From: a virus
Lineage: Duplodnaviria; Caudoviricetes
Virus record (IMG/VR): IMGVR_UViG_3300033979_000663
Span: 13,749-77,748 of that record
Strand: one strand, 5' to 3'
DNA: 64,000 nucleotides
Program-made: the position numbers and the translations under genes
The notes under the pieces: generated by a model
What the model was told of the DNA's origin: nothing
The model's input: the letters and a program-made list of their open reading frames with translations, nothing else
Databases searched by the model: none
Shown: positions 1 through 64,000 of the stretch, one piece after another
Position numbering within the stretch: position 1 is the stretch's first letter
Layout of the letters: every line of letters begins with the position of its first letter

Positions 1-49
1 TACAGGATTAGGTAAAGCATTCCAGGTTATTAACCAATTAGAGAAGCCC

Positions 50-3000
50 TTGGTTGGTGGGTTAGACAGAGTTTCTACTACAGCCGGGGGGTTGGGTGAC
101 GCATTAAGTAATTTGGGTGGAGTCGGGCAATTTGCGGCTCAAGGGTTATTTGCCGTTTCTAACGCTGCTGCATCGTTGGCTGGCATCACGGGGACTGTTG
201 ATACCATTGGTGACTTGTATCAAGTCATGGAGCAGATCCAGGAAGTTGCACCTGATGTAGCTAGTGGGATTGGTGAAATAGCTGGGGCTGGTGTGGGGAT
301 AGGTCAAGGTGTGCTGGGAGTGACTGACTTAAACACCGAATTATATCTTGCGGCTCAAGCTGGGAAGAAATTCGGCAATGAGATGACTAAATCATTGTCA
401 GGCGTTTTTGTTAAATTCGCTGATTTAAAATCTCAAGTCACCCAAACAATCACAGTCCTCTCTGCAATGGCTGGAACTTTTACTGACTTGGCTCTCCATT
501 TGAAAGATTTTGGCAAGGGTTTAGAAACCGTCAGAAACTTAGGTTTTGATACTCAAGCTATGGAAATAGCTAACTCCATTGGTTTGATTGGTGAAAATTT
601 AGTATTTAATACCGAAGCATCTAAAAACTTTGCTAATGCGGCTGTAGCTGCTTTTTCTAAGGTTGAAGATTCCCTGGCGTTTATTACCACCTTACCATCT
701 GGTCAAGCTGCTGGTATCCCCATGTTATCCAAGCAATTAGATGACTTGGTGAATGGTCCATTAAACAACATGATTTCTAAGGGTGAGGCAGCGTCGGCAA
801 TGTACCAATCGTTGTCCGCAGGTATTGGTGCTACCACAGGGAAGCTAAAAGAATCGCAACCATTCTTGGAAGCGGCATTAAAGCTGTCTACTGGTACAGA
901 TACAGCCGCTTCGACTACAGTGGAAACCTTAGCTAAATTGACTTATGCCTATAATTTAAACGTCAAGGATGCAACTACAACCGCCGCAAAGCTTAATGGT
1001 ATAGTTGAAGAAGGTATAATCACCTTCCCACAACTAGCCGGCGGCATTGGTCGGGTAGCAGGCGTGGCTGCACAAGCGAAAGTCCCAATGAATGAGTTAA
1101 TGGGTTCTATAGCGGCATTAACCAAAACCATGAGTGCGGACGATGCCATGACTGGATATATGTCCTTGCTCAATGCGATCGCTGGTGCAGGGGAGCAGTC
1201 AAAAAAAGCAGCTTCGGAATTAGGGGTGCAATTTGACTTACAGGCAGTGAAGGCGAAGGGGTTACTAAATGTTCTCAAGGATTTGTACGACAAATCTGGG
1301 GGTAACGTTGAGAGAATCAAAGAAATTATTCCTGACTCATTGGCGTTCGGTACATCGTTAACCTTGATGACTACCGCATTCAAAGAAGCCAAGGAAAAAA
1401 CAGATATCATAGCTGGCAAGGGTGCTGAGGATTTAGAAAAGTTATTTGGTGGTAGAAATCAGTCAATGGTTCGCCAAATGACATCCCTAGTAAATGGTTA
1501 TGAGGAAGTATTATCTGGGTTTGGTGAAAAGTTTGCTGACAACTTCAAGCCAGGGGTAGAGTTTCTGCGAATCATGCTAGAGAGATTTCAGCAGATGCCT
1601 GAACCAATTAAGGAAACGATTGGGGCGATCGTCTCTTTTAATATGGGACTAGAGAAAGCATCTGGTTTTATCTCTATCCTGGTGGGTGGCATCGCCAAGG
1701 TTGGGGTAGCTTTGGCAATTATGCGTATTTCCTCATTGGCGATGACGGGGCAATTGGGATTACTCCGGACAGCAGCAATGGGAGTATTCCAAGCATTTGT
1801 AGCAGGAACAGGCAGAACTGCGGCTTTGACAACGGCATTTAACACCCTGACGGGCGCACAACAAATTGCAGTGGCAACCACAGCAGGATTCACTAGGGCA
1901 ACTACCCTTTTATCTAAAGTCAACGAAATATTGACAACAGATATTACTCGATTAATTAGAAGGCACGTAATCCTTGCCCAATACACCGACCTCTCTACTT
2001 CGTCCGAGAAAGCAAGTGCGATCGCTAAAGGAATATTAGCTGCGGCAACGAAAGGTTTATCGGCTGCAATGACCTTTTTAGGGACAACAATCAAGGCGTT
2101 ATGGATTTCATTTGGACCACTAGCGATCGCTATTGGTGCGGCTGTAGTTATTTTTCAGACATTAAGTGAAGTAATTAGTTTTAATATTTTAGGTTTCAAG
2201 TCTGCGAGGGCTGAAGCGGAAGAATATGCAGCTAAATTAATAGATTTAGGTGAGGCTACTAAGAGCTATATAGATATTTTAGGTGAAGAAACCAAAGCTG
2301 TTGATAAGAGTGTTCAGGGCTACAAAGAAAGAATCAAACAATTGGATGAATTGCGGAAAAAGGAGAAAGATCCTGGCAGAAGACAGGCAATAGAAGATGA
2401 GATAAAAAACAACAAAACTCTTCTCAAAGCCCAACAGGAAAAGGAAGATAAAAAATACACTGGGTTTTTTAACACTGGGGTTTTGCCTTTTGCGGAAGGA
2501 GTAACAAAGGGTCTTTACAGCGTGGCATCTTTCATGAGTCCAGAAGAAGCAAAAGATAGGAATTACAAGAAAATAGAAGATAGTTTTCGTGGGTTTAAAG
2601 ATAAACACCAAGCCCGAATGGATGAGGAAAGTGGTGTTTATGCAGCAGAAGATCAAAATAGGCAACAAGTAACTGAATTATTTAGTCGGGCATATCGCCG
2701 CGCTCAGATATCAAAAGAAGGTGGTGCGGTTAGTGCTGAAGCCAGGGAAATATTAGAGTCTACAAAGTATCGCGCTTTGTCAGGTCCAGAGATGACAAAG
2801 GTGCTTGAAGCTGAAACCAAGGCTTACGAAAAGAACAAAGAAGCTATTGACGGCAAAGTAACGGCATTACAAGCTGCACTGGAAGCGACCCAAGACCCTG
2901 CAAGACAGGAACAGATAAAACAGGATATCAAACAATTAAATGATGCCACCGCAGCAGAGAAAAAATACAATGATGCTAAACTGCAATTCATTAGAGATAG

Positions 3001-5833
3001 AGAATCAATAAAAACAGCCCAAGAAGGCAACAAAGACCCCATTGAAAGGGTAAATGAACTGTTCCAAGAACAATATGAAAAAGCTGCTGAACTCAGGGAG
3101 AAGATGAAGTCAGCAACAACTCAAGATGAAAAAGACTTTTTAGACTTCCAGCAAAAATCAGCAGAAGCAACCTCTGAATTAACCGCTAAGTTTGGGCAAG
3201 GCATCCTACAGAATGGTGAACTAGGTAAAAAGCAAATAAACTCATTAACTGCTGCTTACAAAGAGTTTGCTGATAACCCATTAAAAACCGAGATAGGGAA
3301 TGCTGAAGACCTAAACAAAATGCGGTCTGATGCAGATAAATTCTTGGGAGAGATACAGAACAATATTCCCAATATTTCCACAGCTACAGCCGAGTCATTA
3401 GTCAAGGCTTTACTTGCTCAAAAGGTTAAGGTTCAAGGTAGTGATATTGTTCAAAGTATTTTATCCCCAGAACAAATTCAAGAAGCAGTAGATGTACTTC
3501 AGAAGATTTATGAAAAGTCAGCACAAGACCAAATTGATATCAATAACCGCAAGGTAGCTAAAATTAACAATCAAGAAGCGTTAGGTATTAAACGCCAAAC
3601 CTTAGCACAAAAAGAAATACTGGAAGTTGAGATTGAATCTAATGAGGAAAAACTGAAATCTAAACAAAAGTATCTAGATTTACTGGTCAGCATGAATTTG
3701 ATAGACAAAGAATCTGACCTGTACAAAAAACTCAATGATGAAATAGTTAACCTTCAGTATGATACAGAACAGAAGAAAACCAAGATTATTGAAGCAGCAA
3801 TTAATGATAGGGTAGCTTTAAATAAGCGTGGACTTGACAAAGAACAAGCGATCGCAGAACTTGGACGTGCCGCTAGATTGAATGAAGAACAGAAGACTCA
3901 GGATAAATTATTTGAATTACAGCAAAAGCAGAACTTAAATCAGAGAAAAGGGATTCGTGACAGGATTCAGGATTTAAAGGCAAGAGGTGGTGATTACAAT
4001 GAATTAGAAATTGAGTTATTAAAGTTGATGACTGAGTATGAAAACAACGTCAACGACAGAAATAAACAACTCGATGCCAGAGAAAAAGAAAGGCTTAACA
4101 ATCAAACCACTGAGCAGAACCAAATACTAGAAAAAGAGTTAAATTCACTTGAACTGCAATCTAAACAACTGGAAAGACAGAAAAATATAACTGAATCCAG
4201 GAATAATGCGGTTAAAACTGAGTCGGAAATCACCCAAAGCCGATTAGAATTGCAATTGCGGGTGACGGGTGATATTCAGAAGCAAGCAGATATTGAATAT
4301 GCGATCGCTAAGGAGAAGATTAAAAACCTACAATTATCCCAGAAGATTGAAAGGGAGAATTTAGTCACCCAACGTCAATTACAAACAATTGCCATTAACA
4401 GAGAGATTGTTGCCAACAAGATAGCCCAAGCTGAGAACCAGAGAGCGATCGCTGCTTTAAAAATTGATTTACTCCGTGCCAAGAATGAGAAGCGTTCCCT
4501 TGATGAAATTAAAGCAATGGAACTACAACTATTCTCAATGGAGGAACAGTCAAGGGTACTTGGTGAAACTGGCAAGGGGCTAGAGGCGAACAAGGAAACC
4601 CAGGAAAAGGTCGCCGAAAATACTGAACGTGAAGTGTTGGCACGGCAGAAGATTAGTATGGCTGGGGGGATATTAGATGAACACCAAGCTAAGATTAATC
4701 AGATACTTGCTAAATACGATAAACAGATAGAGCAAGCTAACCTTTACACCAAACAGATAGAGGTACAGAATATTCGTCTCACTGCCCAATCCGAGGCAAT
4801 GGGTAGGGTATATGACTTGCAGAATCAAATCATGGATTCTCAGAAGTCGGTATTGGAAAGTAGAACAAACCGATTGACTGGTGAGTTACAGATTGCCATG
4901 AATTTGACGACATCTGAAACCAAGAGACGTGATTTGGCTCAGACGATCGCTCAAATCAAACTCAGGACATTAGACAGACAACAGGAGATTGAACGCAGGG
5001 TTTTAGAGATTCAGTTATTACAAAACAAAGCTGCACTTGAAAGAGAAAAAATTCAACTCCGAACCCAGCAATCACAGAATAATGCCGATACATGGGGATC
5101 TTTTGCTAACCTACAAAAAGTATTGGCAAGTGATAAATCTACTGATGCAGAGAAGAAATCAGCACTCTATGACTTGCAAGCAAAACAGGAACAAGGTGCT
5201 TCATTAGCATACCAACAGCAAGCTCTTGGGGAGAAAGAAAGATTACAAGACTTCCTGGCAAATAACCAACGTAGCAATCTTAGAGACAGCCAATCATTAG
5301 CTAGAACACAAGCTGAGTATGAGGTAATTGGAACTTTATCACCTGGAGCGCAAAGAAGGGAGGGTCGAAAACTAAGAGACAGAATCCTTCGTGATAATTT
5401 AGGAATCACCCCCTATAGTGGTCCAATCAATGGGGGGATGATGGCGGAGGATCAGAATAAGCAGGATTGGAGAAATCTGCGAAATATGAACAGACGGGGT
5501 GGTATTGATGTGGGTATGCCTAATGCACCACAAATAACCCCTGATATTAGCTATGAAGAGTTCCGTAAAAACTACCTATCCAGGCAACAAGAGTTCTTAG
5601 TTCCACCCTCAATAAAAATGCCCTCCTTGGATACAAATATCCAGAAGGGCAAAGGAGAGAACACCAGGTCGGATGCTGGTACTACTATAGCTGAAATGAA
5701 GTTAATAGTAGAAGCTATCAACATTGATGTTACCAGTAATGCAAGCCCCAAAGATGCCGCTAAAGATGTGAAGCAAGCTATTTTAGATGAGTTGCATGAT
5801 CTGACGGCTAAGGTGAAAACTAAATTGAAGTAG
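50..5833 (+). CDS. Phage tail tape measure protein (true start probably upstream of the window)
   Basis: 1927 aa. The Ala/Gly-rich N-terminal part has a TP901-type TMP core (ETLAKLTYAYNL...GIITFPQLAGGIGRVAGVAAQAKVPMNELMGSIAALT), then hydrophobic segments and a long coiled coil. The frame is open back to the window start. Confidence 0.85.
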   Translation: MVGGLDRVSTTAGGLGDALSNLGGVGQFAAQGLFAVSNAAASLAGITGTVDTIGDLYQVMEQIQEVAPDVASGIGEIAGAGVGIGQGVLGVTDLNTELYLAAQAGKKFGNEMTKSLSGVFVKFADLKSQVTQTITVLSAMAGTFTDLALHLKDFGKGLETVRNLGFDTQAMEIANSIGLIGENLVFNTEASKNFANAAVAAFSKVEDSLAFITTLPSGQAAGIPMLSKQLDDLVNGPLNNMISKGEAASAMYQSLSAGIGATTGKLKESQPFLEAALKLSTGTDTAASTTVETLAKLTYAYNLNVKDATTTAAKLNGIVEEGIITFPQLAGGIGRVAGVAAQAKVPMNELMGSIAALTKTMSADDAMTGYMSLLNAIAGAGEQSKKAASELGVQFDLQAVKAKGLLNVLKDLYDKSGGNVERIKEIIPDSLAFGTSLTLMTTAFKEAKEKTDIIAGKGAEDLEKLFGGRNQSMVRQMTSLVNGYEEVLSGFGEKFADNFKPGVEFLRIMLERFQQMPEPIKETIGAIVSFNMGLEKASGFISILVGGIAKVGVALAIMRISSLAMTGQLGLLRTAAMGVFQAFVAGTGRTAALTTAFNTLTGAQQIAVATTAGFTRATTLLSKVNEILTTDITRLIRRHVILAQYTDLSTSSEKASAIAKGILAAATKGLSAAMTFLGTTIKALWISFGPLAIAIGAAVVIFQTLSEVISFNILGFKSARAEAEEYAAKLIDLGEATKSYIDILGEETKAVDKSVQGYKERIKQLDELRKKEKDPGRRQAIEDEIKNNKTLLKAQQEKEDKKYTGFFNTGVLPFAEGVTKGLYSVASFMSPEEAKDRNYKKIEDSFRGFKDKHQARMDEESGVYAAEDQNRQQVTELFSRAYRRAQISKEGGAVSAEAREILESTKYRALSGPEMTKVLEAETKAYEKNKEAIDGKVTALQAALEATQDPARQEQIKQDIKQLNDATAAEKKYNDAKLQFIRDRESIKTAQEGNKDPIERVNELFQEQYEKAAELREKMKSATTQDEKDFLDFQQKSAEATSELTAKFGQGILQNGELGKKQINSLTAAYKEFADNPLKTEIGNAEDLNKMRSDADKFLGEIQNNIPNISTATAESLVKALLAQKVKVQGSDIVQSILSPEQIQEAVDVLQKIYEKSAQDQIDINNRKVAKINNQEALGIKRQTLAQKEILEVEIESNEEKLKSKQKYLDLLVSMNLIDKESDLYKKLNDEIVNLQYDTEQKKTKIIEAAINDRVALNKRGLDKEQAIAELGRAARLNEEQKTQDKLFELQQKQNLNQRKGIRDRIQDLKARGGDYNELEIELLKLMTEYENNVNDRNKQLDAREKERLNNQTTEQNQILEKELNSLELQSKQLERQKNITESRNNAVKTESEITQSRLELQLRVTGDIQKQADIEYAIAKEKIKNLQLSQKIERENLVTQRQLQTIAINREIVANKIAQAENQRAIAALKIDLLRAKNEKRSLDEIKAMELQLFSMEEQSRVLGETGKGLEANKETQEKVAENTEREVLARQKISMAGGILDEHQAKINQILAKYDKQIEQANLYTKQIEVQNIRLTAQSEAMGRVYDLQNQIMDSQKSVLESRTNRLTGELQIAMNLTTSETKRRDLAQTIAQIKLRTLDRQQEIERRVLEIQLLQNKAALEREKIQLRTQQSQNNADTWGSFANLQKVLASDKSTDAEKKSALYDLQAKQEQGASLAYQQQALGEKERLQDFLANNQRSNLRDSQSLARTQAEYEVIGTLSPGAQRREGRKLRDRILRDNLGITPYSGPINGGMMAEDQNKQDWRNLRNMNRRGGIDVGMPNAPQITPDISYEEFRKNYLSRQQEFLVPPSIKMPSLDTNIQKGKGENTRSDAGTTIAEMKLIVEAINIDVTSNASPKDAAKDVKQAILDELHDLTAKVKTKLK

Positions 5834-5853
5834 GTAGGATGCCACAAAACAAA

Positions 5854-5884
5854 AAGCGATCGCATCCACCAAATGCGATCGCTT
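5854..5884. terminator. Hairpin between convergent genes, built from two HIP1 sites
   Basis: AAGCGATCGCAT-N7-ATGCGATCGCTT perfect 12-bp inverted repeat. Confidence 0.55.
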
Positions 5885-5907
5885 GTTCTAAATATTCGAC
5901 TCGAACA

Positions 5908-7197
5908 TTAAGCAGGTTGTCCAAACATGGCGATTTCTTCTGCTTCTAACATTTTCTTGCACTGACGTAGTTCAACGGTAGTCAGGAGTTGACGACTTTT
6001 CTTACTGAAGTTATTCATCAAGAAGCTTTTGGCATCTTGATCACTCCAGTTCAATGAATTAACTAATTTCCCGATATCTTCCATTAGAGAAGCCCGTTCT
6101 ACTGTTTCACTGTCAGAAAAAGCAGGAGCATTACTAACCACTGGTTTCACGGTGACTGGCGCAGGAGGTGAGTAGGGTGTCCCACCGTAGACGTAGTTAG
6201 CATCGTAGTCACCGTAATCTTCATCATCAGCATACACAGGTTGCTGTGTTTGCTGAATCTGCGGTGATTGCTGTTGGGTGACAACCTCACCCCAACCCTT
6301 GTAGGTTTCGTGATCAGCTAGTATCTGTTGCCCAAACTGGGTTTTCTTGCTAACAAACAAATCTTGCCAGTGGACATAGTGAAGCTTAATGAGGATATCT
6401 TTACTTTTACCCCTACCTATTACCTCAGTTTTACCTACTTTTGTGGTGTCAGTAGTTGGACACATTCTTTCAGCGATAAAGCAACTCATTGCCCCTTCTG
6501 CACCGTTATCAAGGTAGTTACCTTTTAATCCGACCCTTATTGCAAATACTGAAAGTGCGAGGATGTTTTCATTAAATCTGTCACCTTCTAGCTTGACACC
6601 TCTCTCCTTGGCAACTTCTACCATGCAACGATTTATTTCGTCCCGGAACAATCGCAACTCAATACCAAAACTGGTATCAAATGCAGTCTTAGTTGTCATC
6701 TGGATAGGTAATGGGTGTAATGGCTCATTGTTGTCATTGACAACATATAAAACTTGTCTGCTCGCTCTCCAATAAGCCTGATTGGTGCGATCGCTCGCGT
6801 TCTTTCCTGCTTCCGTTAATTCTGATTGCCCATTTACATTCCTGTAGCAGTAATCAACGGGTCTTTTCTTTCCTGGCATAAGCTCATGGTATGCCAATAT
6901 TGGTGTCCGTTTGGGGATTATAAACCTTGCCCAGTCCGCCACCGGGTTTCCATCTTCAGTTATTATTCGAGGGGAAATAGCGTCTTTGGGAACTCTTTTT
7001 TGGTCAATAGAAACCGTGTATTTAGCAAAACCCCAAGGTTCTTGTATTGAAAAGTCTGCTGCTGCTACTCTATCTGGCTCTAATACAAAGCCAAAATGCT
7101 GTTCAGGCACTTTTGCTGTCAACAGCATCAAAGTAGGCAAGGTTTTTCTCGCGGAAACGTCGCCAGAGTAATCCGAAGGATCAAATTCATTATTCAT
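5908..7197 (-). CDS. DUF5895-like cyanobacterial mobile-element protein with C-terminal helical domain
   Basis: LPTLMLL...FGFVL...LYVVNDNNEPLHPLPIQMT...SFG resembles DUF5895 from memory. The C-terminus W..QDAKSFL..NFSKKSRQLLT..EL is common in cyanobacterial phage DNA-metabolism proteins. Confidence 0.5.
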   Translation of the reverse strand: MNNEFDPSDYSGDVSARKTLPTLMLLTAKVPEQHFGFVLEPDRVAAADFSIQEPWGFAKYTVSIDQKRVPKDAISPRIITEDGNPVADWARFIIPKRTPILAYHELMPGKKRPVDYCYRNVNGQSELTEAGKNASDRTNQAYWRASRQVLYVVNDNNEPLHPLPIQMTTKTAFDTSFGIELRLFRDEINRCMVEVAKERGVKLEGDRFNENILALSVFAIRVGLKGNYLDNGAEGAMSCFIAERMCPTTDTTKVGKTEVIGRGKSKDILIKLHYVHWQDLFVSKKTQFGQQILADHETYKGWGEVVTQQQSPQIQQTQQPVYADDEDYGDYDANYVYGGTPYSPPAPVTVKPVVSNAPAFSDSETVERASLMEDIGKLVNSLNWSDQDAKSFLMNNFSKKSRQLLTTVELRQCKKMLEAEEIAMFGQPA

Positions 7198-7274
7198 GGT
7201 TGCCAGCCCGATTGAGGTTTTCTAGAAGTTTTCAAGTAACAATTTCATTGTACACTACTCGACTTGTTTTGTCA

Positions 7275-7874
7275 CTACCTTTTTAAAACATTTTCCTCAT
7301 CACCCTTAATCTCTTTTATCTCACGTAATATGGACTGGTAGGACTTAGATAGTTCAATAATGGACTTTAACTCTTCTGATTTCTGCGCCAGTAAAATATT
7401 TTCCAGTCCTTCTATCCGCTTGATAAGCTCGGAAATGCGAGAATGATAAGCTTGCGATGCTTTAATGTCAGACAGTTCTATATGGAAAGAACTTAGTTTC
7501 TCTGTTAGTCCGAATAACTGGGAAGTGGTGCTATTGTAATTTTGCATCAATAAAGAAGTATCTCGATGCACGCTGCTGATTTCTTCGTCTTGAGCTAAGT
7601 TTCTCCTCTCAAGCTCTTTTGATATGGATTCTATCTTTCTCTCAAGTTCTTGAATTGCAGCATCTTTTTTTTCAGCTTCCTTTTGTTTTGCAGATTGCTG
7701 TTGCTGAATAAAAGCATAAATTAAAGACACAACCCCAGATACCGCACTGGCTATGCCTAAATATTCAACTAATCTACTAATAGAAGGATGATAGGCATTG
7801 ATTACGATCACTAATATCCCACCAAGGAAGAAAAGTATAAGGAAAACAAGACTTTTATCTAGATTCATATTCAA
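7275..7874 (-). CDS. Membrane protein with two N-terminal TM helices and a coiled coil
   Basis: Two hydrophobic stretches followed by a heptad-rich region; overlaps the FHA gene end. Confidence 0.6.
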   Translation of the reverse strand: MNMNLDKSLVFLILFFLGGILVIVINAYHPSISRLVEYLGIASAVSGVVSLIYAFIQQQQSAKQKEAEKKDAAIQELERKIESISKELERRNLAQDEEISSVHRDTSLLMQNYNSTTSQLFGLTEKLSSFHIELSDIKASQAYHSRISELIKRIEGLENILLAQKSEELKSIIELSKSYQSILREIKEIKGDEENVLKR

Positions 7875-8244
7875 CCGTTACGTCAATCTCTTCTTGTCTT
7901 TCCTTAAATACAACACTTGGATATTCTGCGTTTTGATAGAATGTAATTACATCGTTATGAGCGAGAATATGTTCCTTTACCAAACATTGATTTACCCATG
8001 TTCCGTTAGTTGATGGTTTCCCTAAAAGCATTCCATCTCGCAACCTATAAAAGCTATGAGATCGAGTGTAATCATACATTAAAGTAATAGTACAATGGTA
8101 ACGAGAGACAAAATCACATTCAATTTGAATATCAGCAGTAGAACGAGGGTGTTTACGTCCAATCACGACTTGTCCCATATTTCTTAAATCTAAGATTGTT
8201 CCTGCCGCTAATATTGTTCCAGAATAAACCAATATTTTGACCAC
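7855..8244 (-). CDS. FHA domain protein
   Basis: Canonical FHA motifs IGR...DIQI...VSRYHC...STNGTWVN...L.HNDVI.F. Confidence 0.85.
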   Translation of the reverse strand: MVKILVYSGTILAAGTILDLRNMGQVVIGRKHPRSTADIQIECDFVSRYHCTITLMYDYTRSHSFYRLRDGMLLGKPSTNGTWVNQCLVKEHILAHNDVITFYQNAEYPSVVFKERQEEIDVTVEYESR

Positions 8245-8296
8245 CGAACACCTACTTTTTAAAAAATTACAATTTTAATTTACTTTTAGCAAAAAT

Positions 8297-8800
8297 ATGA
8301 CTTGCAATTCAGATTTTCAGTATCTATATATAGCTTGCGACGCATCATTGCAAGTGGCGTACAATGCCCCAGAAGAATGGTTTGTAACTGGATATTTAAG
8401 AATACCTATTCAACCGGATGAATATACCAAACTCAGGGATGGTGAAGCACCTAAATTAGCAAGAACATTTGGTACAACTACCTACCGAATTAAATTAAGA
8501 GAAATAGGGTTTTCCGTGCAATTAGCAGAAGATGATGCGAGGTTGCGATACATTTTAGAACATATAGAAAAAACAAGTATTACAAACAGTCATATTACCC
8601 CCGTCACGGTGCTTGACTATGTAAGTCCTGATCCAGAGGCTTTCATGGCAGCAGTAACAGTAAATAGCAACCCCTACACAATCAGAAGAGGAACGATTGA
8701 GGTTGAACCTGGGAGTGGAACGATGGGAGAAAAAACTAGCCGAAAGGGAACTGGTGGTTTAAAATTTGTTTTTCGTCAAACCCAATTAAGCAAAGCGTGA
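8297..8800 (+). CDS. Hypothetical phage protein (possibly tail-associated)
   Basis: 167-aa ORF with beta-rich composition, 7 bp before the next gene. Confidence 0.5.
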   Translation: MTCNSDFQYLYIACDASLQVAYNAPEEWFVTGYLRIPIQPDEYTKLRDGEAPKLARTFGTTTYRIKLREIGFSVQLAEDDARLRYILEHIEKTSITNSHITPVTVLDYVSPDPEAFMAAVTVNSNPYTIRRGTIEVEPGSGTMGEKTSRKGTGGLKFVFRQTQLSKA

Positions 8801-8807
8801 GGTTTCC

Positions 8808-9971
8808 ATGTACTACGGGCTACCTGTTAATCAAGATCATGGGTTAAGAGAAATAGAGTTTTTGTGGTCACGCAGGACAATTGACTCTTATGTTGATTTA
8901 AAAATAAACGATATTGAAAAAACACTATGGAGAAACACACGCACAGGAGTAGTGACCCAGTGGAACAAGTCTATGATTAGCGACATAACAAAATTAGGTG
9001 GCGAAGTTATAGATGGATATATCGAAATATCAAGATTACCAATCGCTGCACAACACAGATTAGCGATAGAACAAATAAATAAGTTACAAAACAACATTAT
9101 TGATTTAGCAAATAATTTAATTTCAGGAAAAACCAAAGGCAAAAAAGGATTAACTAAAATCCCTGAAATTGCAGCACAATTATCTAGTGAATTAAAATTT
9201 TATCCAGTATTACGAGTGGGTGAATTAATTAGTAATGCGATCGCCCAATTACTAGAAGCAGTTGAGGAATCCGAAATTACTTGTTTGCTAGATATCGTAG
9301 ATCAATCGAGGTTTGGACAACTGAATAGTATGGCCATATCTTCTCAATGGGAGGATAATTGTCTACTACTCACGGAAATAGCAGAGAAAAAGCTCTTTAG
9401 GTTTACCCACCCATCCTTTGAGGAATATTGCAAATCAGTTAAAATCAGTTCCGGTTCTCGACGGGTAAAGGTAGGTAAATTAATCAAGCGGTTTAAGGCT
9501 GCTGATTTACCCTTACCTAGCAACCGTGGCCAAGCCGAAATCGTTGCAGAAATACCAATTGAGAATCAGATTGTCGTTTGGACAGCCCTGCTATCTTTGG
9601 ATAAAAAGATTACATCCTCACTGATTCGTGATGTCCATAAGCAATTACTATACAAGCAAGTAAACCAACCGCAACTACAAGATTCATCGGTGTTGCAAAA
9701 CAAGATTCAATCCCTGGTCAATAAACATGGGCTAATCTTGGATAAAAACATCAAGGCTTTCCTTGATTCTGTAAAAGGAGATGCTAACCCCATAGAAATC
9801 AGAATGATTCGGGCTGCCCTGGATGGTCTAAGACAGCAAGTTGGCAAAGAACCTGATGTATTTGCATCACCAAAAACATCTGCGGCGTTGCTTCCTTTTT
9901 CGCCATTCCCTCTATTCCTTGCGAAAAGAACTGCTCAAGCAAATTCCGATCAGGAACTTGTAGCTTGCTAA
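8808..9971 (+). CDS. Hypothetical DNA-binding protein
   Basis: LFRFTHPSFEEYCK...LPSNRGQAE...Q..VW resembles a common cyanobacterial mobile-element HTH-like family. Confidence 0.5.
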   Translation: MYYGLPVNQDHGLREIEFLWSRRTIDSYVDLKINDIEKTLWRNTRTGVVTQWNKSMISDITKLGGEVIDGYIEISRLPIAAQHRLAIEQINKLQNNIIDLANNLISGKTKGKKGLTKIPEIAAQLSSELKFYPVLRVGELISNAIAQLLEAVEESEITCLLDIVDQSRFGQLNSMAISSQWEDNCLLLTEIAEKKLFRFTHPSFEEYCKSVKISSGSRRVKVGKLIKRFKAADLPLPSNRGQAEIVAEIPIENQIVVWTALLSLDKKITSSLIRDVHKQLLYKQVNQPQLQDSSVLQNKIQSLVNKHGLILDKNIKAFLDSVKGDANPIEIRMIRAALDGLRQQVGKEPDVFASPKTSAALLPFSPFPLFLAKRTAQANSDQELVAC

Positions 9972-10551
9972 GTAAAATGTCGGTGTTGAATGCGATCGCA
10001 CTCAGGTAATCCTTGGCAAAGGCATAGTCAAATTTGGACGACTCCGAACAGAGTAATGTTTCTGGTAATTCCTTGGTACACCCTCTACTCATAGCAGCAG
10101 CGTGTTTAATTTCCACAACACTACTTACAGGGATTGCTAACGCCTGAGCTATTTCTGCTTCACCCCAGTTAGGATTCTTTCTGGAGAGGGTATTTATCTT
10201 GGCATGGGTTTCGTGCCAACCTCTAGGGATTTTAGCGATCGCCGCATGATCTCTCAGGAAGTGCTGAATCTCTCCATCTATGTAGAGAACGGCGTAGGAA
10301 CTGAAAACATTTCTGGCTTTTGGGTCATAACGGTTTAATGCTTTAATTAGCCCAACACACCCTAACTGAAATAAATCATCAAATGGTTCAGCACACTTAG
10401 AGAGGAAAGTATGCGATCGCTTTCTAACTAAGTTTGAATATATCTTTACTAAGTTTTGTAATTTTTTCTTCTTTTTTTCTGGGTCTATTTCATCGGTATA
10501 TTGTTGATGGAGAACCCTCAATTGTTCTGGAGAATAAGGATTTTTACCCAT
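9799..10551 (-). CDS. Sigma-70 family sigma factor (SigF/SigB-like group 3)
   Basis: Region 2: EPFDDLFQLGCVGLIKALNRYDP...FSSYAVLYIDGEIQHFLRD...KIPR. Region 3: EAEIAQAL. Region 4 looks degenerate. The start could also be 10620. Confidence 0.85.
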   Translation of the reverse strand: MGKNPYSPEQLRVLHQQYTDEIDPEKKKKKLQNLVKIYSNLVRKRSHTFLSKCAEPFDDLFQLGCVGLIKALNRYDPKARNVFSSYAVLYIDGEIQHFLRDHAAIAKIPRGWHETHAKINTLSRKNPNWGEAEIAQALAIPVSSVVEIKHAAAMSRGCTKELPETLLCSESSKFDYAFAKDYLSAIAFNTDILLSKLQVPDRNLLEQFFSQGIEGMAKKEATPQMFLVMQIHQVLCQLAVLDHPGQPESF

Positions 10552-10750
10552 GAATACCTCGATTGGAATATTTCTAGCTATCAGCGTCTTTAACCGGGAT
10601 AGCGATCGCACCCAAGACATGATTAGTGCGATCGCTGCTTGTTACTCGGAACAAGATGCAGTAGATATTGTAAGACCAGCGCTAGAAATATTCACCCCTG
10701 CCGACAGGGAATGGTTTGATGAAGTGATGAAAAATGCTAGATGGCATTAA
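10550..10750 (+). CDS. Small hypothetical protein
   Basis: 66-aa helical-looking ORF divergent from the sigma gene. Confidence 0.4.
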   Translation: MNTSIGIFLAISVFNRDSDRTQDMISAIAACYSEQDAVDIVRPALEIFTPADREWFDEVMKNARWH

Positions 10751-11139
10751 AAAACTTGCTTTACCAAATGCTTGCCAAAAAGTTCCATCTACCGTAATAG
10801 ATCCACCAGCATTACTAATAGGAATTGGATTGCATCGTTTAAAATCATAATTTAAATAAATAACTGCTTTAATATTGCGATCGCATTATGATAATCCCTA
10901 TCAAGATGTGCTGTCATCGCTTTGTTGATGTAATAAAATCCGTCTTCTCTTTTTTCGATTCTGCCATTGTTTTTATTGCCAAATCCATCAAGCAATGATT
11001 GGAGTTTTTGAGTTAAATTGTCCATAATTACATGATAAATATTTTTGTAGATAGGGTTAATTTAATTGGATTAAGTTAGCTATTGCGATCATTGTGGAAT
11101 TATAGCGATCGCAATAGCTAATACGAGGGCTGACATAAA

Positions 11140-11574
11140 TTAAATTAGTTCCTCAACTTCATTAACTAAAACCATTCCAAAACCAGCTAATTCAGCCGGA
11201 CTCATCCAAACTTGAGACTGGTAATTTGGGTCTAGTTGTGTCTTTTGTAATAAAACAATCAACTTGTTATAACTATCTTCTGACAAAACATTATCACCAC
11301 CTTTTAAAACACCTAAATAAGCGATTATATTAGAGATATTTCCCTGATTAAATGCTTCCAAGACTCTGCTATAAGTGAGGGTTTCAGAAATCTTAAAAGC
11401 TTCTTCTTTCGTAACCACAGCTAACACTTGTTGCAGAGTAGGTAACACAGCTATTTGTTGCTGTGGCTCAGGATTGTTAACTAATACCTTATCATTAAGT
11501 TTGCCTGTAAGTTCCCTAGCAGATAATTTAGGGAACTTTTTAATTTGAGTAAGCAACCATTGTTGTTTGTTCAT
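11140..11574 (-). CDS. Hypothetical phage protein (tail-fibre-associated cluster)
   Basis: Tightly coupled to the two upstream genes. Confidence 0.6.
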   Translation of the reverse strand: MNKQQWLLTQIKKFPKLSARELTGKLNDKVLVNNPEPQQQIAVLPTLQQVLAVVTKEEAFKISETLTYSRVLEAFNQGNISNIIAYLGVLKGGDNVLSEDSYNKLIVLLQKTQLDPNYQSQVWMSPAELAGFGMVLVNEVEELI

Positions 11575-11576
11575 AA

Positions 11577-12365
11577 TTATACAATTGCTGTGTTGTAGGC
11601 ATCAATAAGAGCGGTTACGCGGGTGTCTAGCAGGGCGAGATCCAGGGATTCGCCAATAGAGTAGAAGGCTATGCGAGCGTTAACAAAGCTGTCAACGGCT
11701 GTAAATCTTTGAGCAAAAACAACAACGGTGCGAGTGGATGTTGCAAATTGAGATACGTTTGCAAAACTTGATATAGAACCTCCAGACCTGACTAATGCAG
11801 TTGAGCCGTCGCTGCGGGAAACTCCCTTAAATCCAGTTGTGTTGCCTTGCCCTGCAACAGTTAGTACGTTAGACAAATTGCTTACATAGGCAAGTATATT
11901 ATTGGTACTATTCATGCCAAGCCCTGTATATCCACTTTCGCCTCCACCAATGTAGTAACGTGATCCGCTAATACTATTACCAGTAGACACATACACTGAT
12001 TGATGTCTGCTATTTTGCGGATCACTTGCGTTCTGCCGATTGCTATCCAAATACTTCGTACTCCCATCTCCCGCCAGCCCGCTCCTTCTGTTGTAATCGC
12101 CAGCTACAAAGTTAAAATTAGTTGGAGCAGTACCAACAAGCGGAACTAAAGCACCAGCCAGCGTTCTAGCTCCTGCCAAGATGCAAGATGTCTTAATTGC
12201 ACTCCAAATACCATCTACCTTACACCCAATTACAAAGTTATTAATAGCACTTTTGACACCTTCTTCAAGAGCCGCATTGTCAGCAGCTTCGACTCTTGTT
12301 ATATAAGCTTGTGCATCAGTGTCAAACTTCCTACCCAGCACCACTATTCTAGTAGAATTTCTCAT
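11577..12365 (-). CDS. Putative virion / tail-fibre-like protein
   Basis: DTDAQAYITRVEAAD...AINNFVIGCK.DGIW...GDGSTKYLDSN resembles a freshwater phage structural family; Gly/Ser/Thr-rich. Confidence 0.6.
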   Translation of the reverse strand: MRNSTRIVVLGRKFDTDAQAYITRVEAADNAALEEGVKSAINNFVIGCKVDGIWSAIKTSCILAGARTLAGALVPLVGTAPTNFNFVAGDYNRRSGLAGDGSTKYLDSNRQNASDPQNSRHQSVYVSTGNSISGSRYYIGGGESGYTGLGMNSTNNILAYVSNLSNVLTVAGQGNTTGFKGVSRSDGSTALVRSGGSISSFANVSQFATSTRTVVVFAQRFTAVDSFVNARIAFYSIGESLDLALLDTRVTALIDAYNTAIV

Positions 12366-12976
12366 GGTGCAAAACTCCTAGCCCGGATAGTTCCTGTTTC
12401 ACTATTTGCCGCAGGAGTGAAAGCACTGTTAGTAACTAGATACCCCCACAAGCTGGTGCTGCTTAATATAAACAGTTGATTTAAGTCCCTGACAACACCA
12501 ACAACCTTGCCTCCTCCTTGAGCTAGACTTACTGACACATTAAAACCCACAGGGTCTAAAACAGGGTCAGAGCCAATTGTCCAAATACTATTATCTGCAA
12601 TATTTGTAGGTGCTGTAGGGTATAAATAAACCCTGAAAGAAGACATACCTGATGGTACAGCAGATAGATTAAGGGATATTTCAAAATAAGAAAGAAAAAT
12701 TCCTTTACCTGCCTGACCTATATTTTGAAGTTCAAACAGCCCCCCATAAACGTCAAAATTTGGTGCAGTAGCTGTGTAGGCTGTAGTATTAGCTGCCCTG
12801 GTAATAGTTGCAGTAGACAAGTACGCTAGTCCTTGAGGTGCAGTAGCCATGCTTACAGGCTGAGTTACACCACTACCATCTACTAATAATCTACCATCAG
12901 AATTAACTAAAATACTTCTAGGCTGACCATTTGGTGTAACGCCAGAAATCAAATTATAATTGAAAATTTGCTGCAT
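12362..12976 (-). CDS. Putative virion protein, paralogue of 55854-56303
   Basis: TRAANTTAY...FRVYLY...ADN...PVGF...LWGYLVT...FTP motifs are shared with the 55.9-kb gene. Confidence 0.6.
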   Translation of the reverse strand: MQQIFNYNLISGVTPNGQPRSILVNSDGRLLVDGSGVTQPVSMATAPQGLAYLSTATITRAANTTAYTATAPNFDVYGGLFELQNIGQAGKGIFLSYFEISLNLSAVPSGMSSFRVYLYPTAPTNIADNSIWTIGSDPVLDPVGFNVSVSLAQGGGKVVGVVRDLNQLFILSSTSLWGYLVTNSAFTPAANSETGTIRARSFAP

Positions 12977-13067
12977 ATTAATTGATATTTAAAATTACTA
13001 ACACCAGTAACAATATCTGTCAGTCCAACATAATTATTCTATAGCAGAATCTACTGCTATGCAACTA

Positions 13068-13424
13068 TTACCTTGCAATTTCCACAGGAATATATTTCTC
13101 ATCCTTGTAGGAGAAAACCTTATCAGGTCGAGATTTTAACCTCATCCCAGATTTTAGTTGCTCTACAATTTCTTCTGTCGCATCTGCTTTTAGAGTAGGC
13201 AGGTATAGCAGTAGGTACGAGTGACCAATAATAGAACAACTGCTATCAGAAATGAGGGTGATTTTGTCAGCGAATAAACCAAGGAAAGTATCGTTACTTT
13301 TATTGCACAGCTTTCTGACTGCGCCCATTTTTCTGGAAAACTGGACTTGGACAAAGACCACATCTGTACCCACGTTGTTATAAAGTACGTTGCCTAAGCT
13401 GGTAGGCAAGAATGAAATTTGCAT
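13068..13424 (-). CDS. Hypothetical protein
   Basis: 118-aa ATG ORF divergent from a small regulator. Confidence 0.5.
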   Translation of the reverse strand: MQISFLPTSLGNVLYNNVGTDVVFVQVQFSRKMGAVRKLCNKSNDTFLGLFADKITLISDSSCSIIGHSYLLLYLPTLKADATEEIVEQLKSGMRLKSRPDKVFSYKDEKYIPVEIAR

Positions 13425-13539
13425 ATTTCTGTTGTTGAAAAACTTGAATTGGACTTAAAACAACTCTATCTATAACACTATTGAATTATTTAAAGCAAGT
13501 CCATTACAATGGTTTTTTACCGTATATCAACATCCAACC

Positions 13540-13731
13540 ATGAGAGCATCAACAGCAGTCGGCGTAAGTCCAGAAATTAAAACAGCATTACAAAAAACAT
13601 CAGTTGAGGTCAGGCTAACAGTTAAGGAAACTATTTATATGGGCGTGAAGGCGATCGCGCTGCTGAGTGATGAACAAAAAGAAGCATTAGCAAATGAAGT
13701 CCATAAGTTACAGATGGCCGGAGATATTTAA
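13540..13731 (+). CDS. Small ribbon-helix-helix-like regulator
   Basis: TAVGVSPEIKTALQKTSVEVRLTVKETI has a beta-helix-helix pattern; followed by a terminator. Confidence 0.45.
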   Translation: MRASTAVGVSPEIKTALQKTSVEVRLTVKETIYMGVKAIALLSDEQKEALANEVHKLQMAGDI

Positions 13732-13748
13732 TATTAGTTTTGCAAAAG

Positions 13749-13779
13749 AAAAAGCCCTGGATAATTCCGGGGCTTTTTT
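13749..13779. terminator. Bidirectional intrinsic terminator
   Basis: AAAAAGCCCTGGATAATTCCGGGGCTTTTTT. Confidence 0.75.
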
Positions 13780-13801
13780 GTATGTTCGAGTCGAATATTT
13801 A

Positions 13802-14089
13802 TTACTCAGGTAAAGGTTGAACTCTCCATCCGTCAAACCAATCTGGATTCTTAGTGGCAAAATCTAGATCAGACTTATACTTTTCGTCATTCAAGAAATA
13901 TGCTTTATTCGCCATCCCCAATGAATCCAAATTATCTTCATCCTTTAGCCTCAAACACTCCCTTGGTGTAGTCCAGTTCTGTCAACCCTCGATGCATGGG
14001 GATACAACCAATGGTATAGGAAAAGCCTTTGAACTTGTTATTAATAAAGACTTCTCTTTGCGCCAAGGTAACGGGTATCTGGCATTCAT
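13802..14089 (-). pseudogene. ORF interrupted by one in-frame TGA (13984-13982)
   Basis: MNARYPLPW...SPCIEG*QNWTTPRECL...WRVQPLPE* in a single frame, translated by hand. Confidence 0.35.
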
Positions 14090-14243
14090 CCCCGTAATGC
14101 CCCTACAAGCCGCAATCAAGGCTAAAGGTACTTTGGATTTGGTCTATGTTTGCGACAGTAACCAGTTTTACTCCTGGTTTGGGTTTTCACCCCTTGTTTT
14201 TTACAGGTCGGACAAAGCTTATATTTCTTGTCCTTCCAGGTTC

Positions 14244-14543
14244 TTACTTTTTTGGTTCACCTCTACTGCATATCACTTGATGCAGAAACGGGACTAAAGC
14301 AAATGCTGTTTCTTCTGTCAGCGCGTCCAGTACCACAATTAGTTTTACTGCTTCGTCATCCATGCCCTGATTCCACATCGGTTTCTCGAAATAGCAGCTT
14401 GCACAATAGGCGATCGCAAACCCTAGCGTATCTTTACCGACTTTATCGAGTGTGCTACCAAATTCCTGTTCAATCTTTTCTAGGATTTCGTGGTCAGGGT
14501 AGTCTTCGGGAACTGATACGTAATATCCGATTGGTTTAGTCAT
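14244..14543 (-). CDS. Hypothetical protein; candidate -1 frameshift extension to 14122 adds a zinc finger
   Basis: Ends CCA AAA AAG TAA; the -1 frame reads VRTWKDKKYKLCPTCKKQGVKTQTRSKTGYCRKHRPNPKYL*. Confidence 0.65.
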   Translation of the reverse strand: MTKPIGYYVSVPEDYPDHEILEKIEQEFGSTLDKVGKDTLGFAIAYCASCYFEKPMWNQGMDDEAVKLIVVLDALTEETAFALVPFLHQVICSRGEPKK

Positions 14544-14544
14544 T

Positions 14545-14823
14545 TTAGTCCCTCTTTTTTTTCCACCTCTGGGATTTCTGTTCTGCTTTTTTGTTGATTT
14601 TTTCCAAAATACTCTTTACCTTCTCGCCTTCTTCTCTCGTAGGTATTCCATTAACTCTAAAAATTACAACCCATCTAGCACCGCTTCCATCAGTTCCCCA
14701 GAGTTCCCATTTTTCAGAAATATAGGGTTTTATCTGAGTGTCATACAGATCCCATATACTATCCCCGTCATGAACCCCAAATGCTATTTTGCAATCAGAC
14801 CAAGGCACGTCATTTTTAATCAT
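14545..14823 (-). CDS. Hypothetical protein
   Basis: 92 aa, 1 bp from the next gene. Confidence 0.6.
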   Translation of the reverse strand: MIKNDVPWSDCKIAFGVHDGDSIWDLYDTQIKPYISEKWELWGTDGSGARWVVIFRVNGIPTREEGEKVKSILEKINKKAEQKSQRWKKKRD

Positions 14824-14863
14824 GTTGTTTCTGGTGTGTGTTGTGAGGCAATTTGTGCGATCG

Positions 14864-15058
14864 CTATTTACCGCGATGATTTGTTCCGTTAAATAGCTTG
14901 TTAAATTCTGCTATATTCTCTGGCTTGATGGAGTACAGGATCTCGTTAACAGCCTCGTCTGCCTCCTCAAACTCTTGACTATCGCAGTGAAAGGATTCTC
15001 TGCGATCGAGGGCTTTCTTTACCTTTGCCACTATCTCTTGAACTGATGTATAGGTCAT
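14864..15058 (-). CDS. Hypothetical protein
   Basis: 64 aa, preceded by a GGAG RBS. Confidence 0.6.
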   Translation of the reverse strand: MTYTSVQEIVAKVKKALDRRESFHCDSQEFEEADEAVNEILYSIKPENIAEFNKLFNGTNHRGK

Positions 15059-15191
15059 TGTTTTACTCCGTTGGATGCAATCATCTTACTACCGTTTACT
15101 ACCGTTTGACAATAAGTAATTACATATTAATTTTATACGCCCTGCTTTTAACATACACTTTCATAATCGAGTCGAACATTACGGCAGAATC

Positions 15192-15345
15192 AGGGTTTTG
15201 AGTCCGTTTCTACTATCAGAGCTATTGGCTCTGTAAAAGGGGGGAAGATTTTAACCAAAGAGGAAAATTTCTCCCTCCTGGTAAAAGAAAAAATTGGTTT
15301 AATTGGAATCTATCTGCTCTGATAGTAGAAACGCTTCAAAACCCT
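15192..15345. repeat. About 30-bp imperfect inverted repeat
   Basis: AGGGTTTTGAgtcCGTTTCTACTATCAGAGC (15192-15222) and GCTCTGATAGTAGAAACGctTCAAAACCCT (15316-15345). Confidence 0.85.
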
Positions 15346-15475
15346 TGTTTTGACTGGGTTCTAGGTACTTAGGTATTTTGGCTTGACTTAGTTATAAAAA
15401 TGCTTTAAGATTTTGACAAATAAAAAACCCCAGACGTGAATCCGGGGCAGTTAATATAGAAATAAAACCTTTAAT

Positions 15476-16327
15476 ATGCAAACAATAACAGAAAAACTCC
15501 TGATTAGTCAACCCCAAAAGAACGAAAAGTTTAAAAAGATTGAAGATTACGTCAAAAACCTGCGTGATGAACAGATCCTAAGCCACATGGGCATGGCGAA
15601 CTATTACCTTGTTTGCATCTTCACCCAGTACGAACTCTTTGATAAAGAGACAAGGGATTTTTGGGACTTGAGAGGCTTGCTGAATAATGACAACATCCAA
15701 GCAAAGATAAACCTGGAAAAGAGTTCAGAGTATATCAAAGAGCATTGGGCTGGTTCATTTTTCTCTGTTCCCAAGATAAGAGAATACAGAGATTGGCTGC
15801 GATCGCTTGGTTTGTATCAATATCCTGACCAACCAACAGGAGCTAGAAACGGCGGTAAAGAGCAGACAGTGTACGAACCACCACTAATGGAAAAGGTTGA
15901 TATTATTGGACTGGTTTATCTGTTCAAGGTCTGCCAGAACGAATTTAACGATCGCTACCCCACTGGACAAAGAACCTTGCGTTACAGCAAGGGTAAGACC
16001 ATGCCTAGCATAATTCCTAATCATGGTGGGTATTTCGTTCAGAAATTGTATGATGAATTAAACTTCTACTTTGCTGAAGCGGTAGAGGAAGATGAGCAGC
16101 TAACAGAAGTCTACAGAGAGCATTACGAAATCGAAGATCCATCGGAGCATGACTATCTTGGAGATAGAAGACTTCCTTTGTATGTCAAAATCGCTGAACC
16201 TTTGGTGGTGGCAATGTATGAGTACGGAAGAAGATCGTTCCGTAAAGTCAAGAAATTCGTTGTGGAGTTACGGGAAGATTTATTTGGTGGCTATGCAGAC
16301 GATCAAATCGAAGCAATTCCTTACTAA
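15476..16327 (+). CDS. Hypothetical protein, possible replication initiator
   Basis: Stand-alone gene between two long palindrome-rich non-coding regions, with a wHTH-like segment FSVPKIREYRDWLRSLGLY. Function is inference. Confidence 0.4.
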   Translation: MQTITEKLLISQPQKNEKFKKIEDYVKNLRDEQILSHMGMANYYLVCIFTQYELFDKETRDFWDLRGLLNNDNIQAKINLEKSSEYIKEHWAGSFFSVPKIREYRDWLRSLGLYQYPDQPTGARNGGKEQTVYEPPLMEKVDIIGLVYLFKVCQNEFNDRYPTGQRTLRYSKGKTMPSIIPNHGGYFVQKLYDELNFYFAEAVEEDEQLTEVYREHYEIEDPSEHDYLGDRRLPLYVKIAEPLVVAMYEYGRRSFRKVKKFVVELREDLFGGYADDQIEAIPY

Positions 16328-16828
16328 ATTCAAATGTTCGACTCGATTATTTCGGGCGAGTAAGTAGTAATTGTTAAATATCAAACATGGCGTGACACCA
16401 TGATTCAATCACGGTAAGAGGAAATTAGCTAGTTAACCATTTGCTAACTTTCGTTAACTAACGATCTACTTTACCCATGGCATACATACCACTGGTGAAA
16501 AGCGGTCGAATTTCACCGGATGTTATGATATATTTTACCTATAGCTTGTAAGCTATTTAGAATTAAGAGTACCTGGAGAAATACCATCTTGGCAAACTAT
16601 TCCTCTGTAAATCAAGATAGTCACTGCGTCAAGAAAATATAATACTCTTAATTCAGTTTGCTTCTTTGTGCGAGAACCAAGCACGGCAAACACTTATTAA
16701 GTGCGCGAGGAATTTATCTTCGTGCATTGGTTGATACGCCTTGGTTGAAAGAAAAAAATCTCAACTTATGTATTTGTTAGCATTAGTTAGCAAAAAAGTA
16801 TCGGTTGAGTCTAATTTGCTTTACTTTG

Positions 16829-16870
16829 TTGACACTATCTATAATTTGGGATATACTAAATTATAGATAG
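16829..16870 (+). promoter_or_regulatory. Sigma70-type promoter overlapped by a 13-bp inverted repeat
   Basis: TTGACA-17bp-TATACT; CTATCTATAATTT-N10-AAATTATAGATAG. Confidence 0.7.
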
Positions 16871-16884
16871 CCAAGGAGGCAACG

Positions 16885-17076
16885 ATGTCTAATACATGGA
16901 GTTTGAGCTTAAAAGGATGGGCTGACAATTGTGGACATTGCAAAGATCCTGAGTCTGCATTACTTAAAGTCATCCTTGAGAAGTTGGCGGATAAGGATTT
17001 GCAAGGGCTGGCAATTATTGAGCAGCTATTAAATAAAGGCGATGATGAGTTGGCGAACTTTTTAGATCCAGAATAA
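16885..17076 (+). CDS. Hypothetical protein
   Basis: AAGGAGG RBS, downstream of the promoter. Confidence 0.65.
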   Translation: MSNTWSLSLKGWADNCGHCKDPESALLKVILEKLADKDLQGLAIIEQLLNKGDDELANFLDPE

Positions 17077-17083
17077 GCAGGTT

Positions 17084-17290
17084 ATGAAAGTCATAGCTTT
17101 TGATAAAGACAAATTAAAGCTAGTGGGTAAAGCTATCAATCCCCACTCCTATACCATAATCTCAAAACAGATTGGCAATATTACACTCTATGAATTGGTT
17201 TTCTGTTTAACGACTTATCCCGCATTGCGATCGCAATTACTAGCTGAACTCGCAAAGCATAATTGGGGTTTCCTGAAGGTCGAATTATGA
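17084..17290 (+). CDS. Hypothetical protein
   Basis: Operonic; ATGA overlap with the PadR gene. Confidence 0.6.
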   Translation: MKVIAFDKDKLKLVGKAINPHSYTIISKQIGNITLYELVFCLTTYPALRSQLLAELAKHNWGFLKVEL

Positions 17291-17580
17291 AACTTTCCCC
17301 ATCATCAGAATTAATATTAAGAGCGATCGCCCACCGAGAAATGTTTGGGCAAGAAATTGCCAGAACGATACAGGAGTGTTGCGATCGCAGAATTAGGGAG
17401 CAGTCCTTGTACCGTTCTCTGAAACAACTACACCAAGAAAAGTTAGTGACAAAAAGAACTGAAGTATCTAACGGTACTGTCCGTGACTACTATCGGCTAA
17501 CCGAAGCAGGGACTAATGCCCTAAACAAAATTGATGAAGGGCATGAGAAATTGAAGAATTGGGAGCAAAAATATGAATAG
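17287..17580 (+). CDS. PadR-family transcriptional regulator
   Basis: LILRAI...EMFGQEIA...SLYRSLKQL...LV...R.YYRLTEAG. Confidence 0.85.
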   Translation: MKLSPSSELILRAIAHREMFGQEIARTIQECCDRRIREQSLYRSLKQLHQEKLVTKRTEVSNGTVRDYYRLTEAGTNALNKIDEGHEKLKNWEQKYE

Positions 17581-17633
17581 CCCATTTCACCCAATGGCGC
17601 ATCCACTCGCCACATTTAACGAAGAGTAGTTAA

Positions 17634-17672
17634 AACCCCAGGACAGGATACGTCCTGGGGTTATTTTTTTTT
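17634..17672 (+). terminator. Intrinsic terminator
   Basis: AACCCCAGGAC-AGGATAC-GTCCTGGGGTT followed by a T run. Confidence 0.8.
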
Positions 17673-17689
17673 GATGTTCGAGTCGAATA

Positions 17690-18886
17690 TCAATAATCTT
17701 CATCAACAAATTCAGTCAATTCTTGTCCATCTGAATACAGCCCAGTCGCTCCACCAATTCTCTCTATCCACTTAGCCAGCAATCCCATATTTTCTGGTTT
17801 TGCTAAATCCCTAACTAAACTTGCTGGGTCTGCTAAGTATCTCAGGTTTTTGTATGCACTACTAGCTATAGGCTTGACCGTTCTTTCTGGTCTAGCGCGA
17901 ATGTAATCTATCCCATACTGTCTGGCTCTACGCAGTATCTCCCTGCGAGATACCACCTTGTTCCCCTGTTCCTCTAATAAATCAGCAGCTTTATCTGCTT
18001 CAATCCCAAGTTGCTTAACATCCTTGAATGCTTTATTTAACTTAGTAATTGGATTAGCTTGCGCGATCGCTTCCCCTGCCACTTGTTTTCCTTGCACAGC
18101 AGCACTAGCACCAGCCGCTTGTAATAATTGTCTTCTGGTTAAACTCACTGATTTAGCTATTTTTACTCCGGTTCTTGCAGCCATACCAGCTAATTTAGGC
18201 GATCGCTTCAACACAGCTTTTGCTACTTTTTGTCCCTGCTTACCGGTTGCCTTCCTAATTAATATCTTGGCGATATTCTTTTTCCGTTCTAGCGTGGCGG
18301 CGTTGTTCTTCCGTGACCATTCAGCAGCTTTTTTAATGAAGCTTTTTTGATCTTGTACTTTAGTTCTGGGCTTGACAGTTTTGGTTTTCCTTCTGACTAC
18401 CTTGGGTTTAGACTTGCTTCTTGATTTTGGTTGTCCCCCACTTTGTACGACCTCAACTTTTGGTTGACCGCTAGGTGGATTTGGTTTAACTTCTACTTTT
18501 GCTGGTGGTGATAATTTGGGTTGTCGAGGGATTGCTGTCTGGATGGGAACTATTGAATTTGGCTGAATCTCTGCTCTAGTTGGTATTAACTTAGGTTTAG
18601 CAGGTATATCGGGTTGATTTACTCTAGGTGGAGGAGACGACGCTGCCGTTATTTGTGGAGTTTTTATTGGTGCAGTAGAACGGGACACAGGAGTATTGCG
18701 TACCTGAATACCTAAATCAGGTGGGCGAGACGCGCTACCGATTGTCGGCATTTTCTTCCTTAACGCTAAATATCCCAACCCGCCTAAAGTGGCTACGCCA
18801 CCCACACCGAGAGCAATATTTAATAGTCTTTTTTTACGTTTCTTCTTGTCTTTTGCTCCTAAAGTTCTTGGCATACTCCATCCCAT
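17690..18886 (-). CDS. Very basic Pro/Lys-rich phage protein with N-terminal hydrophobic helix
   Basis: RTLGAKDKKKRKKR, then LLNIALGVGGVATLGGLGYLAL; low complexity. Confidence 0.6.
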   Translation of the reverse strand: MGWSMPRTLGAKDKKKRKKRLLNIALGVGGVATLGGLGYLALRKKMPTIGSASRPPDLGIQVRNTPVSRSTAPIKTPQITAASSPPPRVNQPDIPAKPKLIPTRAEIQPNSIVPIQTAIPRQPKLSPPAKVEVKPNPPSGQPKVEVVQSGGQPKSRSKSKPKVVRRKTKTVKPRTKVQDQKSFIKKAAEWSRKNNAATLERKKNIAKILIRKATGKQGQKVAKAVLKRSPKLAGMAARTGVKIAKSVSLTRRQLLQAAGASAAVQGKQVAGEAIAQANPITKLNKAFKDVKQLGIEADKAADLLEEQGNKVVSRREILRRARQYGIDYIRARPERTVKPIASSAYKNLRYLADPASLVRDLAKPENMGLLAKWIERIGGATGLYSDGQELTEFVDEDY

Positions 18887-18954
18887 CCCTACCTTTTAGT
18901 GATTCCCTATCTGGGGAATTAAAAATAAGACAACCATGAGCTATAAGCTTTAAT

Positions 18955-19839
18955 ATGTATTTAAGTAAGGTAAATAGGGAATTTTTGCGATCGCTGATGG
19001 GAGAACAATCAGTTTTAGTAGATAGGATAACCCCACACCACATGGGGGAGTTTCTTGTTTTCTCTTGTGAGTCAAAGCAGGATGCAGATGCAATATCAGC
19101 AGTCATCAAAAAGGATTATGAAAATCTGGTAGCGATGATTGGGAATTACCCAATTAAAGTTGTCATTAAAGAAAAAAGAGTGGCAACAAAATACAAGATC
19201 GTTTACACTATTCCTTCACGTAAAGAAGTAAGGATAAATATGACCACAACTACTGAATATACTTTAGAGAATTTCACCGACCCCCTCAAGGAAGCATTAG
19301 GTGGAGCATCTGATGAAGAGATTTATGCCACACCACTTTCGGCTCATACTTTAAGTGCGATCGCTGGTGATGTGGTGGCTAACAGAATGAGAAGTGCAAC
19401 CACAACTGCTTCCCCTGCTCCAGTTACTCCTAAAGAAGAATCTAAATCTGAAGAAGTGCCAGTTACTAAAACTCCTGTTCAAATCCTGAAAGACTTGGGA
19501 TTACCTTATCAATTAGGTAAGGTTAAAAAGCTGGTAGCTGCGGTTCGTGTTCCCACTAAGTTAACCGACAAAACCAAAGCTTCCGAACTCAAAGGAATTA
19601 AAGCTTTCCTCCAAGAAGCGTTGACAGCTTTGACCACAAAGGAGGACAAGCAAATTTATATATTGAAGGCGATCGCTGAGGAAACCAAAGCTGGTAATAT
19701 CTACCTTGATTCCTTGATTCCTTGCTTCAAAGAATTAGATACGAAGGATGAACATAAAGAAAGCCGTCGAGCTAAATTACTCGAAGCGGCTAAATCTTTT
19801 AAATCTTTATTGGGTGAAGAAGCGGTGGAGGCGGCATGA
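18955..19839 (+). CDS. Hypothetical protein (possible internal start MTTTTEY at about 19240)
   Basis: 294 aa; internal AAGGA-N5-ATG. Confidence 0.55.
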   Translation: MYLSKVNREFLRSLMGEQSVLVDRITPHHMGEFLVFSCESKQDADAISAVIKKDYENLVAMIGNYPIKVVIKEKRVATKYKIVYTIPSRKEVRINMTTTTEYTLENFTDPLKEALGGASDEEIYATPLSAHTLSAIAGDVVANRMRSATTTASPAPVTPKEESKSEEVPVTKTPVQILKDLGLPYQLGKVKKLVAAVRVPTKLTDKTKASELKGIKAFLQEALTALTTKEDKQIYILKAIAEETKAGNIYLDSLIPCFKELDTKDEHKESRRAKLLEAAKSFKSLLGEEAVEAA

Positions 19840-20054
19840 TAGAAGTTCCATCTCAACAAAGACCACCTATATCTGGTACTGTTTCTGCTCCAGTATTAAG
19901 ACCCGACTTTGATGATTTGATTGCTAACCAAAAAGAGATTATTGAGAAGATTCAAATTTTGGCAATTAATGAAAACATTAAAGATGCCGATAATTTGCTT
20001 GAACAAATTAAGGTGCTAGGTGACTTGCTTTACCTGAAAACAATGAAAGTTTAG
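19836..20054 (+). CDS. Hypothetical protein
   Basis: GGAGG RBS and ATGA overlap. Confidence 0.6.
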   Translation: MIEVPSQQRPPISGTVSAPVLRPDFDDLIANQKEIIEKIQILAINENIKDADNLLEQIKVLGDLLYLKTMKV

Positions 20055-20192
20055 TCAAGGCTGGAGCGTCTTTTCCTCACCCTGTATTAATAAGCGATCA
20101 CTCCCATATCCGATTATGGAGCGATCGCAAGCAGAACGCATAAAAACCCGCCATTGCTGACGGGTTAAATTATCATTTCTTGTCTTACTTTG

Positions 20193-20711
20193 CTAAATTG
20201 CTGCTGGAAATTTTTGAAACAATGACTTTCGCCATGCTGGGGAATCGCCAGCATCACTCCTCCAATAGGAAGTGTGCATATAAGAGACGACTAATCCTGC
20301 TTCTTTGTCTACGGCAATATGAGCTATGGACGCATCTGAAAGCGAGTTTGATGATACACGCTCTGCCTCCAGGAGATGTGTTCCCGGAATTGGCTCTCCA
20401 GCAAATTGTTTCCAATCAACTTCGTAAACCGTCCAAACTCTATTTTCCCATTCTCTAGGCTTACCTTCGTTGTATCTATCTTGCCATTTTTTCTCTGCCT
20501 CGTTCCAAGGCCTTTTTTGGTGTCCTATTAATTTAGCGGGACAACCGAAAATAGATGACAACTGAGGATTATTTGATAGAACTAGGTTTTCTCCTTTTGC
20601 AAAGAGAAATTCATCTCCTTGCATCGTTTTGACTGGATTACTGTGGTTTGTATCTGTTAAGAGAATCATTGCTTGCTCCTTGTTGAGTTTTAACTGCGTT
20701 GCTGTCACCAA
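20193..20711 (-). CDS. Hypothetical protein
   Basis: 172-aa ORF; start uncertain. Confidence 0.5.
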   Translation of the reverse strand: MVTATQLKLNKEQAMILLTDTNHSNPVKTMQGDEFLFAKGENLVLSNNPQLSSIFGCPAKLIGHQKRPWNEAEKKWQDRYNEGKPREWENRVWTVYEVDWKQFAGEPIPGTHLLEAERVSSNSLSDASIAHIAVDKEAGLVVSYMHTSYWRSDAGDSPAWRKSLFQKFPAAI

Positions 20712-20965
20712 TCGCTAAAGTACAAATAACTTTCGCTGCTTGCACTTTAGCGATCGCGCTTCAGGATAGGAGCGAGATTGAAAACTACTTATTGCTTCTA
20801 TCGTGCGATTTCCTCTCCTTTTACTTTCTGTAATATATTTGATCGCACCACTTCTTGACAAGTGGTTTTCATGCGAATGACGACATCGCAACTTTCTTGC
20901 AGCTATTACCCCAAATAACCCTTAGTCGTGATTAACCTCAATAGTTTCAATCTTAAATACGATCG

Positions 20966-21373
20966 CTAGATTAATTCTAATTCCACCGTTTCAATTTTAG
21001 ATGGGGATATTTCTACGAGTATCCCCATTATTTTATCTTTATTTCTCTTTTTTTTGACCTTCACAAAACGCCCACTACAGCCCGTCATATTGCTAGAAGA
21101 ATCGTTATCTAATACCTCGGCTTCAACCAAGGCATCTGCTACACTCCCAATTAAATTATCTGCATCACTACTAAAGAAATTAATGAATGTGCAGTTAATA
21201 GTAAATGGACTGGGAACTTTCTCTAGTTTTAATTTTTTGATATGAGCGATCGCTGCATCTTTCCATGCACCATATCTAGGACAAGTATGCCTAACAACAT
21301 GACCAGTTCTTCTATTGACGCTAATCCTTGGTCTACCTTTCCCTACTCCTCGACCTGGAATAAATATTTTCAT
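20966..21373 (-). CDS. rusA: RusA-family Holliday junction resolvase
   Basis: KGRPR...Y.AWK...DADNLIGSVADAL...LDND. Confidence 0.75.
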   Translation of the reverse strand: MKIFIPGRGVGKGRPRISVNRRTGHVVRHTCPRYGAWKDAAIAHIKKLKLEKVPSPFTINCTFINFFSSDADNLIGSVADALVEAEVLDNDSSSNMTGCSGRFVKVKKKRNKDKIMGILVEISPSKIETVELELI

Positions 21374-21960
21374 CTAAACCTCACCTGATTAACTTGTGTT
21401 TGTTGTTGAATTGTGGGCATTACTCCACCCATAAAAATAGCGATCGCTAATATTAATAATAACGGGTGTTGCTTGATTAAATTAAACCACCATTTCCAAT
21501 TATCTAATTGGGGAATTGCAGGCAATTTAAAATTAAATCCTGCAAACTTAACACTCACTTTAGAATTAGGCAACCATTCCTCAGAAGTATTGCAGAAAAT
21601 AACTGTTACTCTGGGGTCTTGTTGAATCATTGATGCAGTGGTTATGGCTGATTGTTGTTCACGGGCATCAGAGGTTAATAAACCCATGACAATTAATTTA
21701 CGGTTATTGTTTAATCCGTATAGATTTAATTGCCCAAACGCCTGATAGATGGTATTGCGGTCTAAATATTTCTTGACCTCGATAATTGAACCACCCATCC
21801 AATCAGAAACAATATCAGCCCGACCACCATTAACTTTGACTTCCATCTGTATCCGAAACCCGCGATCAGTTAACCTTTGGGCAATATAGTGTTGCAAGTC
21901 AACCTCTTTCCACTGGGGAGGAAACCCCGCAGATTCGCAGAATACAGATGGTGTAAGCAT
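21370..21960 (-). CDS. PD-(D/E)XK nuclease-like protein with C-terminal TM anchor
   Basis: EV.V.GGRADIV...IIEVKK...QAFGQL..Y; hydrophobic LLLILAIAIFMGGV tail. Confidence 0.65.
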   Translation of the reverse strand: MLTPSVFCESAGFPPQWKEVDLQHYIAQRLTDRGFRIQMEVKVNGGRADIVSDWMGGSIIEVKKYLDRNTIYQAFGQLNLYGLNNNRKLIVMGLLTSDAREQQSAITTASMIQQDPRVTVIFCNTSEEWLPNSKVSVKFAGFNFKLPAIPQLDNWKWWFNLIKQHPLLLILAIAIFMGGVMPTIQQQTQVNQVRFR

Positions 21961-22171
21961 TATTCCTCTAGCTCCTTTTCAATTACAAATCCGATACTTT
22001 TCTTAACCTTAGATAATTCCCGTTTACTGTCCGTTACGGGCATAGTTGCTAATACTTGATTAACCAGCATTTCAGCTTGGTTTAGTTGTTGAATTTGGAG
22101 AGGTGACAACATAATCAATTCCTTGGTAAGTGTATATTGCAGAGACTCTCCTCTCGTGTTCGACTCGAACA

Positions 22172-22390
22172 TCAATTATTTTCAGTAAAGTCAACCCATT
22201 GAATACCTGATAGCTTGCATACCAGTTTTTGACATAACTTGGTTAGCGTTTTAGCTTGCATGGGTTCATTGCCATGCTTTAGTTCATAGAAACCAAGTTC
22301 GTTTTGTGTGATTCTTGTTTTTTCTTTCATGAGCAAAGGCTTAAATATTTCATTTGCTCCAGTTAAGGTTACTGCTCTATTGCCAGTCAT
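22172..22390 (-). CDS. Hypothetical protein
   Basis: 72 aa with a GGGGG RBS-like sequence. Confidence 0.5.
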   Translation of the reverse strand: MTGNRAVTLTGANEIFKPLLMKEKTRITQNELGFYELKHGNEPMQAKTLTKLCQKLVCKLSGIQWVDFTENN

Positions 22391-22613
22391 ATTTCCCCCT
22401 GTTTGGTATTTTCAACTACTTGGTTTTTAGCAGATAATTGAGGACTGATGATAAAAGAACCTGCCATGAATCCAATTCCCAAGCACAGTAATACAAACGG
22501 AAATGCAACTTTTAAGGTTTTCATTGTTCTACTCCCAAGAATAATTAGCAACTTTTGAACAAACTACGGTGTTAATCGCAAAGGCGATCGCATCATTAAA
22601 GCGGTCAATCATT

Positions 22614-24191
22614 CTAAGCATTTGGTATCTCCGTAAATCTGTAAGCTTGAAAACGAGTATCGAGTATACCCGCTTGAATTATCCCGTCACCCCTGCCCTT
22701 GAGAGAAGCAGCTAAACCACTCCTTTCCCCAGGCATCAATACCATCCGACTACCCATAGGGTCACTCATTTTAAAAGCAATCCGACAGGGTAAATTATCT
22801 TTGAGGTCAGGTGGTAAGCCTTCTGGATCATTAGCTCCCCGCTTAGAACCACGCTGCAATCCGATGATTACGTGAATCTTTAACCCCCGACCCCTGCGGG
22901 TGACTTCACTTAGCATCGAATCATAGGGTTTTTTCCGTTCATCTAGAGGAACAGTCCCTTTGTACTCATCAATAATCAGAATCCAGGCTGGTTCAGCAGC
23001 TAATTCTGCTTTACTCAATCCATTGCGGCGATCGCACTCCTGGTAATACTCACCTACGAACTCAAAAGTTTTGCCCATATCGTTCATAGTGATGGACTCA
23101 AATCGTTCAGTAAAGTCTTCGTAGTCACTGACCTTACCGCCGCAAATATCAACCCTCGCACCTTGCATTAACAAAGCATAAGCCGCACCCCGCAGGAAAT
23201 TAGACTTACCGCTACCAGTCGTACCAGCAACCAGCAATTGGGGAGTATCTTCATAACCCAAATCAATAATTATCTCCCCATCCAGGCTTTGTCCAACGAC
23301 AATTAATCTTTCACCCTGCTTCCATGCCCGTTGGGGGAAGTCAAAGAATTGCCTTTCGCTATCAGGTACAGGTACTTCAACTGCAATCTGTTCCGCACCA
23401 TATATGTACATGGGTAAAGGCTCTTTGTCCCCAAACCCTAATGCCAGTTTGGTAGCATTCCTCCATTTAGGAAGTAAGGCAAAGTCTTGGGTGGATAGGG
23501 AATAGATTAACCTTCTGTAGTTAGGCGCTTTATCCTCTCTAATCAGCTTGGTGGTTATTTTGTTAACAGATGCAGCAGTTTCAATTTGTTTGGTACTAAA
23601 ACTAACCGCAATAGTAGCCATTTCCGGTATCTGAGGAACATCAATAGCTTGACTAACTGGGGTTACTTGCTGTGTAACCTGCACCTGTTGAGCTTGTGCT
23701 TGGGCAACATTAACTTGAGCCTGTAGCCTGAATTGCTCTAACTGCATTTTTGCTTCACTAACAGCCAGCATTGCATCCCCAATACTTGACCCATTCTGTA
23801 GCATACCCAATGCCATACCCTGAACAGGCGATTGGCTGTTATTGAATAATTCGGCTATAGGTGCGATCGCCTCCAAGCGACGAATTTCGTTATCCAGGTT
23901 AATGTCATCTTGTTCTCGCTGGTTGCGGGTTCTTACCTTTTGCTCTAAGTATTCCAACTCGGTTTCTACTTGGGTGTCCCTGAGAGCATTGAGGGTATCT
24001 TCCTCTCTCTCAATATCGCCATACTCTTTCTCTAGTTTCCTGGCGGTAAAAGAAGAACTAGCTAAGAGTGCGATCGCTATTCCATTGGCAGGGATAAAAG
24101 TAATATGTTTCCTTGGGACGGCAACCACTAAGGCGATCGCAACTATTAAATTTCCCCCAATCGTTAACCACCGAAGTAACATTTTGCCCAC
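22614..24191 (-). CDS. FtsK/SpoIIIE-family DNA translocase with N-terminal TM helices
   Basis: IAVEVP..R; PQLLVAGTTGSGKS (Walker A); LIIDEY (Walker B); RGRGLKIHVIIGLQR; NLPCRIAFK; SLKGRGDG. Confidence 0.9.
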   Translation of the reverse strand: MGKMLLRWLTIGGNLIVAIALVVAVPRKHITFIPANGIAIALLASSSFTARKLEKEYGDIEREEDTLNALRDTQVETELEYLEQKVRTRNQREQDDINLDNEIRRLEAIAPIAELFNNSQSPVQGMALGMLQNGSSIGDAMLAVSEAKMQLEQFRLQAQVNVAQAQAQQVQVTQQVTPVSQAIDVPQIPEMATIAVSFSTKQIETAASVNKITTKLIREDKAPNYRRLIYSLSTQDFALLPKWRNATKLALGFGDKEPLPMYIYGAEQIAVEVPVPDSERQFFDFPQRAWKQGERLIVVGQSLDGEIIIDLGYEDTPQLLVAGTTGSGKSNFLRGAAYALLMQGARVDICGGKVSDYEDFTERFESITMNDMGKTFEFVGEYYQECDRRNGLSKAELAAEPAWILIIDEYKGTVPLDERKKPYDSMLSEVTRRGRGLKIHVIIGLQRGSKRGANDPEGLPPDLKDNLPCRIAFKMSDPMGSRMVLMPGERSGLAASLKGRGDGIIQAGILDTRFQAYRFTEIPNA

Positions 24192-24391
24192 CCCAATACT
24201 AAACCAACTGAAACTACTTGAAAATGTAGACCATCTTTATTCCCTAGACTGGTAGCGTACAAGTAAGTTATGCCAGCAATTGTTAGGGTTATTGGAGTTC
24301 CCCAATTACCAAAAGAGGATACTACTTGTGCGATCGCTACAGCTACCAAGAAGGAACAGACCCAAACAACCAACTGGCAAAACTTAGTCAT
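24164..24391 (-). CDS. Small membrane protein
   Basis: Three hydrophobic segments in 75 aa. Confidence 0.55.
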   Translation of the reverse strand: MTKFCQLVVWVCSFLVAVAIAQVVSSFGNWGTPITLTIAGITYLYATSLGNKDGLHFQVVSVGLVLGWAKCYFGG

Positions 24392-24394
24392 TTC

Positions 24395-25084
24395 CTATGC
24401 CCTTTTCATAATTGCTACTGGTTGACCTTCTAATCTGGCTGCTCGATAGGATTTGAATTTCTCCCTGATGCCAGTGATTTGCTCCTGGTATGGTGTAACT
24501 TCCTTCTCCTTGACTTCCTGGCTGTTGAGAAGTTCTAATTTCTTGGCACGTCCTTCCGTGTACTGATTTGCTATCTTGAGTAGTGACAGCTTTAAATCTT
24601 CTTGTTGGTTCTGTGTGGTGGCACGACTAGCACCAATTACCTTTCGATACCCTGATTCATCAGCACCTAAATTTTTGGATAACTCAGCTTCTAGTTTGGC
24701 TTGTTCGAGTCGAAGTTCGGAAACCTTTTCAGCTACAGTCTGTTGAGATTCGAGAACCTTTTTCCGTGCATTGAGGGTACGTTCAACCAGGGCTTTGTTC
24801 TCATCCCAATTCTCGGCTTGGATTTCGGCTGACTTGGCCACATCTGCCGCAATAGTCAAATCTTCCTCAGTTAAGTCACCGTAGACATTAATCTTAAATG
24901 GAAGTAAATCGGCGGTCGCTTGGATGTTTGCCCAGATACCAGAATCAAGTCCGAAGTGTCCATCATTAGGTATCCAAGCCGCACCAATGGGTGAGTTTAA
25001 GTCCGATAAGTCCAACCCACTATTTGATGGGGGTGGCGTTGATGGTGATGATGGCTGTGTCTTGGTTTGTTGCTTGGGCATCAT
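24395..25084 (-). CDS. Coiled-coil protein
   Basis: AAGGAG RBS; heptad-rich. Confidence 0.65.
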   Translation of the reverse strand: MMPKQQTKTQPSSPSTPPPSNSGLDLSDLNSPIGAAWIPNDGHFGLDSGIWANIQATADLLPFKINVYGDLTEEDLTIAADVAKSAEIQAENWDENKALVERTLNARKKVLESQQTVAEKVSELRLEQAKLEAELSKNLGADESGYRKVIGASRATTQNQQEDLKLSLLKIANQYTEGRAKKLELLNSQEVKEKEVTPYQEQITGIREKFKSYRAARLEGQPVAIMKRA

Positions 25085-25616
25085 TGATTCTCCTTGCCTC
25101 TGGTACTACTTGCTGGACTGTTCGTGTAACTGGGGGTATGACAACATCGGGCTTGAACTCTTTAATAACCAACTTCTTATTTGTGTTGAATAACACTGAA
25201 GTACATTCAAAGTATTCAAACACTGGAGAATCAAACTCTTTAAAGTTGCCCCCTAATTTAAACTCAAGTCCACAATGCTCATCCCCTGGTTTAGCTAATG
25301 CGGTGAAGTTAATTCTGAGTTCAAGATTTAACTCAGGGATTGAATAACCTTGTGGAGTTGCCTTCACTAATGCACTACCTCTGTCTCTGTCAATCTGGCA
25401 ACCATAAGTAAGAGCGATCGCTGACTTCTTAAAATGCTCTTGCCAATACTTGATTTCTGTTGCTTCAGCGAAGTTAATTGGTTCTGTAGGGATAACCCCC
25501 GATTGGAATACGAAAGCGAAAACACCGATTGGTTCATAGTGGATTATCCCTATCCCACATTGTTTTTGATAATTCCATAACTTCCTATGAAATTGGGCTA
25601 CCTTTGTCTGCATCAA
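25020..25616 (-). CDS. Hypothetical protein
   Basis: Overlapping gene in the minus-strand operon. Confidence 0.55.
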   Translation of the reverse strand: MMQTKVAQFHRKLWNYQKQCGIGIIHYEPIGVFAFVFQSGVIPTEPINFAEATEIKYWQEHFKKSAIALTYGCQIDRDRGSALVKATPQGYSIPELNLELRINFTALAKPGDEHCGLEFKLGGNFKEFDSPVFEYFECTSVLFNTNKKLVIKEFKPDVVIPPVTRTVQQVVPEARRINDAQATNQDTAIITINATPIK

Positions 25617-26076
25617 ATACCTTCTTTAGTCGTTTTATGATAAACAATGCGATCGATTGTCCTAGCAAGGAAACTGCATGATTGTGTTCTGCCTTCACTT
25701 TGTAAGCTGCTAATTGAGTCGAAGTTGGAATAATTGACCCATATTTCTCTAGGTTCTCAATTGCTTGGGTCAAGCTGGTAACGTCTTGAGCCTTATCCAA
25801 ATCAGGTGCAGCTACTTGAGCCAACTTGTTCGTCACATCTTGCATAGTCCCGGCTTGCTGTTGAACTTGCTCAATTTGCGATCGCATCAACTCAATCATT
25901 TGATAGTGCTGTTGATTTATCCCTTCTTGGAAACCAGAGAGAGATTGTTGTAACTCCCCCCTGATTTCCTTGCTCACAGCATGAACCAATAATTGAAACT
26001 CTTGATTCTGCTGCATAGCATCCAAGTAGGCATCAACTTCCTGATCTAGGTTTTGGGGTAGCCTTGAGTTGTCCAT
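25585..26076 (-). CDS. Coiled-coil protein
   Basis: Gln-rich, operonic. Confidence 0.6.
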   Translation of the reverse strand: MDNSRLPQNLDQEVDAYLDAMQQNQEFQLLVHAVSKEIRGELQQSLSGFQEGINQQHYQMIELMRSQIEQVQQQAGTMQDVTNKLAQVAAPDLDKAQDVTSLTQAIENLEKYGSIIPTSTQLAAYKVKAEHNHAVSLLGQSIALFIIKRLKKVFDADKGSPIS

Positions 26077-26620
26077 TTACTGTCTCCCATGTAATCGTAA
26101 ACCCTACGCCGTTGGCGAATCTCTCGACTGATTGCTTGAAGTTGACTTCACCTTGAGGTGTCCCGTCCAACTTTCTCTCATTGATCTTGATGATTCGAGG
26201 GAGTTGGTTATCAGCAAAGTTCTGTTGCATTTTGGCGATCGCTGGAGCAACTATATTTTCTCTGTGTTCTTTCCGAGCTTCCTGAACACCTTTCTCCCTA
26301 GCGAAATCCAAGGCAGCTAATCTTTCCAATTCAAATAATTTGGCGTTATTAACTTCGGTATCAATAAGGTAAAGCAATTCCTCTTGGTGCTTGAGGTACT
26401 GCTCTAATGCAGCAGCGACATAATCAGGGTCGAATGTGGTATTGAGTTCTGCAAGTGCGATCGCTTGTGCTTCCAGAGCTTGAGGTTTGGATTGCGTTAT
26501 GCCTTGAGTTGGTGCATGGACAATACCTGTATCTTCCCTGCGAGCAAATACATTTTCTTCCTGTTGAATTTCTGTGATTTCTTCAGATGGCTTAACTGTT
26601 AATGCGGCGTTACGAGGCAT
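26033..26620 (-). CDS. Hypothetical coiled-coil protein
   Basis: AGGAG RBS, operonic. Confidence 0.6.
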   Translation of the reverse strand: MPRNAALTVKPSEEITEIQQEENVFARREDTGIVHAPTQGITQSKPQALEAQAIALAELNTTFDPDYVAAALEQYLKHQEELLYLIDTEVNNAKLFELERLAALDFAREKGVQEARKEHRENIVAPAIAKMQQNFADNQLPRIIKINERKLDGTPQGEVNFKQSVERFANGVGFTITWETVNGQLKATPKPRSGS

Positions 26621-27425
26621 ACTTGTTTCTCCTTCTCATTGCTATTTGTTTCCACTTCTGTAACTCATGGGGTGAGTAGTGATCCGACAAACTAAACTTC
26701 CCTTCCCACCACTCATAAAGCGATCGCTGACTAACTTTGAGATTGTAAGCAGCTAAATAGTTGATTATTTCTCTGCCTTTACAACCTTTCATTTCCCACT
26801 CATGAATCTTACCGGAACTAACATAAGATTCAATCGTTTGTGTTGGTTGAATGTTCTGCTCCATCATGAATCGGAGTCTAGCTATTGATGGGAATTGAAC
26901 ATTTACATTATTCAATCTCCACCCAGCCATGTAAACCAACATCCAACCTTTTTCTTCTTCAACCTCTCTGGCATTAAGAGGTATCTTGATATGTTGCTTC
27001 CATTGTGACCATGACTCCCTTGATAATGTCCAACCCAGTATTTCATCTACCTTGAGTTTTACTTTTCTGAGTTTGACAATTTTGATTTCTGGTTCAGTCT
27101 TTGGTTTAGGTCTGGGATTAGCAATAAACGAATCATAAGCCTCTTCAAACTTATGTTTATTAGCATTCCAGTAACTCCTCACATTTTTATAAGTGAGGTT
27201 GGTTAGCCCATTCCTGTACATCCAGGCAATACACATTAGCATTTGAGTTTGTTCGTCTGTGTATTTGCGATCGCTGTACTTCTTTCCTTGTGGGTGAAAC
27301 GAACCAGCTAACTTTTCCCAAGTGTGCCAAGTTATCGGACTAATAACCTGGCCTCTGATTTTTTCGCAAATAGGATGAAGATTCCTGAATAGTGCCAGTT
27401 CCTCCTCTAGAATCTTTTGCTTCAT
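26610..27425 (-). CDS. Protein with three repeated HTH-like (MerR/excisionase-like) units
   Basis: ISPITWHTWEK / LSRESWSQWKQ / VSQRSLYEWWE repeats, each followed by Y.....L-type segments. Confidence 0.45.
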   Translation of the reverse strand: MKQKILEEELALFRNLHPICEKIRGQVISPITWHTWEKLAGSFHPQGKKYSDRKYTDEQTQMLMCIAWMYRNGLTNLTYKNVRSYWNANKHKFEEAYDSFIANPRPKPKTEPEIKIVKLRKVKLKVDEILGWTLSRESWSQWKQHIKIPLNAREVEEEKGWMLVYMAGWRLNNVNVQFPSIARLRFMMEQNIQPTQTIESYVSSGKIHEWEMKGCKGREIINYLAAYNLKVSQRSLYEWWEGKFSLSDHYSPHELQKWKQIAMRRRNKYAS

Positions 27426-27591
27426 TATTTCTTGCTCCTGAAACTATTAAATAGCAACTGGTAATTGATATTGAAATGGCCATGCAAGCCAGAAAGAAAG
27501 TCATCAATCCATTATCGGAATAGCATTCTTTCTTAACCCATTCCTCCCGTCCATCATCATGAATAATGTGTTTGTCTTCTCGTTGGTACAT
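27340..27591 (-). CDS. Small membrane protein
   Basis: GGAGGAGG RBS before MYQRED; one TM helix. Confidence 0.5.
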   Translation of the reverse strand: MYQREDKHIIHDDGREEWVKKECYSDNGLMTFFLACMAISISITSCYLIVSGARNNEAKDSRGGTGTIQESSSYLRKNQRPGY

Positions 27592-28058
27592 ACCTCCTCC
27601 CCAGAGTATAAAAACCTTTTTCCTTTTAATTGCTACCGATTTATTGACAACTGGCTTACGCCTTAGAAAAGCCCTTAGTTCAAGGATTTCAGGATTGGGT
27701 GCTGCTGTTGACAGTCTTGATATCCTCTCTCCGATTGGCTTTGAGCCATACTTAGTTATCATTGGGTTTACGCTCTATGGATTATTCTTTGATTTTTGCT
27801 TGACTAATGACCCGTTTTCTGTTTTTAGAATGAATTATGTCAAATTTAACAGGATTACACGCTTCACTCATCAAGCAAGAATAATCAATTGTAGTTTCTC
27901 GAAAACTCTGTTTTGCAAGGAACGCTTGTCATTTGGTTTTCAAGGTACGGAGTCTCTATGTATCTTTTATCTGGTCTGGTCGTACCGGATTACAAAGATT
28001 GATCCAAGGATGACCGCTATAAAAACGATAATTAAAATCGTTTGAAGGTCTAGATTTA

Positions 28059-28586
28059 TCATCTTCCTGGACCTCTATCGTTAGATACTGAGAGTGAATC
28101 TCTACTTGCGGAGGCAAAGATATTTGCACAACCCATGCAAATCTCAAAACCGAGAACAAATACTGCTGCTAATATTTTGGCAATCATAAGGTTGGGGTTT
28201 CCAAGTTGTTTTAGGTTGATGTCGTAGTCAAGATAGAACACATAAGCTGCTACTAAAAAGAAGAACGCAATTCCAATAAATGAAAACAGTCCGTTGATTT
28301 GTTTAACTGTTTTATCTTGGTGATTTAGCAACGCTTTGGGTTTATCAAGAACTTCTAGTAATACCCTTGGGTTGAATAAAACAGTTAGGGTTGCAGCTTC
28401 TATTCCTATTACTAAACATATTGATGCTGCTGTGCCAACTGAGCGTTGATAGATATTGGCTCTACCCATTAAATCCCAAAAGAAGGGACACAGTGTTACA
28501 CCATTACAAGCAAGAAATACCCATCCTGCTTTAGTCATCCAATCAGCCAACGTACCATCAGCTTCGCTCGTTCTGTTAAAAATCAT
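28059..28586 (-). CDS. Four-TM membrane protein
   Basis: Four hydrophobic segments. Confidence 0.65.
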   Translation of the reverse strand: MIFNRTSEADGTLADWMTKAGWVFLACNGVTLCPFFWDLMGRANIYQRSVGTAASICLVIGIEAATLTVLFNPRVLLEVLDKPKALLNHQDKTVKQINGLFSFIGIAFFFLVAAYVFYLDYDINLKQLGNPNLMIAKILAAVFVLGFEICMGCANIFASASRDSLSVSNDRGPGR

Positions 28587-28866
28587 GAGCTACCTTCTCC
28601 CTGCGTTTACTCATTGATTGGTTTATATCAATCCCCCATTCACTTAACTCTTGATTTATTTCTTCTGGAGTCTTGAGAAGAAAATCTTCTCGCTTACCTT
28701 TCCGGTTGTTGACTCCTAAAAACAACTTCATTTCTAATAGCCTTCGGGCTTGATAGAGTGTGAACTCAGTTGTTTCAAAACCCAATAATCTTGAGTAATT
28801 AAACATTGTGGTTCGTTCCACATCTAACAACACCCTGCACTGTTTCCCCGAAATCGTTCCCTCCAT
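28576..28866 (-). CDS. MerR/excisionase-like HTH protein
   Basis: LLDVERTTMFNYSRLLG...FTLYQARRLLEM. Confidence 0.5.
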   Translation of the reverse strand: MEGTISGKQCRVLLDVERTTMFNYSRLLGFETTEFTLYQARRLLEMKLFLGVNNRKGKREDFLLKTPEEINQELSEWGIDINQSMSKRREKVAHDF

Positions 28867-28937
28867 GTTTTTTGCTGTTCACGTCTTGAACACTTTTATA
28901 TTAACTGCGCTATTTGTTGTAAATCAATAGGACTAAT

Positions 28938-28970
28938 TGGATTGAATCCAGATTATTTGGATTCAATCCA
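28938..28970. promoter_or_regulatory. Tandem palindromic operators TGGATT(G/C)AATCCA
   Basis: Copies at 28938-28950 and 28958-28970, upstream of the FtsK operon. Confidence 0.65.
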
Positions 28971-29058
28971 AGCGATGCAATAAAACCATAAAAAAACCAT
29001 GTCCTAATCGAACATGGCAAGAAAAAAGAATTTTTAAAATTTCAAATAAAGGTTTTAG

Positions 29059-29313
29059 TTATTTATAACCCAGGACGTGTGGCTGGATTTCTTTAAACAC
29101 GCGATCGCAGTATGACTTGTCACTCTCAAGTCGTTCTTTGATGTCAGCCGCTTGTCGCATAGTTTGAGATGTAACCGTGCGACCGGAACACCATTGATTG
29201 ATAGTGTCTAATTTTACTCCCATTAATGCCGCAAATGTCTTTCTGCTAATATTGCGGTATTCATCTATTAGCTCTCGTGGGTGAAGCATGGGTGCTGTGT
29301 ATGCCATAATCAA
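29059..29313 (-). CDS. XRE/Cro-like HTH regulator
   Basis: ISRKTFAALMGVKLDTINQWCSG. Confidence 0.8.
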   Translation of the reverse strand: MIMAYTAPMLHPRELIDEYRNISRKTFAALMGVKLDTINQWCSGRTVTSQTMRQAADIKERLESDKSYCDRVFKEIQPHVLGYK

Positions 29314-29486
29314 GTTGCCTCCGGTAAGTTCTCTTTACTGGTTGGTAGCCCTGACTCATGACTTTTGATCCAGCATGATTCAGGGCTTATTGTTTGGATG
29401 ATATCATAACTTAACTAATAGCGGTAGTATTAGCTGTGATTTTAGTTGTACTATTAGTAGGATAACTGTCAACCGGAACAAGAAAC

Positions 29487-29882
29487 ATGGTATCCAGAAA
29501 GAAACCCCAAACCCCAGAGGAATTACAAGCTGATATAGAAACCCACCCAGAAAGAGGGATGTTGAGACGGGAAGATGGGGATTTAGCGGAAGTCGTTAGG
29601 TTCGATACAGTTGACCTGAATGGAAGTATCCCTAAAGAGATGTATCGGGTTCTCTTGGAAATATGGGGAGCAAAGGGTATGACTAAGGCTGATGGGTTAA
29701 GAGACATGGCCAGTCAATATGTTACCCATCAAGGTAATTTGCAATTGGTGGAGCGATCGCAACAACAAAAATCTGAATTGTATGGCGTGACCAAAGCAGA
29801 AGTCCGCAGTAAAGTATTTGGTGCGTACAAAAGGAGAAGCAGAGAATTTAAAGCAAGGTATCAACCAGGGGCAGAAAAGTGA
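29487..29882 (+). CDS. Hypothetical regulator (RHH-like), divergent from the XRE gene
   Basis: VDLNGSIPKEMYRVL...GMTKADGLRDMASQY. Confidence 0.5.
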   Translation: MVSRKKPQTPEELQADIETHPERGMLRREDGDLAEVVRFDTVDLNGSIPKEMYRVLLEIWGAKGMTKADGLRDMASQYVTHQGNLQLVERSQQQKSELYGVTKAEVRSKVFGAYKRRSREFKARYQPGAEK

Positions 29883-29932
29883 TAGGATAGGGTGATAGCA
29901 TTAGCAAAATCCATTGCTTTGCTCCTTGGTTT

Positions 29933-29988
29933 ATACTGGTAGTAGAAAAGCCGATGTGGTAATTTCGGTCTACTACCAGTATTTTTTT
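29933..29988 (+). terminator. Intrinsic terminator
   Basis: ATACTGGTAGTAGA...TCTACTACCAGTAT followed by a T run. Confidence 0.6.
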
Positions 29989-30081
29989 GCGATAATAGAG
30001 CAAAACGGCTTAAAACTATGCTTAAATATCTGCCAGCCTTAATTGTTCTATTAGGATTACATGAGGTTTTTATATAAATAC

Positions 30082-30708
30082 ATGGGTGGTAAGTTCATTG
30101 TCTTTGAAGGGGTAGAAGGTTGTGGTAAAACTACTCAGATACAACTGTGTTCTCAGTGGCTAGAAAGTTTAAATATCTCCGTACTGCTGACTCGTGAACC
30201 TGGAGGAACAGAGTTAGGAAAGCATTTGCGGGGATTATTATTGGAAAATTCCCCCAACAAACCCGTAGGGGAAGTCACGGAACTATTATTATACGCGGCG
30301 GATAGAGCGCAACATATTGAGGAGGAATTAAAACCGAATTTAGCCACAGGGAAATTTATTCTGTGCGATCGCTATACTGACTCTACCATCGCCTATCAAG
30401 GTTATGGTAGGGGTTTAAGTATGAGTTTAATCAATCAACTTAATCAGATTGCTACAGGTGGTTTAACTATTGATTTAACGATTTGGTTAGATGTAGATGT
30501 GGAAATAGGACTATTTCGCAAACGTGGACAAGCTAAACTAGACAGAATTGAACAGGAAACAATTGCTTTTCATCGGCGCGTACAACAGGGATATACAGAA
30601 TTAGCTATATCTGATCCATCCCGGATTGTGCGGGTAGATGGTAATAATAGTCAAGATGTTGTTCAAAAAACTATACAGGAAATTTTCAATGAACGGTTGT
30701 TTTCATAA
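30082..30708 (+). CDS. tmk: Thymidylate (dTMP) kinase
   Basis: FIVFEGVEGCGKTTQ, TREPGGT, ELLLYAADRAQH, CDRYTDST.AYQGYGRG, DRIE. Confidence 0.95.
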   Translation: MGGKFIVFEGVEGCGKTTQIQLCSQWLESLNISVLLTREPGGTELGKHLRGLLLENSPNKPVGEVTELLLYAADRAQHIEEELKPNLATGKFILCDRYTDSTIAYQGYGRGLSMSLINQLNQIATGGLTIDLTIWLDVDVEIGLFRKRGQAKLDRIEQETIAFHRRVQQGYTELAISDPSRIVRVDGNNSQDVVQKTIQEIFNERLFS

Positions 30709-30771
30709 TTTATTGTTAACGGGTAATTGGTGGTAAATAAAATATCTGTTTTTATCCTGTTAATCCTTTAA

Positions 30772-30836
30772 ACCTGGTTGAGCAAGTTTCGACTATGAAT
30801 GTAGAATCCCCGCGTCTTTAGACCGGGGAGTGTCAA
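30772..30836 (+). mobile_element. IS200/IS605-family (tnpB) right-end remnant
   Basis: AGAATCCCCGCGTCTTTAGACCGGGGAGTGTCAA: subterminal hairpin ending in TCAA; no tnpA or tnpB ORF. Confidence 0.7.
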
Positions 30837-30891
30837 GAAATCTGGAAAGCTGCTTGTATCAGGGAAAAATAAGTAAAATACTTAGACCGAC

Positions 30892-31470
30892 ATGGCACTT
30901 ACATTAGCTACAAACAGAGATAGATTAGCTCCTACCACCACAGTTTCTAATTCGTTGACTGTTGGCACTCCTGTGGAGACAAACACAGCAAATGAGCGAT
31001 CGGTCTTTTTCCCTTTTGAAATGACTAAAGATCCAGCTTCCTTCACAGTTGCATCCTGTACCACAACCAATGGTGATGCTACTGTGACTACAACTGGCGG
31101 CGGATTTGCTGAGGTCAGGGCAGGTGACGCAATTACAGGTACAGGCATTCCTGCAAGTACGACTGTATTGAGTGTGGCTGTAGGCAACAACAGTTTAGAG
31201 TTGAGTGCCAATGCTACAGCAAGTGGTACTGTCACCTTAACCGTTGACCCGCCTTCCCTAACTGCTACCGTCTGTGCGGTAAAAGTGATATTCGCTGTTA
31301 ATGGAAAAGCGATCGTTCCTACCTGCCAGTTTTACTCCTACAACGGTACACTTAAGGACACGGAAGGGGATGAGACTAATTACACAAGTCTGTCCAGTCT
31401 GTTGGTTTCTCCCCCAATTTCCATTAATATAGATGACTTCTTGAGTAATATTCGGGTGGCAAGAACTTAA
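30892..31470 (+). CDS. Putative virion structural protein
   Basis: Thr/Ser/Val-rich beta protein (GDAITGTGIPASTTVLSV...LELSANATASGTVTLT). Confidence 0.6.
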   Translation: MALTLATNRDRLAPTTTVSNSLTVGTPVETNTANERSVFFPFEMTKDPASFTVASCTTTNGDATVTTTGGGFAEVRAGDAITGTGIPASTTVLSVAVGNNSLELSANATASGTVTLTVDPPSLTATVCAVKVIFAVNGKAIVPTCQFYSYNGTLKDTEGDETNYTSLSSLLVSPPISINIDDFLSNIRVART

Positions 31471-31519
31471 TTGTGATCCATGTTCGAGTATATTCGACTC
31501 GAACATGGAAATTTTAGAA

Positions 31520-33070
31520 TTATCCAAATATACTCCTAACATCCCTGCGGCTATCACGGGGACTTTGTTCATAAAAATAATCTCTGACCGCACCCCTTCC
31601 CCCATTAACAGCCCGAATAAAAGGTGCAGCACTCATACCAGCATTTTGGGAAGCAGCATAATAACCAAATGCCAAAGCAATAAACGAGTCACCATGTCGG
31701 TAATAACCATCTGATCCTTTAGTCCTGGCGGTATCAGGAACTTTGGGTACACCATTCTCTAAACGAACAGAACGGTGGTCAGTAATAATATCTGCATCTT
31801 TGGGCATGGCAAAATTATCATCTTCCAAAGCGGTTTTATATCGTGGCACAATCTCTCGGTATTTATCTGGAGTGAGCATGACAGCATTAATCCGACTCAC
31901 CCCATACCTTTGTTGAGTAAATTCAGCGATCGCCTGACCATTACCCCGTGCATCCATAGCACCAGCCACAAAATTAGGGAAGGAGTCAATCATGTAATAA
32001 AGGATTTGTTCTTGTTGTCTGATGGGACAATTCCGTAACTCTAATAGAAACGGACATTCCCGTTTTAACTTCTGTGTCTCAACCACAGGAGCAATCACAG
32101 TTAAATCATTAGTCCGCCCAAAGTCCATACCAAAATAACATTTAACATTAGGTGATATTAAATGTACTAATGGTTTTAAGTGGTCGGTAATCCATCGTTG
32201 AATAAATATCTTGCGATTTAATTCAGTATCAATTGCAAACTCATTGGGTAATGACAATCGAAGTACAGGGAATTGGGCATCCATCCGAGCTTCTACCAAA
32301 GTAGATGGAAAGTAGACCTCTCCGCCGCTACGAGGGATGCAAAGTAACTCTTCATTAGCATCTTCCCCATAGGATTCAAATAACTCCTGTCGCCATTCCT
32401 CTTGTTTGGCAGGTGTCCACTCTTCACCCTGAACTAAACATATCCGTTGATACAGCCCATCATTAAGCGCATCATCAATAGTAAATTTATGTAAGCTATA
32501 TTTCTTTTTACCTGAGAGGATAGCATTAATCAATTGATTAAAGGCATTATCAATCCCATCATGGGTAGAAATAATAACGATTTGACTGCCCCAGATTAAA
32601 AGAGCGATCGCTGCTTTGAGTAATCCAGGTAAATCAGGGTGGAACGCAGCCTCATCAATGACTATTTTCCCTTGTTTACCGCGAAGGTTAGAGGGGCGGC
32701 TCGATAAAGCCATGATTTTGTGACCACTAGCAAACCGAATCTGGAAAGCAAGGATATCTTTATCCTCATCTTTAACGAGTATTTGGTTTATAGCTTCACC
32801 AGCTAACTTATAATGTCTAACCCAATTAGCAACGTCTTCTATCCATAGACGCGCCATGTCTTCATTGTAGCCAATGTAGTAAACATCATCACCACCATCC
32901 TCTTGTGCCGCGAGTAAAGCATCATCAGCAGCCTCAGCCCAGGAAATACCAATCCGCCGAGACTTTTCGCATACCTTAACAGGTGAAGTATCAGCAATCC
33001 ACTTCTGTTGGTAGGGGAGCAGGAGATAAGGTGAATCAGGCGATCGCTTCTTGTTGGTTGTCTTATTCAT
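31520..33070 (-). CDS. terL: Terminase large subunit (Mu gp28-like)
   Basis: LLPYQQKW, EKSRRIGISWAEA, SSRPSNLRGKQG, VIDEAAFH, ISTHDG, GMDFGRTND, DARGNG, RHGD. Confidence 0.92.
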   Translation of the reverse strand: MNKTTNKKRSPDSPYLLLPYQQKWIADTSPVKVCEKSRRIGISWAEAADDALLAAQEDGGDDVYYIGYNEDMARLWIEDVANWVRHYKLAGEAINQILVKDEDKDILAFQIRFASGHKIMALSSRPSNLRGKQGKIVIDEAAFHPDLPGLLKAAIALLIWGSQIVIISTHDGIDNAFNQLINAILSGKKKYSLHKFTIDDALNDGLYQRICLVQGEEWTPAKQEEWRQELFESYGEDANEELLCIPRSGGEVYFPSTLVEARMDAQFPVLRLSLPNEFAIDTELNRKIFIQRWITDHLKPLVHLISPNVKCYFGMDFGRTNDLTVIAPVVETQKLKRECPFLLELRNCPIRQQEQILYYMIDSFPNFVAGAMDARGNGQAIAEFTQQRYGVSRINAVMLTPDKYREIVPRYKTALEDDNFAMPKDADIITDHRSVRLENGVPKVPDTARTKGSDGYYRHGDSFIALAFGYYAASQNAGMSAAPFIRAVNGGRGAVRDYFYEQSPRDSRRDVRSIFG

Positions 33071-33076
33071 TCTTAA

Positions 33077-33424
33077 TCACCACTTCCTCATAGACCAATA
33101 CGCACGGCTAAAAAAGTCTTTATAAGCAGGTTGACCACTCTTATTTAGAATCCCTTTGGCTCTGGCTCGGTAAGAGGCTCTGCGCTTTTTATTTTTGTGT
33201 TGGGTGTAGTCCTTCATATTCGGGTCGCCATACCGAATCAACTTCACCCTATCCCCTTTCTTAGCCAACACCATATACTTCTTATTTGGATTGTCGGACT
33301 TCATGGGCTTATTAGGAGTCCACCACCGACCGTTGCGAAATATCTTACCTTTCCGTTTCCGTGGCTGCTTGTCCTTAGCCCCAGCAGTCCGAGCGAATAA
33401 AGCGGTCTTATAAAGAGAAAGCAT
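33077..33424 (-). CDS. Small basic viral protein (DUF5754/DUF6321-like)
   Basis: KKYMV...RYGDPNMKDYTQHK.KKRRASYRAR...S.AYWS; family name from memory. Confidence 0.55.
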   Translation of the reverse strand: MLSLYKTALFARTAGAKDKQPRKRKGKIFRNGRWWTPNKPMKSDNPNKKYMVLAKKGDRVKLIRYGDPNMKDYTQHKNKKRRASYRARAKGILNKSGQPAYKDFFSRAYWSMRKW

Positions 33425-33747
33425 AGAATTAAAAATAATGATTAGTTTGTTTACTAATCCTGTGTTTCCCCATCCCCATCCCCGTCCCCATCCCCAGTCC
33501 CAGTGTCATTAATAGCGATCGCCATAGCCATTAAAATCCAAAGCAATCCCATCACTAACACCAAAACAAAACAAACCAAGCCAATAAACGCAGATATCAT
33601 AGATCAAGATAAACAAAAAGGGAGAAGACATTGTACCTCCCCCCTTTGTGAAAATATGCAACTACTCCTGTTAATTATTCCCTATTTGAAACAACCAAGC
33701 ACAAATAGTCATTCAATCAAGCCTTGTCTAAGCGATAGTATTTAAAC

Positions 33748-34116
33748 CTAAAACTCATCAGGTGAGTAACCAGAATTAGAGTTATTGGCATTATCAGACT
33801 TAGAACCAAGTAGTTCCAATTGTTCAACCAAGATTACAGGCGAGGTGCGTTCTACTCCTGTTGCGCGATCGCTCCAACTATCAAACTTCAAAAAACCCTT
33901 AACACCAATTAACCCACCCTTCCTAACATAGTTACCAGCTACCTCAGCCGTCTTACCCCATAACTCAAGATTAAACCAGTCAGGCTTCTGGTCACGGTTG
34001 CTTGAACGCCTGTTAACAGCTAGGGTTAATCTACATTTAACTGTCCCTGATTCAAAATATTTCATATCAGGATCACCACCAACCCGACCAACTAAATTCA
34101 CAACATTAACACCCAT
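33748..34116 (-). CDS. ssb: Single-stranded DNA-binding protein
   Basis: NVVNLVGRVGGDPDMKYFESG...WFNLELWGKTAEVAGNYVRKG; acidic DEF tail. Confidence 0.95.
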   Translation of the reverse strand: MGVNVVNLVGRVGGDPDMKYFESGTVKCRLTLAVNRRSSNRDQKPDWFNLELWGKTAEVAGNYVRKGGLIGVKGFLKFDSWSDRATGVERTSPVILVEQLELLGSKSDNANNSNSGYSPDEF

Positions 34117-34221
34117 TGTTATTACTCCTTGTTTAAATAATCGAGTCGAACATTTGTTTGATTGTGAGGTCGTCTTTAAATAATCGAGTCGAACATTTGA
34201 CTATGCGATCGCTATTTGCTA

Positions 34222-34752
34222 TTACCCCGCATCTACACTTTCTGATTCTACATCAATAGCGTTAGCACCTAACCCAAGTATCTTTCTTCTAATATCAGAA
34301 GCCTCATCAGACGACAAGCCTTTCTTTTCAATGGATACTTCAGTCTTGGTAGTCACCTCATGTTTAATAAACTGTCCAGACAACCGTAACAATAACTCAG
34401 CAGCCTTCAACCTCACTAGGTCTTCTTTAGTCCCGGTATTCATTAATTCAACAACCGTATCTATGGCGTTTATTACCTCTGATTGGAGTTTAGCCGCTAT
34501 CTCAGGCACAGTTGCCCTGGTTACACCAGCACTAATCTCCTCAAACACCCTGATTGAACCTTGCCTACCAGCAGCGATCGCCGCAGCTATATGAGATTTT
34601 TTTACCCAGGCATATCCAGTGCTTTCAGATATCCCAACTTCCTCAGCCGCAACTATCGTTGACTTACCTTCTAGTATCTTGGTGACAAATGTATATTCCT
34701 CTGGAGTTAAATGCGGTAATCTCTCTGCCGCAGACCTAGTTGCTTTATTCAT
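34222..34752 (-). CDS. Probable terminase small subunit
   Basis: N-terminal HTH (AAEEVGISESTGYAW), VRLKAAELLL, C-terminal GLSSDEASDIRRKILG; upstream of terL on the same strand. Confidence 0.65.
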   Translation of the reverse strand: MNKATRSAAERLPHLTPEEYTFVTKILEGKSTIVAAEEVGISESTGYAWVKKSHIAAAIAAGRQGSIRVFEEISAGVTRATVPEIAAKLQSEVINAIDTVVELMNTGTKEDLVRLKAAELLLRLSGQFIKHEVTTKTEVSIEKKGLSSDEASDIRRKILGLGANAIDVESESVDAG

Positions 34753-36005
34753 ATAAGTAGTTGCATAGGGTTTCTTGGTTTATCTTTCCCATTGCTAACC
34801 ATTGATTGATTGCGGATAGCCACTGACTAACGATAAAAAACTTCCTTGAGAACCTTTGGGTCATTGCTCTCTGTCTACTGGATGTCAATTGATAATGGGC
34901 GATCGCTATTTTTTGGTTTTTGTTTCAAAATATAAAGTAGTGAAATATACCTGTTTGCTCAAGCTGATCAGTGCGTATGAAAATAGCGGATGGAGTGTAT
35001 CGAAAATTGACACCCCTGTCGGGGGTAGTAGCCTGATATTCACTTGATTACTGATAGCAAGTTGCAACCTCAAAAGGACAGTGAATGTACGATATCTACT
35101 ATTTGATAATCGGGATATATTAAGAGGGTCAAGAGATAAAGAGGAACACACACAACGACATAGACTAGATCCCGCGTTATTCAAGTATGCTCATAACGCG
35201 ATCGCTCATTAGTTAGCCATACTCACTGACATTATATACGGTATTGTCAGTGATCTACGATCAGCCGTATAAATCATACAATCTATGGAGGGCGGTTATA
35301 AGCTTAGCTCTGCCATAGGAATCTAGAAGCACCATCATAAGATCCGGTATGCGCAATCGTACCGGGTGACGGTCCAGCCTACCTAGGGAAACGAAGCAGA
35401 ATTACCTAGGGATGTAGGTGGTGTGCTGCCGCGTGGCAATTCTTGTATGATGATCTCTACTACTATCACGCGACCCATGTACATTTTTGTGTACCTCTGG
35501 TAATATATGGCCATATACGGTAAGCTACAATATTCGTATTTTACGACGCGATCGCTGTATTTTTACAGTGAGTGACAATCGTTGAGTAAAATAACGGTAT
35601 AAAGTAGAGGGTTGGGTTATTAATTATCCCTGTTTTCCCCTAGCCTAAAAAACTAGAATCTATATGGTATCAAAATGCTTAACTACACGCCGCATAAGCG
35701 GAGGGTTGGTAGGAGGGTGGTAGTTAAGCATTAAAATTAAACTTAATAACGGTAAAAAAACTGTTATTAAGTTGAGTAAATGAAGTAAATAAAACCGCGA
35801 TCATAGTTAATAATACTACTAATGCGATCGCTAACAAGTCATCACTACACAACTTAATAACAACTGAGGGCGTTAGGTTTCCTATTCCTAGCGTCCTATT
35901 TTTTTTCTTCAAAAGATTTCACTAGCTTATGGCTATCTGTAGTCTTGTGGACTACCCAACCGTACAAAACGGTTCGGTTTACCGTACCAAATAGGAGTAA
36001 AGATC

Positions 36006-36656
36006 ATGCCTGCTAGTTTATTGATGACAAAATCTGATGACAAAGCACAGACCGTTGTAACCATCAATGGGTCTGGCATATATTATCAGGAACTCCGATT
36101 GGGCGATCGCCCTATGAGTGGCAGGGTTCGCATCGGCAAGCTTGTCCTCATTGATGGTGAGGTCATGGCAGAATATGACGAATTGACGATATATGATGCT
36201 CTTTTGTCTAATAGAGTAGACATTGAGAAAAAACTTGCGGCTGTTAATGCACTGCTCAAAGAAAATGCTACAGATGAGCGTAGGTTAGTAGCAGACAATC
36301 TTGCGATCGCTTTGGACAAGATAACTGAGGTTATTAATGAGAATCCTACTCACAGACTGCAATCGCTTAATGCTAAGGTTTTCCAATCGGTTGATCGGCT
36401 ACTGGACAAAGTGAGATATCGCCATAAGCACGTCAAGGGCGAGAAAATTTCATTCACCCATTACCCTACCCGTGCGTATTTTCTTCAGAAACAAGCCGAA
36501 GATTTACTTAAACGCCGCAATGAAGCTCTAGAAGCTTCCGGCAGAGAGGACGGCTATCTTGACTTTGACGGTGCAATGCTCATAATTGAGCGTCGGTACG
36601 CTGAAAATACAGCAGCTAAAACCAAGAAAAAAGCCAAAGCGGCTGTAGCTGTATAG
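36006..36656 (+). CDS. Hypothetical protein, first gene of the plus-strand operon
   Basis: AGGAG RBS; 216 aa. Confidence 0.65.
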   Translation: MPASLLMTKSDDKAQTVVTINGSGIYYQELRLGDRPMSGRVRIGKLVLIDGEVMAEYDELTIYDALLSNRVDIEKKLAAVNALLKENATDERRLVADNLAIALDKITEVINENPTHRLQSLNAKVFQSVDRLLDKVRYRHKHVKGEKISFTHYPTRAYFLQKQAEDLLKRRNEALEASGREDGYLDFDGAMLIIERRYAENTAAKTKKKAKAAVAV

Positions 36657-36720
36657 GATGCCGCGATCGCACCACCTCAGAGTCGGAGTGCGATCGCCTG
36701 TTCACTTACTAAGGATAATT

Positions 36721-37293
36721 ATGGTCAAAAAACCTATCAATTCCAAGATTGTAAACTCTGAAATTAATCAGAGAATTGAAAAATACCGCGATCCATCTAT
36801 TAATGCTGATGGCAGTGTTGACTGTAGAAAAAATATTACACCCGTTACAGAACGGGTACGGGTTTTAAAACCTGTCAGTCGTAAAGCTGATGGGCAATAC
36901 ACCCGTGAAACAAGTTATCAACCCAAGTTTAAGTTAGTCATATACCCCTATGACGAGAGACACATATATAGACGGGATTTAAAAACAGGACTTGAAGTAG
37001 CCATTGTTGAGAAGGTTGACGGGGAATGGTTTCCCTGCGTCATCCTCAGAGAGACGGAAATACAGCAACTTCGGTCTTTCCCCGGTGCTGCCGGGCTAGA
37101 CATTGACAATGCGATCGCCACGAAGGATCGCTGTAAAGTCAAGGTGCAAGAACCCATGAGTAAAAACGTGGGTGGCAGATGTACACCCAAGGGTAAATCA
37201 AAGAAGGGCTATTCTAAGCCCCGTACTAACAATAAATTCAAGAAAATGATGTCCTCTATTGAGGTACATAATGCCCACAAGAAGGGCAAATAA
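36721..37293 (+). CDS. Hypothetical basic protein
   Basis: AAGGA RBS before MVKKP. Confidence 0.6.
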   Translation: MVKKPINSKIVNSEINQRIEKYRDPSINADGSVDCRKNITPVTERVRVLKPVSRKADGQYTRETSYQPKFKLVIYPYDERHIYRRDLKTGLEVAIVEKVDGEWFPCVILRETEIQQLRSFPGAAGLDIDNAIATKDRCKVKVQEPMSKNVGGRCTPKGKSKKGYSKPRTNNKFKKMMSSIEVHNAHKKGK

Positions 37294-37596
37294 TCCCTGT
37301 TCGATTCGATTATTTGATTAATCCCTGTATAAATATATGACCCTGACTGGGTTATCTCAGTGGAAACATTGAAAATAACCCAGTCAAAATACAATGGGTG
37401 CATTGATTAATGCTACTCAGTGGCGATCGCAGTCCCCCAATGGTAGCTAATTCCGATTGGCTCTCATTGGGGGATTTTGTTTACACCCGTTGCGATTATG
37501 GAGCGATCGCATATTGATAATCCCCACAGGAAACTAACACTGGTTGGTTCTCTGTGGGGTTTATTAATGGAATCAAAATTTGTTAGCCAGAAGTGG

Positions 37597-37626
37597 TTGA
37601 CAAATGATTGATCCATTGATATAACT
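37597..37626 (+). promoter_or_regulatory. Putative sigma70 promoter
   Basis: TTGACA-17bp-TATAAC with an extended -10 TG. Confidence 0.5.
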
Positions 37627-37737
37627 AGATTATTGAATCGAAGAGCAATAATCTTAAATCAAAAGGCAGGATGCGTCCTGAAGAAACTAACATCCTGCCT
37701 CAAGTTCATTACAAATAAACTTAATGGAGATCGTACC

Positions 37738-39510
37738 ATGTCTTTAACAGCAACCCGGTTCAGTCGCGCTTTTTCATCCTCCGAATATTCTGCCGTCCTC
37801 TCTTTAGAGGAAGCCCTCTTTGAAGAGGGCTATGAATGGGACGGACGAGACTTGATCCAGTTGGATGATCAAGGTTCACGTCCCGCGACCGATGGAGATT
37901 TATCTTATCTCCGCGAACTGTTCTGGCACGAAGGTGTCAGAGGACAGGATTTAAAGGAAGCGATCGCGTCTTTGAACTTAACCAAAGGAGGACAAAGAAT
38001 CCTCCATGAAGCAGTCCGCGACTACAACGGGAAACCGTTGACGGATTACGTTGCCAAGTACCACTTCAGGAAGAAGTTGGTGTTATGGCAAGCCAACGAT
38101 GCCAACAACGATGATTTCAGAGTTTCGCAGCCCTTGATAAACTGCGGTTATTGGCATGACGGCACAGAATTTAAGGATGAGGCTGATACTCTTTGGAACT
38201 ATGGTATCCATTGGATAGGGGATGCTGTTAAAGTCTATGAACTAATCCCCCATGTATGGACAAAAGGACGTAGCTTAAATAGCCCATACCAAGTGAACCT
38301 TGACCAGGTCGTCCTAGTGGCGACAAATCCGAACTATCGCAACTTGCCCTTATGGGCAAAGATTCAAGTTATCAGAGGAAACCATGCCTCATCCCGTCCT
38401 GGGGATGTTTGGCGCACTTTAATGCCAGCATTAAAAGCTTGGAAGTGGGACAACTCCATCCCCAAAAGATTCGCTAAACGACTCGGTGAAATGTCTCCCA
38501 AGTATCGTGCTTTGGGCGCGATCGCGTGGTCAATGTGTGATTCCAATAAATCCGATTTCTGGAATAAATTCCAGGAATTAAGCCTTCATCCCACGAAGGC
38601 TATCAGTCCCCTACTGTGGGGAGATTTTTCTGTTTACCAACGAAATAGATCCTTAGAAATTTTGTGGGGATTACCCCACAAACACCTCGATACAAACGAC
38701 GGCATGGTTCAGTTGTCGCATTATTACGACGACTGGCATAAGTACGAAATAATAGCGAAGTACGGCGGCGGTTCTGCTGCCGTATGCCGCACCTTGTTTG
38801 GTTGTGGCGGCAAACAGGTTCAACGCCTGTTCCAATCTTCATCCTTCAACCAGAGGAAATGGGCGATCGCGATCGCTTACGGTAAAGAGGATTTAGTTCA
38901 AAAGTATCTCGCCTCTGATTGTGTCCCCTATCAAGAGGACGCAGTTAATTTTCTCAAGTTCTTGGGCGAAAAGCCCGCACTGAGAATGGCGCAAACAACC
39001 ACAATGACCCTGCGTGGTAAATCGCAGGATGTCACCGGTGATTATATCCGTGACACTGGCTATCTTTTCAACCAGTTACAAAACAGTGGTGTGTCCCCCG
39101 ATTTGGGGCGCGTCCGCTGCTGGTTTAGCACTCACGAACTCCTTGCTAAGGAGTATGTCAAAATCCTTCCCGACTTCGAGCTTCGGGTTAATCCCGACTT
39201 CGCCCCCTTAGATGGGTTGTCTAGCTTAGATATGTCCTGGGAAATCGAGATTCCCAAGCACCAACACCAGTTAAAACGTTACGGTGAGATCCTATCTCAC
39301 TGTGTTGGCGGCTATGGTGCTGCCGTCAACCAAGGAAGTAGCGTAATTGTTGCGGTCTATTTCCAAGGTGTCCTCAAGTATACTCTTGAGTTCGTAAAAG
39401 GCGATCGCGCCTACCGCTGCAATCAGTTTTACGGATTCAGGAACTCTCACCCTAGTGAGAGCGATCGCTCCGTAGTCCTGAATATGTTCCAGCAAGCCAA
39501 GCTCATCTGA
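37738..39510 (+). CDS. PcfJ-domain protein
   Basis: C-terminal LKRYGEILSHCVGGY...G.SVIV...TLE...QFYGFRN.HP; GGAG RBS. Confidence 0.75.
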   Translation: MSLTATRFSRAFSSSEYSAVLSLEEALFEEGYEWDGRDLIQLDDQGSRPATDGDLSYLRELFWHEGVRGQDLKEAIASLNLTKGGQRILHEAVRDYNGKPLTDYVAKYHFRKKLVLWQANDANNDDFRVSQPLINCGYWHDGTEFKDEADTLWNYGIHWIGDAVKVYELIPHVWTKGRSLNSPYQVNLDQVVLVATNPNYRNLPLWAKIQVIRGNHASSRPGDVWRTLMPALKAWKWDNSIPKRFAKRLGEMSPKYRALGAIAWSMCDSNKSDFWNKFQELSLHPTKAISPLLWGDFSVYQRNRSLEILWGLPHKHLDTNDGMVQLSHYYDDWHKYEIIAKYGGGSAAVCRTLFGCGGKQVQRLFQSSSFNQRKWAIAIAYGKEDLVQKYLASDCVPYQEDAVNFLKFLGEKPALRMAQTTTMTLRGKSQDVTGDYIRDTGYLFNQLQNSGVSPDLGRVRCWFSTHELLAKEYVKILPDFELRVNPDFAPLDGLSSLDMSWEIEIPKHQHQLKRYGEILSHCVGGYGAAVNQGSSVIVAVYFQGVLKYTLEFVKGDRAYRCNQFYGFRNSHPSESDRSVVLNMFQQAKLI

Positions 39511-39572
39511 GCCGCCTGATGAGGGGAGATGGTAACTCCCCGAAACACTCCCTTGAGTGTAGCGGTAAACCA
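39511..39572 (+). ncRNA. Hammerhead ribozyme, type I (HHR1); predicted cleavage after GUA at 39561
   Basis: Stem I GCCGC/GCGGT; CTGATGA; stem II GGGGAG/CTCCCC; GAAA; stem III CACTC/GAGTG. Loop II TGGT can pair with downstream ACCA. Confidence 0.92.
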
Positions 39573-39595
39573 CTTTCACACCGCAGGAGTTAATT

Positions 39596-39643
39596 ATGTT
39601 TGAGATTTTAACTGCTTGGTTAGTTCGGAAATTTAAGAGATAA
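39596..39643 (+). CDS. 15-aa amphipathic peptide MFEILTAWLVRKFKR
   Basis: AGGAG RBS 6 nt before the ATG, just 3' of HHR1. Confidence 0.35.
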   Translation: MFEILTAWLVRKFKR

Positions 39644-39719
39644 AAATTTTATATCAGAAGTGATTGACCAGTGCTTTCACTTCTGATATAAATAGATTTT
39701 AAAACAAGGAGTAATTCAA

Positions 39720-40064
39720 ATGGAAAATATATCTTCTGTAGAGTTGGGTAAAATCTTACCCTACTATCTACCTGTATCAGAGAAAAGGAAGATGTACGGG
39801 GATGGTGGGAATATCCCTGTTCATCAATGGGTAGAATCTGTCCACGAAGATAGCCTGAAAGGGCAATACGTGGATTTAAATACTGTAAAGAAAGGCAGAT
39901 ATCGCGGCAGTTTTGCTGCTGGTTATCAGTATGTTGTAACAATCCCCAATCATGGGTTTTACAAAGAAAGGTCATTGCCACATCTTGGAGGGCGTGCTTT
40001 CCATAACTGGATACTAGAACCCAAATACATAATAGGATTCTGTCACACAGAATCCTGGATTTAG
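39720..40064 (+). CDS. Hypothetical protein between hammerheads
   Basis: AAGGAG RBS; 114 aa. Confidence 0.65.
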   Translation: MENISSVELGKILPYYLPVSEKRKMYGDGGNIPVHQWVESVHEDSLKGQYVDLNTVKKGRYRGSFAAGYQYVVTIPNHGFYKERSLPHLGGRAFHNWILEPKYIIGFCHTESWI

Positions 40065-40078
40065 TGGAAATTATGCGA

Positions 40079-40115
40079 TCCGACCTGAGTACGTCGTTAA
40101 ACTGCTTCTGTGTAC
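40079..40115 (+). ncRNA. Small pseudoknot-like motif, copy 1
   Basis: CGAC-CTGAGTAC-GTCG-TTAAAC-TGCTT; identical 37 bp at 40566-40602. Confidence 0.55.
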
Positions 40116-40140
40116 TGGAGAATATTTATCAAAAAACTAA

Positions 40141-40202
40141 TCCGCCTGATGAGTCCGAGTGGTTCTCGGACGAAACACTCTCTTGAGTGTCGCGGGAAAC
40201 CG
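40141..40202 (+). ncRNA. Hammerhead ribozyme, type I (HHR2); predicted cleavage after GUC at 40191
   Basis: TCCGC CTGATGA GTCCGAG TGGTT CTCGGAC GAAA CACTC TCTT GAGTG TC GCGGG, then AAACCG. Confidence 0.93.
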
Positions 40203-40344
40203 CACATCATTCCTCTAAATGATGTTTGCTGATTAGCTTAGGTCTCATCAACCTAAGCTTTCTTCGGGGTGTAGCCGAAAGGGTAAGCAAGTGAGTAAAG
40301 TAATTGAGAAGATTCTAGCTATTGGAGAATAATCAAAAAACTAA

Positions 40345-40406
40345 TCCGCCTGATGAGTCCGAGTGGTTCTCGGACGAAACACTCTCTTGAGTGTCGCGGG
40401 AAACCG
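40345..40406 (+). ncRNA. Hammerhead ribozyme, type I (HHR3); predicted cleavage after GUC at 40395
   Basis: Identical to HHR2. Confidence 0.93.
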
Positions 40407-40468
40407 CACATCATTCCTCTAAATGATGTTTGCTGATTAGCTTAGGTCTCATCAACCTAAGCTTTCTT

Positions 40469-40561
40469 CGGGGTGTAGCCGAATTGGAACAGGCGTAATT
40501 CCCAGTAAACATGAACGATGTGGTGATTCTATCCATGTGGGTTCGAGTCCCGTCACCCCGA
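40469..40561 (+). tRNA. tRNA-like RNA / pseudo-tRNA with non-canonical anticodon arm
   Basis: Acceptor CGGGGTG/CACCCCG; TA; D-arm GCC-GAATTGGAACA-GGC; T-arm GTGGG-TTCGAGT-CCCGT. No assignable anticodon. Confidence 0.65.
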
Positions 40562-40565
40562 CCTG

Positions 40566-40602
40566 TCCGACCTGAGTACGTCGTTAAACTGCTTCTGTGT
40601 AC
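40566..40602 (+). ncRNA. Small pseudoknot-like motif, copy 2
   Basis: Identical to 40079-40115, 4 nt after the tRNA-like element. Confidence 0.55.
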
Positions 40603-40713
40603 GTTAATTGGTTGCCTTTATCTTTGGCAACCTTTTCTTCAAAGTCGAAATAGAAGCAATATCTATCTGCATGGGATAGCTACCCATGTACTGATGATGA
40701 CAAGCTAAGAAAA

Positions 40714-41043
40714 ATGACAGATACAGATTTTTCATTGGAACAAGAGTTCCGCATCTCCCACGATGGGAGACTCATCGTAGTTGACTACGATGAAACAGAC
40801 GGAGAACCCGTCTGGTTTGAAGACGGGGCAAATGAAGTGTTTGATTTCTGGATGGGTGAAGACCCTTCCGGGGTATTGTCGGCCATCTGGTATGACAAAG
40901 CCTTGTACTCGGCCAAAGCCAAGCCCGTGTTAGATACGTCCGAGCTAACCGAGCTAAAGGAGGGCGATCCAATGCTGCTCTCCCACCCAGAAAACTTTGA
41001 GTTCCCACTCCAGTGGGACTTAGTTCGAGGTTTCTTAGGGTAG
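40714..41043 (+). CDS. Acidic hypothetical protein
   Basis: 109 aa in the plus-strand array. Confidence 0.6.
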   Translation: MTDTDFSLEQEFRISHDGRLIVVDYDETDGEPVWFEDGANEVFDFWMGEDPSGVLSAIWYDKALYSAKAKPVLDTSELTELKEGDPMLLSHPENFEFPLQWDLVRGFLG

Positions 41044-41047
41044 GGTA

Positions 41048-41245
41048 ATGCCCCTCATAATTTTAAAGATAAAGGATGGTTTCAATCTTAATAACCATCC
41101 TTGCCTGACTAGAAAGGCTGGTATTGGAAATTATCTTTTGATATGCCATATACCCCAGCCACAGATACAAAGCTTAAAAATAGATCCTTGCGTTGAATCG
41201 TTAAGGATTGAGAAATGGCTAAAAACTTATTTTAAAGACAAATGA
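41048..41245 (+). CDS. Hypothetical protein
   Basis: Operonic; ATGA overlap with the next gene. Confidence 0.45.
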   Translation: MPLIILKIKDGFNLNNHPCLTRKAGIGNYLLICHIPQPQIQSLKIDPCVESLRIEKWLKTYFKDK

Positions 41246-41652
41246 ACGACGAATTTCTGAAAAAGGCAATAGATTGGGCTTCTGCGAATAAGCCTGATGC
41301 AAGCATGAGCCACAAAGCAGCTTTCGCCAATTCTGTGGCTTACCTTTGCTCCGGCTGGAGCGGAGGTTATGGTGGACCCTCAATGAGGGAGCATCTTTGC
41401 TCTTGGGCATTAGCTGGAGATGAAGGACTGAATGAAACAGCAAGTCTCAATGGGCTTGCCATAACGATTCAATTCCCTGACAACAGGCTACCCCGCCCTG
41501 GACATTGGAGATTTGAGGAAGCAGTCAAGTTCTGCGAACCTCTCTGCTTTGAACCAGCACAGAAGCATTTGAAAATTTTAGTGCAAATCTCCGAAAGAGA
41601 GCATTGCTTCGACGATGACCCCGAAGATATCAAAGTATTGCGGGGAAAGTAG
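41242..41652 (+). CDS. Hypothetical protein; candidate -1 frameshift extension to 41891 adds a zinc finger
   Basis: Ends CGG GGA AAG TAG; the -1 frame is open for about 80 codons. Confidence 0.7.
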   Translation: MNDEFLKKAIDWASANKPDASMSHKAAFANSVAYLCSGWSGGYGGPSMREHLCSWALAGDEGLNETASLNGLAITIQFPDNRLPRPGHWRFEEAVKFCEPLCFEPAQKHLKILVQISEREHCFDDDPEDIKVLRGK

Positions 41653-41944
41653 TTAAGTTAGTTAATGGCTGTTACTCCCTAGAACCAGCCAGAAAACTAA
41701 CATCAAATCTTCTTGAATATGTGTTGTCGGTGGCGCGTATTCAGGAAGGGGCAAACATCTGTAGAGGACTAAAAAATCCTTACACGGTGTGCTGTAAACA
41801 TCTTGCAGTTCAAAATCGTTCTGGCTACTGCAAGAACCACCGTCACCAGTCACCTTCCCAAAAGGCGGCTGTGAAAAAAGCCAGAAAGTAAACCCGTCCA
41901 TGTTCGATTCGATTATCGGGCATGGGCGATCGCAAACCACTAAT

Positions 41945-42295
41945 ATGACTACTTACCAAGACCACTACGAACACTCGAACCCCCTGTTCCCCCTGGTGTC
42001 CAAATACGTGTACCAAGAGGAATGGGACAGGCTGAAAAGCCTGGGGGCGAAGATTGTCCCCGAACAGGAGCTATGCCCGGACGCATACTTCGCGGGTGAC
42101 GACGACCCCACCATATCTGTTCCTGTAATTGAGTTTAAAGGGGTCAAATATGATCGCTTTATGAACTTGATCAGACAAGTTCATGGCGATCGCGCCGCTC
42201 AGGAGTTAATCAATATTTGGAACAAGCAATTATTGGCAGACCGGCGATCGCGCTGGTCAATCAGCCAGTCAAACCCGGCAAGTTGGGACAGGTAA
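41945..42295 (+). CDS. Hypothetical protein
   Basis: Start placed at MTTYQD, after the 17-bp palindrome. Confidence 0.55.
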   Translation: MTTYQDHYEHSNPLFPLVSKYVYQEEWDRLKSLGAKIVPEQELCPDAYFAGDDDPTISVPVIEFKGVKYDRFMNLIRQVHGDRAAQELINIWNKQLLADRRSRWSISQSNPASWDR

Positions 42296-42343
42296 GATAT
42301 TCCTGCCAATGTTCGACTCGAATATTGGCGGACCCATTGGTAA

Positions 42344-43384
42344 TTGAAGTGGTTATTTCAGTTACCAATGGGTTTGTTTCCAGTGAGTCAACCCAATCCA
42401 ATAGAGCCTATGCAAGCAAACGGTGAATTCTATCCCGCCATCCTCTTGATTGAGGTTTGGTGGGTAGGTAAAGATCAGCCCGTCATGATGAGGGCTGCTG
42501 GGTTTGTACCTAATGGGTACGGCGATGCTTGGGTTCGCCAATGTAAAACCCAAGAGGAATTTGATAAGTGGCGTTCGCACTCTCTAGCACTTATCAAAAG
42601 GTTCAATGGTCGGGCTCTTGATGTTACTCAATGGCGACCTAGACAACCTGAACCTATCCCAACCCCAGTAGTTGACATGGAATCAATTGCCAACAAAATA
42701 AAGAAACTGTTGGCATTATCCCAGTCACCTAACGAAGCGGAGGCGATCGCTGCTTCACAAAAAGCCCAGGAACTGTTGACCCGCCATAATTTATCAATGG
42801 CGGATTTAGCTGACTCCTCTCAAGAGGATGTTGAAAGGTACGAGCTAGAAACCTTTTCCAAGTTCGTTGGATGGAAAAGTCACTTGGCTGCTGGCGTTGC
42901 TAAATACAACGTCTGCAAGTGTATCCTGTCTGAAATCGAGGGGAAAAGTATTGTATTCATTGGCAGGTCAAGTAATTGTAAAGTTGCTGCACTGCAATAT
43001 GAATACCTTGCTTCTACCATTGACCGATTAGCTAAAGAGCAGGAAGGCGATCGCTCTTACAAGAATGCCTTTCGATTGGGTGCTGCCGACAGGATATCCA
43101 AGAGGCTGGAATACTTGCGGATAGAACAAGAAGAAGATGGGCTTGAGTCAGATGATGGCAATATATCAGCCATTGTCATCACCTCTTTGCACAAAAGACT
43201 TGAGGGTGAGATAGATGCTTTTTACAAATCTTACCTGAAGTCAAATAAAATAACGAGTCGCGCAGTCAGGGGATCGTCATACTCGTCAAGAGGTGGCTAT
43301 GCTGCTGGCGATCGCGCCGGTCAATCAGTAAGTCTCAACAAACAAGTTGGGGCAGGTAATCAGAAACAGTTAGGAGGCAGATAA
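42344..43384 (+). CDS. DUF2786-domain protein
   Basis: KIKKLLALSQSPNEAEAIAASQKAQELLTRHNLS; ...NAFRLG...GYAAG..AG..V.L. Confidence 0.8.
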   Translation: MKWLFQLPMGLFPVSQPNPIEPMQANGEFYPAILLIEVWWVGKDQPVMMRAAGFVPNGYGDAWVRQCKTQEEFDKWRSHSLALIKRFNGRALDVTQWRPRQPEPIPTPVVDMESIANKIKKLLALSQSPNEAEAIAASQKAQELLTRHNLSMADLADSSQEDVERYELETFSKFVGWKSHLAAGVAKYNVCKCILSEIEGKSIVFIGRSSNCKVAALQYEYLASTIDRLAKEQEGDRSYKNAFRLGAADRISKRLEYLRIEQEEDGLESDDGNISAIVITSLHKRLEGEIDAFYKSYLKSNKITSRAVRGSSYSSRGGYAAGDRAGQSVSLNKQVGAGNQKQLGGR

Positions 43385-43558
43385 ATGGAAGTACAAATTA
43401 ACGTAAAAATGGACAACTCAGCTTTCGTTGATAACGAAAATGAGTTAAAAGAAATTCTGATAAAAATTGCAGACAAAGTAGTAAAGCAACAGCAGCTATC
43501 AGGTACGGTCAATGATAGCAACGGAAACCGAGTAGCTACATTCTCTGTTGAAGATTAG
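43385..43558 (+). CDS. Small phage protein (57 aa, not in ORF track)
   Basis: GGAGG RBS; MEVQINVKMDNSAF...L.EIL.KIA...VNDSNGNRVATF. Confidence 0.65.
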   Translation: MEVQINVKMDNSAFVDNENELKEILIKIADKVVKQQQLSGTVNDSNGNRVATFSVED

Positions 43559-43738
43559 TCAAAAGCGATCGCCCCTCCGACCAAGAAGCAAGCGATCGCC
43601 TAGTCCACATCACAGGAATAATGAAATGAGACTAGCAGCAAAGTATATCTTGATTGCGGTCATCTTGATCATCTCTGCGAGAGATGATCAGACAGGGGAC
43701 TGCCTGAGACGTGGTGACTGCAAGAATTTGAGGGTAGA

Positions 43739-44233
43739 GTGGACAAAATCATAAAAAGATCCTTCCCTGATCAGGAATGGAAATTTTTTGATGATGGTAA
43801 AACAGCCGTCTCCCAGACTAGCAAATTTACCATCAGAGAACTTGATTCTGGTGACTTCGTAGGGACGCTGAAGATACCAGCTAGTTTCTACACTGACCAT
43901 TCCTATGAGGTCACTATACAAGATGATTCGTTGGAGTTCGTTTGCCAACGCTTCCTTGAATGGGGTCAATGCCGAACTGTTGACCATGATGACTGGATTG
44001 ATCAGGCGATCGCGCTCTTTGGAGACAAACACCTCGATTGGCGGTTTAAATGCCCCAAGTGCGGGCAAAGCCAGTCTATTGGCGAGTGCCATAAGTGGGG
44101 GATGACAGGACTTCAACCCATGCAACTGTGTGGGAATTGCGGTCACTGCATCCCTCCGATCAATCCAGTAGTGATTGAGACAAAAGTTTGCAATCACTAC
44201 GAACGAACCTATGTTTTTGAGTTTAAGGAGTAA
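43739..44233 (+). CDS. Zinc-ribbon-containing protein
   Basis: WRFKCPKCGQSQS...CGNCGHC...VFEF. Confidence 0.6.
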   Translation: MDKIIKRSFPDQEWKFFDDGKTAVSQTSKFTIRELDSGDFVGTLKIPASFYTDHSYEVTIQDDSLEFVCQRFLEWGQCRTVDHDDWIDQAIALFGDKHLDWRFKCPKCGQSQSIGECHKWGMTGLQPMQLCGNCGHCIPPINPVVIETKVCNHYERTYVFEFKE

Positions 44234-44235
44234 GA

Positions 44236-44601
44236 ATGGAAATCAGAGAACAGATGGGTATGGTCAATGATTACATTGGTTTTACTCCTGTTAATTACAT
44301 AGCCAGGGATGGTTATGTAGTGGGATTCATTGACTTTACAGGTGAATCTTATGTCGCAGTTAAATTAAATGATGAGGGAGTTGTGTTGAGCGATCGCCAA
44401 CTCCCCTGGCACGACAAGATCGCCGCAATCTTCCAATCAAACTCCCAATGGTGGGGGGAAGATGGGGAAGATACTCTAGACTTTCTATGTGAGGGATTAT
44501 GGTGCGCCGGGTTTATCTCCTTTGACTCTCCAGAGTCACATGAAATTTATTTAGAATTCTGGAACAGGGTAGCGAGCTACCCTATGGCGAACGGGTCATA
44601 A
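44236..44601 (+). CDS. Hypothetical protein
   Basis: AAGGAG RBS. Confidence 0.65.
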   Translation: MEIREQMGMVNDYIGFTPVNYIARDGYVVGFIDFTGESYVAVKLNDEGVVLSDRQLPWHDKIAAIFQSNSQWWGEDGEDTLDFLCEGLWCAGFISFDSPESHEIYLEFWNRVASYPMANGS

Positions 44602-44740
44602 TCGAATCGAACACGACCTGAGCAAGTCAGAAAGAAGTTAATCTTGATGAATTTTGTGAGTTTTAGCAGGAAATAGCGATCGCACGGGGTAACTAAGTGC
44701 GATGTTCGATTCGATTATTAAACCGAGGAGACAAAAAGCA

Positions 44741-45175
44741 ATGAAAGTATCTGAGTTACACCAATTAATCGGTCGCCCTGCTTTTAATATTGGCGATCGA
44801 GTTATCCACTCTTATGAAGTTGGTTGGGTATCCCACATCAACTTAAATCACGAAAAGAAACAGTACATCTATATGGTGGTAAACGAGGAAGGCGCGTACA
44901 TCAATGGCACAGCAACAAATAGCGGGTTTTCTATCGAAGAAATCAAACCCGATGAAGGAGAATTAGCCGATGTGTCTAATTGCTATCCTTGCCGATCGCT
45001 GTTTTTAAGAGCCTCTGGTAATCGCCCTGCTGTTAAAGTCAATAAATCATGTCATCTTGATTCAAGTAAGGATAGATGGATTTGCTGGTTGCTTGAGAAC
45101 GGTGAATGGCAAATCAAAGGGGAGTTCAAAGATCCCGATGATGCGATCATGATGGCTATGTCATACAGAAAATGA
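44741..45175 (+). CDS. Hypothetical protein
   Basis: GAGGAG RBS before MKVSEL. Confidence 0.6.
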   Translation: MKVSELHQLIGRPAFNIGDRVIHSYEVGWVSHINLNHEKKQYIYMVVNEEGAYINGTATNSGFSIEEIKPDEGELADVSNCYPCRSLFLRASGNRPAVKVNKSCHLDSSKDRWICWLLENGEWQIKGEFKDPDDAIMMAMSYRK

Positions 45176-47247
45176 ATCTGACAAATAGAGAGTATTTGGA
45201 GGCAGCGATCGCCTCTATCAAAATCCTCCGCAAACAATCCCCCTTAACGGAACAAGAAAGGGGGATTTTGCTTGCATTCCCTGGGGGTGGCATCCTCAAG
45301 GAGTGCGGGGTTTTCACCGACGACGATAAACCCCGTTGGTTAGTTGAGGGTCGGGAGGAGTTGCGATCGCTCCTCACCAATGAAGAATGGGAAGGGATAC
45401 AGAATAGTGGGATGCAAAACTCCCACTACACCTTACCCCAAATACGTCAAGCTATGTGGGAGGCACTACTGCCATTAATAGAAGATCCTTGTGTTCTCAG
45501 GGTGCTTGATCCTGGATGTGGTACGGCTGGTTTTCTTTGGGATATGCCCAATGATGACCGACTCACGTATTACGGCATTGACAAGGACGTTTTGCCTGTT
45601 GCGATCGCCCGGAAAGCGATAGGCAAAAGCAAGCACCAACTGGTAAAGCAGGATTTCTTGCAACATGATCCCATGTTTCCTTATGGTGCTGCCATCGGCA
45701 ATGTTCCGTTTGTTAATGGCGTTAACTCAATGGTGTTAGAGGGCAAGAAATTGGGTATTGCTATTCATGCCCAATTCTTCATTAAGTCCGTCCAGTTACT
45801 AGCACCTGGCGCACCTCTAATGTTCCTCACCTCAACTACGACACTTGATGCTAGGGGTGAGGATTACGTCTGGTTTCGCCGATGGTTGCACAGAAAATGT
45901 GAGTTCATCGGTGCGTTGAGATTACCTGCGGATGCCGTTCATCATGGCAACACTCAGGTAACAACTGATTTGATTATCCTTCGTCGTCGCAAGGGTAAGG
46001 ATTGCAATGAACCCGATACTAATTGGATTGAAGTGGTGGAAAGTGATTTGATTAATCCCCACTACAACATCCCTGTGTTGTACAACCAATGGTTCATTGA
46101 TAATCCCTGGTGTTTGTTAGGCGATCGCACTATTTCCAAAGTGCGAGGTAAAAACGGCAATCCTACCAATTGCCTTGCAATTCAATCTCGTCCAAATTTC
46201 GCAAAAGAATTGCGTGAGTCCTTAGCAAAACTCACGCATCAAAACAACGTATCTAACAAGGAGAATCATATCATGGCTACATTAATCCCTGCTGATAAGT
46301 TCCAGTCTTATTCCGTTTTCTCTTTCATTCTCAGAGAGAATCCAAAACAACAAGGGGTTGAGATTCATTTCCCCCCTGAGTATGTAGCGGAAAGCGATGC
46401 TGAAAAAACCCTGTTAGAGCAAATTAAGTCTAAGGGGCTTGTCGCTGCTAAGTCTAATCCTTCGTTGTTCTACATCAAGCCCCGAACATCGGAAGAACAC
46501 GCTCAACTAATGGCATATATGCGTAAGAAGGTAGCAGCTTGTTCTAAGTGGGGGGCTTGTGAATTAGATGCCGACACACCTGTGGAAGAAATTAAGCCGC
46601 GCCGTCGCTGGGGAGGCAACAAGGAAAACAAGCCCGTTGAACCTGTCGCTACTCCTACGTCTGCTCCCATTGTGGATGCGATCGCCCAACGACTACAGCC
46701 GATGTTCGATGAATTGGCTAGTAAAATCCAAGTTCCTGCTGCTGACCCCAAAGAGTTGCAGGAGGCACAAGCGAAACTTACTGACTACCTGCACAGGTGG
46801 CAGAAGGATCAAGAAACTTTTAAGACGTTAAAATCGGAGGTGGATGTCTTTGTTGGTCTTAACGAAGAATTGAAAAGAGACAATGAGGATTTGCGATCGC
46901 AGCTTGCAGATGTTACCGCAAAAATCGTTGAACTCAATGGCACGGTTCATGAGTTACAAACGGAATTGAAAGAAACCAGGGAAGCTGATATAGAACTCAT
47001 GAGGCAAGTTGAATCCTTGCAAGAAAAAAACGAGGGATTGCGATCGCAACTTGCAGAGTTTGGTGTTGGTGTAACCCAACAACCCGAACCTGACCTGGTT
47101 GACGATGAACCTGACTTGCAGGATGAACCTGACTTGCAGGATGAACCTGACTTGAGTGACGACGAAGACCTCCCCTCTGCATTCCAACCCCAATCATCTG
47201 ATGACGATGATGAAGATGGCTTCAACATAGCGTTACTGGGGGAGTAA
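45172..47247 (+). CDS. DarB-type N6-adenine methyltransferase fused in frame to a coiled-coil/acidic protein (internal start 46273)
   Basis: AFPGGG, SHYT, VLDPGCGTAGF, IGNVPF, ALRLP...NTQVTTDLIILRR; AAGGAG-N9-ATG at 46273. Confidence 0.8.
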   Translation: MNLTNREYLEAAIASIKILRKQSPLTEQERGILLAFPGGGILKECGVFTDDDKPRWLVEGREELRSLLTNEEWEGIQNSGMQNSHYTLPQIRQAMWEALLPLIEDPCVLRVLDPGCGTAGFLWDMPNDDRLTYYGIDKDVLPVAIARKAIGKSKHQLVKQDFLQHDPMFPYGAAIGNVPFVNGVNSMVLEGKKLGIAIHAQFFIKSVQLLAPGAPLMFLTSTTTLDARGEDYVWFRRWLHRKCEFIGALRLPADAVHHGNTQVTTDLIILRRRKGKDCNEPDTNWIEVVESDLINPHYNIPVLYNQWFIDNPWCLLGDRTISKVRGKNGNPTNCLAIQSRPNFAKELRESLAKLTHQNNVSNKENHIMATLIPADKFQSYSVFSFILRENPKQQGVEIHFPPEYVAESDAEKTLLEQIKSKGLVAAKSNPSLFYIKPRTSEEHAQLMAYMRKKVAACSKWGACELDADTPVEEIKPRRRWGGNKENKPVEPVATPTSAPIVDAIAQRLQPMFDELASKIQVPAADPKELQEAQAKLTDYLHRWQKDQETFKTLKSEVDVFVGLNEELKRDNEDLRSQLADVTAKIVELNGTVHELQTELKETREADIELMRQVESLQEKNEGLRSQLAEFGVGVTQQPEPDLVDDEPDLQDEPDLQDEPDLSDDEDLPSAFQPQSSDDDDEDGFNIALLGE
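47104..47154 (+). repeat. 18-bp coding tandem repeat (DEPDLQ, about 2.8 units)
   Basis: GATGAACCTGACTTGCAG units. Confidence 0.85.
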
Positions 47248-47273
47248 CCAGGGATTATTCATCAATTATTCAG

Positions 47274-47633
47274 ATGTTCGACAAAGCATCCGAGCGTCTG
47301 AAAACCCCCAAAGTTACCTTCAGTGATTACCAACTGTACCGCACCAAATCAGGCAGATACCCTGGTGCGGTATATGTGCAACCTAATCATGGTGATGGAT
47401 GGTATGCCAGGATTGAGCGTGATGGTTCATTGACCCTCAATCCTGGTCAATACAAGAAGGGGTTAGAGGATGAATTATCCTTGCTGGCGCAAAACCCAGT
47501 AAAATTCGCTGCTGATTATGGCAAGAGGTCAGGTAGTTGTTGTTTTTGCCACACTACCCTGACCAATCCATTATCCCTGTCGGTTGGCTATGGACCAGTC
47601 TGCGCCGGTCGGTATGGGATGCCTTACGGCTAA
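47274..47633 (+). CDS. DUF6011-like zinc finger protein
   Basis: CCFCHTTLTNPLSLSVGYGPVCA. Confidence 0.7.
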   Translation: MFDKASERLKTPKVTFSDYQLYRTKSGRYPGAVYVQPNHGDGWYARIERDGSLTLNPGQYKKGLEDELSLLAQNPVKFAADYGKRSGSCCFCHTTLTNPLSLSVGYGPVCAGRYGMPYG

Positions 47634-47773
47634 AACCGCACGGGGTGACTAAGTACTTCGAGATTAAATAACAGGAACAGCGATCGCCCCTCGGTAGATC
47701 GCATTCCCCCAATGGTAGCTAATCGGTGATTGGCTTTCATTGGGGGAATTTTGTTTCACACCCCATAAGGACA

Positions 47774-48043
47774 ATGACAATTGAAATTAACGTTGGATGC
47801 ACTCAATACTCCAACTACGCTAACGCACGGGTCGAAGGGAACTTGGATGACTCTATAGAAGTAAATAGTCAAGAAGCTTTAGGCGCGATCGCTATTGCTT
47901 CTCTTAAACACCTGATGGTAACTGGACAACTGAAGTTAGTCTTAAATGGCAAAGAAGTTATCACCCAGGAGTTAGATGAAACCCCGTACCAAGACTTCTT
48001 TGAAGACTGTCAGTGGTTCTATGACCACGACATCATGAAATAA
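47774..48043 (+). CDS. Hypothetical protein
   Basis: AAGGA RBS before MTIEIN. Confidence 0.55.
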   Translation: MTIEINVGCTQYSNYANARVEGNLDDSIEVNSQEALGAIAIASLKHLMVTGQLKLVLNGKEVITQELDETPYQDFFEDCQWFYDHDIMK

Positions 48044-48155
48044 ACAAATTACCCGGAAGAAATTTCGCCGCCTTCCGGGGTTAAAATTCTCACCCAAATC
48101 TCATGTTCGACTAGGACATGGGATTTTCTTTATCAACAAACCAAGGAGTAAAAGA

Positions 48156-48449
48156 ATGCAATTACAATTAATCAAACAACAAGAAAATAACGTAACTCAT
48201 GTTTCAGTCCAAATTACTGATCAACTCAGCGATCGCCTAATTCCTGTTGGAAGTGTGGAACAAGTTGATGGTTTGTGGTGCGCCTGTTTCTATCGCAATA
48301 ACTATCGCATTATCTCTCATTGTCGAGAGGAAAGAGACGCAATTATTTACATGATTCAATACGCCGTAGTTGGCGATAAAATCTCTACAGACGAGTATCA
48401 CCAACTATGGAATGTCTTGTTTCCAGAAGATGCAGTAGTTATTAGATAG
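48156..48449 (+). CDS. Hypothetical protein
   Basis: AAGGAG RBS. Confidence 0.65.
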   Translation: MQLQLIKQQENNVTHVSVQITDQLSDRLIPVGSVEQVDGLWCACFYRNNYRIISHCREERDAIIYMIQYAVVGDKISTDEYHQLWNVLFPEDAVVIR

Positions 48450-48456
48450 AGCAACA

Positions 48457-48735
48457 ATGGAACTAAAACTTAGAAGAAAACCTTGTACAGATTGCCCCTT
48501 TCATGATGGTGGTGTTGAATTAACACCGGAATACATGAGCCATGTTATTCAATATCTATCGGAAGGCGTGAACCACATCTGCCACACAACAAATAAGCAC
48601 GTTTGTCATGGAGGTAGAGAGTTGCAATTAAAAATGTTTGTAGCTCAAGGCAAGATAGAAAAGCCTATAAATGAGTCGCTATTTGAGGCGATGAGGGAAT
48701 TGGGAATAGAACCTACTCACACTTACGAAGACTAG
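48457..48735 (+). CDS. Cys/His-rich small protein
   Basis: KPCTDCPF...HICH...CHG. Confidence 0.65.
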   Translation: MELKLRRKPCTDCPFHDGGVELTPEYMSHVIQYLSEGVNHICHTTNKHVCHGGRELQLKMFVAQGKIEKPINESLFEAMRELGIEPTHTYED

Positions 48736-48755
48736 GAGAAAACAAGGAGAAAACA

Positions 48756-49148
48756 ATGATTGAACTATTTTGGACGGGGAATAAAATCCCGCGTGGGTAT
48801 GAAGAGTTTGAAATGACTTGGAATACCGAACAGTTTGTAGAAGAGGTGATAATTCCAAACTACAACCCAAACGAAAAAGATAAATTGGAGGAACTAAAAC
48901 TTTTTGCTCCCGTAGAAAAAGGAGAAATTCTTTATTACGAAGCTTATTGGGGTTTTCACCCCAGAGAATCAGGTGATTTAGACCTGAATCTAGACATATT
49001 CGCATTGGTAGAACCAAGCGAAATCGTTAAAGCAGACCGTAAAGATTATGGCTATGGAGAGAATATTAGCCTGTGGGGAATTGCGCCCACATCTTTAAGA
49101 CACTGGATTAAAAAAATAGACGAGGATATGGATATATTCCCTCGCTAA
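48756..49148 (+). CDS. Hypothetical protein
   Basis: AAGGAG RBS. Confidence 0.65.
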   Translation: MIELFWTGNKIPRGYEEFEMTWNTEQFVEEVIIPNYNPNEKDKLEELKLFAPVEKGEILYYEAYWGFHPRESGDLDLNLDIFALVEPSEIVKADRKDYGYGENISLWGIAPTSLRHWIKKIDEDMDIFPR

Positions 49149-49206
49149 AAAGCTCACAACCGCACGAAGTAACTAAGTGCAACTAACAACCAAAGGAGCA
49201 AAAACA

Positions 49207-49740
49207 ATGACCGCAGCAGTTACACTAACAACCAATTCGGGTTATTCATGGACGACTTCAGTAAACAAGGATTTATCTTGCCAAGACATTCTTGATTACT
49301 TTCTGGACAGCAAATTTGATATTTACCCGACTTGCCACAATGAAGAACGTATGGAGCGAGTTGTTAAAGTAAAGATCGTCACGAAAGGCAAAGAGAACGG
49401 AGAAGAATTTTATACAACCAAGTCATTCACATCTCAAAGATTCTTGGAGTCTCAAGACAAAGCCCAAAAAGCTCTTGAGGAAAGTGTGGCAAAGTTTTCC
49501 CGTGTATATGTCACACTCGGAAAACATGATGGCTACTTAAAAGGGGTTGTTGCGACTAACGATTGCGGCGACTGGTTTATGGGTTCTCACCGCGATCGCA
49601 CGGTAGATATTGATTGGTCAAGAATGAAAAAGGTTGGACTACCTGAAAATTTAATCTTCTTATTCTCTACCTACAAATCCCTAGAGTTATTAGTAAGAAA
49701 AGGTGACAGTTTTGATGTTGTCTTTTCTTACGACTGGTAA
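49207..49740 (+). CDS. Hypothetical protein
   Basis: AAGGAG RBS before MTAAVT. Confidence 0.65.
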   Translation: MTAAVTLTTNSGYSWTTSVNKDLSCQDILDYFLDSKFDIYPTCHNEERMERVVKVKIVTKGKENGEEFYTTKSFTSQRFLESQDKAQKALEESVAKFSRVYVTLGKHDGYLKGVVATNDCGDWFMGSHRDRTVDIDWSRMKKVGLPENLIFLFSTYKSLELLVRKGDSFDVVFSYDW

Positions 49741-49824
49741 CAGCGATCGCACGAAGTAACTAACCCAAATCTCATGTTCGATTAGGACATGGGATTTTTT
49801 TATTATTCACACAGGAGTAAAATC

Positions 49825-50244
49825 ATGGAAATCAAAGCCAAGTACGTCACTAATAAGTACATTGACATCTTTGTAGAGGGTGTCACCCCATCAGATACCC
49901 ACTGGGGAGGGGTGAAAGCTATGCTTGAGGGTGCAAAATTCAAGTTAGAAGGATTTGCCTACCGCCGCACATTCGACAACCCCACTGAGTTTAGTAAGTG
50001 GTTAAGACATACCAGATCATTAACTACTAAATTCGGTGGTACTGAACCAGAGGAAATAGTAGACCCACTGCAAAATCTCATGGACATGATTGCCGAGTTC
50101 GAGTCCCGGTTCGATGAAATGAACCAGGAGGTATCTGTCCTAAAAAAGTTCGACATCTCCGCGCAGGAGAGATTGAACAGCTTGAAGCAGCAATTAGAGC
50201 AACAACCGGACAAAAAGCCCCCAGCAAGAAGAAAGAAAAAATAA
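49825..50244 (+). CDS. Hypothetical protein; probable N-terminal part of a -1 frameshift fusion with the next ORF
   Basis: AGGAG RBS; internal GGAGG-N10-A AAA AAG followed by a hairpin. Confidence 0.65.
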   Translation: MEIKAKYVTNKYIDIFVEGVTPSDTHWGGVKAMLEGAKFKLEGFAYRRTFDNPTEFSKWLRHTRSLTTKFGGTEPEEIVDPLQNLMDMIAEFESRFDEMNQEVSVLKKFDISAQERLNSLKQQLEQQPDKKPPARRKKK

Positions 50245-50285
50245 TCCCCGACACATTCACCCCAACCGTCAAGTTCCTGGATGAG

Positions 50286-51524
50286 ATGGGGTCGGACAAT
50301 TTCATTGATATTGACTCTCGCCCTGACCTTGAGTGGGCTAAACGTCATAAAGGGGGTATCTACACTTTCCATCGAGGTCAACTGGGTATCGCATTCAACG
50401 TTCCCCGCAACTTGTGGTGGCAAATTCCCAAAGAATGCTATTTGGGGAGTATTGATGATATCCCTCGTTACGTGGAGATTCACGAAGAGGGTTATCTTCC
50501 CTGCGTGTGGCGTGATGGGGAACACCGATTCGTCTATGCTAACCAGTTCTTTCCGGTGTATGCACCGGACAACCAACTGGTTGTTATGGACAAGTTATTA
50601 CGGATTGCCTCTATTACCGAGCGATTAATAGAGGCAGAATCCACAGAACAGGACGACACCCATTGCACCTATCTCCGTAATGGGTTAAACGAGTTGTATT
50701 CCGACTTCGTGACCAATTACGGTGCTATCCGCAACTATCAAGTTTACTGGGACAATGACCTCTGGTGTGACATGAGGTTAGAGACGTATATCACTAACCT
50801 AGTTGATGGGTACGGCAAACTTGCCGACATCTTCACCAAAAGAACCAAGTTCCCACCTTCTGACCCCGTTGGGCAACAGTTCTTTCAAGATTCAATTCCT
50901 GACAGAGTTGAGTCTGCATTGTCTTGGTGTATGGCTTGGTTGGGTAAAGTTGATGTTCCTCAAATAGCAGAAAAAGCAGGTGTTGATGAGGCGATCGCTC
51001 TGGAAATCCTGCTAGAAAATGAACTGGTTTACCGAGTTCCTGAAGTTGTTGAGCCTCAGTGGTGGGAAGTATTAGGGGTTGATAAAGATATTGACTCTGA
51101 TTACCAACTCACGACTGCATGGAAGGAACAGCGCGAGGATGATATTACCTTTGCACTGACTCTCGATGAGGCATACAAGAAAGCCTTGCCGATAGTTACC
51201 TCCCGGTTGCCTTATCCCGACTGGGAGGAAACAGAGGAGGTGGTTATCCTGCATCATGCAGGTGGTACTTATACCTATCAAAAAGTACCCTGCAAGTCCG
51301 CTCACGGGTACAGCATTGGCACTGTACCCAAAGACTTCAAAGAAAGGTCAAAAACGGAAACACCTGTGTTCCTGATGAAAGAGGACATAATCGGGGTTTT
51401 CGCCAACGAAACCAAGGCTATTCGATGCCTGATTGAATTATCTAGGCATCCAAAGGCATACATCCACTCTATTGATATGCAAGTCATTATCAAGTTCTAT
51501 GGCTTGTCTGCACACTGGCATTAA
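50286..51524 (+). CDS. Middle segment of a DarB-like protein with a degenerate J-domain-like tail
   Basis: LNELYSDFVTNYG...KLADIFTKRT...SAL...GKVD..IAE; later WWEVLGV...AYKKA without HPD. Confidence 0.65.
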   Translation: MGSDNFIDIDSRPDLEWAKRHKGGIYTFHRGQLGIAFNVPRNLWWQIPKECYLGSIDDIPRYVEIHEEGYLPCVWRDGEHRFVYANQFFPVYAPDNQLVVMDKLLRIASITERLIEAESTEQDDTHCTYLRNGLNELYSDFVTNYGAIRNYQVYWDNDLWCDMRLETYITNLVDGYGKLADIFTKRTKFPPSDPVGQQFFQDSIPDRVESALSWCMAWLGKVDVPQIAEKAGVDEAIALEILLENELVYRVPEVVEPQWWEVLGVDKDIDSDYQLTTAWKEQREDDITFALTLDEAYKKALPIVTSRLPYPDWEETEEVVILHHAGGTYTYQKVPCKSAHGYSIGTVPKDFKERSKTETPVFLMKEDIIGVFANETKAIRCLIELSRHPKAYIHSIDMQVIIKFYGLSAHWH

Positions 51525-51545
51525 CAAACATTAGGAGAAAATATC

Positions 51546-54500
51546 ATGGCTTATCAAGATAAACGTACATTTTTGAGTGGTGACTTAGGCGAGAAATTAG
51601 AAAGGGTTAGAAGAGTAGTAGAAATAGATCCATCTTTTAAAAGAGAAGAGGAAGCGATCGCTAACGCTATCCCCAAACAAATACCTATTGAGTTGATTGA
51701 CCTTTCCCCTGGTACGCAATGGATACCCACTACAACTTATGAAGAATTTATCTTGGAAACCTTTGGGGTTGAATGCAAGCTATTCTTCTCCCCCACTATG
51801 GGAGTATGGGACATTGTTGTCACAGATAACAAAGCACTAAAGAGTGAAAATAATCCCCACGTCGAAGTTACCAAGAGAGAGAAGGGTGAAGACTATCAAG
51901 CGTGGGTTTATGCGATCGCTGAATCCATCAACAATGGTATTTTCACTTCTATGTTCCACTTTAAATCCCCACCTGGGATTCAGTATGATACTGACAAGCA
52001 AGTTGTCAGAGCAAAGCAGGATGAACTCACGGATACTTTTGTTAAATGGTGCAGGAAAAATAAAGGTGAGGAACTGCAAAAACTGTATAACCGCAGATTT
52101 AATAGTGCGGTAATTCCTAACTGGGATAATTCAGCACCTAAGAACCTGAAGGAAATATTAAAAACTGCTGGTATGACTGGCAGGTTAAACGGTGTTAAAA
52201 AGTTTATTGATGTCTTTGTCCAAGAAGACGGAAGTGTTGTACAAGAAGAACGGATTGTAGAGGATGGGGTGCTATGGGTAGATGCGCTTCGCCCTTACCA
52301 GTTGGATGCAATATGGCGCATGGCTACCCAACCCTGCAACGGATTGTTAGGGCTGGAGGTAGGGTTAGGTAAAACCGCCTGTGGTATTGCCACTGCTATG
52401 TTGAGAAGGTATCTGAAAACCAGCAACTTGACGATGGTTGTGGTGCAAAAATCCACCCTGCTCCAATTCGATAAAACCTTTCGGGAGATGTTTCCCAACG
52501 CCAAGGTTCTATGCGCCAAGAGTAATGACATGAATCAAAAATCAAGGCAATCGTTCTTGGCGAAGGCTGTCCTGTGGGAATGGGACGCAATCATCCTAAC
52601 TCATGATAATTTTCAAGCAATTCCGGTGCGATCGGAAACAAATCGGGTTTATATCCAAAGAAAACTCGATTTGATTGAGTGGGAGATGACATCTATTGAA
52701 TCATCTGGTGAAGTGTCCTATAAAACCAAGGGGAGGAGAGGTAACTACGTCCTCAAAAGGCTAGAGGCGGAAAGGGATAAGCTCAACAACGATTTATTAA
52801 AGTTAGAAAAGGACAGAGACGGTGGTATCCGCTTTGAGGATATTAACCCCTCGCTATTAATAGTAGACGAGGCGCAGAAGTACAAGAACAATCACTATGC
52901 CTCAAAAATCCAAGCCAAGGGGATTGGTGGTTCTCAATCCAATATGGCTCAAGACCTGGATATAAAGTTAGGGTTCTTGCGAGAAACCCGTGATAACCCT
53001 AACTTCCTGTTATTTATGACAGGAACGCCCGAACCCACCAATTCAATTGCGGGGGTGTATGTTTACCAGATGTATTTACACCCTGAAGAGTTGGAGAAAC
53101 GAGGTATCAAACATTTTGACGCTTGGGCGCATCAGTTTGGTAAAGTTGTAACTCGTGCCGAATACTCCCCGTCAGGGGGATTTGTGGAAACCACAAGGTT
53201 CTGCAAGTTTGTGAATATGCCTGAGTTATCGCTAATGTACAAGATGTCGCTCCACTACAAGCGATACTACCATGTGCAAGGTCAAGCAGGGTTCAAAAGA
53301 CCAGAACCAAAAGAAATGAGGGTATCTTCACCGCTAACTGACTTCCAGATACGTAGGATGGATCAGCTTTGCGATCGCTACAATGCACTCAAAATCGGCG
53401 TTCCTCTCAGATTCCCTGATCGGGACAACAGGGACGGGTGCTTGATTTACCAAGAAAGAGACTCAGAAGGCAAGAAGATAGGTAAACCGCAACGACTATA
53501 CCATCCAGGGACGACTAACCCCATCAAGGATGAAAATGTTGCTAGTGATTACGGACTTGTTTGGAGCGATCGCCCCGACGGGTATCTTGATGTCTATAAC
53601 GAAATGCGGCGGTTAATGATTGCCCCGCAGTTTGAAGACCTTGATGAAGTCGTATTCAGTACCGATAAGATTGCTAAATGTGCCAGAAATATCTACCGGA
53701 TATGGAAGGCAACAAAGAAAAGGCAAAGCACTCAGTTAGTATTCTTGGACATGGGTGCGCCTAACGGTGGTTGCAAATTCCAAGCCTATCAATGGTTAAA
53801 AGAGCGATTAGTTGAATATGGGATACCCAAGGGAGAAATTGCCTTTATTCAATCGGCAAAAACTGACCAAGCAAAAGCCGACTTATTCGATAAGGTTAAC
53901 GCTGGTGAGGTTAGGGTACTAATCGGACACCGTGAGTCTATGGGTGTTGGGGTCAATGTCCAGAAGAAAGTTGTCGCCATGCACATGGTAGACATCCCAT
54001 TCCGTCCTGACCAGAATGAGCAAGCGATCGGTAGAGGTATCAGGGATGGCAACGAGAACGAGAAGGTTCTCATTCTCTGGTATATTTACCGCGCCAAAAA
54101 AGGCAGTAGTCAATGTAGTGCTGATACTGCATCAATGGATCTATTAGCCATTAAAGCTAAACAGCAATTCCAAGTTCTTGACGGTGACGCTACCGCTAGA
54201 GAGGTAGAGGAAGAAGACCATAAGAGTGCCGCTTACGCTGCTTTATCAGCCTACGCCACTGGCGACCCAAGGCACATGGAATTGGCTAACTTGAAATCTG
54301 ACATAGTTGGTGTATACGCCAAACATCGGTTGCTGGAAACCGAAACCATTGACTTGAGAATTAATTTGTCTTCAACCCAAGAGCGTATCAAGAGCATGAC
54401 CAGGAAACATGAGTTCTTACTTCCTGATGTGAATAGTGTAGAGACTAACAAACATCGGTACTTCTCCGACAACCACTTTGCAATAGTGATTCATTCCAGA

Positions 54501-55061
54501 GGTGGGATACCAATGCTGTACGCTGGTTTCCAGAAGGGTTCTGAGTCCTTCGAGTTGGATGTACTGGAAAAAGTGGATAGGTGTGTTATTCGATATGAAG
54601 ATGAGAAAGCTGTTAATACTCGACTAAGTATTGGGCAATCTCAGGAACGCGCACGATTGGCATTACGGGGTAATATTTCCGACTTAGAAATGAAATATCA
54701 GGACACACCCATGCCTCAAATCCCAATTACAACAATTGGTTCTATTGGTGGTATGCCCATCTTGTATCGAGCAAGAATTGGCTTGTTCTTGCAGGGATAC
54801 GACCAAAACTACGAGATTAGTAGGGGGGAAACGGTAGTTCTCAAGAATATCATAGGGGCATACTTGGGTATCCCCCAAAGACAACAGGCGATCGCTGACA
54901 ACATCAAAAAAGCAGAAGATTCTATCGCCCCAATGAGCAAGGATCTTAATGAAAAATCACTCAGAAAGAGTGAAATAGCCAGGGAGTTGGAGGAAATGGA
55001 GTTCCGTAAAGCCCAACTTGAACGGGAGTTACATCCCAAAAAGGATGCTCCTATTGAGTAA
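51546..55061 (+). CDS. SNF2-family helicase (C-terminal part of a DarB-like protein)
   Basis: FLSGDLGEKL, PGTQWIP, LRPYQ, EVGLGKT, VDEAQKYKN, MTGTP, GVGVNVQ, EQAIGRGIRDGN. Confidence 0.88.
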   Translation: MAYQDKRTFLSGDLGEKLERVRRVVEIDPSFKREEEAIANAIPKQIPIELIDLSPGTQWIPTTTYEEFILETFGVECKLFFSPTMGVWDIVVTDNKALKSENNPHVEVTKREKGEDYQAWVYAIAESINNGIFTSMFHFKSPPGIQYDTDKQVVRAKQDELTDTFVKWCRKNKGEELQKLYNRRFNSAVIPNWDNSAPKNLKEILKTAGMTGRLNGVKKFIDVFVQEDGSVVQEERIVEDGVLWVDALRPYQLDAIWRMATQPCNGLLGLEVGLGKTACGIATAMLRRYLKTSNLTMVVVQKSTLLQFDKTFREMFPNAKVLCAKSNDMNQKSRQSFLAKAVLWEWDAIILTHDNFQAIPVRSETNRVYIQRKLDLIEWEMTSIESSGEVSYKTKGRRGNYVLKRLEAERDKLNNDLLKLEKDRDGGIRFEDINPSLLIVDEAQKYKNNHYASKIQAKGIGGSQSNMAQDLDIKLGFLRETRDNPNFLLFMTGTPEPTNSIAGVYVYQMYLHPEELEKRGIKHFDAWAHQFGKVVTRAEYSPSGGFVETTRFCKFVNMPELSLMYKMSLHYKRYYHVQGQAGFKRPEPKEMRVSSPLTDFQIRRMDQLCDRYNALKIGVPLRFPDRDNRDGCLIYQERDSEGKKIGKPQRLYHPGTTNPIKDENVASDYGLVWSDRPDGYLDVYNEMRRLMIAPQFEDLDEVVFSTDKIAKCARNIYRIWKATKKRQSTQLVFLDMGAPNGGCKFQAYQWLKERLVEYGIPKGEIAFIQSAKTDQAKADLFDKVNAGEVRVLIGHRESMGVGVNVQKKVVAMHMVDIPFRPDQNEQAIGRGIRDGNENEKVLILWYIYRAKKGSSQCSADTASMDLLAIKAKQQFQVLDGDATAREVEEEDHKSAAYAALSAYATGDPRHMELANLKSDIVGVYAKHRLLETETIDLRINLSSTQERIKSMTRKHEFLLPDVNSVETNKHRYFSDNHFAIVIHSRGGIPMLYAGFQKGSESFELDVLEKVDRCVIRYEDEKAVNTRLSIGQSQERARLALRGNISDLEMKYQDTPMPQIPITTIGSIGGMPILYRARIGLFLQGYDQNYEISRGETVVLKNIIGAYLGIPQRQQAIADNIKKAEDSIAPMSKDLNEKSLRKSEIARELEEMEFRKAQLERELHPKKDAPIE

Positions 55062-55143
55062 AGTATCAGGATATATTTTAGATATAAGCCGCACGGGGTG
55101 ACTAAGTGCGGTATGTTCGATTCGATTATTACCAAGGAGAGCT

Positions 55144-55392
55144 ATGACATTACAGGAATTACTGCAAGGCAAGTACAATGTAGTCGAATATCGGGGTGTT
55201 TCCATTAACAGCTTCGGTGATTATGTTGCTGGGCCTGAAAAATTTGAATTAGAGGATGAACTTGATCTTGGTGGTTTCTGCTGGGACTACGAGCTTGACG
55301 AAGAAGCACCTGATGACTTCTTAAACAAACCATCAGGTGGGGTGGTCGTCAAAGACCAAGATGGTCACAGGTTTGTTTACGTTTTCAAATAG
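55144..55392 (+). CDS. Small acidic protein
   Basis: AAGGAG RBS. Confidence 0.6.
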   Translation: MTLQELLQGKYNVVEYRGVSINSFGDYVAGPEKFELEDELDLGGFCWDYELDEEAPDDFLNKPSGGVVVKDQDGHRFVYVFK

Positions 55393-55525
55393 AGTAAATA
55401 GCGATAGCGATCGCACAAACCAAAAGCGATCGCGTCAAACAGCACATATAGTGAAAAATAAACGATAAAACCCAATCAAGAGGCGATCGCCTTAATTGAG
55501 CAAGGACTGAAAAGATTAAACATAG

Positions 55526-55861
55526 TTAACTCCTAGTAATAGTAGAGATTCTGTAGTTTCCAGAAGTCCCAGCATAAGTGTAAGTATCTGTTACTGATAA
55601 AGATAAGGAAGCAGATGAATAAGTAATTGTAGAAACTCTTGCATCGGCAGTACCAGCATCTAAATAAGAATAAGTTTCTACCTTGTCATTAGCTATTAAT
55701 ATTTGCTCTATTTTAGTTTTTGCGGGAATGCGATCAAGTAAAGTTGTGAAATTTACGTTAGCTGCTGCCTCAGCGTTAGCGATCGCTTGTCGGGCTTGTT
55801 CTTCAGAGTAAGTGCCACCTAGTCCGTCAAGTGGTAAGTAATCGTCTAATTTGTTAGTCAT
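55526..55861 (-). CDS. Putative virion protein
   Basis: Thr/Ser/Tyr-rich; coupled to the upstream gene. Confidence 0.55.
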   Translation of the reverse strand: MTNKLDDYLPLDGLGGTYSEEQARQAIANAEAAANVNFTTLLDRIPAKTKIEQILIANDKVETYSYLDAGTADARVSTITYSSASLSLSVTDTYTYAGTSGNYRISTITRS

Positions 55862-56303
55862 GAGGTCTAATCAGTAAATTAAAATTAATAACCTGTCCAG
55901 ATGTGGGAGTAAATGGTGTCCGAGTCGAACACAGCCCATAAAGTCTGCGTTCTTGACAAGTAAAAAGTATAGGATTAAACACAGGAACAGAAATAGCGAT
56001 TGTACTTCCAGTCCCCTCAGTCATCCAGCCAAAAAAGTCTATAAAGCCAACTGGGGTTTGTTTGAGTGTAAATACTTCGTTGTCAGCGATCGCATCTACC
56101 ACGTCTTCAAATAGATAAAGTCGTAATAACCCATCCATGCTGATGTTGTTGGTAGAGCAAACAGCACCATGTATTGCACCACTTCCGCGAGGGATGCGGT
56201 TAGCTTTGTCGAAAGTTAGGATTTTAGCAGGCGATTCCCCTACTGCGTCGTTAGCTGCATAAGGTGTAGTATTAGCTGGTCTGGTATAGCTTGCGGTGAT
56301 CAT
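55854..56303 (-). CDS. Putative virion protein, paralogue of 12362-12976
   Basis: TRPANTTPYAAND...LRLYLF...IADN...LYGL...FTPTSG. Confidence 0.6.
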   Translation of the reverse strand: MITASYTRPANTTPYAANDAVGESPAKILTFDKANRIPRGSGAIHGAVCSTNNISMDGLLRLYLFEDVVDAIADNEVFTLKQTPVGFIDFFGWMTEGTGSTIAISVPVFNPILFTCQERRLYGLCSTRTPFTPTSGQVINFNLLIRPHD

Positions 56304-57762
56304 GGGGATTGGGAAGAACAACCACAGTTATAGTTCCCTGCTTACCGTGCTTTATCCTTCCCAGCAAAAGGTTACTGTCAGTTCCCCAAAGATCACAGAC
56401 ATCAGACAATCCGCCCTTGCCCCTATGTCGGGGCAAATTACTAGCACTATTGCTAGATTGTCACAAGATGCTATCCAAGAAATTACCCGATTAAAGGGTA
56501 AATATAAATTGGATGAATTAATTGCAATGCTGAAATACGACCCCACAAGTAAGGCTTGTCGGCGGTTAAAAGCTTTGCGGGTACAAACGGCATTGGGAGA
56601 CTATGGACACCCAGACAAAGATATAGATAAATGGGTACACGGCAACCTTGATGAAATGGAAGGAACTCTACAAGAAGCGGCTGGGCATTTGTCTAATGCG
56701 ATGGGATTGGGAACAGCATTGTGTGAAATTGTGCTTGATAACCGAGTACCTGGAAGATGGGGGGAGTGGAGATTAAAAGCATTAAACCCACTGGATATTA
56801 CCAAGGTGACTTTTCGGGGAACGAAGGGGAAGATTACGGAAGTTGTTTATTTAGACGGTGATGGTAGGAAGAAATATATCCCCTACCATCGCGTAATTCA
56901 CATCGTTAATGATCCAGAAATGGTATTTAATGATCCATTTGGTGCGGCTGAATCTGAATCAGCTATGCCTTATTACAAATCTAAGCAATCTCTAACTGCC
57001 GAAATGCTGGTAGCAGGTAAAAACCAAGCTACGGGGATTCTTACTGCTTTTGCTGATAGCAACGACTCTGTAAGGTTGTTAGATGTTAATGGTAATCCAC
57101 AGAAGAATATGGACGGTAGCGATAAAATCGTTTCTTCTGTTGAATCCTTGGCGTATCAATTAACTAATCTAGAAAATTCTAATGTTATTGTTACTGACTT
57201 AAAAAATAAAATTGTTCCCTTGGCAATGCCAACGGGGGATAGCTTCTTTATTAATAATTTGCAATACTTAAACAGGCAAATAATGTTGTCTTTCGGCGTG
57301 AGTGCCTTGATGTTTGATGAGGGAAGCATAGGGGGATTAGGTAACTCTGGTATTTCTCAATCGCACAAATCGGTTCTTGATTCCCAGATTGATGGGATTG
57401 TTAAACAGATCCGGGACAAATTACTGGAAAAAGTAATTAAGCAGTTATTGACTTATAACTTCGGTTCAAAGTATGCGAGGAATTTGGGGACGTTTGCCGT
57501 CAGTGCCAGCACCGACCCCAATATTATTATCTCTAAGGGCAACTTCTTATTATCTGCCATTACTTCAGGTGCAATTCCCGCAAGTGACATCTCGGCTATT
57601 AATGTCCTGCGGGAAATGTGCGGTGTACCTAAAATTGATATGGAGGAGCAACAAAGGATGATGAATGCTCAACTAGACCAACAGATGCAGCAACAACAAA
57701 TGCAACAGGGGGCGATGCAACCACCACAACCGGGGGCTGAAGCTATGGGGCAATATCCTTAA
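56302..57762 (+). CDS. Phage portal protein (DUF935/Mu-like)
   Basis: About 487 aa; AMGLGTALCEIV, IHIVN...DPFG, LQYLNRQIM...G, QIR..L...VIKQLL.YNFG; Q/P-rich tail. Confidence 0.7.
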   Translation: MGIGKNNHSYSSLLTVLYPSQQKVTVSSPKITDIRQSALAPMSGQITSTIARLSQDAIQEITRLKGKYKLDELIAMLKYDPTSKACRRLKALRVQTALGDYGHPDKDIDKWVHGNLDEMEGTLQEAAGHLSNAMGLGTALCEIVLDNRVPGRWGEWRLKALNPLDITKVTFRGTKGKITEVVYLDGDGRKKYIPYHRVIHIVNDPEMVFNDPFGAAESESAMPYYKSKQSLTAEMLVAGKNQATGILTAFADSNDSVRLLDVNGNPQKNMDGSDKIVSSVESLAYQLTNLENSNVIVTDLKNKIVPLAMPTGDSFFINNLQYLNRQIMLSFGVSALMFDEGSIGGLGNSGISQSHKSVLDSQIDGIVKQIRDKLLEKVIKQLLTYNFGSKYARNLGTFAVSASTDPNIIISKGNFLLSAITSGAIPASDISAINVLREMCGVPKIDMEEQQRMMNAQLDQQMQQQQMQQGAMQPPQPGAEAMGQYP

Positions 57763-58091
57763 TCCCCCACTAACCTGTATTTCATAACGGGAACTTTATC
57801 GTCAGTCAAAAAAGACTCGATCACACCTTCGGCAACTAATTGTTTGTAGGCGATCGCTAGTTGGGAGTAAGAAGCTTCAGTAATTTGCTTGATTGCCCCA
57901 GGTGTAAGACCCCGGACTACAAGCAAATCCTTGATTCTATTTTTCAAAGCTTCCACATGACGACGGTTAGATCCTTTTAATGGATGCTCGTAGGTGTCGG
58001 GGTGAGTAAATTCTGTACCAATCCCAGTAAAAACAGATTCTTCATGGAGAAGAGTGGGATCAACCCGGTAATGGATGCAAGCTAAATTCAT
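57759..58091 (-). CDS. Winged-helix-like protein
   Basis: LTPGAIKQIT...QLAIAYKQLVAEGVIE...KYRL. Confidence 0.5.
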   Translation of the reverse strand: MNLACIHYRVDPTLLHEESVFTGIGTEFTHPDTYEHPLKGSNRRHVEALKNRIKDLLVVRGLTPGAIKQITEASYSQLAIAYKQLVAEGVIESFLTDDKVPVMKYRLVGD

Positions 58092-58540
58092 GCTTGACCC
58101 CCTTCCTGTTCGGCTTTAAGGGCATCCATTTTTGCTCTCTTACTCCAGTTGGCTACGGGTTCGCGTGTTGGTATCGCGTCTGGAGGCGTGGCTTTAGCGA
58201 GTCTTTCTTTGAGCCTCCTAGATGCGAAGAATTTAACTGATCTGCGTGGAGGTATGTGAACTAACTGCCTTTCGGCATTACTCACAGAATCTTTGCTAAT
58301 CTGATGTGGACCCCTGATAACTGGTAAATTTGTGGTTCTGGGCTTGGTTATCCAAGTCTGTGCAGAAAATAACCCTGGCCAATCTATCATCTCTCCTCTT
58401 TCAAGGTGGTCTACCGCAATCTCCACCATTGCTTTCATCACCATAGCGACGCGACGTTTCCCAAGTCCAGTTTTTTCTATTACTAACTTGCGCCACCTGA
58501 CTGGAGTTAGTGCGCCTTCTGGGATATTTCTAGTTGCCAT
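58088..58540 (-). CDS. HU/IHF-family DNA-binding protein
   Basis: KTGLGKRRV...HLERGEMIDWPGLFS...KPRT..LP...IPPRRSVKFFASRRLKERL. Confidence 0.75.
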   Translation of the reverse strand: MATRNIPEGALTPVRWRKLVIEKTGLGKRRVAMVMKAMVEIAVDHLERGEMIDWPGLFSAQTWITKPRTTNLPVIRGPHQISKDSVSNAERQLVHIPPRRSVKFFASRRLKERLAKATPPDAIPTREPVANWSKRAKMDALKAEQEGGQA

Positions 58541-58630
58541 ATAACTATGCCTGCCAGCAATAATAATTTATTAATTCAAGATAGCAAAATAGCGATCACA
58601 CTAGCAATAAATAGGCGATCGCTTAATTAT

Positions 58631-58906
58631 TTATTTTTTCTTCTGATAAGTTTGTCTCTCTGGCGCGTGATTTTTGTGGGCTTCGCAATATGGATAGATT
58701 GCGTCGCTTCTTAAACCAGGATTACACACAAGGCAGTTCATACTAGCTGCTATTTCTTCAGGTGGCCAAACCGGAAAACCTGAGTCTGATATTTTCTGTA
58801 AAAGTTCAACATGATATGCCCTGATGATTCTGTGGCGGTGAGTAGGGATATCTTGTTTAAATAACAAAATATAGTCAGAATTGTTGAAATCTAAACGAAT
58901 ATACAT
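58631..58906 (-). CDS. Small protein with C-terminal CxxC...YCxxH zinc finger
   Basis: CLVCNPGLRSDAIYPYCEAHKNHAP. Confidence 0.6.
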   Translation of the reverse strand: MYIRLDFNNSDYILLFKQDIPTHRHRIIRAYHVELLQKISDSGFPVWPPEEIAASMNCLVCNPGLRSDAIYPYCEAHKNHAPERQTYQKKK

Positions 58907-58932
58907 ATTTTAAAGATACGGACACTTTACTA

Positions 58933-58961
58933 TTGACAAGGATAAAATATAATGATTTAAT
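58933..58961 (+). promoter_or_regulatory. Putative sigma70 promoter
   Basis: TTGACA-17bp-TTTAAT, followed by a TGAGGC/GCCTCA leader hairpin. Confidence 0.5.
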
Positions 58962-59029
58962 ATAAATGTGAGGCAAGGGAGACAGCCCAAGCCTCAAAAG
59001 TAAATCAAGTAAGTTAAGGAAATTATATC

Positions 59030-59545
59030 ATGGCTATCAAACAAGGCAGAATTTTAAATAGGTTTGATACTTCCGGTATTAAAACAGTCCGCGTAGATTT
59101 TAAGAATCCAGAAGCTCAAAAAGCTGTTAAAAAAGTAGTTGAGTTTCTAAAAGACAATGCAGAAGAATTTGAGCTAGAACCAGGGGAAACCTATCAGGGT
59201 GTGGCAGAAAATTTAGTTTGTGATGTAATCATGGAAGAAAGGTTCATAGTTTCTTCCATCCCCATACATGAAATAATTGTTAGTGCAGTATTAAAAAATT
59301 TAGAAGCTTTGAATGAAGATGAGTCTTACACTTCTGAATCTGAGGTGGCTGAACCTGACATAGAAGACGCTTTGCATTACATAGAATCTTTAGCTTTTCA
59401 AGGCTCTGAAAGGCAAATTAAATGGGCTAAAGATATAGCTCTAAAAAACATTGATGATGTTGCAATTGCTTTAAAGAAAAACAAAACAATTCCTGCATCT
59501 GCAAAATGGTGGATTGATAATAGAAGCAATATTTCTATTTCATGA
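59030..59545 (+). CDS. Hypothetical mobile-element protein
   Basis: C-terminal GSERQIKWAKDI...SAKWWIDNR. Confidence 0.65.
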   Translation: MAIKQGRILNRFDTSGIKTVRVDFKNPEAQKAVKKVVEFLKDNAEEFELEPGETYQGVAENLVCDVIMEERFIVSSIPIHEIIVSAVLKNLEALNEDESYTSESEVAEPDIEDALHYIESLAFQGSERQIKWAKDIALKNIDDVAIALKKNKTIPASAKWWIDNRSNISIS

Positions 59546-59793
59546 GCAGAAAACAGGAGAGCATCACACTCTCCCTTTCACTGGAACACAAAGCCAAACT
59601 TGAACAAAAAGCCTTAGAGTTTGGCTGTTTATGGGGCGATCGCCCTAACATTTCATCGCTACTAAAAGCGATCGCAGATGGTGAACTACTGCTTTCAAAA
59701 GCAGACAAACCCGCAAAGCAAAAGCGGGCATTAATCAAGAATGCGATCGCCAGCATTCAAGACGCACTCACAATTTTACTGGAGTTAATTTAA
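59542..59793 (+). CDS. Stand-alone RHH protein resembling the N-terminus of cyanobacterial CRISPR-associated WYL regulators
   Basis: MSRKQESITLSL...LEQKALEFG.LWGDRPNIS.LL.AIA. Confidence 0.7.
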   Translation: MSRKQESITLSLSLEHKAKLEQKALEFGCLWGDRPNISSLLKAIADGELLLSKADKPAKQKRALIKNAIASIQDALTILLELI

Positions 59794-59794
59794 A

Positions 59795-60061
59795 ATGATT
59801 GAAAATTTAAGAACGCTTGATCATACATACAGCGAACCCAATGTATTGACAAATTTAAACCGGTCAATAGACCGCGATAATTTAACTTATCAATTCTTTG
59901 ATAGTTACTCTGAAGATGTCAAGAGACTAATAAGTGACAGTCAAGGATATTACATAGATTGTCCTTACTTCAATTCACAAGAAGAACAAGAGAAATTTGA
60001 AAATGACTGGATTATTATTTCTCGTTCAGAAGGACAGGTTAGATTAAGTAAAAAGAATTAG
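59795..60061 (+). CDS. Hypothetical protein
   Basis: GGAG RBS; operonic. Confidence 0.55.
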   Translation: MIENLRTLDHTYSEPNVLTNLNRSIDRDNLTYQFFDSYSEDVKRLISDSQGYYIDCPYFNSQEEQEKFENDWIIISRSEGQVRLSKKN

Positions 60062-60150
60062 CGATCGCCACAACCAGCCCTCGCTTTCCTTTCCCCTTCA
60101 CCAAATACCAAGCGATCGCACTAGCAATAAATAGGCGATCGCTTAATTAT

Positions 60151-60564
60151 TTATTTTTTCTTCTGATAAGCTTGTCTCTCTGGCGCGTGATTTTTGTGGA
60201 CTTCGCAATATGGATAAATTGCGTCGCTTCTTAAATTAGAATTGCACACAAGGCAGTTCATACTAGCTGCTATTTCACTAGCTATGGGCGTATCCGGATC
60301 AAATGATGTTGTGACAATAGCTATAGGTTTACCCGCTTCTTTAATGGCTTGCCATTTACATCTATTCCTGTAGTGGCTAACTATGGGTGCTGCTAACCAG
60401 TAGGGTATTCTCCCACAGGATATAATTAGTCCCTTTGTTCCATTAATTTCCGGGAATGTCATCTGTAGTAAGTCTAGTCTATCTGCTTTTCCCCTGACTT
60501 GAATAAATATCCAAGTCTCCAAGTCTTTTTCTACGGTGGTAATTTTTGTAGTCATAATCAACAT
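60151..60564 (-). CDS. Divergent Csx3-like domain fused to a zinc finger
   Basis: FPEINGTKGLIISCGRIPYWLAAPIVSHY...KWQA...AIV resembles Csx3 G(V/I)(V/I)(I/L)SGR.P.WL...L.H. Confidence 0.55.
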   Translation of the reverse strand: MLIMTTKITTVEKDLETWIFIQVRGKADRLDLLQMTFPEINGTKGLIISCGRIPYWLAAPIVSHYRNRCKWQAIKEAGKPIAIVTTSFDPDTPIASEIAASMNCLVCNSNLRSDAIYPYCEVHKNHAPERQAYQKKK

Positions 60565-60667
60565 TTTAGCTAATTTTAAAGTAATTATAGTAGGATGCTT
60601 GACAACTTACTATAATCTTTGCTATTGTAGTTTACATAAGAAAAAGCCAGCCAAGGAGCTACTACGT

Positions 60668-60970
60668 ATGTCCACTTACAATATTGACTTAGTTGATGGC
60701 ATTGTAAAAGTTGGCTTTGGTGAGCCAGCGCAAAATGACCAAATCGTTAAAGATGCAAAAGCCCTAGCTGATGCCTTAGTATCTTCCGGCGAATTAAATG
60801 GTCAATTGGTTAAGATTAGCGGACCCGCTTCTCTTCCTGTTGCTTTTGTTTTAGCTAAATCTTTTTCTGCGGTTGCTGCGGCGATCGCTTGCTATGATCC
60901 CAAATTGCAAAAATATGTGGTTGCTATCAGCCACAATCCTAAATATCAAATTGGTGATTTAGTTGATTAA
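60668..60970 (+). CDS. Csx3/Crn3-family (CRISPR ring nuclease-like) protein
   Basis: KVGFGEPAQNDQIVKDA...KISGPASLPVAFVLA...YDPKL..YVVAISHNP.Y.IGD; AAGGAG RBS. Confidence 0.75.
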   Translation: MSTYNIDLVDGIVKVGFGEPAQNDQIVKDAKALADALVSSGELNGQLVKISGPASLPVAFVLAKSFSAVAAAIACYDPKLQKYVVAISHNPKYQIGDLVD

Positions 60971-61035
60971 TTAGTTAAAAGCGATTTGATTTGCTCGTTG
61001 CAAAATATCAAGTCGCTTTTTTTTATGAGGATTTT

Positions 61036-61482
61036 ATGCAACAAAAATGCTTAGAAAAATGGAATAGCAATTTATTTTGGGAGTTAGTTGATCCTCCTAA
61101 AATAAATATCCCCAGCCATCTTGGTTGGGTTGAATATGAGGAATACATGAAAGCCATTCTGGTTAATTGTGTTCCTGGAGAACTCGGTAGATTATTGGTA
61201 GACTTCCCTGCTAACTCTACTGAAGATAATAAACTACACACGCATCCAGCAAGCGATCGCTGTGTAACAGTCATCAAAGGTAGTGGAGATTTTATCTGCT
61301 ATCGTGACAAAAAAGTTCAAACTTTTCCTTTAGTTCCTGGCGTTCGTGTCTGGATGCCCAGGGGGATTTTACACACTTTTAAGAGTGGAAATGAAGGGTT
61401 GTTAGTTGAGAGCCTACACAATCCCTTTATTCCACTAGATCATCCCAAATGCTTGATTTATCCAAAGTTAGCAATTGAGTAA
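61036..61482 (+). CDS. Cupin-domain protein
   Basis: LHTHP...VIKGSG...PG..VWMPRGILHTF. Confidence 0.75.
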   Translation: MQQKCLEKWNSNLFWELVDPPKINIPSHLGWVEYEEYMKAILVNCVPGELGRLLVDFPANSTEDNKLHTHPASDRCVTVIKGSGDFICYRDKKVQTFPLVPGVRVWMPRGILHTFKSGNEGLLVESLHNPFIPLDHPKCLIYPKLAIE

Positions 61483-61786
61483 TTTAATTATGCGTCAAGA
61501 GTGGCTAGGTTTGTTAAGAGATTTGCCAGTCTCTATAAATAATTTGGCTGATCCTAGTATTCTGCGGCTTTCCACAGAGGCAAAGCTAAACCAGTTGGTG
61601 AGCGATCGCCATACTGGGCCAGTTGCCATCATCAAATCAGGCTTACTTCGTGCGCCCGTTATCCCTCATAATTTTAATTTAAAATCTGTCAGTCTCCTAC
61701 AAAGACGTACTAGATATTTGGGATGTTTAAAATCCTGGTTGAACTTGTTACATAACCAAGGAATTACAGGAAATTTCATGCTATGA
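61475..61786 (+). pseudogene. Possibly truncated gene
   Basis: Coupled start and plausible N-terminus (SINNLADP...TGPVAII), then the sequence appears to lose coding character. Confidence 0.3.
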
Positions 61787-61803
61787 GAGATGGAATGTAT
61801 TTT

Positions 61804-62589
61804 CTAATTAAATAGTTTTATTATGCCTCTAATCAATTGAAAATGCGGGATATTATCAAGTCTAAGTTGATTTTGCAAAACCTCCTTGCCAACAATACCA
61901 CCACAAGTTAATAGGCATACTGCTGATGATTGAGCAAGGATTTTATCCGTTGATAGCAGAAATGAACCGATTGTTTCAAGTAAATGGTGGTTATTAATTT
62001 GAGTTTCTGTATCAGCTAAAACTGACACAATTTTATGTCTAGCTGGTGATGACATATTCTGAAGTTCAATAGCTAGGCTTGCTTGATATTCATCGGATTC
62101 GTCTGCTAACCAGTCAACTATTGTTTCTGCAATTTCATAAAGAGCATCTTCATCTTCTAGCCCTGCGCGTAACTGATTAAGAAATTCCTTAATGTGAATA
62201 GGAAAATCATTTAATCCTATGAGACTCAATTGAGGCGCTGTTACTGTAGAATTTAAAAAAACTTCATTCCCAGGTCTTTGCAATGGTGTGTCAGGGCTTA
62301 ATAGAATAGTAGCTTGCCCACTGAGTAACTTAAATAAAGTTTCTTGGTCAATTAAAAGTTTTTCACTATTATGTTTAATATAATCTCTCAATAGATCCAA
62401 ATTTACAGATGATGATCGAGTATTTGTTGGTACGTCAGTATTAACATTGGTAAATACACTTCCTATGGTTTCATCTTGCCTAACCTTCAATTGGTTCTGG
62501 TTGTAAGCATTGATGTAATTCCTGGGTAATACACCACTGGAAAAAGTTTCTGGCTTCTTGATTAAATTTGTTGAGGTTTCCATTAACAT
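61804..62589 (-). CDS. Hypothetical protein with helical-repeat-like C-terminus
   Basis: Overlaps and follows the TIGR04255-like gene; start uncertain. Confidence 0.5.
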   Translation of the reverse strand: MLMETSTNLIKKPETFSSGVLPRNYINAYNQNQLKVRQDETIGSVFTNVNTDVPTNTRSSSVNLDLLRDYIKHNSEKLLIDQETLFKLLSGQATILLSPDTPLQRPGNEVFLNSTVTAPQLSLIGLNDFPIHIKEFLNQLRAGLEDEDALYEIAETIVDWLADESDEYQASLAIELQNMSSPARHKIVSVLADTETQINNHHLLETIGSFLLSTDKILAQSSAVCLLTCGGIVGKEVLQNQLRLDNIPHFQLIRGIIKLFN

Positions 62590-63265
62590 CTTTTATCTCC
62601 GTTATATTTTCAGTGTGAAAATCAGCATCTATAAAATAACCCAGTTCAGTAGATTCTTTTTTCCGTGCAAGTCCATACCGAACACTCATTATTGCATCTG
62701 CATAACCCAGACGGCACATGAAAAACGAGAATGCGTCAGGAAAATTATCTTCTGGCAAGTCCTCAGCCGCAAATATACCTAACATTGGTGGTTTAAGTAG
62801 GTCTCGCCAGTGCCTATTCTCTAAACCCAGTTCAGAGCGCATAATAAAGTCCTGGTATCGCAGTCCAATTCTGGTAAAGTATGACGGTTGATAGTGTTTG
62901 ACCACTAATTCAATAGCAGTAGATAGTCGCTTACTGAAATCCTCCCAACTGGTATATTTCAAAGTAGAAAGGGCTATAAAGTCACTTGATAAAACAAGTT
63001 TCCATACTCCTTCTTTGTCAGCAAACTCGTAAGAAAAGCCTTGTCCTAACAGCAACGGAGGTGAATTAGGTTGTGGGTTGGACGATATAGACATTTCAAT
63101 GGATTGAGGTTGACTGAATAGTGGATAATCAGACCTCACCGCTTCCTGAAAGTCTACAGGAGCTTCTTTCTCAATTTTTAATATTTTTGGAAACCTAAGT
63201 TGACAAATTACTTCCACAAGAGGATTGCGGGAATATCTAACGCGAGGAGATTCAGGAAATTTCAT
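62480..63265 (-). CDS. TIGR04255-family protein
   Basis: Y.RNPLVEVICQLRFP.IL...FQE...YP...Y.SWEDF...RIGLRY.D...IDAD. Confidence 0.75.
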   Translation of the reverse strand: MKFPESPRVRYSRNPLVEVICQLRFPKILKIEKEAPVDFQEAVRSDYPLFSQPQSIEMSISSNPQPNSPPLLLGQGFSYEFADKEGVWKLVLSSDFIALSTLKYTSWEDFSKRLSTAIELVVKHYQPSYFTRIGLRYQDFIMRSELGLENRHWRDLLKPPMLGIFAAEDLPEDNFPDAFSFFMCRLGYADAIMSVRYGLARKKESTELGYFIDADFHTENITEIKDVNGNLNKFNQEARNFFQWCITQELHQCLQPEPIEG

Positions 63266-63575
63266 AGACTTGTTTAACTTAGCTAATCGGCAACCAAATT
63301 AAGGTTCTGTTTAAGACATAGATAAAGGTATACCTAAAAAACTCAGGTTGAAGTAAATAATAAAACTCTGTATAGAGATTTATAGAAATTTTGAGTTTGG
63401 TTAACCCAAAATTAACCTTCTCACTTTTATATGATTTTAATTCTAAAACACTATATATTTCCTGTCTTCCGCACTCCTAAATAGACATTTTACAATCTCT
63501 TTACACAAAAAATTGATAGTCAAGTTATGATTTCAGTATTATGACCATGAATCAGTAGTATAGCTTATCACGAGC

Positions 63576-63790
63576 ATGAGTGCCGAATATTCCGAAGATA
63601 TCCTAGTTCAACAAACCACAGCAGACTTCTTTGAACATACCCTGAAATGGCATTGCGTTTACGCCTATAATCAGGAAACCTTCGGTATTGACGGTACACT
63701 GGGACGCAAAGACAAAAAAGAAATAGTCCTCAAACGCTATCTCCGGGAAGCACTAGCAAAAATAAACCCTGGTCATCCCCAGCAAGTATT
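63576..63790 (+). pseudogene. hsdR: N-terminal fragment of a type I restriction subunit R
   Basis: YSEDILVQQ...ETFG..GTLGR....IVL.RYLREAL.KINP, then similarity is lost. Confidence 0.65.
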
Positions 63791-64000
63791 ACGACTACTA
63801 AGGCATCTTCAGCAGTCAAACTACGAATGCGGTCTTTCATTTGCCGTGCCGCAGCAATTGTTGGAACTCTTATATAAGTAGCGCACTCAGGAAGTCCCTT
63901 GGCTCGGTCTAGTTTCATCCGACCATGCGCCCACAAAATTGCTTTTTCAACCCAACCGCCTTGAACATCAATGGCTGTATTTAAAGAATCAGTTAACTGT
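63730..64000 (-). CDS. 3' part of an unidentified gene entering from beyond the window
   Basis: Frame is open from the window end (QLTDSLNTAIDVQGGWVEKAILWAHG...) and runs into the hsdR fragment. Confidence 0.4.
   Translation of the reverse strand, partial: QLTDSLNTAIDVQGGWVEKAILWAHGRMKLDRAKGLPECATYIRVPTIAAARQMKDRIRSLTAEDALVVVILAGDDQGLFLLVLPGDSV

Follow-up and report, generated by a model that had tools for sequence, protein, structure and literature searches.

A small gene with a zinc finger in its -1 frame

The window, by which we mean the whole 64,000-nt stretch of viral DNA analysed here, carries on its minus strand an operon of small genes, the 99-aa member of which is followed in the -1 frame by a short open reading frame. 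The features of this locus (site 1) are as follows.

14244..14543, minus strand: 99-aa gene in the 0 frame (N1), ending ...VICSRGEPKK, with the stop codon TAA at 14246-14244
14247..14253, minus strand: slippery heptamer, A AAA AAG; its phase is that of the 99-aa ORF, and the UAA at 14246-14244 follows directly
14257..14259, minus strand: TGA, a stop in the -1 frame three codons ahead of the shift
14257..14263, minus strand: Shine-Dalgarno (SD)-like GAGGTGA, 3 nt upstream of the heptamer; only GGTGA is common to the relatives
14122..14247, minus strand: -1 extension of 41 codons (VRTWKDKKYKLCPTCKKQGVKTQTRSKTGYCRKHRPNPKYL) and TAG at 14124-14122, a basic CxxC-x15-CxxH zinc finger
14122..14261, minus strand: mobile module of GEPKK linker codons, heptamer, stop and finger ORF, with similarity edges at GGTGA and TAG
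15080..15149, minus strand: conserved island of non-coding DNA that precedes, on the upstream side, the operon of 64-aa, 92-aa and 99-aa genes

The sequence bears out how the first-pass annotation had described the end of this gene. The last codons of the 99-aa ORF are CCA (14255-14253), AAA, AAG (14249-14247) and TAA (14246-14244), which places the heptamer at 14253-14247 as described. The stop that had been seen just upstream in the -1 frame is the TGA at 14259-14257; translation that came from farther upstream in that frame would end before the finger ORF. After this TGA the -1 frame reads TKK and then VRTWKD... through to ...PKYL, and the stop given as 14122 is the TAG at 14124-14122. Reading the codons one by one, we found no ATG, GTG or TTG before the first Cys pair, as had been noted, and no CTG, ATT, ATC or ATA.

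Taken alone, the heptamer and the open -1 frame of site 1 are within chance. The window contains 31 copies of the word AAAAAAG where 31.8 would be expected, which is no over-representation, and the -1 frame stays open for at least 41 codons past the stop in 40 of the 178 mechanically called ORFs of at least 60 aa. A heptamer of the form X XXY YYZ lies directly before the stop in only two of those 178 ORFs, and both of these run in the -1 frame into the same type of zinc finger. The case for the heptamer rests on the relatives of the locus, not on the features of the window alone.

The 99-aa protein is predicted to be a small four-helix domain (AlphaFold model, pLDDT 85.4). Fold searches with this helical model returned chance-level rows only (best Foldseek E 1.2; best VIA Z 5.2), and nothing usable for the protein came from searches of Pfam, PHROG, Atlas and solved structures. 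Its close homologues fall into three clusters (10 member sequences), each of 95 aa and ending in EPKK throughout; they were compared as proteins, and a -1 finger behind them is an assumption. No locus coding a close homologue was found in the viral, genome and metagenome contigs, plasmids or phages searched. The distant N1 family consists of proteins of 85-120 aa (24 matches at E<=1e-3), and its members, which often show an ATGA overlap with the next gene, occur in 10 of 401 sampled cyanobacterial genomes. No finger lies downstream of the homologues in those 10 genomes, so the frameshift is not a property of the whole N1 family.

Upstream of the operon, the non-coding island is syntenic with three loci that also carry relatives of the module (L014, L015 and L016), at 89-90% identity (blastn), and contains a promoter-like TTGTCA..TAAGAT at 15112-15083. 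An Rfam search of positions 13000-15500 gave sub-threshold chance matches only, and no tRNA genes lie within the window.

Relatives of site 1

An error of sequencing or assembly at the A run is ruled out. Contigs of four further public runs that cover site 1 show no indel at the run, so that the A count, which the first-pass annotation had wanted checked, is reproducible at the level of contigs; all sampled words of the stretch are present in four runs, no RNA run was among the sequencing runs found to contain it, and independent assemblies and three sequence types agree on six A (A6). The comparison is one of contigs, which drop rare variants, and a minority with seven A (A7) would not be visible in it.

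The module 14261..14122 was found in five other loci, behind an N-terminal domain (N2) unrelated to N1. A6 followed by TAA and the -1 offset are kept in L015, L016, L017 and L018, with the heptamer in the same phase as the upstream ORF, whereas L014 has A7 and is in frame; counting the window, the heptamer and frame offset, whose conservation had been in question, are thus held in five of the six loci for which there is DNA. The A6 loci represent three distinct types (the window; L017, with N2; and L015, L016 and L018, which are the same, with N2) against one A7 type. All six share GG TGA RCC upstream. The first-pass annotation had counted an ATG at this position in homologues as evidence against recoding; the finger ORF has no start of its own in any A6 locus, and in L015 the first possible start codon (ATG/GTG/TTG/CTG/ATT/ATC/ATA) is a TTG between the two Cys.

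Several comparisons show that the module moves as a unit. In a contig, X19, the segment 14122-14261 is matched at 136 of 140 positions, and the sequence on either side of it is a different one. Alignments by blastn to L014, L015 and L016 extend over 14261-14129, with 81-82% identity. When 20 kb of the window was compared with an 82-kb relative (G402), five short matches emerged, of which the module was the best. Exact 36-nt and degenerate patterns of the module had no match in the viral contig collection. Recombination has put the module behind at least two N-terminal domains that are unrelated to each other.

Between the window and L015 the finger differs at 24 of 123 nt, distributed 5/2/17 over the three codon positions (binomial p=1.9e-4), with 15 synonymous and 5 non-synonymous codons among 41 and neither a stop nor a frame-breaking indel. 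The X19/L017 type differs from the window at four positions, three of them synonymous third positions and the other a Y>F change, and a 3-nt indel among the relatives of the finger leaves the frame intact. By these substitutions, the finger ORF is coding and under purifying selection in its own (-1) frame. The same divergence and synonymous bias argue against the A6 forms being truncated alleles, in which the finger would go unexpressed in this phage and look intact because the break is recent. Such alleles would fit the existence of an in-frame relative and the failure of the downstream and upstream folds, examined below, to reveal a stimulator, but A6 is present in both finger subtypes and behind both N-domains, and the same design recurs in 4/4 loci at a second site. 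We regard truncation as very unlikely.

In L014 the parts are joined in frame, in the ORF at 4001-4390 of that locus. The 129-aa protein P0035, which is present on 19 contigs, fuses an N-domain unrelated to N1 to GEPKK-V-TWKD...finger by way of the A7 run, and matches the site-1 finger at 33/39 positions. Residues 77-97 of its model, which span the GEPKK junction, have pLDDT <50 (60.6 overall); this would fit a linker, in a model of low confidence. P0035 had no match in the phage collection, and neither it nor the finger gave anything usable in searches of Pfam, PHROG, Atlas and solved structures. The protein collection searched contains the site-1 finger in the in-frame form only, with no stand-alone version of 22-72 aa.

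The L014 finger differs from that of L015 at 9 positions and from that of the window at 22, so that A7 is nested in one subtype; A6 occurs in both, and we infer that A6 is the older state. An in-frame fusion without the heptamer had also been named as evidence against recoding. A fusion does exist, yet the run is still present in it as A7, and because this run is retained and nested among A6 forms, the fusion suggests that the fused product is functional and is not evidence against recoding.

The two run lengths could instead reflect switching at the level of DNA, with slipped-strand mutation between A6 and A7 toggling the finger and each genome making one isoform. Both lengths are natural and leave the finger ORF intact, the difference between relatives is what a change of run length would give, and a mixed population would escape notice in contigs. 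However, the A6 and A7 forms differ at 9 further finger sites and are therefore not phase variants of one strain. Every contig from the four runs shows A6, as does each of the three A6 sequence types, and the four N1-type clusters (10 homologue members and the window protein) all stop after EPKK. A run of 6-7 is, moreover, short for frequent slippage, and the G GGA AAG sites described next cannot toggle in this way. Switching at the DNA level therefore seems to us improbable.

A second site and further copies of the finger

Elsewhere in the window, three more ORFs lead into a finger of this type.

41242..41652, plus strand: 136-aa ORF ending CGG GGA AAG TAG (site 2); its heptamer, G GGA AAG (41643-41649), is in phase and adjoins the stop
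41649..41891, plus strand: -1 extension of site 2, 80 codons long and including ...ICRGLKNPYTVCCKHLAVQNRSGYCKNHRH..., a zinc finger apparently related to that of site 1 (GYCxxH)
60151..60564, minus strand: 137-aa ORF that ends, in frame, with a copy of this finger type (...NCLVCNSNLRSDAIYPYCEVHKNHAPERQAYQKKK)
58631..58906, minus strand: 91-aa ORF with another N-terminal part; its C-terminal finger is almost the same and likewise in frame (...NCLVCNPGLRSDAIYPYCEAHKNHAPERQTYQKKK)

The finger type apparently serves this phage in four places, in frame at two of them and through a putative -1 shift at the other two. The site-2 heptamer and its TAG are kept in 4/4 loci (the window, L094, L095 and L096). 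Over codons 1-24 after the shift, L094 and L095 differ by 2/1/8 nt at the three codon positions, with 8 synonymous against 2 non-synonymous changes, and this synonymous bias begins at the first codon past the shift. In a further locus, L086, G GGA AAG stands in phase in a 175-aa ORF with an unrelated N-domain; the CxxC of the finger follows two codons later, and the finger frame contains no start codon at all. As G GGA AAG is not a homopolymer, changes of run length cannot explain site 2 or L086. Context rules out that the G GGA AAG site is that of a tail chaperone: the neighbours are small genes and DarB-like/helicase genes, not major tail or tape-measure genes, and PHROG and Pfam gave no chaperone match for the 99-aa or the 136-aa ORF.

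Stand-alone finger genes with their own ATG occur in other phages (L068-73, L084/85). These genes lend some colour to coupled re-initiation, in which the finger of site 1 would be a separate small gene with a non-standard start, translated by ribosomes that have just terminated at the TAA and helped by the SD-like GAGGTGA; the position of that sequence just before the stop and the frequent ATGA coupling of distant 99-aa homologues to the next gene would also agree with it. Against this stand the absence from the window of any of the seven start codons in frame ahead of the first Cys pair, the position of the first such codon of L015 (TTG) between the two Cys, the membership of the GEPKK codons in the conserved module and the fusion made by the in-frame relative (P0035/L014). 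We consider re-initiation extremely unlikely.

A family of small phage zinc fingers

The metal ligands C12, C15, C31 and H34 are invariant in the alignment of site-1 fingers (A5). The matching C, C, C and H columns are also invariant, and the G-Y-C-x-x-H core is present, in A9, an alignment of 13 sequences that represents the phage 'CxxC...GYC(K/R)xH' finger family defined in this analysis. Site-1 fingers align to this family with an hhalign probability of 79% (E 1.5e-5 over 24 columns), with a spacing that differs by 3 residues, and a search of the phage's own genome with the family HMM recovered site 1 at E 6e-3. From its sequence, the finger presumably binds zinc and nucleic acid. Pfam DUF5763 and the 'probable treble clef' families likewise have four metal ligands in two knuckle-like pairs. 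Eight of the 13 family members match DUF5763 weakly at E<=1 (best E 6e-4), with all matches below the gathering threshold of 26.3 bits (first member 17.8 bits, E 0.0024). The site-1 finger itself matched no Pfam family at E<=10 and no solved structure at a meaningful E-value.

Candidate stimulatory elements

Stem-loops or pseudoknots that stimulate -1 shifting sit a few nucleotides downstream of the slippery site; a stimulator is usual for high-level shifting and is not needed for low-level shifting. The window has a downstream hairpin that starts 13 nt after the heptamer (z -1.6), which is not kept in the relatives and has 0/12 predicted pairs covarying in a consensus fold of four sequences. 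No conserved upstream hairpin was found (z -1.3 in the window, +1.8 and +0.7 in N2-type loci). The first-pass annotation had pointed to an SD-like AGAGG 6 nt before the heptamer. The element is indeed at that distance (14264-14260), but it does not lend support to a -1 shift, as its spacing is wrong: the accessible parts of PMC5009743 give 9-14 nt for stimulation of -1 shifts and 3 nt for +1 shifts, and we rejected an element at 3-6 nt as a -1 stimulator. GAGGTGA is thus probably not one. With both 3' structure and SD-like sequence examined, site 1 shows no stimulatory element of the usual kind, and we presume that shifting there is probably inefficient because no stimulator is conserved.

A likely -1 ribosomal frameshift

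We think it likely that the 99-aa gene and the 41-codon finger ORF form one recoded gene of a cyanobacterial virus, which uses a -1 ribosomal frameshift to make a short and a finger-bearing isoform. The first-pass annotation had proposed two isoforms, and that proposal gains support from selection in the finger frame, the lack of a start in it, the conserved heptamer, TAA and TGA, and the natural in-frame fusion. Most ribosomes would terminate at the UAA and release the 99-aa helical protein, while a fraction would slip back one base on A AAA AAG, either in tandem or with the P-site Lys-tRNA re-pairing from AAG to AAA during the slow decoding of the stop in the A site. The shifted ribosomes would read ...GEPKK-VRTWKD... 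and append the basic CxxC-x15-CxxH finger, so that the two isoforms would be made at a fixed ratio.

The same fusion could arise if RNA polymerase slipped and added one A to A6, so that some mRNAs read CCA AAA AAA GTA.... The product would be identical to the -1 product and to the genomic A7 form (L014), and according to the accessible parts of PMC5009743 the dnaX gene of Thermus, which has two Lys tRNAs, uses polymerase slippage and not ribosomal shifting. Both Lys tRNAs are likewise present in G001, a cyanobacterial genome named Sphaerospermopsis (tRNA-Lys UUU twice and CUU once among 44 tRNA matches), which carries a distant homologue of the 99-aa protein and whose link to the phage as host is unproven. 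The single Lys tRNA of E. coli is, in the literature available to us in part, the reason for its high shiftiness at AAG; with both Lys tRNAs in G001, that reason may not apply. Against polymerase slippage, the efficient cases reported from bacteria occur at runs of 9 A/T, whereas the run here is 6; short runs reportedly depend on a nascent-RNA hairpin just upstream, and none is conserved here; and both parallel cases (site 2 and L086) use the non-homopolymer G GGA AAG. We judge transcriptional slippage unlikely, and infer that the shift at site 1 is ribosomal.

A broader reading can be offered tentatively, as a possibility that we rate below even. The module could be a self-contained mobile recoding cassette that recombination carries to unrelated small phage genes, turning them into two-isoform genes with a fixed finger-bearing, nucleic-acid-binding minority. 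This would go together with repeated use in cyanobacterial viruses, across at least three N-domain families and two heptamers and with in-frame and stand-alone versions alongside, and the purpose would be to anchor early or regulatory proteins to DNA or RNA at a sub-stoichiometric share. If so, the cassette would represent a general and previously unrecognised use of frameshifting, namely dosage-controlled addition of a domain outside structural and transposase genes.

Implications

Most of what is known of utilised frameshifts in phages concerns tail chaperones, Ig-like extensions of capsid or tail, and transposases. The loci described here offer a set of related test cases. Putative frameshifts link fingers to three N-domain families, namely N1, N2 and that of the 136-aa protein, and L086 adds a fourth; two canonical heptamers are represented, and the A7 form is a natural control in which the parts are in frame. 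With these loci one could test directly how well each heptamer, A AAA AAG or G GGA AAG, shifts beside a stop, without a known stimulator and in a host with perhaps two Lys tRNAs. The loci belong to cyanobacterial viruses, in which recoding has received hardly any study; our literature search for recoding in cyanobacterial viruses found no paper. There is also a consequence for annotation: gene callers miss these fingers and the protein collection searched contains the in-frame form only, so the finger family is under-counted.

Comparison with known systems

The closest parallels to site 1 in the slippery sequence are E. coli dnaX (tau/gamma) and IS3-family transposases, which in the accessible parts of PMC5009743 and PMC4066793 have the identical A AAA AAG in the same phase and two products per gene. 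In dnaX, however, a 3' stem-loop is present and the shift shortens the protein, whereas site 1 has no conserved stimulator, its shift adds a domain and its 0-frame stop abuts the heptamer. The SD-like stimulator of dnaX lies ~10 nt upstream, compared with 3-6 nt for the SD-like element of site 1. The single Lys tRNA of E. coli may also not hold for G001, the one cyanobacterial genome checked.

A stop-proximal -1 shift that extends the protein is seen in Bacillus subtilis cdd (CGA AAG), with an SD-like stimulator at ~14 nt. T7 gene 10A/10B and T3, as the accessible parts of PMC5009743 present them, likewise have a stop-proximal -1 shift that yields a C-terminally extended minor product. The shift sites, products and hosts of cdd and T7 differ from those of site 1, which has no SD-like element at ~14 nt.

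G GGA AAG is the heptamer of lambda G/GT. Site 2 and L086 share it with the lambda-like G/GT genes, for which the frameshift mechanism of the tail assembly chaperone is described in the accessible parts of PMC5009743. Unlike G/GT, site 2 is not a tail chaperone, its neighbours are not major tail or tape-measure genes and its extension is a zinc finger. Gene clusters with conserved heptamers, prophage ones included, are tabulated in the supplement of PMC4066793, and related cases may be among them.

In the movement of the domain, there is a likeness to the C-terminal Ig-like domains on structural proteins of phages, which are attached in frame or through a +1 or -1 frameshift (T3, Lactobacillus phage A2 and Listeria phages) and for which recombination that lands the domain in either frame has been proposed, both according to the accessible parts of PMC5009743. 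Here, too, a mobile C-terminal domain occurs on different proteins, with two in-frame and two -1 copies and an A7 in-frame relative. Unlike the Ig-like domains, it is a basic zinc finger of ~40 aa on small non-structural carriers in cyanobacterial viruses, and its shift site and linker travel with it.

A zinc finger in the −1 frame behind a 99-residue gene

Site 1 comprises a minus-strand gene whose N-terminal domain (N1) is followed, past its stop codon, by a zinc finger in the −1 frame:

14543..14244, minus strand: 99-aa ORF, 3′ end CCA AAA AAG TAA
14259-14257, minus strand: upstream TGA in the −1 frame
14253-14247, minus strand: heptamer A AAA AAG, in phase with the 99-aa ORF
14124-14122, minus strand: TAG, stop of the −1 frame

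After the TGA, the −1 frame runs for 44 codons, 41 of them past the shift, up to the TAG, and encodes the peptide VRTWKDKKYKLCPTCKKQGVKTQTRSKTGYCRKHRPNPKYL. Reading through the codons ahead of the first Cys pair, we found no ATG, GTG or TTG, and no near-cognate start either. AGAGG lies 6 nt upstream of the heptamer and a longer SD-like sequence, GAGGTGA, 3 nt upstream. The sequence thus contains everything that the first-pass annotation had described here: the in-phase heptamer, the upstream −1 stop, the startless finger frame and AGAGG at 6 nt.

Taken alone, the heptamer and open −1 frame are no more than expected by chance. A AAA AAG occurs 31 times in the window (31.8 expected), and the −1 frame stays open for at least 41 codons beyond the stop in 40 of 178 mechanical ORFs of at least 60 aa. 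A second in-phase A AAA AAG leads nowhere; it belongs to an A8 run (14554-14562, minus strand) two codons ahead of the stop of the adjacent 92-aa gene, where a −1 shift would append just 4 codons. Several insertions in this stretch are seen in a contig from another public sequencing run, X7. Across the whole window, a heptamer directly precedes the stop in only two ORFs, the 99-aa gene and the ORF at 41242..41652.

Selection on the finger frame

Contigs from public run X19 match exactly 14122-14261 (136/140 identical), with both flanks replaced. In the −1 frame, the four differences from the window are three synonymous third positions and one Tyr>Phe, and the same was seen at the related locus L017. 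Three further loci (L015, L016 and L018), identical to one another over the gene, differ from the window finger at 24 of 123 positions, distributed 5/2/17 by codon position (binomial p 1.9e-4 for the third-position excess), with 15 synonymous and 5 non-synonymous codons. The sole indel in the compared finger sequences is one whole codon. Because the X19 differences are mostly synonymous, the L015-type differences favour third positions and the only indel is codon-sized, we conclude that the finger ORF is real.

The 5′ half of the finger ORF varies freely, unlike a 38-nt stretch in its 3′ half (14132-14169, minus strand; AAAACTGGTTACTGTCGCAAACATAGACCAAATCCAAA), which is near-invariant in all four sequence types, synonymous sites included. 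Just 5′ of it, a small hairpin, ACCAG..CUGGU, is also kept, without covariation. An RNA element and a recombination joint are candidate causes of this near-invariance.

One module behind two unrelated domains

Searching a protein collection with the 41-aa peptide returned no stand-alone finger of 22-72 aa and one longer match, P0035 (129 aa, 19 contigs), in which an unrelated 86-aa N-terminal part precedes ...LGGEPKKVTWKDREYKLCLTCKKQG...GYCRKHRPNPKYL. The DNA encoding P0035, L014, reads CCA AAA AAA GTA, an A7 run that places N-terminal part and finger in frame. The first-pass annotation had proposed aligning homologous loci for heptamer and frame offset, and the alignment supports its reading: L015, L016, L017 and L018 share the N-terminal domain of L014 (N2) but combine A6 and TAA with a finger in the −1 frame, as in the window.

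DNA similarity between the window and these loci begins with GGTGA at 14261, where the GEPKK linker has its Gly codon, and ends at the TAG. Because it spans exactly this interval, linker, heptamer, stop and finger form one module, found behind two domains that are unrelated to each other. These domains, N1 and N2, swap at a syntenic position, 3′ of a conserved promoter-like island. The 99-aa protein has three close homologue clusters, known from proteins alone; all have 95 aa and end in EPKK, which fits the same arrangement.

Both finger subtypes include A6 forms, and A6 also follows both N-domains. A7 is seen only once, nested within the L015 subtype: 9 sites separate L014 from L015, and 22 separate it from the window. 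By parsimony, the out-of-frame state would have persisted while the finger remained under selection, and this would be hard to account for if the finger were not expressed from the A6 form. Very probably, the finger is kept by selection as a C-terminal extension of the upstream gene's product.

Beyond the finger stop lie about 700 nt without a clear gene (13425-14121, minus strand). In relatives, stretches of about 190, 320 and 580 nt are inserted here at sharp points (13946/13947, 14098/14099 and 14121/14122). Identity to L015 is about 80% across an island at 13720-13949 with a 50-aa ORF (13802..13954). At L014, L015, L017 and L018, only 11-12 nt separate the finger TAG from the start of the next gene, which has TAGGAG as its SD. 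On cyanobacterial chromosomes (L003, L004 and L008), the gene behind a distant homologue of the 99-aa protein is a different one; it lies in the −1 frame, has an ordinary start and overlaps the homologue's stop as ATGA. These overlaps show translational coupling, not frameshifting, in the wider family.

Parallel cases

Related fingers occur elsewhere in the window and at locus L086:

41242..41652, plus strand: site-2 136-aa ORF, 3′ end CGG GGA AAG TAG
41643-41649, plus strand: site-2 heptamer G GGA AAG
41242-41891, plus strand: site-2 ORF with −1 extension containing a related GYCKNH zinc finger
60151..60564, minus strand: 137-aa ORF, in-frame C-terminal finger
58631..58906, minus strand: 91-aa ORF, in-frame C-terminal finger
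1992-2605 of L086, plus strand: unrelated 175-aa ORF, in-phase G GGA AAG at 2486-2492

The site-2 −1 frame has 80 codons, containing ...VCCKHLAVQNRSGYCKNHRH..., and the arrangement is kept in 4/4 loci (window, L094, L095 and L096). Over codons 1-24 past the shift, L094 and L095 differ 2/1/8 by codon position (8 synonymous, 2 non-synonymous), and the synonymous bias begins at the first post-shift codon. Codons 25-28 of the extension include in-frame GTG/TTG, where an internal start is formally possible.

Relatives of the site-2 finger at 27 IMG/VR loci (L067-L093) form a family of small, basic zinc fingers, CxxC..QNRSGYCKxH..KYR, widespread in viral contigs and with only sub-threshold Pfam matches (DUF5763). 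Most are stand-alone ORFs of 47-56 aa; the forms seen are stand-alone genes of about 50 aa with an ATG, the N-terminus of a longer ORF and the −1 frame of L086. There, G GGA AAG lies two codons ahead of the CxxC, the 0-frame stop comes 9 codons further, and the finger frame has no ATG, GTG or TTG anywhere. L086 represents a third gene family with the finger in the −1 frame.

The site-1 finger aligns with the site-2 family (hhalign probability 79%, E 1.5e-5). The window phage has four finger copies, two via −1 and two in frame. The in-frame pair differ in their N-terminal parts and share a nearly identical C-terminal module, ...EIAASMNCLVCN..LRSDAIYPYCE.HKNHAPERQ.YQKKK, which appears to be the same finger type as an ordinary fused domain.

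How the finger is reached

At site 1, ribosomes would shift −1 on A AAA AAG while the A site holds the stop codon or lies next to it. We consider it likely that the finger is reached in this way; the first-pass reading of a −1 shift that adds the finger gains indirect support from A6 conservation, selection on the finger frame, the in-frame P0035 and the parallel cases. Transcriptional slippage at the A6 run could also yield a fused product, but is disfavoured by the short run and the lack of a conserved upstream hairpin. A6/A7 switching in DNA could turn the finger on and off, and the window's A6 was assessed at the level of contigs. The parallel cases bear on both alternatives: site 2 and L086 use G GGA AAG, a non-homopolymer, and run-length change in DNA or RNA cannot account for them. 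We regard DNA switching as improbable.

Three points speak against ribosomal shifting at site 1 being of the high-efficiency dnaX-like kind. No structure 3′ of the heptamer is conserved among relatives. The SD-like sequence lies 3-6 nt from the heptamer, outside the 9-14 nt described as stimulating −1 shifts (PMC5009743). In E. coli, AAG is highly shifty, which is put down to a single Lys tRNA (PMC5009743), and the one cyanobacterial genome checked has tRNA-Lys(CUU) in addition to tRNA-Lys(UUU). The long isoform is therefore expected to make up a low to moderate share.

Predicted properties and probable host

A structure model (pLDDT 85) predicts four helices for the 99-aa domain, which has no convincing fold or family match. 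The finger is basic with four invariant ligands, and the matches of its type, to DUF5763 and a 'probable treble clef' family, all fell below threshold; composition and finger type suggest that it binds nucleic acid. A segment with pLDDT <50 in a low-confidence P0035 model fits a flexible linker at the GEPKK junction.

The 77.7-kb IMG/VR record (completeness estimate 72%; window, positions 13749-77748) is from a virus whose stretch is present in public runs from lakes and other freshwater metagenomes. Among the genomes searched, only cyanobacterial ones yielded distant homologues of the 99-aa protein. The element is therefore most likely a cyanobacterial virus or prophage, with about 40% G+C. 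Genes near site 1 include a sigma factor, a PadR-type regulator, RusA and an FtsK-like ATPase. Two large plus-strand ORFs (45172-47247 and 51546-55061) match PHROG families for DarB-like antirestriction, DNA methyltransferase and helicase (E down to 1e-140), and an ORF of >1900 aa within 1-5833 runs off the window.

Comparison with known systems

We found nothing on such a case in titles and abstract openings of the literature on cyanophage frameshifting or on frameshifting that involves phage zinc fingers. Site 1 would operate like the dnaX/IS3-type −1 shift. Closest in biology are the phage Ig-like C-terminal domains, described as occurring on different proteins, in frame or via frameshifting (PMC5009743). 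The finger differs from these in being a new domain type in a new virus group; its heptamers abut the stop and lack any recognised stimulator, and the shift site moves together with the domain.

What the first reader, a model, noticed from the sequence alone, without database searches (positions are those of the whole stretch)
39511..40602. Cluster of three hammerhead ribozymes that would cut the early transcript into ligatable units
Seen: three complete type I hammerheads within 0.9 kb on the sense strand. HHR1 begins at the base after the PcfJ stop codon. HHR1 and HHR2 differ by compensatory changes in stem II (GGGGAG/CTCCCC vs GTCCGAG/CTCGGAC) and keep a loop II to 3' flank pairing (TGGT/ACCA; GGTT/AACC), which argues for selection on the fold. 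Established: hammerheads leave 5'-OH and 2',3'-cyclic phosphate ends that RtcB-type ligases can join. Inference: cleavage at 39561, 40191 and 40395 releases a 630-nt RNA carrying the peptide and 114-aa ORFs, a 204-nt structured non-coding monomer, and a precursor of the tRNA-like RNA. The first two could circularise, as retrozyme RNAs do.
Basis: partly seen in the sequence, partly recalled or inferred. Interest (0 to 1): 0.9.

Follow-up and report, generated by a model that had tools for sequence, protein, structure and literature searches.

The report
Three hammerhead ribozymes in a cyanophage
Three self-cutting RNA motifs of a well-known kind lie between genes of a lake cyanobacterial virus, where they most likely cut a long transcript into separate pieces; such clusters are already known from other phages.

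Summary
Three complete type I hammerhead (HHR) motifs lie on the + strand, with predicted cuts after 39561, 40191 and 40395. They stay below Rfam's threshold (20.3 bits against 34; HHR1 not listed). The comparative evidence is nevertheless strong. HHR1 is 93% identical to its counterparts in Aphanizomenon phage CL131 and one IMG/VR contig, while the flanking DNA is 52-76% identical. Of 27 distinct IMG/VR hits to the core plus stem III, 25 have at least 5 contiguous stem I pairs and 22 have at least 4 stem II pairs. Related phage records carry 2 to 8 such HHRs between genes. The tandem is real and polymorphic: one run shows the unit at twice the flank depth, and another holds a single-copy form. 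HHR clusters that cut phage polycistronic RNA were described and tested in 2011 (PMC3088659), so this is a new member of a known kind. Circular RNA is unsupported, and each 3' product can fold its 5' end into a hairpin, which argues against religation. The HHR2/HHR3/tRNA-like module is flanked by two copies of a widespread phage RNA motif absent from Rfam.

The parts
37633..39510 (+). 625-aa ORF with a C-terminal PcfJ-like domain; its stop codon TGA is at 39508-39510
   Evidence: ORF list. Pfam PF14284 PcfJ, E 4.8e-7, 30.1 bits against a cut-off of 25. It is 76% identical to the ORF in L005, and the region matches the end of CL131 gp131.
39511..39572 (+). HHR1, a type I hammerhead with a predicted cut after A39561. 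Includes stem I 3' strand 39562-39566 and pseudoknot partner ACCA 39569-39572.
   Evidence: Sequence; core pattern. The 56-nt piece has a three-way-junction MFE fold with z -3.4. HHR1 plus flank is 93% identical to CL131 and L005, against 64-76% and 52-54% in the flanks.
39562..39584 (+). Hairpin GCGGU...ACCGC that the 3' product of HHR1 can form at its 5' end. It is followed by AGGAG at 39585-39589.
   Evidence: Fold of 39562-39600: -6.5 kcal/mol, 67% of the ensemble. The same arrangement is present in L005.
39596..39643 (+). 15-aa hydrophobic peptide ORF (MFEILTAWLVRKFKR)
   Evidence: Sequence. Longer 26-aa versions follow the HHR1 counterpart in CL131 and L005.
39648..39692 (+). Perfect 16-bp inverted repeat (hairpin) after the peptide ORF
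   Evidence: the repeat finder I1. Several related contigs diverge just behind it, at 39698 (tables 5 and 7).
39720..40064 (+). 114-aa ORF with no Pfam family
40079..40115 (+). Left copy of the 37-nt direct repeat. It holds the motif YGACC-N7-GUCGUUAAACUGC.
   Evidence: the repeat finder D3; motif family.
40141..40202 (+). HHR2, a type I hammerhead with a predicted cut after C40191 and pseudoknot partner AACCG at 40198-40202
   Evidence: MFE fold is a three-way junction with z -3.0.
40128..40279 (+). First copy of the 152-nt exact repeat: HHR2, three hairpins and the first 15 nt of the tRNA-like gene
   Evidence: Unit depth is twice the flank depth in run X2.
40280..40331 (+). Unique 52-nt segment between the two repeat copies. 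It holds a 13-codon GTG mini-ORF, and a 16-mer shared with a gene start in L081.
40332..40483 (+). Second copy of the 152-nt repeat: HHR3 (40345-40406, cut after C40395), three hairpins and the 5' part of the tRNA-like gene
40469..40561 (+). tRNA-like gene. Acceptor, D and T arms are intact, but there is no 7-nt anticodon loop.
   Evidence: Rfam tRNA, 32.9 bits against a cut-off of 29. ARAGORN default finds nothing. With introns allowed it calls tRNA-His(gtg) with a 17-nt insert.
40566..40602 (+). Right copy of the 37-nt direct repeat, 4 nt after the tRNA-like 3' end
40610..40639 (+). Hairpin GGUUGCC/GGCAACC followed by UUUUCUU; terminator-like
   Evidence: Read from the sequence. Not listed by the scan, whose loop limit is 8 while this loop has 9 nt.

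Best explanation
The window is the last 64 kb of a 77.7-kb record of a CL131-like cyanophage from lake metagenomes. Three pseudoknot-type, type I hammerhead ribozymes lie in the + strand block of replication-type genes. As the block is transcribed, each most likely folds and cuts itself. This leaves an upstream piece that ends in the compact ribozyme with a 2',3'-cyclic phosphate. The downstream piece starts with a 5'-OH, and its first bases then fold into a local hairpin (GCGGU...ACCGC after HHR1; GCGG-GAAA-CCGC after HHR2 and HHR3).

HHR1 is the conserved member. It separates the pcfJ-like message from a small-peptide message that carries its own Shine-Dalgarno site 24 nt after the cut. HHR2 and HHR3 are identical paralogues inside a variable cassette. 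They would free a roughly 245-nt structured RNA made of three hairpins, a tRNA-like element, a conserved motif and a terminator-like hairpin. In genomes with the extra 207-bp unit they would also free a 204-nt by-product.

Shown: the motifs, their conservation, the stem covariation in relatives, the reality and polymorphism of the tandem, and the recurrence of such series in related phages. Inferred: cleavage itself, its timing, the hairpin lock, and the effect on RNA stability and translation.
For: All core nucleotides and all three stems are present. The core pattern is far above chance.

HHR1 plus flank is 93% identical to CL131 and to L005. The coding DNA before it is 64-76% identical and the DNA after it 52-54%.

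Of 27 distinct IMG/VR and window hits to a pattern fixing only the core and stem III, 25 have at least 5 contiguous stem I pairs and 22 have at least 4 stem II pairs. Shuffled controls reach 4 pairs in 1.6% and 3.0% of trials.

A structure-aware scan found 33 distinct HHRs in the window and loci L004-L037. Eight of them lie within 5.5 kb of one complete 92.7-kb phage record and have fully compensated stem III variants. The record-wide pattern search listed 8 convincing HHRs in that same record, 5 in a second record, 4 in a third, and 2 in CL131.

In these relatives the HHR lies just after a stop codon and a few tens of nt before a Shine-Dalgarno site and a start codon.

The isolated 56-nt HHR1 and HHR2 fold as three-way junctions, with z -3.4 and -3.0.

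Published precedent: clustered HHRs flank genes in prophages, cleave in vitro in about 2-kb transcripts, and one triple cluster cleaves in E. coli; a pseudoknot between stems I and II is common (PMC3088659, passages read).
Against: There is no cleavage assay and no RNA end mapping.

Rfam scores are below threshold, and HHR1 is not listed at all.

One contig from an RNA library (run X20, depth 5.35) of a relative bridges the HHR1 cut site. So uncut RNA, or DNA carried over into that library, exists.

In CL131 the HHR1 counterpart has a C.A mismatch at the third stem I pair.

With its 3' flank included, the MFE fold of HHR2 puts the stem I 3' strand into the alternative hairpin. Activity would therefore depend on folding during transcription.

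My generic pseudoknot test is weak: mean best pairing is 3.63, against 3.17 for shuffled flanks.

HHR2 and HHR3 have no counterpart elsewhere in IMG/VR, the genome collection or JGI metagenome contigs. The IMG/VR scan used the fixed stem III pattern, and near-identical records may have been hidden.
Confidence: 0.7

Rival explanations
1. HHR-bounded RNA circles. The 204-nt unit (40192-40395) and the 630-nt piece (39562-40191) are joined end to end by the reverse hammerhead reaction or by a host RtcB-type ligase. They would act as retrozyme- or viroid-like circular RNAs, and the polymorphic 207-bp unit would be a trace of their mobility.
For: All three HHRs share nearly the same stem I (CCGC/GCGG) and a compatible pseudoknot partner. 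The two ends of any piece could therefore rebuild a nicked hammerhead (read). The extra unit is present in some populations and absent in another. The spacing of the repeat equals the HHR-to-HHR distance. Paralogous HHRs within other phage records also share stem I while stem III varies.
Against: There are only two copies, not an array. The single-copy form joins at a 9-nt shared word (TGGAGAATA), not at the cleavage site. The 52 nt between the copies are unrelated to the tRNA-like remainder and look like a remnant of a gene start. That pattern fits DNA recombination. The 5' ends of the products fold into hairpins. No RtcB was found in the record (the record is 72% complete and the host was not examined). 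Perreault et al. 2011 could not detect circles or spliced products from phage clusters. Shared stem I is also what recent duplication of paralogues would give.
Confidence: 0.07
2. A device for maturing a tRNA-like RNA. The purpose of HHR2 and HHR3 is to make the 5' end of a precursor of the tRNA-like RNA independent of upstream transcription. This would be the 5'-side counterpart of the HDV-like theta ribozymes that trim the 3' ends of phage tRNAs.
For: HHR3 lies 73 nt upstream of a tRNA-like gene that passes Rfam's tRNA threshold. The cassette is bounded by a terminator-like hairpin. Ribozymes beside phage tRNAs have precedent (PMC10879173, abstract and passages).
Against: The cut is 73 nt from the tRNA-like 5' end, so RNase P would still be needed. 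The tRNA-like element lacks an anticodon loop and has no relative in IMG/VR; one 21-mer hit was an ordinary tRNA in an unrelated contig. ARAGORN found no tRNA beside an HHR in any of the 12 HHR-bearing loci scanned; the one tRNA found, in L004, lies 3.5 kb away on the other strand. The theta paper does not mention hammerheads (0 occurrences).
Confidence: 0.15
3. A neutral mosaic cassette. HHR1 is functional. The HHR2/HHR3/tRNA-like segment is a recently acquired, decaying piece (a tRNA pseudogene plus a copied ribozyme) with no role of its own.
For: A related contig lacks the whole segment: 107 other letters lie between 39698 and 40566. The segment is flanked by identical 37-nt repeats. The copy number is polymorphic. 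The tRNA-like anticodon arm is degenerate.
Against: HHR2 keeps every core base and all three stems, with a stem II that is fully compensated relative to HHR1. The 204-nt unit folds more stably than shuffles (z -3.0).
Confidence: 0.15
4. Chance or dead motifs with no self-cleavage.
For: Rfam scores are below threshold. An RNA-library contig bridges the HHR1 site.
Against: Expected chance matches are 0.03 against 4 seen. HHR1 is an island of conservation. Stem covariation runs across the family.
Confidence: 0.03

Closest known systems
Clustered hammerhead ribozymes in prophage and phage transcripts (Perreault et al. 2011, PMC3088659; passages read)
   Same: Several HHRs lie close together on one strand and flank single genes or short gene blocks. 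A pseudoknot between the stem I and stem II regions is present. The proposed role is cutting long phage transcripts into gene-length RNAs. Triple arrangements were shown to cleave in vitro, and one cleaves in E. coli.
   Different: The host group here is a CL131-like cyanophage from lakes. A full-text search for 'hammerhead' with 'cyanophage' gave 8 papers, none about this by title or abstract. Two of the three copies are identical and lie in a copy-number-polymorphic unit that ends inside a tRNA-like gene. The cassette is flanked by a further conserved RNA motif.
HHphage of haloviruses HF1 and HF2 (described in the same paper)
   Same: An HHR lies a few nt upstream of the start codon of an early gene. 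A mapped transcript 5' end lies within three nt of the cut.
   Different: That one is a variant-core HHR in an archaeal virus and is a single copy.
Theta (minimal HDV-like) ribozymes beside phage tRNAs (PMC10879173; abstract and passages)
   Same: A small self-cleaving ribozyme is encoded next to a phage tRNA-type gene and is proposed to replace a host RNase step.
   Different: Theta ribozymes cut exactly at the tRNA 3' end, occur mainly in gut phages and have the HDV fold. Here a hammerhead lies 73 nt upstream of a tRNA-like element that has no anticodon loop.
Retrozymes and satellite or viroid-like tandem repeats with hammerheads (recalled; PMC7761336 seen only as a search listing)
   Same: A repeat unit is bounded by identical HHR cut sites, so that a unit-length RNA has ends able to rebuild the ribozyme.
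   Different: There are only two copies, inside a dsDNA phage operon. The repeat covers 152 of the 204 nt. No circle has been shown, and no primer-binding site or polypurine tract was looked for.

Membership tests
Hammerhead ribozyme, type I | Catalytic core C3 U4 G5 A6 N7 G8 A9 ... G12 A13 A14 | tested here: met
   CUGAUGA and GAAA are present in all three. The pattern is far above chance.
Hammerhead ribozyme, type I | Three helices around the core, with stems II and III closed by loops and stem I open (type I) | tested here: met
   Stem I has 5 pairs, stem II 6 or 7 pairs, and stem III 5 pairs plus A15.1-U16.1. The MFE of the 56-nt pieces gives exactly this fold.
Hammerhead ribozyme, type I | Cleavage triplet N-U-H with an A15.1-U16.1 pair | tested here: met
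   GUA in HHR1 and GUC in HHR2 and HHR3. Among 27 relatives H17 is C in 20 and A in 7.
Hammerhead ribozyme, type I | Tertiary contact between the stem I and stem II regions | tested here: inconclusive
   Loop II pairs with the 3' flank, and the pairing differs between subfamilies: UGGU/ACCA, UGGUU/AACCG, UGGC/GCCG, UAGUUA/UAACUA. My generic test against shuffled flanks is weak: 18 of 27 reach 4 pairs, against 41% of controls.
Hammerhead ribozyme, type I | Score at or above Rfam's gathering cut-off for a hammerhead model | tested here: not met
   RF00163 gives 20.3 bits against 34 for HHR2 and HHR3. HHR1 is not listed at E up to 10. RF03152 gives 19.5 and 17.8 bits against 56.3. The shortfall comes with long loop inserts in stems II and III in the printed alignment.
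Hammerhead ribozyme, type I | Mg-dependent self-cleavage giving 5'-OH and 2',3'-cyclic phosphate ends | not testable with these tools
   No raw RNA reads were on hand. The one RNA-library run is contigs of a relative.
tRNA | Cloverleaf with a 7-nt anticodon loop | tested here: not met
   Acceptor (7 pairs), D and T arms are present, and Rfam gives 32.9 bits against 29. ARAGORN default finds none. It calls a tRNA only with a 17-nt insert in the anticodon loop or at a lowered threshold. The MFE shows no anticodon hairpin.
Retrozyme or viroid-like circular RNA | Unit-length RNA bounded by ribozyme cuts and found as a circle | not testable with these tools
   The geometry allows it, but no RNA data exist. 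Hairpin capture of the 5' ends and the 2011 negative result speak against it.
Retrozyme or viroid-like circular RNA | Many tandem or dispersed copies | tested here: not met
   There are two copies in this record and none elsewhere in IMG/VR by the core plus stem III pattern.
HDV-like (theta) ribozyme, considered for the 37-nt repeat | P1 helix formed with a 5' strand that starts at the cleavage site | tested here: not met
   By eye I found no GGGUCG-type partner upstream of CGACCU in the window copies or in L039. Rfam lists no family overlapping the repeat at E up to 10.

The most novel reading that the evidence does not exclude
Within each of these phages the paralogous hammerheads keep the same stem I and pseudoknot partner while stem III drifts. 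That would let the two ends of any inter-ribozyme piece rebuild a ribozyme. On this reading the 204-nt unit, and perhaps the 630-nt coding piece, are made as circular RNAs inside the infected cyanobacterium. The 207-bp unit that is present in some lake populations and absent in another would then be a trace of an RNA-level element in a DNA phage.
Probability: 0.07. Interest if true: 0.85.

Novelty: new member of a known kind. Interest (0 to 1): 0.45.

Why it matters
If the three ribozymes are active, CL131-like cyanophages divide their replication-gene transcripts without host RNases. That affects which messages persist during infection of bloom-forming Aphanizomenon-type hosts. CL131 is a cultured phage that carries the HHR1 counterpart and a second hammerhead. 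The idea can therefore be tested directly there.

The locus also gives a natural experiment: populations with one or two copies of an HHR-bounded unit.

The more unusual leads lie beside the finding. A short RNA motif with a covarying stem is spread through at least 114 IMG/VR stretches and is absent from Rfam. In some phages that motif precedes elements that resemble the eukaryotic lariat-capping ribozyme.

Tried and rejected
**Rfam.** At gathering score on the whole window Rfam found only the tRNA-like gene.

**Relatives.** The pcfJ-like protein found 2 IMG/VR loci and none in the genome collection. Two exact-pattern scans aimed at the HHR2-to-tRNA-like module and at the tRNA-like gene found nothing in JGI metagenome contigs or in the genome collection. 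Near-identical records may be hidden by the tool, so these blanks prove little.

**End-healing and ligase genes.** RtcB (PF01139) and a CL131-type polynucleotide kinase/phosphatase were not found in the 72%-complete record. The host genome was not examined.

**RNA evidence.** The only RNA-library run (X20) is kept as contigs, covers 7 of 30 bins and belongs to a relative that lacks 39699-40565. It cannot show ends or levels. Its contig starts at 39508, which I do not read as an RNA end. Parts without cover in any run are not used.

**Promoters and terminators.** The scan gave fewer promoter-like sites than shuffles (4 against 7.5) and no terminator on the + strand between the ribozymes. A promoter-like site at 40304-40333 is not evidence.

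**Identities rejected for the 37-nt repeat.**
- Pistol, hatchet, twister-sister and preQ1 riboswitch: no Rfam match overlapping the repeat at E up to 10.
- HDV-like ribozyme: no P1 partner by eye.
- Sequencing adaptor: the repeat lies inside contigs of independent runs.
- Sigma-70 promoter: the spacing is wrong, by eye.
- Integron attC: only the GTTAAAC core fits.
- nut-like boxA: only a partial UGCUCUUU in some copies.

**Literature.** A full-text search for four spellings of the repeat's core found 0 papers. The searches 'lariat capping ribozyme/LCrz/GIR1' from 2018 (110 papers, top 30 listed) and 'lariat cap' + ribozyme + phage (6 papers) showed no report of such ribozymes in phages by title or abstract. 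Supplements were closed, so the hammerhead lists of PMC3088659 and the ribozyme tables of PMC10879173 were not checked for these loci.

Full report
**What the window is.** The genome search reports that the window is the last 64 kb of a 77,748-base IMG/VR virus record, estimated 72% complete. A blastn search against phage records found one match. Aphanizomenon phage vB_AphaS-CL131 (MG209611, 112.8 kb) matches window 39300-39610 at 75.7% identity. From about 36 kb to 57 kb the long ORFs run on the + strand. They include a PcfJ-like protein, a DUF2786/DUF7168 protein, an SNF2-type helicase and a portal protein. The region is therefore a phage gene block. 'Early' is only an inference from the replication-type genes.

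**The observation.** All three hammerheads are present exactly as described. The core pattern occurs 4 times in the window against 0.03 expected. The fourth match, at 51372, has no stem II and lies inside an ORF. In the whole record the fuller pattern matches 3 times forward, 0 times in reverse and 0 times in the backwards control. Rfam does not call them. Hammerhead_1 reaches 20.3 bits (cut-off 34) on HHR2 and HHR3, and HHR1 is not listed. In the printed alignment the core and stems match. The loss of score comes with the 10-nt inserts in the loops of stems II and III.

**Are they real ribozymes?** Four lines of comparative evidence say yes.
- HHR1 has counterparts directly after the stop codon of the pcfJ-like gene in CL131 and in IMG/VR contig L005. 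The 74 nt of HHR1 plus flank are 93% identical in both. The last 300 nt of the gene are 64% and 76% identical, and the next 116 nt are 52% and 54%. The changes fall at N7, in loop III and in the flank. The exception is one C.A mismatch in stem I of CL131.
- An IMG/VR scan for the core plus the stem III of these ribozymes gave 31 stretches. Of 27 distinct hits with full flanks, 25 have at least 5 contiguous stem I pairs and 22 have at least 4 stem II pairs. Neither stem was part of the search. Shuffled controls reach 4 pairs in 1.6% and 3.0% of trials. The exceptions are CL131 (2 pairs) and L018 (0 pairs) for stem I, and five hits whose first stem II pair is not standard.
- A structure-aware scan found 33 distinct hammerheads in the window and loci L004-L037. 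One complete 92.7-kb record carries eight within 5.5 kb, with six different, fully compensated stem III sequences. By the looser pattern, other records carry 5, 4 and 2 (CL131) convincing copies.
- The isolated 56-nt pieces fold as the three-way junction (z -3.4 and -3.0).

The loop II to 3'-flank pairing changes together between subfamilies (UGGU/ACCA, UGGUU/AACCG, UGGC/GCCG, UAGUUA/UAACUA). However, my generic test against shuffled flanks is weak (mean 3.63 against 3.17), so I rate that contact as likely, not shown.

**How it most likely works.** In the relatives each hammerhead lies just after a stop codon and shortly before a Shine-Dalgarno site and a start codon. After HHR1 the 3' product begins GCGGU...ACCGC, a hairpin at 39562-39584. 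AGGAG follows, and then the ATG at 39596 of a 15-aa hydrophobic peptide. Longer 26-aa versions of that peptide follow the counterpart in CL131 and L005. After HHR2 and HHR3 the product begins GCGG-GAAA-CCGC. With the flank included, the MFE fold puts the stem I 3' strand into that hairpin.

I read this as cut-then-lock. The ribozyme folds as it is made and cuts, and then the new 5' end is captured. The cut is thereby made irreversible, and the downstream RNA gains a structured 5'-OH end. That such ends slow 5'-end-dependent decay is general knowledge of bacterial RNA decay and was not tested here.

This is the role that Perreault et al. proposed in 2011 for clustered prophage hammerheads. They showed cleavage of three tandem arrangements in vitro and of one in E. 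coli. They found pseudoknots in about 40% of hammerheads. They report that they could not detect spliced or circular products (PMC3088659, passages read).

**The tandem and the cassette.** The exact repeat is 152 nt (40128-40279 and 40332-40483). Weaker similarity extends upstream to TGGAGAATA (40116 and 40323). The 52 nt between the copies are unrelated to what follows the second copy. The structure is therefore not a simple duplication that later diverged.

Logan contigs of independent lake runs settle the artefact question.
- In X2 the 152-nt unit has depth 65.4. The flanks have 30.4 and 23.8, and the contig across the unique segment has 30.8.
- In X1 the figures are 106.5, 69.7/47.6 and 34.8, which suggests a mixture of forms.
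- In X7 a 303-nt contig (depth 60.8, flanks 58.6 and 52) joins 40115 directly to 40323. This is a single-copy form that keeps the second copy's upstream variant.

The joint lies in a 9-nt shared word and not at a cleavage site. The unique segment also shares a 16-mer with a gene start in L081. I therefore favour DNA recombination between related phages over an RNA route.

The module 40116-40565 is flanked by identical 37-nt repeats. An RNA-library contig of a relative has 107 other letters in place of 39699-40565, so the cassette is variable.

The tRNA-like gene passes Rfam's tRNA cut-off (32.9 bits against 29) and has good acceptor, D and T arms. It has no anticodon loop, and its role is open.

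**Circles.** The geometry allows them, because all three ribozymes share stem I and a compatible pseudoknot partner. Nothing else supports them. There is no RNA evidence and no RtcB in the incomplete record. There are only two copies, the products' 5' ends are captured in hairpins, and the published search was negative. I give this reading 7%.

**What I noticed beside the finding.** The 37-nt repeat holds the motif YGACC-N7-GUCGUUAAACUGC. An exact 22-mer occurs in 8 unrelated IMG/VR contigs. A pattern with the 7 loop positions left free hit 114 stretches, at which the scan stopped. In 99 distinct 37-mers the free positions form a stem with the bases after UGC. Pair 10-28 is standard in 91 of 99 (AU 64, GC 24). 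Pair 9-29 is standard in 77 of 99 (GC 46, AU 14, GU 11). Cells changed on both sides number 45 against 18.0 +/- 3.2 in shuffles, with 0 of 500 shuffles reaching that value, and slid controls are far lower. The many U.G pairs (42 of 99 at pair 12-26) fit a structure on this strand only. A second helix, YGAC/GUCG, would make an H-type pseudoknot, but it was fixed by the search pattern and could not be tested. Rfam has no match overlapping the motif.

The motif lies 4-9 nt upstream of tRNA genes in five loci. In seven loci it lies upstream of 180-330-nt elements that match Rfam's GIR1 lariat-capping ribozyme. Those matches score 23-55 bits (cut-off 100), with E-values from 7e-10 to 0.1 (7 of the 16 loci scanned). 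My literature searches found no report of such elements in phages. These are leads, not findings.

**Verdict.** This is a new member of a known kind, of moderate interest.

Noticed in passing
window 40079-40115 and 40566-40602; IMG/VR loci L023, L038-L045, L048, L051, L055, L058-L170: The 37-nt repeat carries the motif YGACC-N7-GUCGUUAAACUGC. It occurs in at least 114 IMG/VR stretches from phages of very different G+C content. A stem covaries around an 11-nt loop, and the motif may form an H-type pseudoknot. The copies I looked at are intergenic and often lie just after a stop codon. Some records have two copies or tandem copies (L040, L044, L133, L163, L164, L168). There is no Rfam match, and no paper holds the sequence. 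Function unknown.
   Followed up: partly
L099 1562-1753(-), L114 1192-1371(+), L094 2221-2433(+), L079 2282-2608(+), L060 1232-1482(-), L102 184-420(-), L091 392-668(-): Elements just downstream of that motif match Rfam GIR1 (the lariat-capping or branching ribozyme, known to me only from eukaryotic twin-ribozyme introns). Scores are 23-55 bits (cut-off 100) with E from 7e-10 to 0.1. Conserved blocks include AUGGGGUU, CCAAAACGG, UUCCGUGCUA, AGAGACUNCACGG and AUCCCAUACA. An ORF starts within a few tens of nt after the 3' block. I found no report of such ribozymes in phages.
   Followed up: partly
L068 531-629, L116 3489-3602, L166 8100-8214, L151 3818-3925, L048 3895-4090: The same motif lies 4-9 nt upstream of phage tRNA genes. 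In L048 it lies between two tRNAs of an array.
   Followed up: partly
L011 1341-6890 (IMG/VR record of 92,726 bases, 100% complete): Eight type I hammerheads lie within 5.5 kb on one strand. They have nearly constant stems I and II and six different, fully compensated stem III sequences.
   Followed up: partly
L004 4263-4337 (CL131 gp130); MG209611 105183-105227(-): The 24-codon ORF annotated as gp130 in CL131 lies on top of the HHR1 counterpart and is probably not a gene. CL131 has a second convincing hammerhead about 6.8 kb away on the same strand.
   Followed up: partly
window 40291-40332: A 13-codon GTG mini-ORF (MSKVIEKILAIGE) with an AAGGG upstream lies in the unique segment between the two repeat copies. 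Its first 16 nt match the start of a longer ORF in L081.
   Followed up: partly
window 39698: Four contigs of related phages in runs X1, X7 and X20 share the HHR1, peptide and hairpin region. Each diverges with a different sequence right behind the 16-bp hairpin, which suggests a recombination boundary (tables 5 and 7).
   Followed up: no
window 39350-39480: GCGATCGC (the HIP1 palindrome of cyanobacteria, recalled) occurs twice in the last 150 nt of the pcfJ-like gene, and again in CL131 and L005.
   Followed up: no

Follow-up and report, generated by a model that had tools for sequence, protein, structure and literature searches.

A probable programmed −1 frameshift at a lambda G/GT-type heptamer adds a zinc-finger extension to a 136-aa protein of a virus related to Aphanizomenon phage CL131

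The DNA analysed here (the window) is a 64-kb stretch of a 77.7-kb IMG/VR virus record. The initial annotation of this DNA had pointed to cyanobacterial prophages for comparison; the record itself is a contig of viral DNA whose relative is Aphanizomenon phage vB_AphaS-CL131 (CL131). Beside genes for PcfJ-like and DUF2786/DUF7168 proteins, the plus strand carries a gene for a 136-aa protein which, as the initial annotation had claimed and the sequence confirmed, ends in CGG GGA AAG TAG. A second reading frame containing a CCCH zinc-finger motif lies behind it in the −1 frame. The features of the locus are as follows.

41242–41652, plus strand: zero-frame gene of 136 aa, encoding the predicted short isoform (open reading frame; conserved family).
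41643–41649, plus strand: slippery heptamer G GGA AAG, in phase with the 136-aa gene.
41650–41652, plus strand: zero-frame stop codon TAG, directly 3′ of the heptamer.
41643–41891, plus strand: −1 extension of 82 codons from GGG to AAG plus TAA, giving 80 new residues (reading frame).
41649–41726, plus strand: linker, extension codons 3–28, without a start codon that would cover it (pN/pS; homology to the linkers of P0161 and P0167).
41657–41701, plus strand: predicted hairpin 7 nt 3′ of the heptamer, unconserved and doubtful (region z −2.4; −16.5 kcal/mol).
41760–41840, plus strand: CCCH finger core C-x9-C-x12-YCxxH; a basic tail then extends to 41888 (alignment A3).

The −1 frame opens at 41619, after a TGA at 41616–41618, and is closed by a TAA at 41889–41891, the extension ending in ...ICRGLKNPYTVCCKHLAVQNRSGYCKNHRHQSPSQKAAVKKARK before this stop codon. 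It contains no ATG; this and its length of about 80 codons to 41891 had been stated earlier and were borne out. The earliest start-like codons in the frame are GTG 41721, TTG 41724 and GTG 41730, the first of which lies 26 codons into the extension. The predicted long isoform comprises 216 aa. Structure prediction with AF2 for the 82-aa extension gave a pLDDT of 91.5 in the best model and of 78–81 in the others; residues 1–20 reached 93–95, a confident fold from the first residue on. Comparison of this fold with the PDB gave no match (best E 2.2). The extension scored 16.2 and 15.3 bits against Pfam DUF5763 (PF19067), below the gathering cut-off of 26.3, and the other three fingers of the window gave no match to this family.

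The 136-aa domain was likewise predicted to fold confidently (AF2 pLDDT 94). Homologues of the protein numbered 279 at E ≤ 0.001, among them CL131 gp128 with 85% identity. The protein matched no Pfam or PHROG family; its fold gave no match in the PDB with Foldseek (best E 0.89), matched only its own orthologue in BFVD and had no usable match in the ESM Atlas. A gene for a DnaD-domain protein is found near the gp127/gp128 locus in CL131.

GGGAAAG occurs once on the plus strand of the 64-kb window. A chance scan was performed over the 178 mechanically called ORFs of at least 60 aa in the window; six of these carry an in-phase XXXYYYZ no more than three codons from the stop, and a classical bacterial heptamer at the stop combined with a −1 extension of at least 40 codons was found solely at the two sites that lead into a finger, this one and the one at 14.1 kb described below. 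The arrangement of heptamer and −1 finger in the window exceeds chance. The same scan also returned an ORF at 21054–21245 with TTTTTTG, which lies opposite the long ORFs of that region. Contigs from four public runs, of which two originate in other studies, span the heptamer at 41643–41649 without a single difference or gap. Assembly error was excluded because the contigs from the four runs agree and 13 distinct relatives exist. Re-pairing of the tRNAs in the −1 frame is possible at both heptamers (41643–41649 and 14253–14247), each of which is in phase with its gene. The shiftiness of X XXA AAG sites varies with the tRNA-Lys set of the host. G_GGA_AAG and A_AAA_AAG are both highly shift-prone in E. 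coli according to PMC5009743, and GGGAAAG was identified in the initial annotation as the heptamer of lambda G/GT, in agreement with PMC3296357, where the stop codon lies just downstream of the site.

The second site is located on the minus strand.

14244–14543, minus strand: zero-frame gene of 99 aa ending in GAA CCA AAA AAG TAA (open reading frame).
14247–14253, minus strand: slippery heptamer A AAA AAG, in phase, with TAA directly after it (sequence and window scan).
14122–14253, minus strand: −1 extension with a finger, KKVRTWKDKKYKLCPTC...GYCRKHRPNPKYL and stop (profile match E 1.7e-8).

The −1 frame reads KKVRTWKDKKYKLCPTCKK...GYCRKHRPNPKYL and stop; upstream it is closed by a TGA at 14259–14257, one codon 5′ of the heptamer, and ATG, GTG and TTG are all absent 5′ of the first Cys. 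All four of the homologues found for this gene end in EPKK. No DNA of these homologues was found in viral contigs or in the phage collection, so the conservation of A AAA AAG rests on the EPKK protein ends. The gene at 14244–14543 would be recoded in the same way as that at 41242–41652, via A AAA AAG and TAA.

In order to survey the site, 93 related loci were fetched (one from a genome, 66 from metagenomes, 25 from viral contigs and one from CL131); a scan of genome contigs with the 136-aa protein alone had given the single distant locus L001. With the window counted in, the gene end is complete in 87 of 94 loci, and the counts that follow are not independent events because the compared sequences are related. 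Of these 87 loci, 16 encode the finger in the −1 frame, four in frame and 23 in the +1 frame, and 44 lack it. The initial annotation had reasoned that slippery sites should be enriched upstream of homologous fingers. An in-phase GGGAAAG no more than four codons from the stop was found at 15 loci (13 distinct), all of them −1-finger loci, versus 0 of the 72 other loci. The stop codon follows immediately in 12 of the 15, one codon on in two and two codons on in one. The sixteenth −1 locus (L008) ends in ...AAA AAC TGA and not in GGGAAAG. The heptamer is invariant down to 46% protein identity, and synonymous sites flanking it or just upstream of it differ. All 13 distinct heptamer sequences (46–100% identity) have an open −1 frame, and the C, C, C and H of the finger are intact in 12 of them, the exception being L025, in which D replaces the finger His. 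At the protein level, 31 of the 120 homologues listed out of 279 end in GK, 33 in GK plus 1–4 residues, three in a fused finger and 53 otherwise, a tally that is a proxy only for the commonness of the arrangement.

Natural in-frame fusions with the finger were found in P0021, P0097, P0115, P0161, P0167, L009 and L011. The P0097 fusion reads ...YLKGKVCLVCGK..., and P0161 and P0167 carry a long linker like that of the window extension. The junction in L009 and L011 is TTG CGN GGG AAA GTT TGT, encoding LRGKVCLAC. L013 has CGG GGA AAG TCT GTC TAG at the corresponding position, from which a −1 shift would give LRGK|VCLAC, the same product as the L009 and L011 fusions.

Stimulatory elements were sought around the site. 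Individual hairpins are predicted 5–8 nt downstream of the heptamer at several loci; no conserved 3′ stimulatory hairpin was found, RNAalifold on 7 relatives giving −2 kcal/mol and 0 compensatory pairs. Shine–Dalgarno-like GGAGG or GAGG sequences are found upstream of the heptamer at some loci only and are unconserved. The sole feature near the site that is common to the heptamer loci is a stop codon close behind, as described for lambda G/GT in PMC3296357.

On this reading, the 136-aa gene would form one recoded gene together with the finger ORF that follows. The majority of ribosomes would terminate at the TAG at 41650 and release the 136-aa protein. A minority would move one base back on G GGA AAG, tRNA-Gly exchanging GGA for GGG and tRNA-Lys AAG for AAA as they re-pair; slow decoding of the adjacent stop codon may aid the slip. 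The shifted ribosomes would produce a 216-aa protein (...VLRGK–VVKL...) whose added part would consist of a folded linker, the CCCH zinc finger and, at the end, a basic tail. As judged from the sequences, the site is very probably one of programmed −1 frameshifting at which the trans-frame product is made, and both isoforms are presumably needed.

For the selection test, the 26 codons from the heptamer to the first conserved start-like codon were compared among seven distinct sequences with a linker of the window type. In the −1 frame pN/pS was 0.0–0.64 in 21 of 21 pairs; the other two frames gave values of about 1 and contained stops, and the indels in the linker were multiples of three. These codons, which are under purifying selection and homologous to the linkers of in-frame proteins, lie 5′ of every start from which an independent small finger gene could be read (GTG 41730, or GTG 41721 or TTG 41724), the heptamer then being coincidental. 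Such a gene is suggested by the presence of start-like codons, by the annotation of gp127 in CL131 as a separate gene with a TTG start and by stand-alone ATG genes elsewhere, which encode the finger alone (L102–L107, L118/L119) or the linker plus the finger (L097/L098). The TTG annotated for gp127, however, reads TTA in the window. Initiation at GTG 41721 or TTG 41724, which the initial annotation had named as the competing explanation, was checked in the relatives: CL131 has ATT and CTA in place of the two codons, and L070 and L072 lack them, so neither is conserved, yet the 26 codons upstream are conserved as protein. In L013 and L025 the sequence 5′ of the finger lacks any start-like codon, as does the 14.1-kb extension 5′ of its first Cys; the heptamer shows no variation, and its association with the −1 finger is perfect. 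Codon GTG 41730, which encodes the V of SVARIQEG, is kept in 10 of 10 loci of the window linker type, and a 53-aa product may arise from it by internal initiation alongside the frameshift; initiation there cannot account for selection on the codons that precede it. An independent finger gene in place of the frameshift is judged unlikely.

The same sequences bear on a gene in decay, in which an ancestral in-frame fusion would have been disrupted by a 1-nt insertion, leaving the finger as a dying remnant. At the junction the in-frame fusions do differ by a single base, L025 has lost the finger His, and a truncated finger is left behind gp141 in CL131. Retention of the heptamer, of the open −1 frame and, in all but one case, of C, C, C and H by 13 distinct sequences that are as little as 46% identical argues against decay, as do pN/pS values below 1 and indels in threes, and this is considered the least likely of the alternatives, with hardly any weight. 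Slippage could also take place in transcription, on GGGGAAAG, or the finger could be reached by termination and reinitiation at the stop codon, instead of by ribosomal slippage. Either would suit a heptamer that lies within a G4A3 run with the stop codon directly at the site. Known slippage-prone homopolymers are far longer than the runs of 3–4 bases present here, no start codon is found at or close to the stop, and what is conserved is an in-phase X XXY YYZ in its exact form; the two routes are together rated very unlikely. Ribosomal −1 frameshifting is the reading retained below.

Fingers were located in the window by a six-frame motif scan, which returned four: that at 41.8 kb and three on the minus strand, namely the one at 14.1 kb and two that are encoded in frame.

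58631–58906, minus strand: 91-aa ORF with an in-frame C-terminal finger; the N-terminus matches phrog_23655.
60151–60564, minus strand: 137-aa ORF with a Csx3-like N-terminal domain (Pfam Cas_csx3, 24.1 bits, cut-off 21) and an in-frame C-terminal finger.

A finger profile run against the 77.7-kb record recovered exactly these four copies. The four could be aligned as homologues with C, C, C and H invariant, as they are in 19 of 19 sequences of alignment A3. Their N-terminal partners showed no mutual relation (BLASTP E ≥ 2.1), and the earlier proposal of four unrelated proteins with a homologous finger, two of them behind heptamers, therefore held. The fingers at 58631 and 60151 are about 95% identical in DNA across some 135 nt that take in the 3′ flank, and the sequences upstream are unrelated; the finger remnant after gp141 in CL131 has a 3′ flank like that of the 41.8-kb finger of the window.

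The finger profile, built from 19 fingers, was searched against 1.84 billion proteins and matched 185 at E ≤ 0.001. The best 150 of these 185 were sorted by a purpose-made regular expression: 73 have at least two fingers, 34 a single C-terminal finger, 26 a single N-terminal finger and 12 a finger elsewhere, and five were unmatched. The 99 proteins with several fingers or an N-terminal finger (from the best 150 of 185) carry HNH (19), HNH_5 (16), Endonuclease_7 (5), Bac_DnaA_C (3) and HTH_38 (3) domains; one protein combines LAGLIDADG_3 with a C-terminal finger. All four finger proteins of the window lack an HNH domain in Pfam. Matches to zf-primase were sub-threshold and confined to relatives, and the only match of the profile among PDB sequences was ribosomal protein L33 (E 0.34), so that no structure of such a finger has been solved. 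Zinc binding by the finger, and tethering of the N-terminal domain to DNA or RNA through it, are given about even odds; the case for tethering comes from the finger arrays of nucleases with HNH, endonuclease VII or LAGLIDADG domains and from the basic tail.

The +1 class comprises 23 loci (14 distinct) with 37–40% identity to the window protein, the finger being encoded 7 or 16 nt past the stop codon. In L033 and three copies of it the finger frame opens nine codons before the first Cys and contains no start codon. All 23 loci have ...TTT C... just 5′ of the stop, and from this sequence the class looks like one of +1 shifting on UUU_C; +1 shifts on UUU-pyrimidine were reportedly described by Schwartz and Curran. 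At L096 an unrelated upstream ORF ends in GAA TGG GAA AAG TAG, and the −1 frame contains ATG GGA AAA GTA; the two may be coupled by their overlap, or ribosomes may slip on A_AAG.

The finger had initially been taken for a portable, switchable C-terminal tag. The part of that idea which concerns recoding is supported by the two −1 sites; as a general description it is too narrow, the finger being found also in stand-alone genes, in tandem arrays of HNH proteins and in the +1 frame. With somewhat less than even odds, the finger could be a mobile mini-domain whose link to its partner is evolvable (−1 shift, +1 shift, fusion or free 47–77-aa gene) and which moves as a cassette with its 3′ flank. 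Recoding would then fix the ratio of untethered to tethered isoforms for several unrelated early proteins.

The proposed mechanism is classical and of the lambda G/GT type. According to PMC3296357 and PMC5009743, lambda G/GT has the identical G GGA AAG with the stop just downstream, and a minority long product likewise shares its N-terminus with the short one. The 136-aa gene differs in lying outside a tail module and in encoding proteins unrelated to G or T, and the part added is a zinc finger, whereas that of lambda is a tail-tube-binding domain. Identity as a tail assembly chaperone was rejected in view of the PcfJ-like and DUF2786/DUF7168 neighbours and the lack of a PHROG match. The site at 14247–14253 has the A AAA AAG heptamer of E. 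coli dnaX, as given in PMC5009743. The shift truncates the dnaX protein, whereas it would extend that of the window, and the conserved stimulator pair of dnaX, a Shine–Dalgarno-like sequence and a hairpin, was not found at window-type loci. Frameshifting on A AAA AAG also joins two functional modules in OrfAB of IS1/IS3; in IS3 the DNA-binding part is upstream and the catalytic part is added, whereas the window would add a putative binding finger. A further likeness is to Bacillus subtilis cdd, in which a −1 shift at CGA AAG before the stop produces a C-terminal extension. PMC5009743 regards that shift as incidental, whereas the extension in the window is conserved, under selection and found in in-frame fusions. 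On the side of the finger, the tandem CxxC...GYCxxH arrays of HNH endonucleases were found by the window-based profile; the window proteins differ from these in carrying one C-terminal finger and no nuclease domain. DUF5763 and zf-primase are weak matches of the finger, below both Pfam cut-offs. Literature searches that joined programmed ribosomal frameshifting with cyanophage and zinc finger, or with HNH and zinc finger, returned no match, and neither did a search for DUF5763. The gene family, the finger and its modular use appear to be undescribed in the literature searched, including the main text of the CL131 paper.

The locus thus represents a well-supported case of probable programmed frameshifting beyond those of tail chaperones and transposases. 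CL131 and Aphanizomenon form an isolated, culturable cyanophage system, and direct testing is feasible because the site occurs in it. The annotation of gp127/gp128, and of many metagenomic pairs of ‘hypothetical’ genes, would be corrected accordingly. The analysis also defines a finger family that is not above threshold in Pfam and that also occurs in HNH homing endonucleases. If the modular reading is true, these viruses would provide a natural series in which one domain pair is connected by a −1 shift, by a +1 shift, by fusion or as separate genes, which could serve to study why selection favours a fixed isoform ratio.

In 23 loci related to the 136-aa gene (among L027-L035 and L073-L089) the CCCH finger was located in the +1 frame, 7-16 nt past the stop codon, and TTT C is conserved ahead of the stop. 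The following locus is an example.

L033:1780-1950, finger in the +1 frame

A start codon is impossible in the finger frame of L033. Loci of the +1 class may be sites of +1 frameshifting. At locus L096 an unrelated upstream ORF terminates in GAA TGG GAA AAG TAG (L096:1180-1200), while the -1 frame reads ATG GGA AAA GTA (MGKVAPEIQ...); the A_AAG slip site and the start codon of the -1 frame coincide. At the second site of the window a strong Shine-Dalgarno-like sequence (GAGGTGA, 14262-14256, - strand) ends 3 nt before A AAA AAG; the spacings reported to stimulate -1 shifts are longer than this.

A remnant of the finger was identified in the related Aphanizomenon phage vB_AphaS-CL131.

L095:560-640 (CL131 104868-104915), truncated finger remnant (YCKNHRHQSP...) after gp141

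Its 3' flank matches window 41889-41935, at the end of the main finger locus. The surroundings of this locus in the window contain the following features.

40128-40279 and 40332-40483, perfect 152-nt direct repeat, intergenic (within 40079-40602)
40079 and 40566, perfect 37-nt repeat, intergenic (within 40079-40602)
40469-40563, + strand, candidate tRNA (Rfam tRNA match, 32.9 bits; cut-off 29)
37633-39510 and 42344-43384, + strand, flanking PcfJ-like and DUF2786/DUF7168 genes

The candidate tRNA overlaps the end of the 152-nt repeat; ARAGORN detects it in intron mode only and calls a tRNA-His(GTG) that contains an insert of 17 nt. The PcfJ-like and DUF2786/DUF7168 surroundings are a plasmid-typical gene neighbourhood, and a PcfJ-like gene also lies upstream of the finger at L096.

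The two in-frame finger cassettes (58620-58760 and 60140-60280, - strand) share ∼95% DNA identity, stop codon and 3' flank included, and the genes upstream of them are unrelated to each other, a combination that points to recent transfer of the cassette. The gene at 60151-60564 (- strand) joins the finger to a domain that resembles Csx3 (24.1 bits to Pfam Cas_csx3; cut-off 21); cyclic oligoadenylate signalling is a possible target of such a Csx3 relative in a phage.

Follow-up and report, generated by a model that had tools for sequence, protein, structure and literature searches.

The DarB-like methylase/helicase module analyzed here most likely contains a dnaX/IS3-type site for programmed −1 ribosomal frameshifting, that is, a real and conserved recoding site in a new gene context. 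An A_AAA_AAG heptamer, preceded by a Shine-Dalgarno-like element and lying in phase with a small upstream gene (ORF1), is conserved in three lineages, and the start-less −1 frame that follows it and runs into the next gene (ORF2) is under coding constraint.

Gene context of the probable recoding site

The window, i.e., the whole stretch of viral DNA analyzed, comprises 64,000 nt originating from a freshwater cyanobacterial virus. ORF1, ORF2, and the methylase and helicase pieces of the module are all encoded on the plus strand. The features of the locus, with positions given for the window, are:

45172–47247, plus strand: methyltransferase piece of the DarB-like protein, 691 aa (phrog_10089, E = 2.2e-42)
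49767–49807, plus strand: terminator-like hairpin with a T-run just 5′ of ORF1, a conserved alignment block in the metagenome contig L001
49825–50244, plus strand: ORF1, the 0-frame product of 139 aa, with an AGGAG ribosome-binding site 8–12 nt 5′ of the ATG at 49825
50126–50131, plus strand: internal Shine-Dalgarno-like AGGAGG within the codons Q-E-V
50142–50148, plus strand: slippery heptamer A_AAA_AAG in phase with ORF1, the proposed tandem −1 slip site of tRNA-Lys
50148–50285, plus strand: −1-frame extension of 46 codons without ATG, GTG, or TTG
50149–50177, plus strand: 3′ stem-loop, a possible weak stimulator (upper stem 50156–50160/50166–50170, lower stem 50149–50153/50173–50177)
50286–51524, plus strand: ORF2, middle segment of the split DarB-like protein, 412 aa if the ATG is used
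51546–55061, plus strand: SNF2-type helicase piece of the DarB-like protein, 1171 aa (phrog_10089, E = 1.4e-140)

The DarB-like protein is not encoded as a single polypeptide here, being distributed over ORFs at 45172, 50286 (via 49825), and 51546. Seven small ORFs are located between the methylase ORF and the middle piece, and the helicase ORF begins 21 nt past the end of ORF2. The N6-adenine methyltransferase region of the first piece corresponds to positions 1606–1938 of the phrog_10089 profile; this piece furthermore has a coiled coil at its C-terminus, together with acidic repeats, and aligns to the proteins P0040, P0057, and P0054. For the helicase piece, Pfam matches to SNF2-rel_dom, ResIII, and Helicase_C were obtained. 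The terminator-like hairpin upstream of ORF1 did not score above shuffle expectation in the consensus scan.

ORF2 had previously been labeled a DarB middle segment, and this assignment is supported by its colinearity with the part between methylase and helicase in contiguous DarB-like proteins. In P0054 (5213 aa), the methylase occupies residues 2196–2469, the ORF2-like part residues 2569–2710, and the helicase residues 2720–3653. Colinearity was likewise found for P0055, P0040, P0057, and P0021, and the helicase N-terminus follows directly after the middle domain in P0021, P0054, and P0055. Beyond the middle segment, ORF2 continues with a degenerate J-domain-like region and then a C-terminal domain; a direct PHROG match was not obtained for ORF2. 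Another sequence, L006, represents a contiguous giant DarB-like ORF and gives no information on the frameshift.

For ORF1, the AF2 model predicts a beta-beta-alpha-beta-beta-alpha domain (residues 1–69) followed by a long helix (residues 81–125). Comparison of the ORF1 and ORF2 models with the PDB by means of Foldseek yielded no match at E ≤ 0.001, and the NCBIfam search returned coiled-coil noise only. The ESM Atlas provided tentative leads, namely PF28553 WH_1 clusters for ORF2 (score 0.83) and DUF3560 or SNF2 N-terminal models for ORF1 (TM 0.4–0.47). A likeness of ORF1, seen by eye, to the N-terminal domains of P0052, P0056, and the methylase of the window was not supported, as hhalign of the ORF1 family against these proteins found nothing.

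Signal elements, conservation, and the start-less frame

The earlier note on this DNA had described an AGGAGG at 50126–50131, located 10 nt before an in-frame A AAA AAG, and a −1 frame that is closed shortly upstream and then open into the 412-aa ORF, all of which proved to be exact. Read from the ATG at 49825, the ORF1 codons are CTA (50140–50142), AAA (50143–50145), and AAG (50146–50148), and the spacer between AGGAGG and the heptamer covers positions 50132–50141. The −1 frame is closed by a TGA at 50115–50117, 8 codons 5′ of the heptamer; after the shift it is open for 458 codons up to the stop at 51522–51524, the ATG at 50286 being its first ATG, GTG, or TTG.

The heptamer sequence AAAAAAG occurs 31 times in the window (16 on the plus and 15 on the minus strand), five times in phase within ORFs of at least 90 aa. 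A long −1 frame (approximately 458–460 codons) follows at 50142 only, the corresponding frames at the other in-phase sites comprising 4–43 codons. Moreover, the combination of a Shine-Dalgarno-like pentamer, 7–13 nt, and AAAAAAG was found at a single place on both strands of the 64 kb, and just one of the 30 xKK tripeptides in 21 plus-strand genes uses the heptamer. Weaker in-phase sites are represented by C_AAA_AAG at 50211–50217 in the window and by G_AAA_AAG near the end of ORF1 in L003 and L005. High shiftiness is established for A_AAA_AAG, and a tRNA-Lys(CUU) in the host would lower it, according to passages in PMC5009743; the condition for such shiftiness is a host in which one tRNA-Lys(UUU) alone reads both AAA and AAG. 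tRNA genes were not found in the 64-kb window.

To follow the site across the family, DNA of four members was available, representing three lineages: the window, the metagenome contig L001, and the IMG/VR contigs L003 and L005, both from distant lineages. Nine further ORF1 proteins and P0021 were represented by their protein sequence only. The metagenome scan led to L001 only and the ORF1-pattern scan of viral contigs to L003 and L005 only; scans for more DNA of close relatives with ORF1/ORF2 patterns (viral and genome contigs, phage and plasmid collections) as well as an exact 30-mer search of viral contigs yielded nothing further. Between lineages, ORF1 identity amounts to just 34–36%, and for the ORF1 homologues of L003 and L005, hhalign gave a probability of 98.9 (E = 1.3e-17, 36% identity).

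In-phase CTA_AAA_AAG is present in all four DNA sequences, in each of which the A run consists of exactly six residues followed by G, with no tendency to lengthen. At the protein level, L-K-K-F-D and the frame break were kept in 12/12 members of the ORF1 family. Among the window-type proteins (ten sequences, 65–100% identity), all ten feature Q-E-V..L-K-K-F-D plus the break. Since four of these ten end early, at 126–127 aa, the 0-frame tail of ORF1 is dispensable. Comparison with homologous loci had been proposed in the earlier note as a check, a single in-frame ORF being the outcome expected of a simple indel or sequencing error; none was encountered among the homologues found. Fused relatives of ORF1 with greater length were also searched for, with a negative result that constitutes weak evidence.

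L001 and the window differ at 19% of ORF1 positions. Within the 30 nt at 50123–50152, only one difference was counted, versus 60 in 317 across the remaining ORF1 (binomial P about 0.014, hand calculation). In the overlap 3′ of the heptamer, 16 differences in 90 nt were observed, and conservation is not unusual there. The AGGAGG of L001 is identical and likewise followed by a 10-nt spacer. In L003 and L005, the element reads GAGGAGG or GAGGAGGAG, and 13 nt separate its AGGAGG from the heptamer. A GGAGG-type element is therefore located 10–13 nt 5′ of the heptamer in all three lineages, and it persists although the encoded residues differ (QEV vs. EEE). The working range of Shine-Dalgarno-like −1 stimulators is given as 9–14 nt upstream in a part of PMC5009743. 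Metagenome contigs from other runs retained the six A residues; a +1/−1 indel pair in the spacer cancels out, one variant combines AGGAGG with a differing 10-nt spacer, and, among the matches listed, indels in the overlap 3′ of the heptamer have lengths of 3 or 12 nt. Run X18 has no coverage of the site.

Regarding the third element, the TCTCC-GCGCA-GGAGA hairpin described previously is present at 50156–50170, starting 7 nt past the heptamer, but its proposed function as a stimulator was not corroborated, as the structure is neither significant nor conserved. The fold of 50149–50200 in the window has an MFE of −13.2 kcal/mol (z = −1.58), and 16 out of 200 shuffles (about 8%) were as good; by itself, this hairpin does not exceed chance. 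A hairpin of different sequence is located 7 nt 3′ of the heptamer in L001 (−11.7 kcal/mol, z about −1.6, 14/200 shuffles as good), and L003 has no 3′ hairpin (−4.2 kcal/mol, z = +0.68).

The distance from the heptamer to the first ATG, GTG, or TTG of the −1 frame amounts to 46–48 codons in the window, 44 in L001, 75 in L003, and 46 in L005, and the frame opens 2 (L003) and 16 (L005) codons 5′ of the heptamer. Judging from these frames, the −1 extension is translatable only by ribosomes coming from ORF1. The substitution pattern further indicates that purifying selection acts on both frames. Between L003 and L005, 17 synonymous changes compare with 7 non-synonymous ones in −1 codons 20–75, 23 out of 29 differences fall on third positions, and the two-frame overlap differs at one position in 54 nt; further downstream, 69 out of 214 codons have synonymous changes. 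In the window’s own lineage, variation in the 41 nt 5′ of the ATG at 50286 is mostly synonymous in the −1 frame (changes at 50249, 50252, 50264, 50267, 50270, and 50277). The extension matches the N-terminus of P0021 (E = 3e-4), and the −1 product of L003 aligns with that of the window from the first residue (39% identity, E = 2e-61). Structurally, the extension is predicted to form a helical continuation and then a basic disordered linker. Where exactly in the overlap the ribosome slips is inferred, because the similarity of the −1 peptides after the heptamer may be a by-product of the 0-frame F-D and S-A codons.

Proposed mechanism and alternative explanations

In the proposed mechanism, ribosomes would start ORF1 at the ATG at 49825 and pause with two tRNA-Lys on A_AAA_AAG, the anti-Shine-Dalgarno end of the 16S rRNA pairing with the AGGAGG 10 nt upstream, and the modest stem-loop 7 nt downstream may lengthen the pause. 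Some ribosomes would then slip back by one base and continue in the −1 frame through the 46-codon start-less linker into ORF2. Two products with common first 108 residues would result: the 139-aa ORF1 protein and a fusion of 566 aa (108 from the N-terminal part of ORF1 plus 458) that comprises the putatively winged-helix-containing DarB-like middle segment. Slippage at the heptamer (50142–50148), its efficiency, and the roles of both products are what we infer from this arrangement. That the two are made at a fixed ratio, as supposed in the earlier note, is not supported as it stands. In the lineage of the window, extra ORF2 may be synthesized from the ATG at 50286.

It could alternatively be assumed that ORF1 and ORF2 are independent genes, ORF2 having no start other than the ATG at 50286 or a non-canonical one close by and the Shine-Dalgarno, heptamer, and hairpin elements being incidental to Q-E-V...L-K-K. 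An ATG is present at this position and was called as the start in four of four full-length window-type ORF2 homologues; distant ORF2-like proteins, e.g., P0023 and P0027, occur as separate proteins for which starts of their own were called, and the hairpin is not significant. The earlier note had stressed that the ATG has no clear ribosome-binding site. Indeed, no AGGAG-type site was found in the 22 nt before it, but this is a weak point carrying little weight, because many genes in this region also lack a Shine-Dalgarno sequence and its absence is uninformative. However, the ATG is not conserved: the homologous −1 ORFs of L003 and L005 are devoid of ATG, GTG, and TTG for 75 and 46 conserved codons, respectively, and are nevertheless under purifying selection. 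Translation starting at 50286, named at the outset as an outcome that would contradict frameshifting, thus cannot explain all data. The mostly synonymous variation upstream of 50286, which refers to the ORF2 frame, argues in the same direction, as does the heptamer itself, which requires specific synonymous codons (probability of 0.089 per lineage given L-K-K and the codon usage of the window) and yet is present in 4/4 DNA sequences. The Shine-Dalgarno-like element was likewise kept despite the residue change. Independent translation of both genes is accordingly considered quite improbable.

The same fused protein would also be obtained without any ribosome slip if RNA polymerase added one A in the A6 run. 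A homopolymeric A run is located at the shift, and such transcriptional slippage is known for Thermus dnaX, as mentioned in part of PMC5009743. According to the same excerpt, however, bacterial cases involve stretches of roughly 9 A or T residues, compared with six A residues plus G in all four DNA sequences here, and a conserved Shine-Dalgarno-like element at a ribosome-acting distance (9–14 nt) has no role in transcription, rendering this mechanism very improbable. Finally, the break could stem from the recent deletion of a single base (A7 to A6), from an error made in sequencing or assembly, or from decay into a pseudogene; a run of seven A residues that lost one would give exactly the present arrangement. 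Such an origin is extremely unlikely, considering that the same break is found in independent assemblies and in lineages that are 34–36% identical in ORF1, that both frames are under purifying selection, and that no unbroken relative was found.

For the programmed ribosomal frameshift, a function as a stoichiometry device in the assembly of the split DarB-like machinery can be imagined: an abundant ORF1 scaffold would take in a set minority of fusion chains via the common 108 residues, and the fusion would recruit methylase and helicase, possibly for capsid loading. This idea transfers the logic of lambda G/GT to an anti-restriction or DNA-modification complex and is regarded as rather unlikely.

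Comparison with known systems and significance

Like the E. coli dnaX tau/gamma system, the locus combines A_AAA_AAG as heptamer with a Shine-Dalgarno-like sequence located inside the gene, some 10 nt 5′ of it, and the window also has a stem-loop a few nucleotides downstream (features described in a section of PMC5009743). In contrast to dnaX, where the shift is followed by a stop after one codon and a shorter product, a 458-codon frame and a longer product would be reached here; furthermore, the hairpin is weak, variable between close relatives, and absent in L003 and L005. The spacings of the dnaX signals are 10 nt and 6 nt.

Similar to OrfA/OrfAB of the IS3 family (IS911-type), the ORFs overlap, a short product and a fusion with a common N-terminus are predicted, and the −1 slip would occur at an A-rich heptamer. 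The short upstream product of OrfA/OrfAB ends in a helical region, as does ORF1. Unlike in the IS3 family, the frame entered by the shift codes for a DarB-like middle segment and not for a transposase, and no match to transposase families was obtained in Pfam, PHROG, and NCBIfam. IS911 differs in using a complex three-way-junction structure; a Shine-Dalgarno-like stimulator was estimated for 56% of IS elements (both from portions of PMC5009743).

The lambda G/GT tail assembly chaperone likewise comes from two phage genes, the short protein being extended by a minority of ribosomes, and the ratio of the lambda products matters, as stated in part of PMC5009743. The genes considered here are unrelated to G/GT, use a different slippery sequence, and belong to a non-structural module between methylase and helicase instead of preceding the tape-measure gene; for ORF1 and ORF2, no chaperone match was found in Pfam, PHROG, and NCBIfam. 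The DarB-like frameshift context is unusual, because 2397 of 2476 joined genes in SEA-PHAGES annotations are tail chaperones. Among the literature titles listed, none refers to a frameshift in a DarB-like gene; supplements, e.g., the PRFect gene-category tables, might list similar cases.

With phage P1 DarB and DarB-like antirestriction proteins (phrog_10089), the module shares the methyltransferase and SNF2-type helicase pieces and the colinear middle segment. It differs in its division into at least three ORFs, in the seven small genes between methylase and middle piece, and in a middle segment that is apparently reached by frameshifting from an unrelated small ORF.

By virtue of the conserved dnaX-type site in their DarB-like methylase/helicase module, cyanobacterial viruses add another class of phage genes to those subject to recoding. 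It also affects annotation, as gene callers give a 139-aa orphan and an N-terminally truncated 412-aa ORF and, in L003 and L005, miss 46–75 conserved codons. The natural variants, with and without the hairpin and with a Shine-Dalgarno spacing of 10 or 13 nt, could reveal which stimulators matter in cyanobacterial ribosomes. Overall, the finding suggests translation as the step that sets the amounts of the pieces from which split DarB-like proteins are put together.

The split DarB-like module

The window belongs to a 77.7-kb IMG/VR virus record. The palindrome GCGATCGC, which we take to be the HIP1 palindrome typical of cyanobacteria, was counted 117 times in the window vs. 0.44 copies expected from base composition (e.g., at 49592, 49743, and 50991), the second-commonest 8-nt palindrome reaching 8 copies. 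Because of this abundance, and because the runs containing the window sequence are lake and freshwater metagenomes, we regard the host as a cyanobacterium living in freshwater. Around the proposed frameshift site lies a split DarB-like module with the following features:

45172-47247, plus strand: methyltransferase ORF, 691 aa, phrog_10089 "DarB-like antirestriction" (E 2.2e-42)
Between the methyltransferase ORF and ORF2: seven small ORFs, the last being ORF1 (49825-50244)
50126-50131, plus strand: AGGAGG, followed by a 10-nt spacer
50142-50148, plus strand: heptamer AAAAAAG, ORF1-frame codons CTA AAA AAG, thus A_AAA_AAG
50156-50170, plus strand: TCTCC-GCGCA-GGAGA hairpin, 7 nt 3' of the heptamer
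50286-51524: ORF2, between ORF1 and the helicase ORF
51546-55061, plus strand: SNF2-type helicase ORF, 1171 aa, phrog_10089 (E 1.4e-140), Pfam SNF2-rel_dom, ResIII, and Helicase_C
44681-44696, 47637-47652, 49161-49176, 49748-49763, and 55090-55105, plus strand: copies of the intergenic motif CGCACG[AG][AG]GT[AG]ACTAA

The C-terminus of the methyltransferase ORF (46900-47247, plus strand) features a long coiled coil with weak SMC/Rad50-like matches, and its acidic tail carries three D-E-P-D-L-Q repeats. The DarB-like pieces are more scattered in L003 (1-9957), a contig with a distant relative of the locus, where the middle segment stops directly after the winged-helix region and about 4 kb of other genes separate it from the helicase ORF (8017 onward); L006, with a single giant contiguous ORF, represents the opposite extreme.

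Upstream of ORF1, the gap to the preceding ORF contains a terminator-like hairpin with a T-run (49767-49807, plus strand), which is conserved in the closely related contig L001; ORF1-ORF2 may therefore be the start of a separate transcription unit or be under attenuation. Directly before this hairpin, one copy of the intergenic motif was found. The five plus-strand copies (0.49 expected; five were reached in 0 out of 100 shuffles) may serve as phage promoters or have a role in processing or regulation, and the HIP1 copy at 49743-49750 overlaps the first three bases of the copy at 49748-49763. Elsewhere, the ORFs at 58631-58906 and 60151-60564 (both minus strand) have Cys/His-rich C-terminal tails, approximately 45 residues long, that are nearly identical (...E-I-A-A-S-M-N-C-L-V-C-N...H-K-N-H-A-P-E-R-Q...), while their N-terminal parts differ.

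The proposed frameshift signal in the window

AGGAGG, spacer, in-phase heptamer, and hairpin, which the earlier note had proposed as a dnaX-style -1 signal joining ORF1 to the DarB middle segment, were all found where it had placed them, and the -1 frame is indeed closed upstream (TGA at 50115-50117) and open thereafter, from the heptamer into ORF2, up to 51524. AAAAAAG occurs 31 times in the window, five times in phase within an ORF of at least 90 aa, and this site alone is followed by a long -1 frame (460 codons vs. 4-43 for the other four). Considering both strands, the window contains a single place where an SD-like pentamer precedes the heptamer by 7-13 nt. Within 21 plus-strand genes, the heptamer encodes 1 out of 30 xKK tripeptides, and the probability of the heptamer given L-K-K was 0.089 per lineage (window codon usage).

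The first ATG, GTG, or TTG of the -1 frame is the ATG at 50286, 48 codons past the heptamer. As previously claimed, it is not preceded by a clear ribosome-binding site, but this is weak evidence because many genes in the window likewise lack one. By itself, the hairpin does not stand out (-13.2 kcal/mol, z -1.58; 16 out of 200 shuffles fold equally well).

Conservation in close and distant relatives

Five close homologues of ORF2 (79-96% identity) were found, four being called from the same Met at 412-413 aa and one being a fragment. ORF1 has nine homologues (65-82% identity, 126-149 aa), and Q-E-V and L-K-K-F-D are invariant in 10/10 ORF1 sequences. As a seven-A run would encode L-K-K-V-R instead, the frame break is present in every independent assembly. 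The basic 0-frame tail is absent in 4/10 sequences, which stop at 126-127 aa.

The close DNA comparison is based on one metagenome contig, L001 (1578 nt), featuring the same frame layout and 1 difference in the 30 nt at 50123-50152, compared to 60/317 in the remaining ORF1 (binomial P ~0.014, by hand). Over the 41 nt from the ORF1 stop to the ATG, four codons have changed, three of them synonymously with respect to the ORF2 frame. Contigs of four further runs were compared over the region, X18 not covering the site. Among the differences listed for X12, X14, and X15, the overlap 3' of the heptamer shows 3- or 12-nt indels only, the spacer a +1/-1 pair (net zero), and the motif no change, which, with 147 further differences beyond those listed, does not in itself prove motif identity; one run variant features AGGAGG followed by different spacer letters. 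In the 41-nt gap, the changes listed for the run contigs at 50264, 50267, 50270, and 50277 are synonymous in the ORF2 frame, accompanied by one Val-to-Ile exchange.

When the -1-frame translation was searched exhaustively and without a profile, 42 proteins matched at E <= 0.001. Among them is P0021 (552 aa), whose N-terminal residues align to the -1 extension lacking a start codon; on its own, this 46-aa stretch matched P0021 with E 3e-4 and 39% identity. Queries with P0021 and with a small alignment led to two more viral lineages, L003 and L005, each encoding a 130-aa ORF1 homologue (hhalign probability 98.9, E 1.3e-17, 34-36% identity). Both carry CTA_AAA_AAG in phase, preceded by GAGGAGG or GAGGAGGAG, the heptamer following AGGAGG after a 13-nt spacer, and the SD-like element is kept despite different encoded residues (Q-E-V vs. 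E-E-E/V). The -1 frame opens 2 (L003) and 16 codons (L005) before the heptamer, and the L003 product aligns with that of the window starting at residue 1 (39% identity, E 2e-61). The first -1-frame ATG, GTG, or TTG follows 75 (L003) and 46 codons (L005) past the heptamer, well within the conserved domain; the ATG at 50286 is thus not conserved beyond the lineage of the window, where it may also initiate translation.

Between L003 and L005, the two-frame overlap, in which the conserved A_AAA_AAG is the sole canonical slippery site, differs at 1 out of 54 nt. In codons 20-75, start-less in L003, there are 17 synonymous and 7 non-synonymous changes, with 23/29 differences at third positions; farther downstream, synonymous changes affect 69/214 codons. 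Since this stretch evolves as protein-coding sequence without an initiation codon, ribosomes must enter it from ORF1. We consider the distant relatives the decisive evidence for frameshifting. Regarding homologous loci, the frame break was retained, as was the heptamer in the four DNA sequences compared (window, L001, L003, and L005), and a search for longer, in-frame fused ORF1 relatives returned none, which is weak evidence. From the three dnaX-like elements, the heptamer and the SD-like element proved conserved, but the hairpin did not: the window and L001 form different stem-loops, both beginning 7 nt past the heptamer (each z ~-1.6), and L003 has none 3' of it. The hairpin is the least secure element of the site and may tune efficiency in some lineages, but it does not define the site.

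Predicted products and proposed mechanism

For bacterial -1 frameshifting, the review by Atkins et al. (PMC5009743) names A_AAA_AAG as the heptamer most prone to shifting in E. coli, its shiftiness depending on the host tRNA-Lys complement, and describes internal SD-like stimulators that work at 9-14 nt and are prominent in dnaX and, by estimate, in 56% of IS elements. Because the site elements match this description, two tRNA-Lys are proposed to slip -1 in tandem at 50142-50148, the predicted products being the 139-aa ORF1 protein and a 566-aa fusion (108 + 458). No tRNA genes were found in the window. A programmed -1 frameshift probably operates at the locus. The exact slip site is inferred, because 0-frame conservation can account for -1 peptide similarity just past the heptamer and because weaker in-phase slippery sites are present closer to the ORF1 stop.

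The AF2 model of ORF1 (mean pLDDT 84) comprises a beta-beta-alpha-beta-beta-alpha domain (1-69) and a long helix (81-125), within which the shift point (residues 107-108) falls. In the predicted model of the -1 part, the helix continues (6-20), followed by a low-confidence basic linker (25-50) and folded domains. No solved structure in the PDB matches the ORF1 or ORF2 model at E <= 0.001. The N-terminus of the DUF2786/DUF7168 protein (42344-43384, plus strand) resembles the ORF1 alpha/beta domain (hhalign E 1.9e-5, probability 77.5), as does its L003 copy (3909-4886; E 0.0016), and this small domain may recur in these viruses as an N-terminal module.

ORF2 had no direct PHROG or Pfam match in the local libraries; PF28553, named WH_1 in Atlas clusters, is precomputed on two homologues and serves as a lead only. 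The designation as a DarB middle segment is supported by colinearity, since residues ~130-310 of the -1 translation correspond to the part flanked by methylase and helicase in contiguous proteins (P0054, 5213 aa: methylase 2196-2469, ORF2-like 2569-2710, helicase 2720-3653; likewise P0055, P0040, and P0057), and in P0021 this segment continues straight into the helicase N-terminus. In the homologues P0018-P0020, a DnaJ (J) domain follows the middle domain (Pfam E 4e-11 to 1e-7). ORF2 aligns to it at 51180-51330 (residues ~300-350; W-W-E-V-L-G-V...), without the H-P-D motif and without a Pfam match, and its C-terminal region looks like a degenerate J domain.

The cassette would work like that of dnaX, with the outcome of IS3-family OrfA/OrfAB, namely, a short upstream product and a longer fusion. 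It is neither a transposase nor a tail chaperone. Tail chaperones account for 2397 out of 2476 phage genes annotated as joined in a large set (PMC10885494). Among the papers listed in the literature searches, none addressed frameshifting in DarB-like genes. The proposed mechanism is a textbook one in a new gene context, with unusually clean comparative support. Speculatively, the N-terminal part of ORF1, shared by both products, would let the short and long forms co-assemble.
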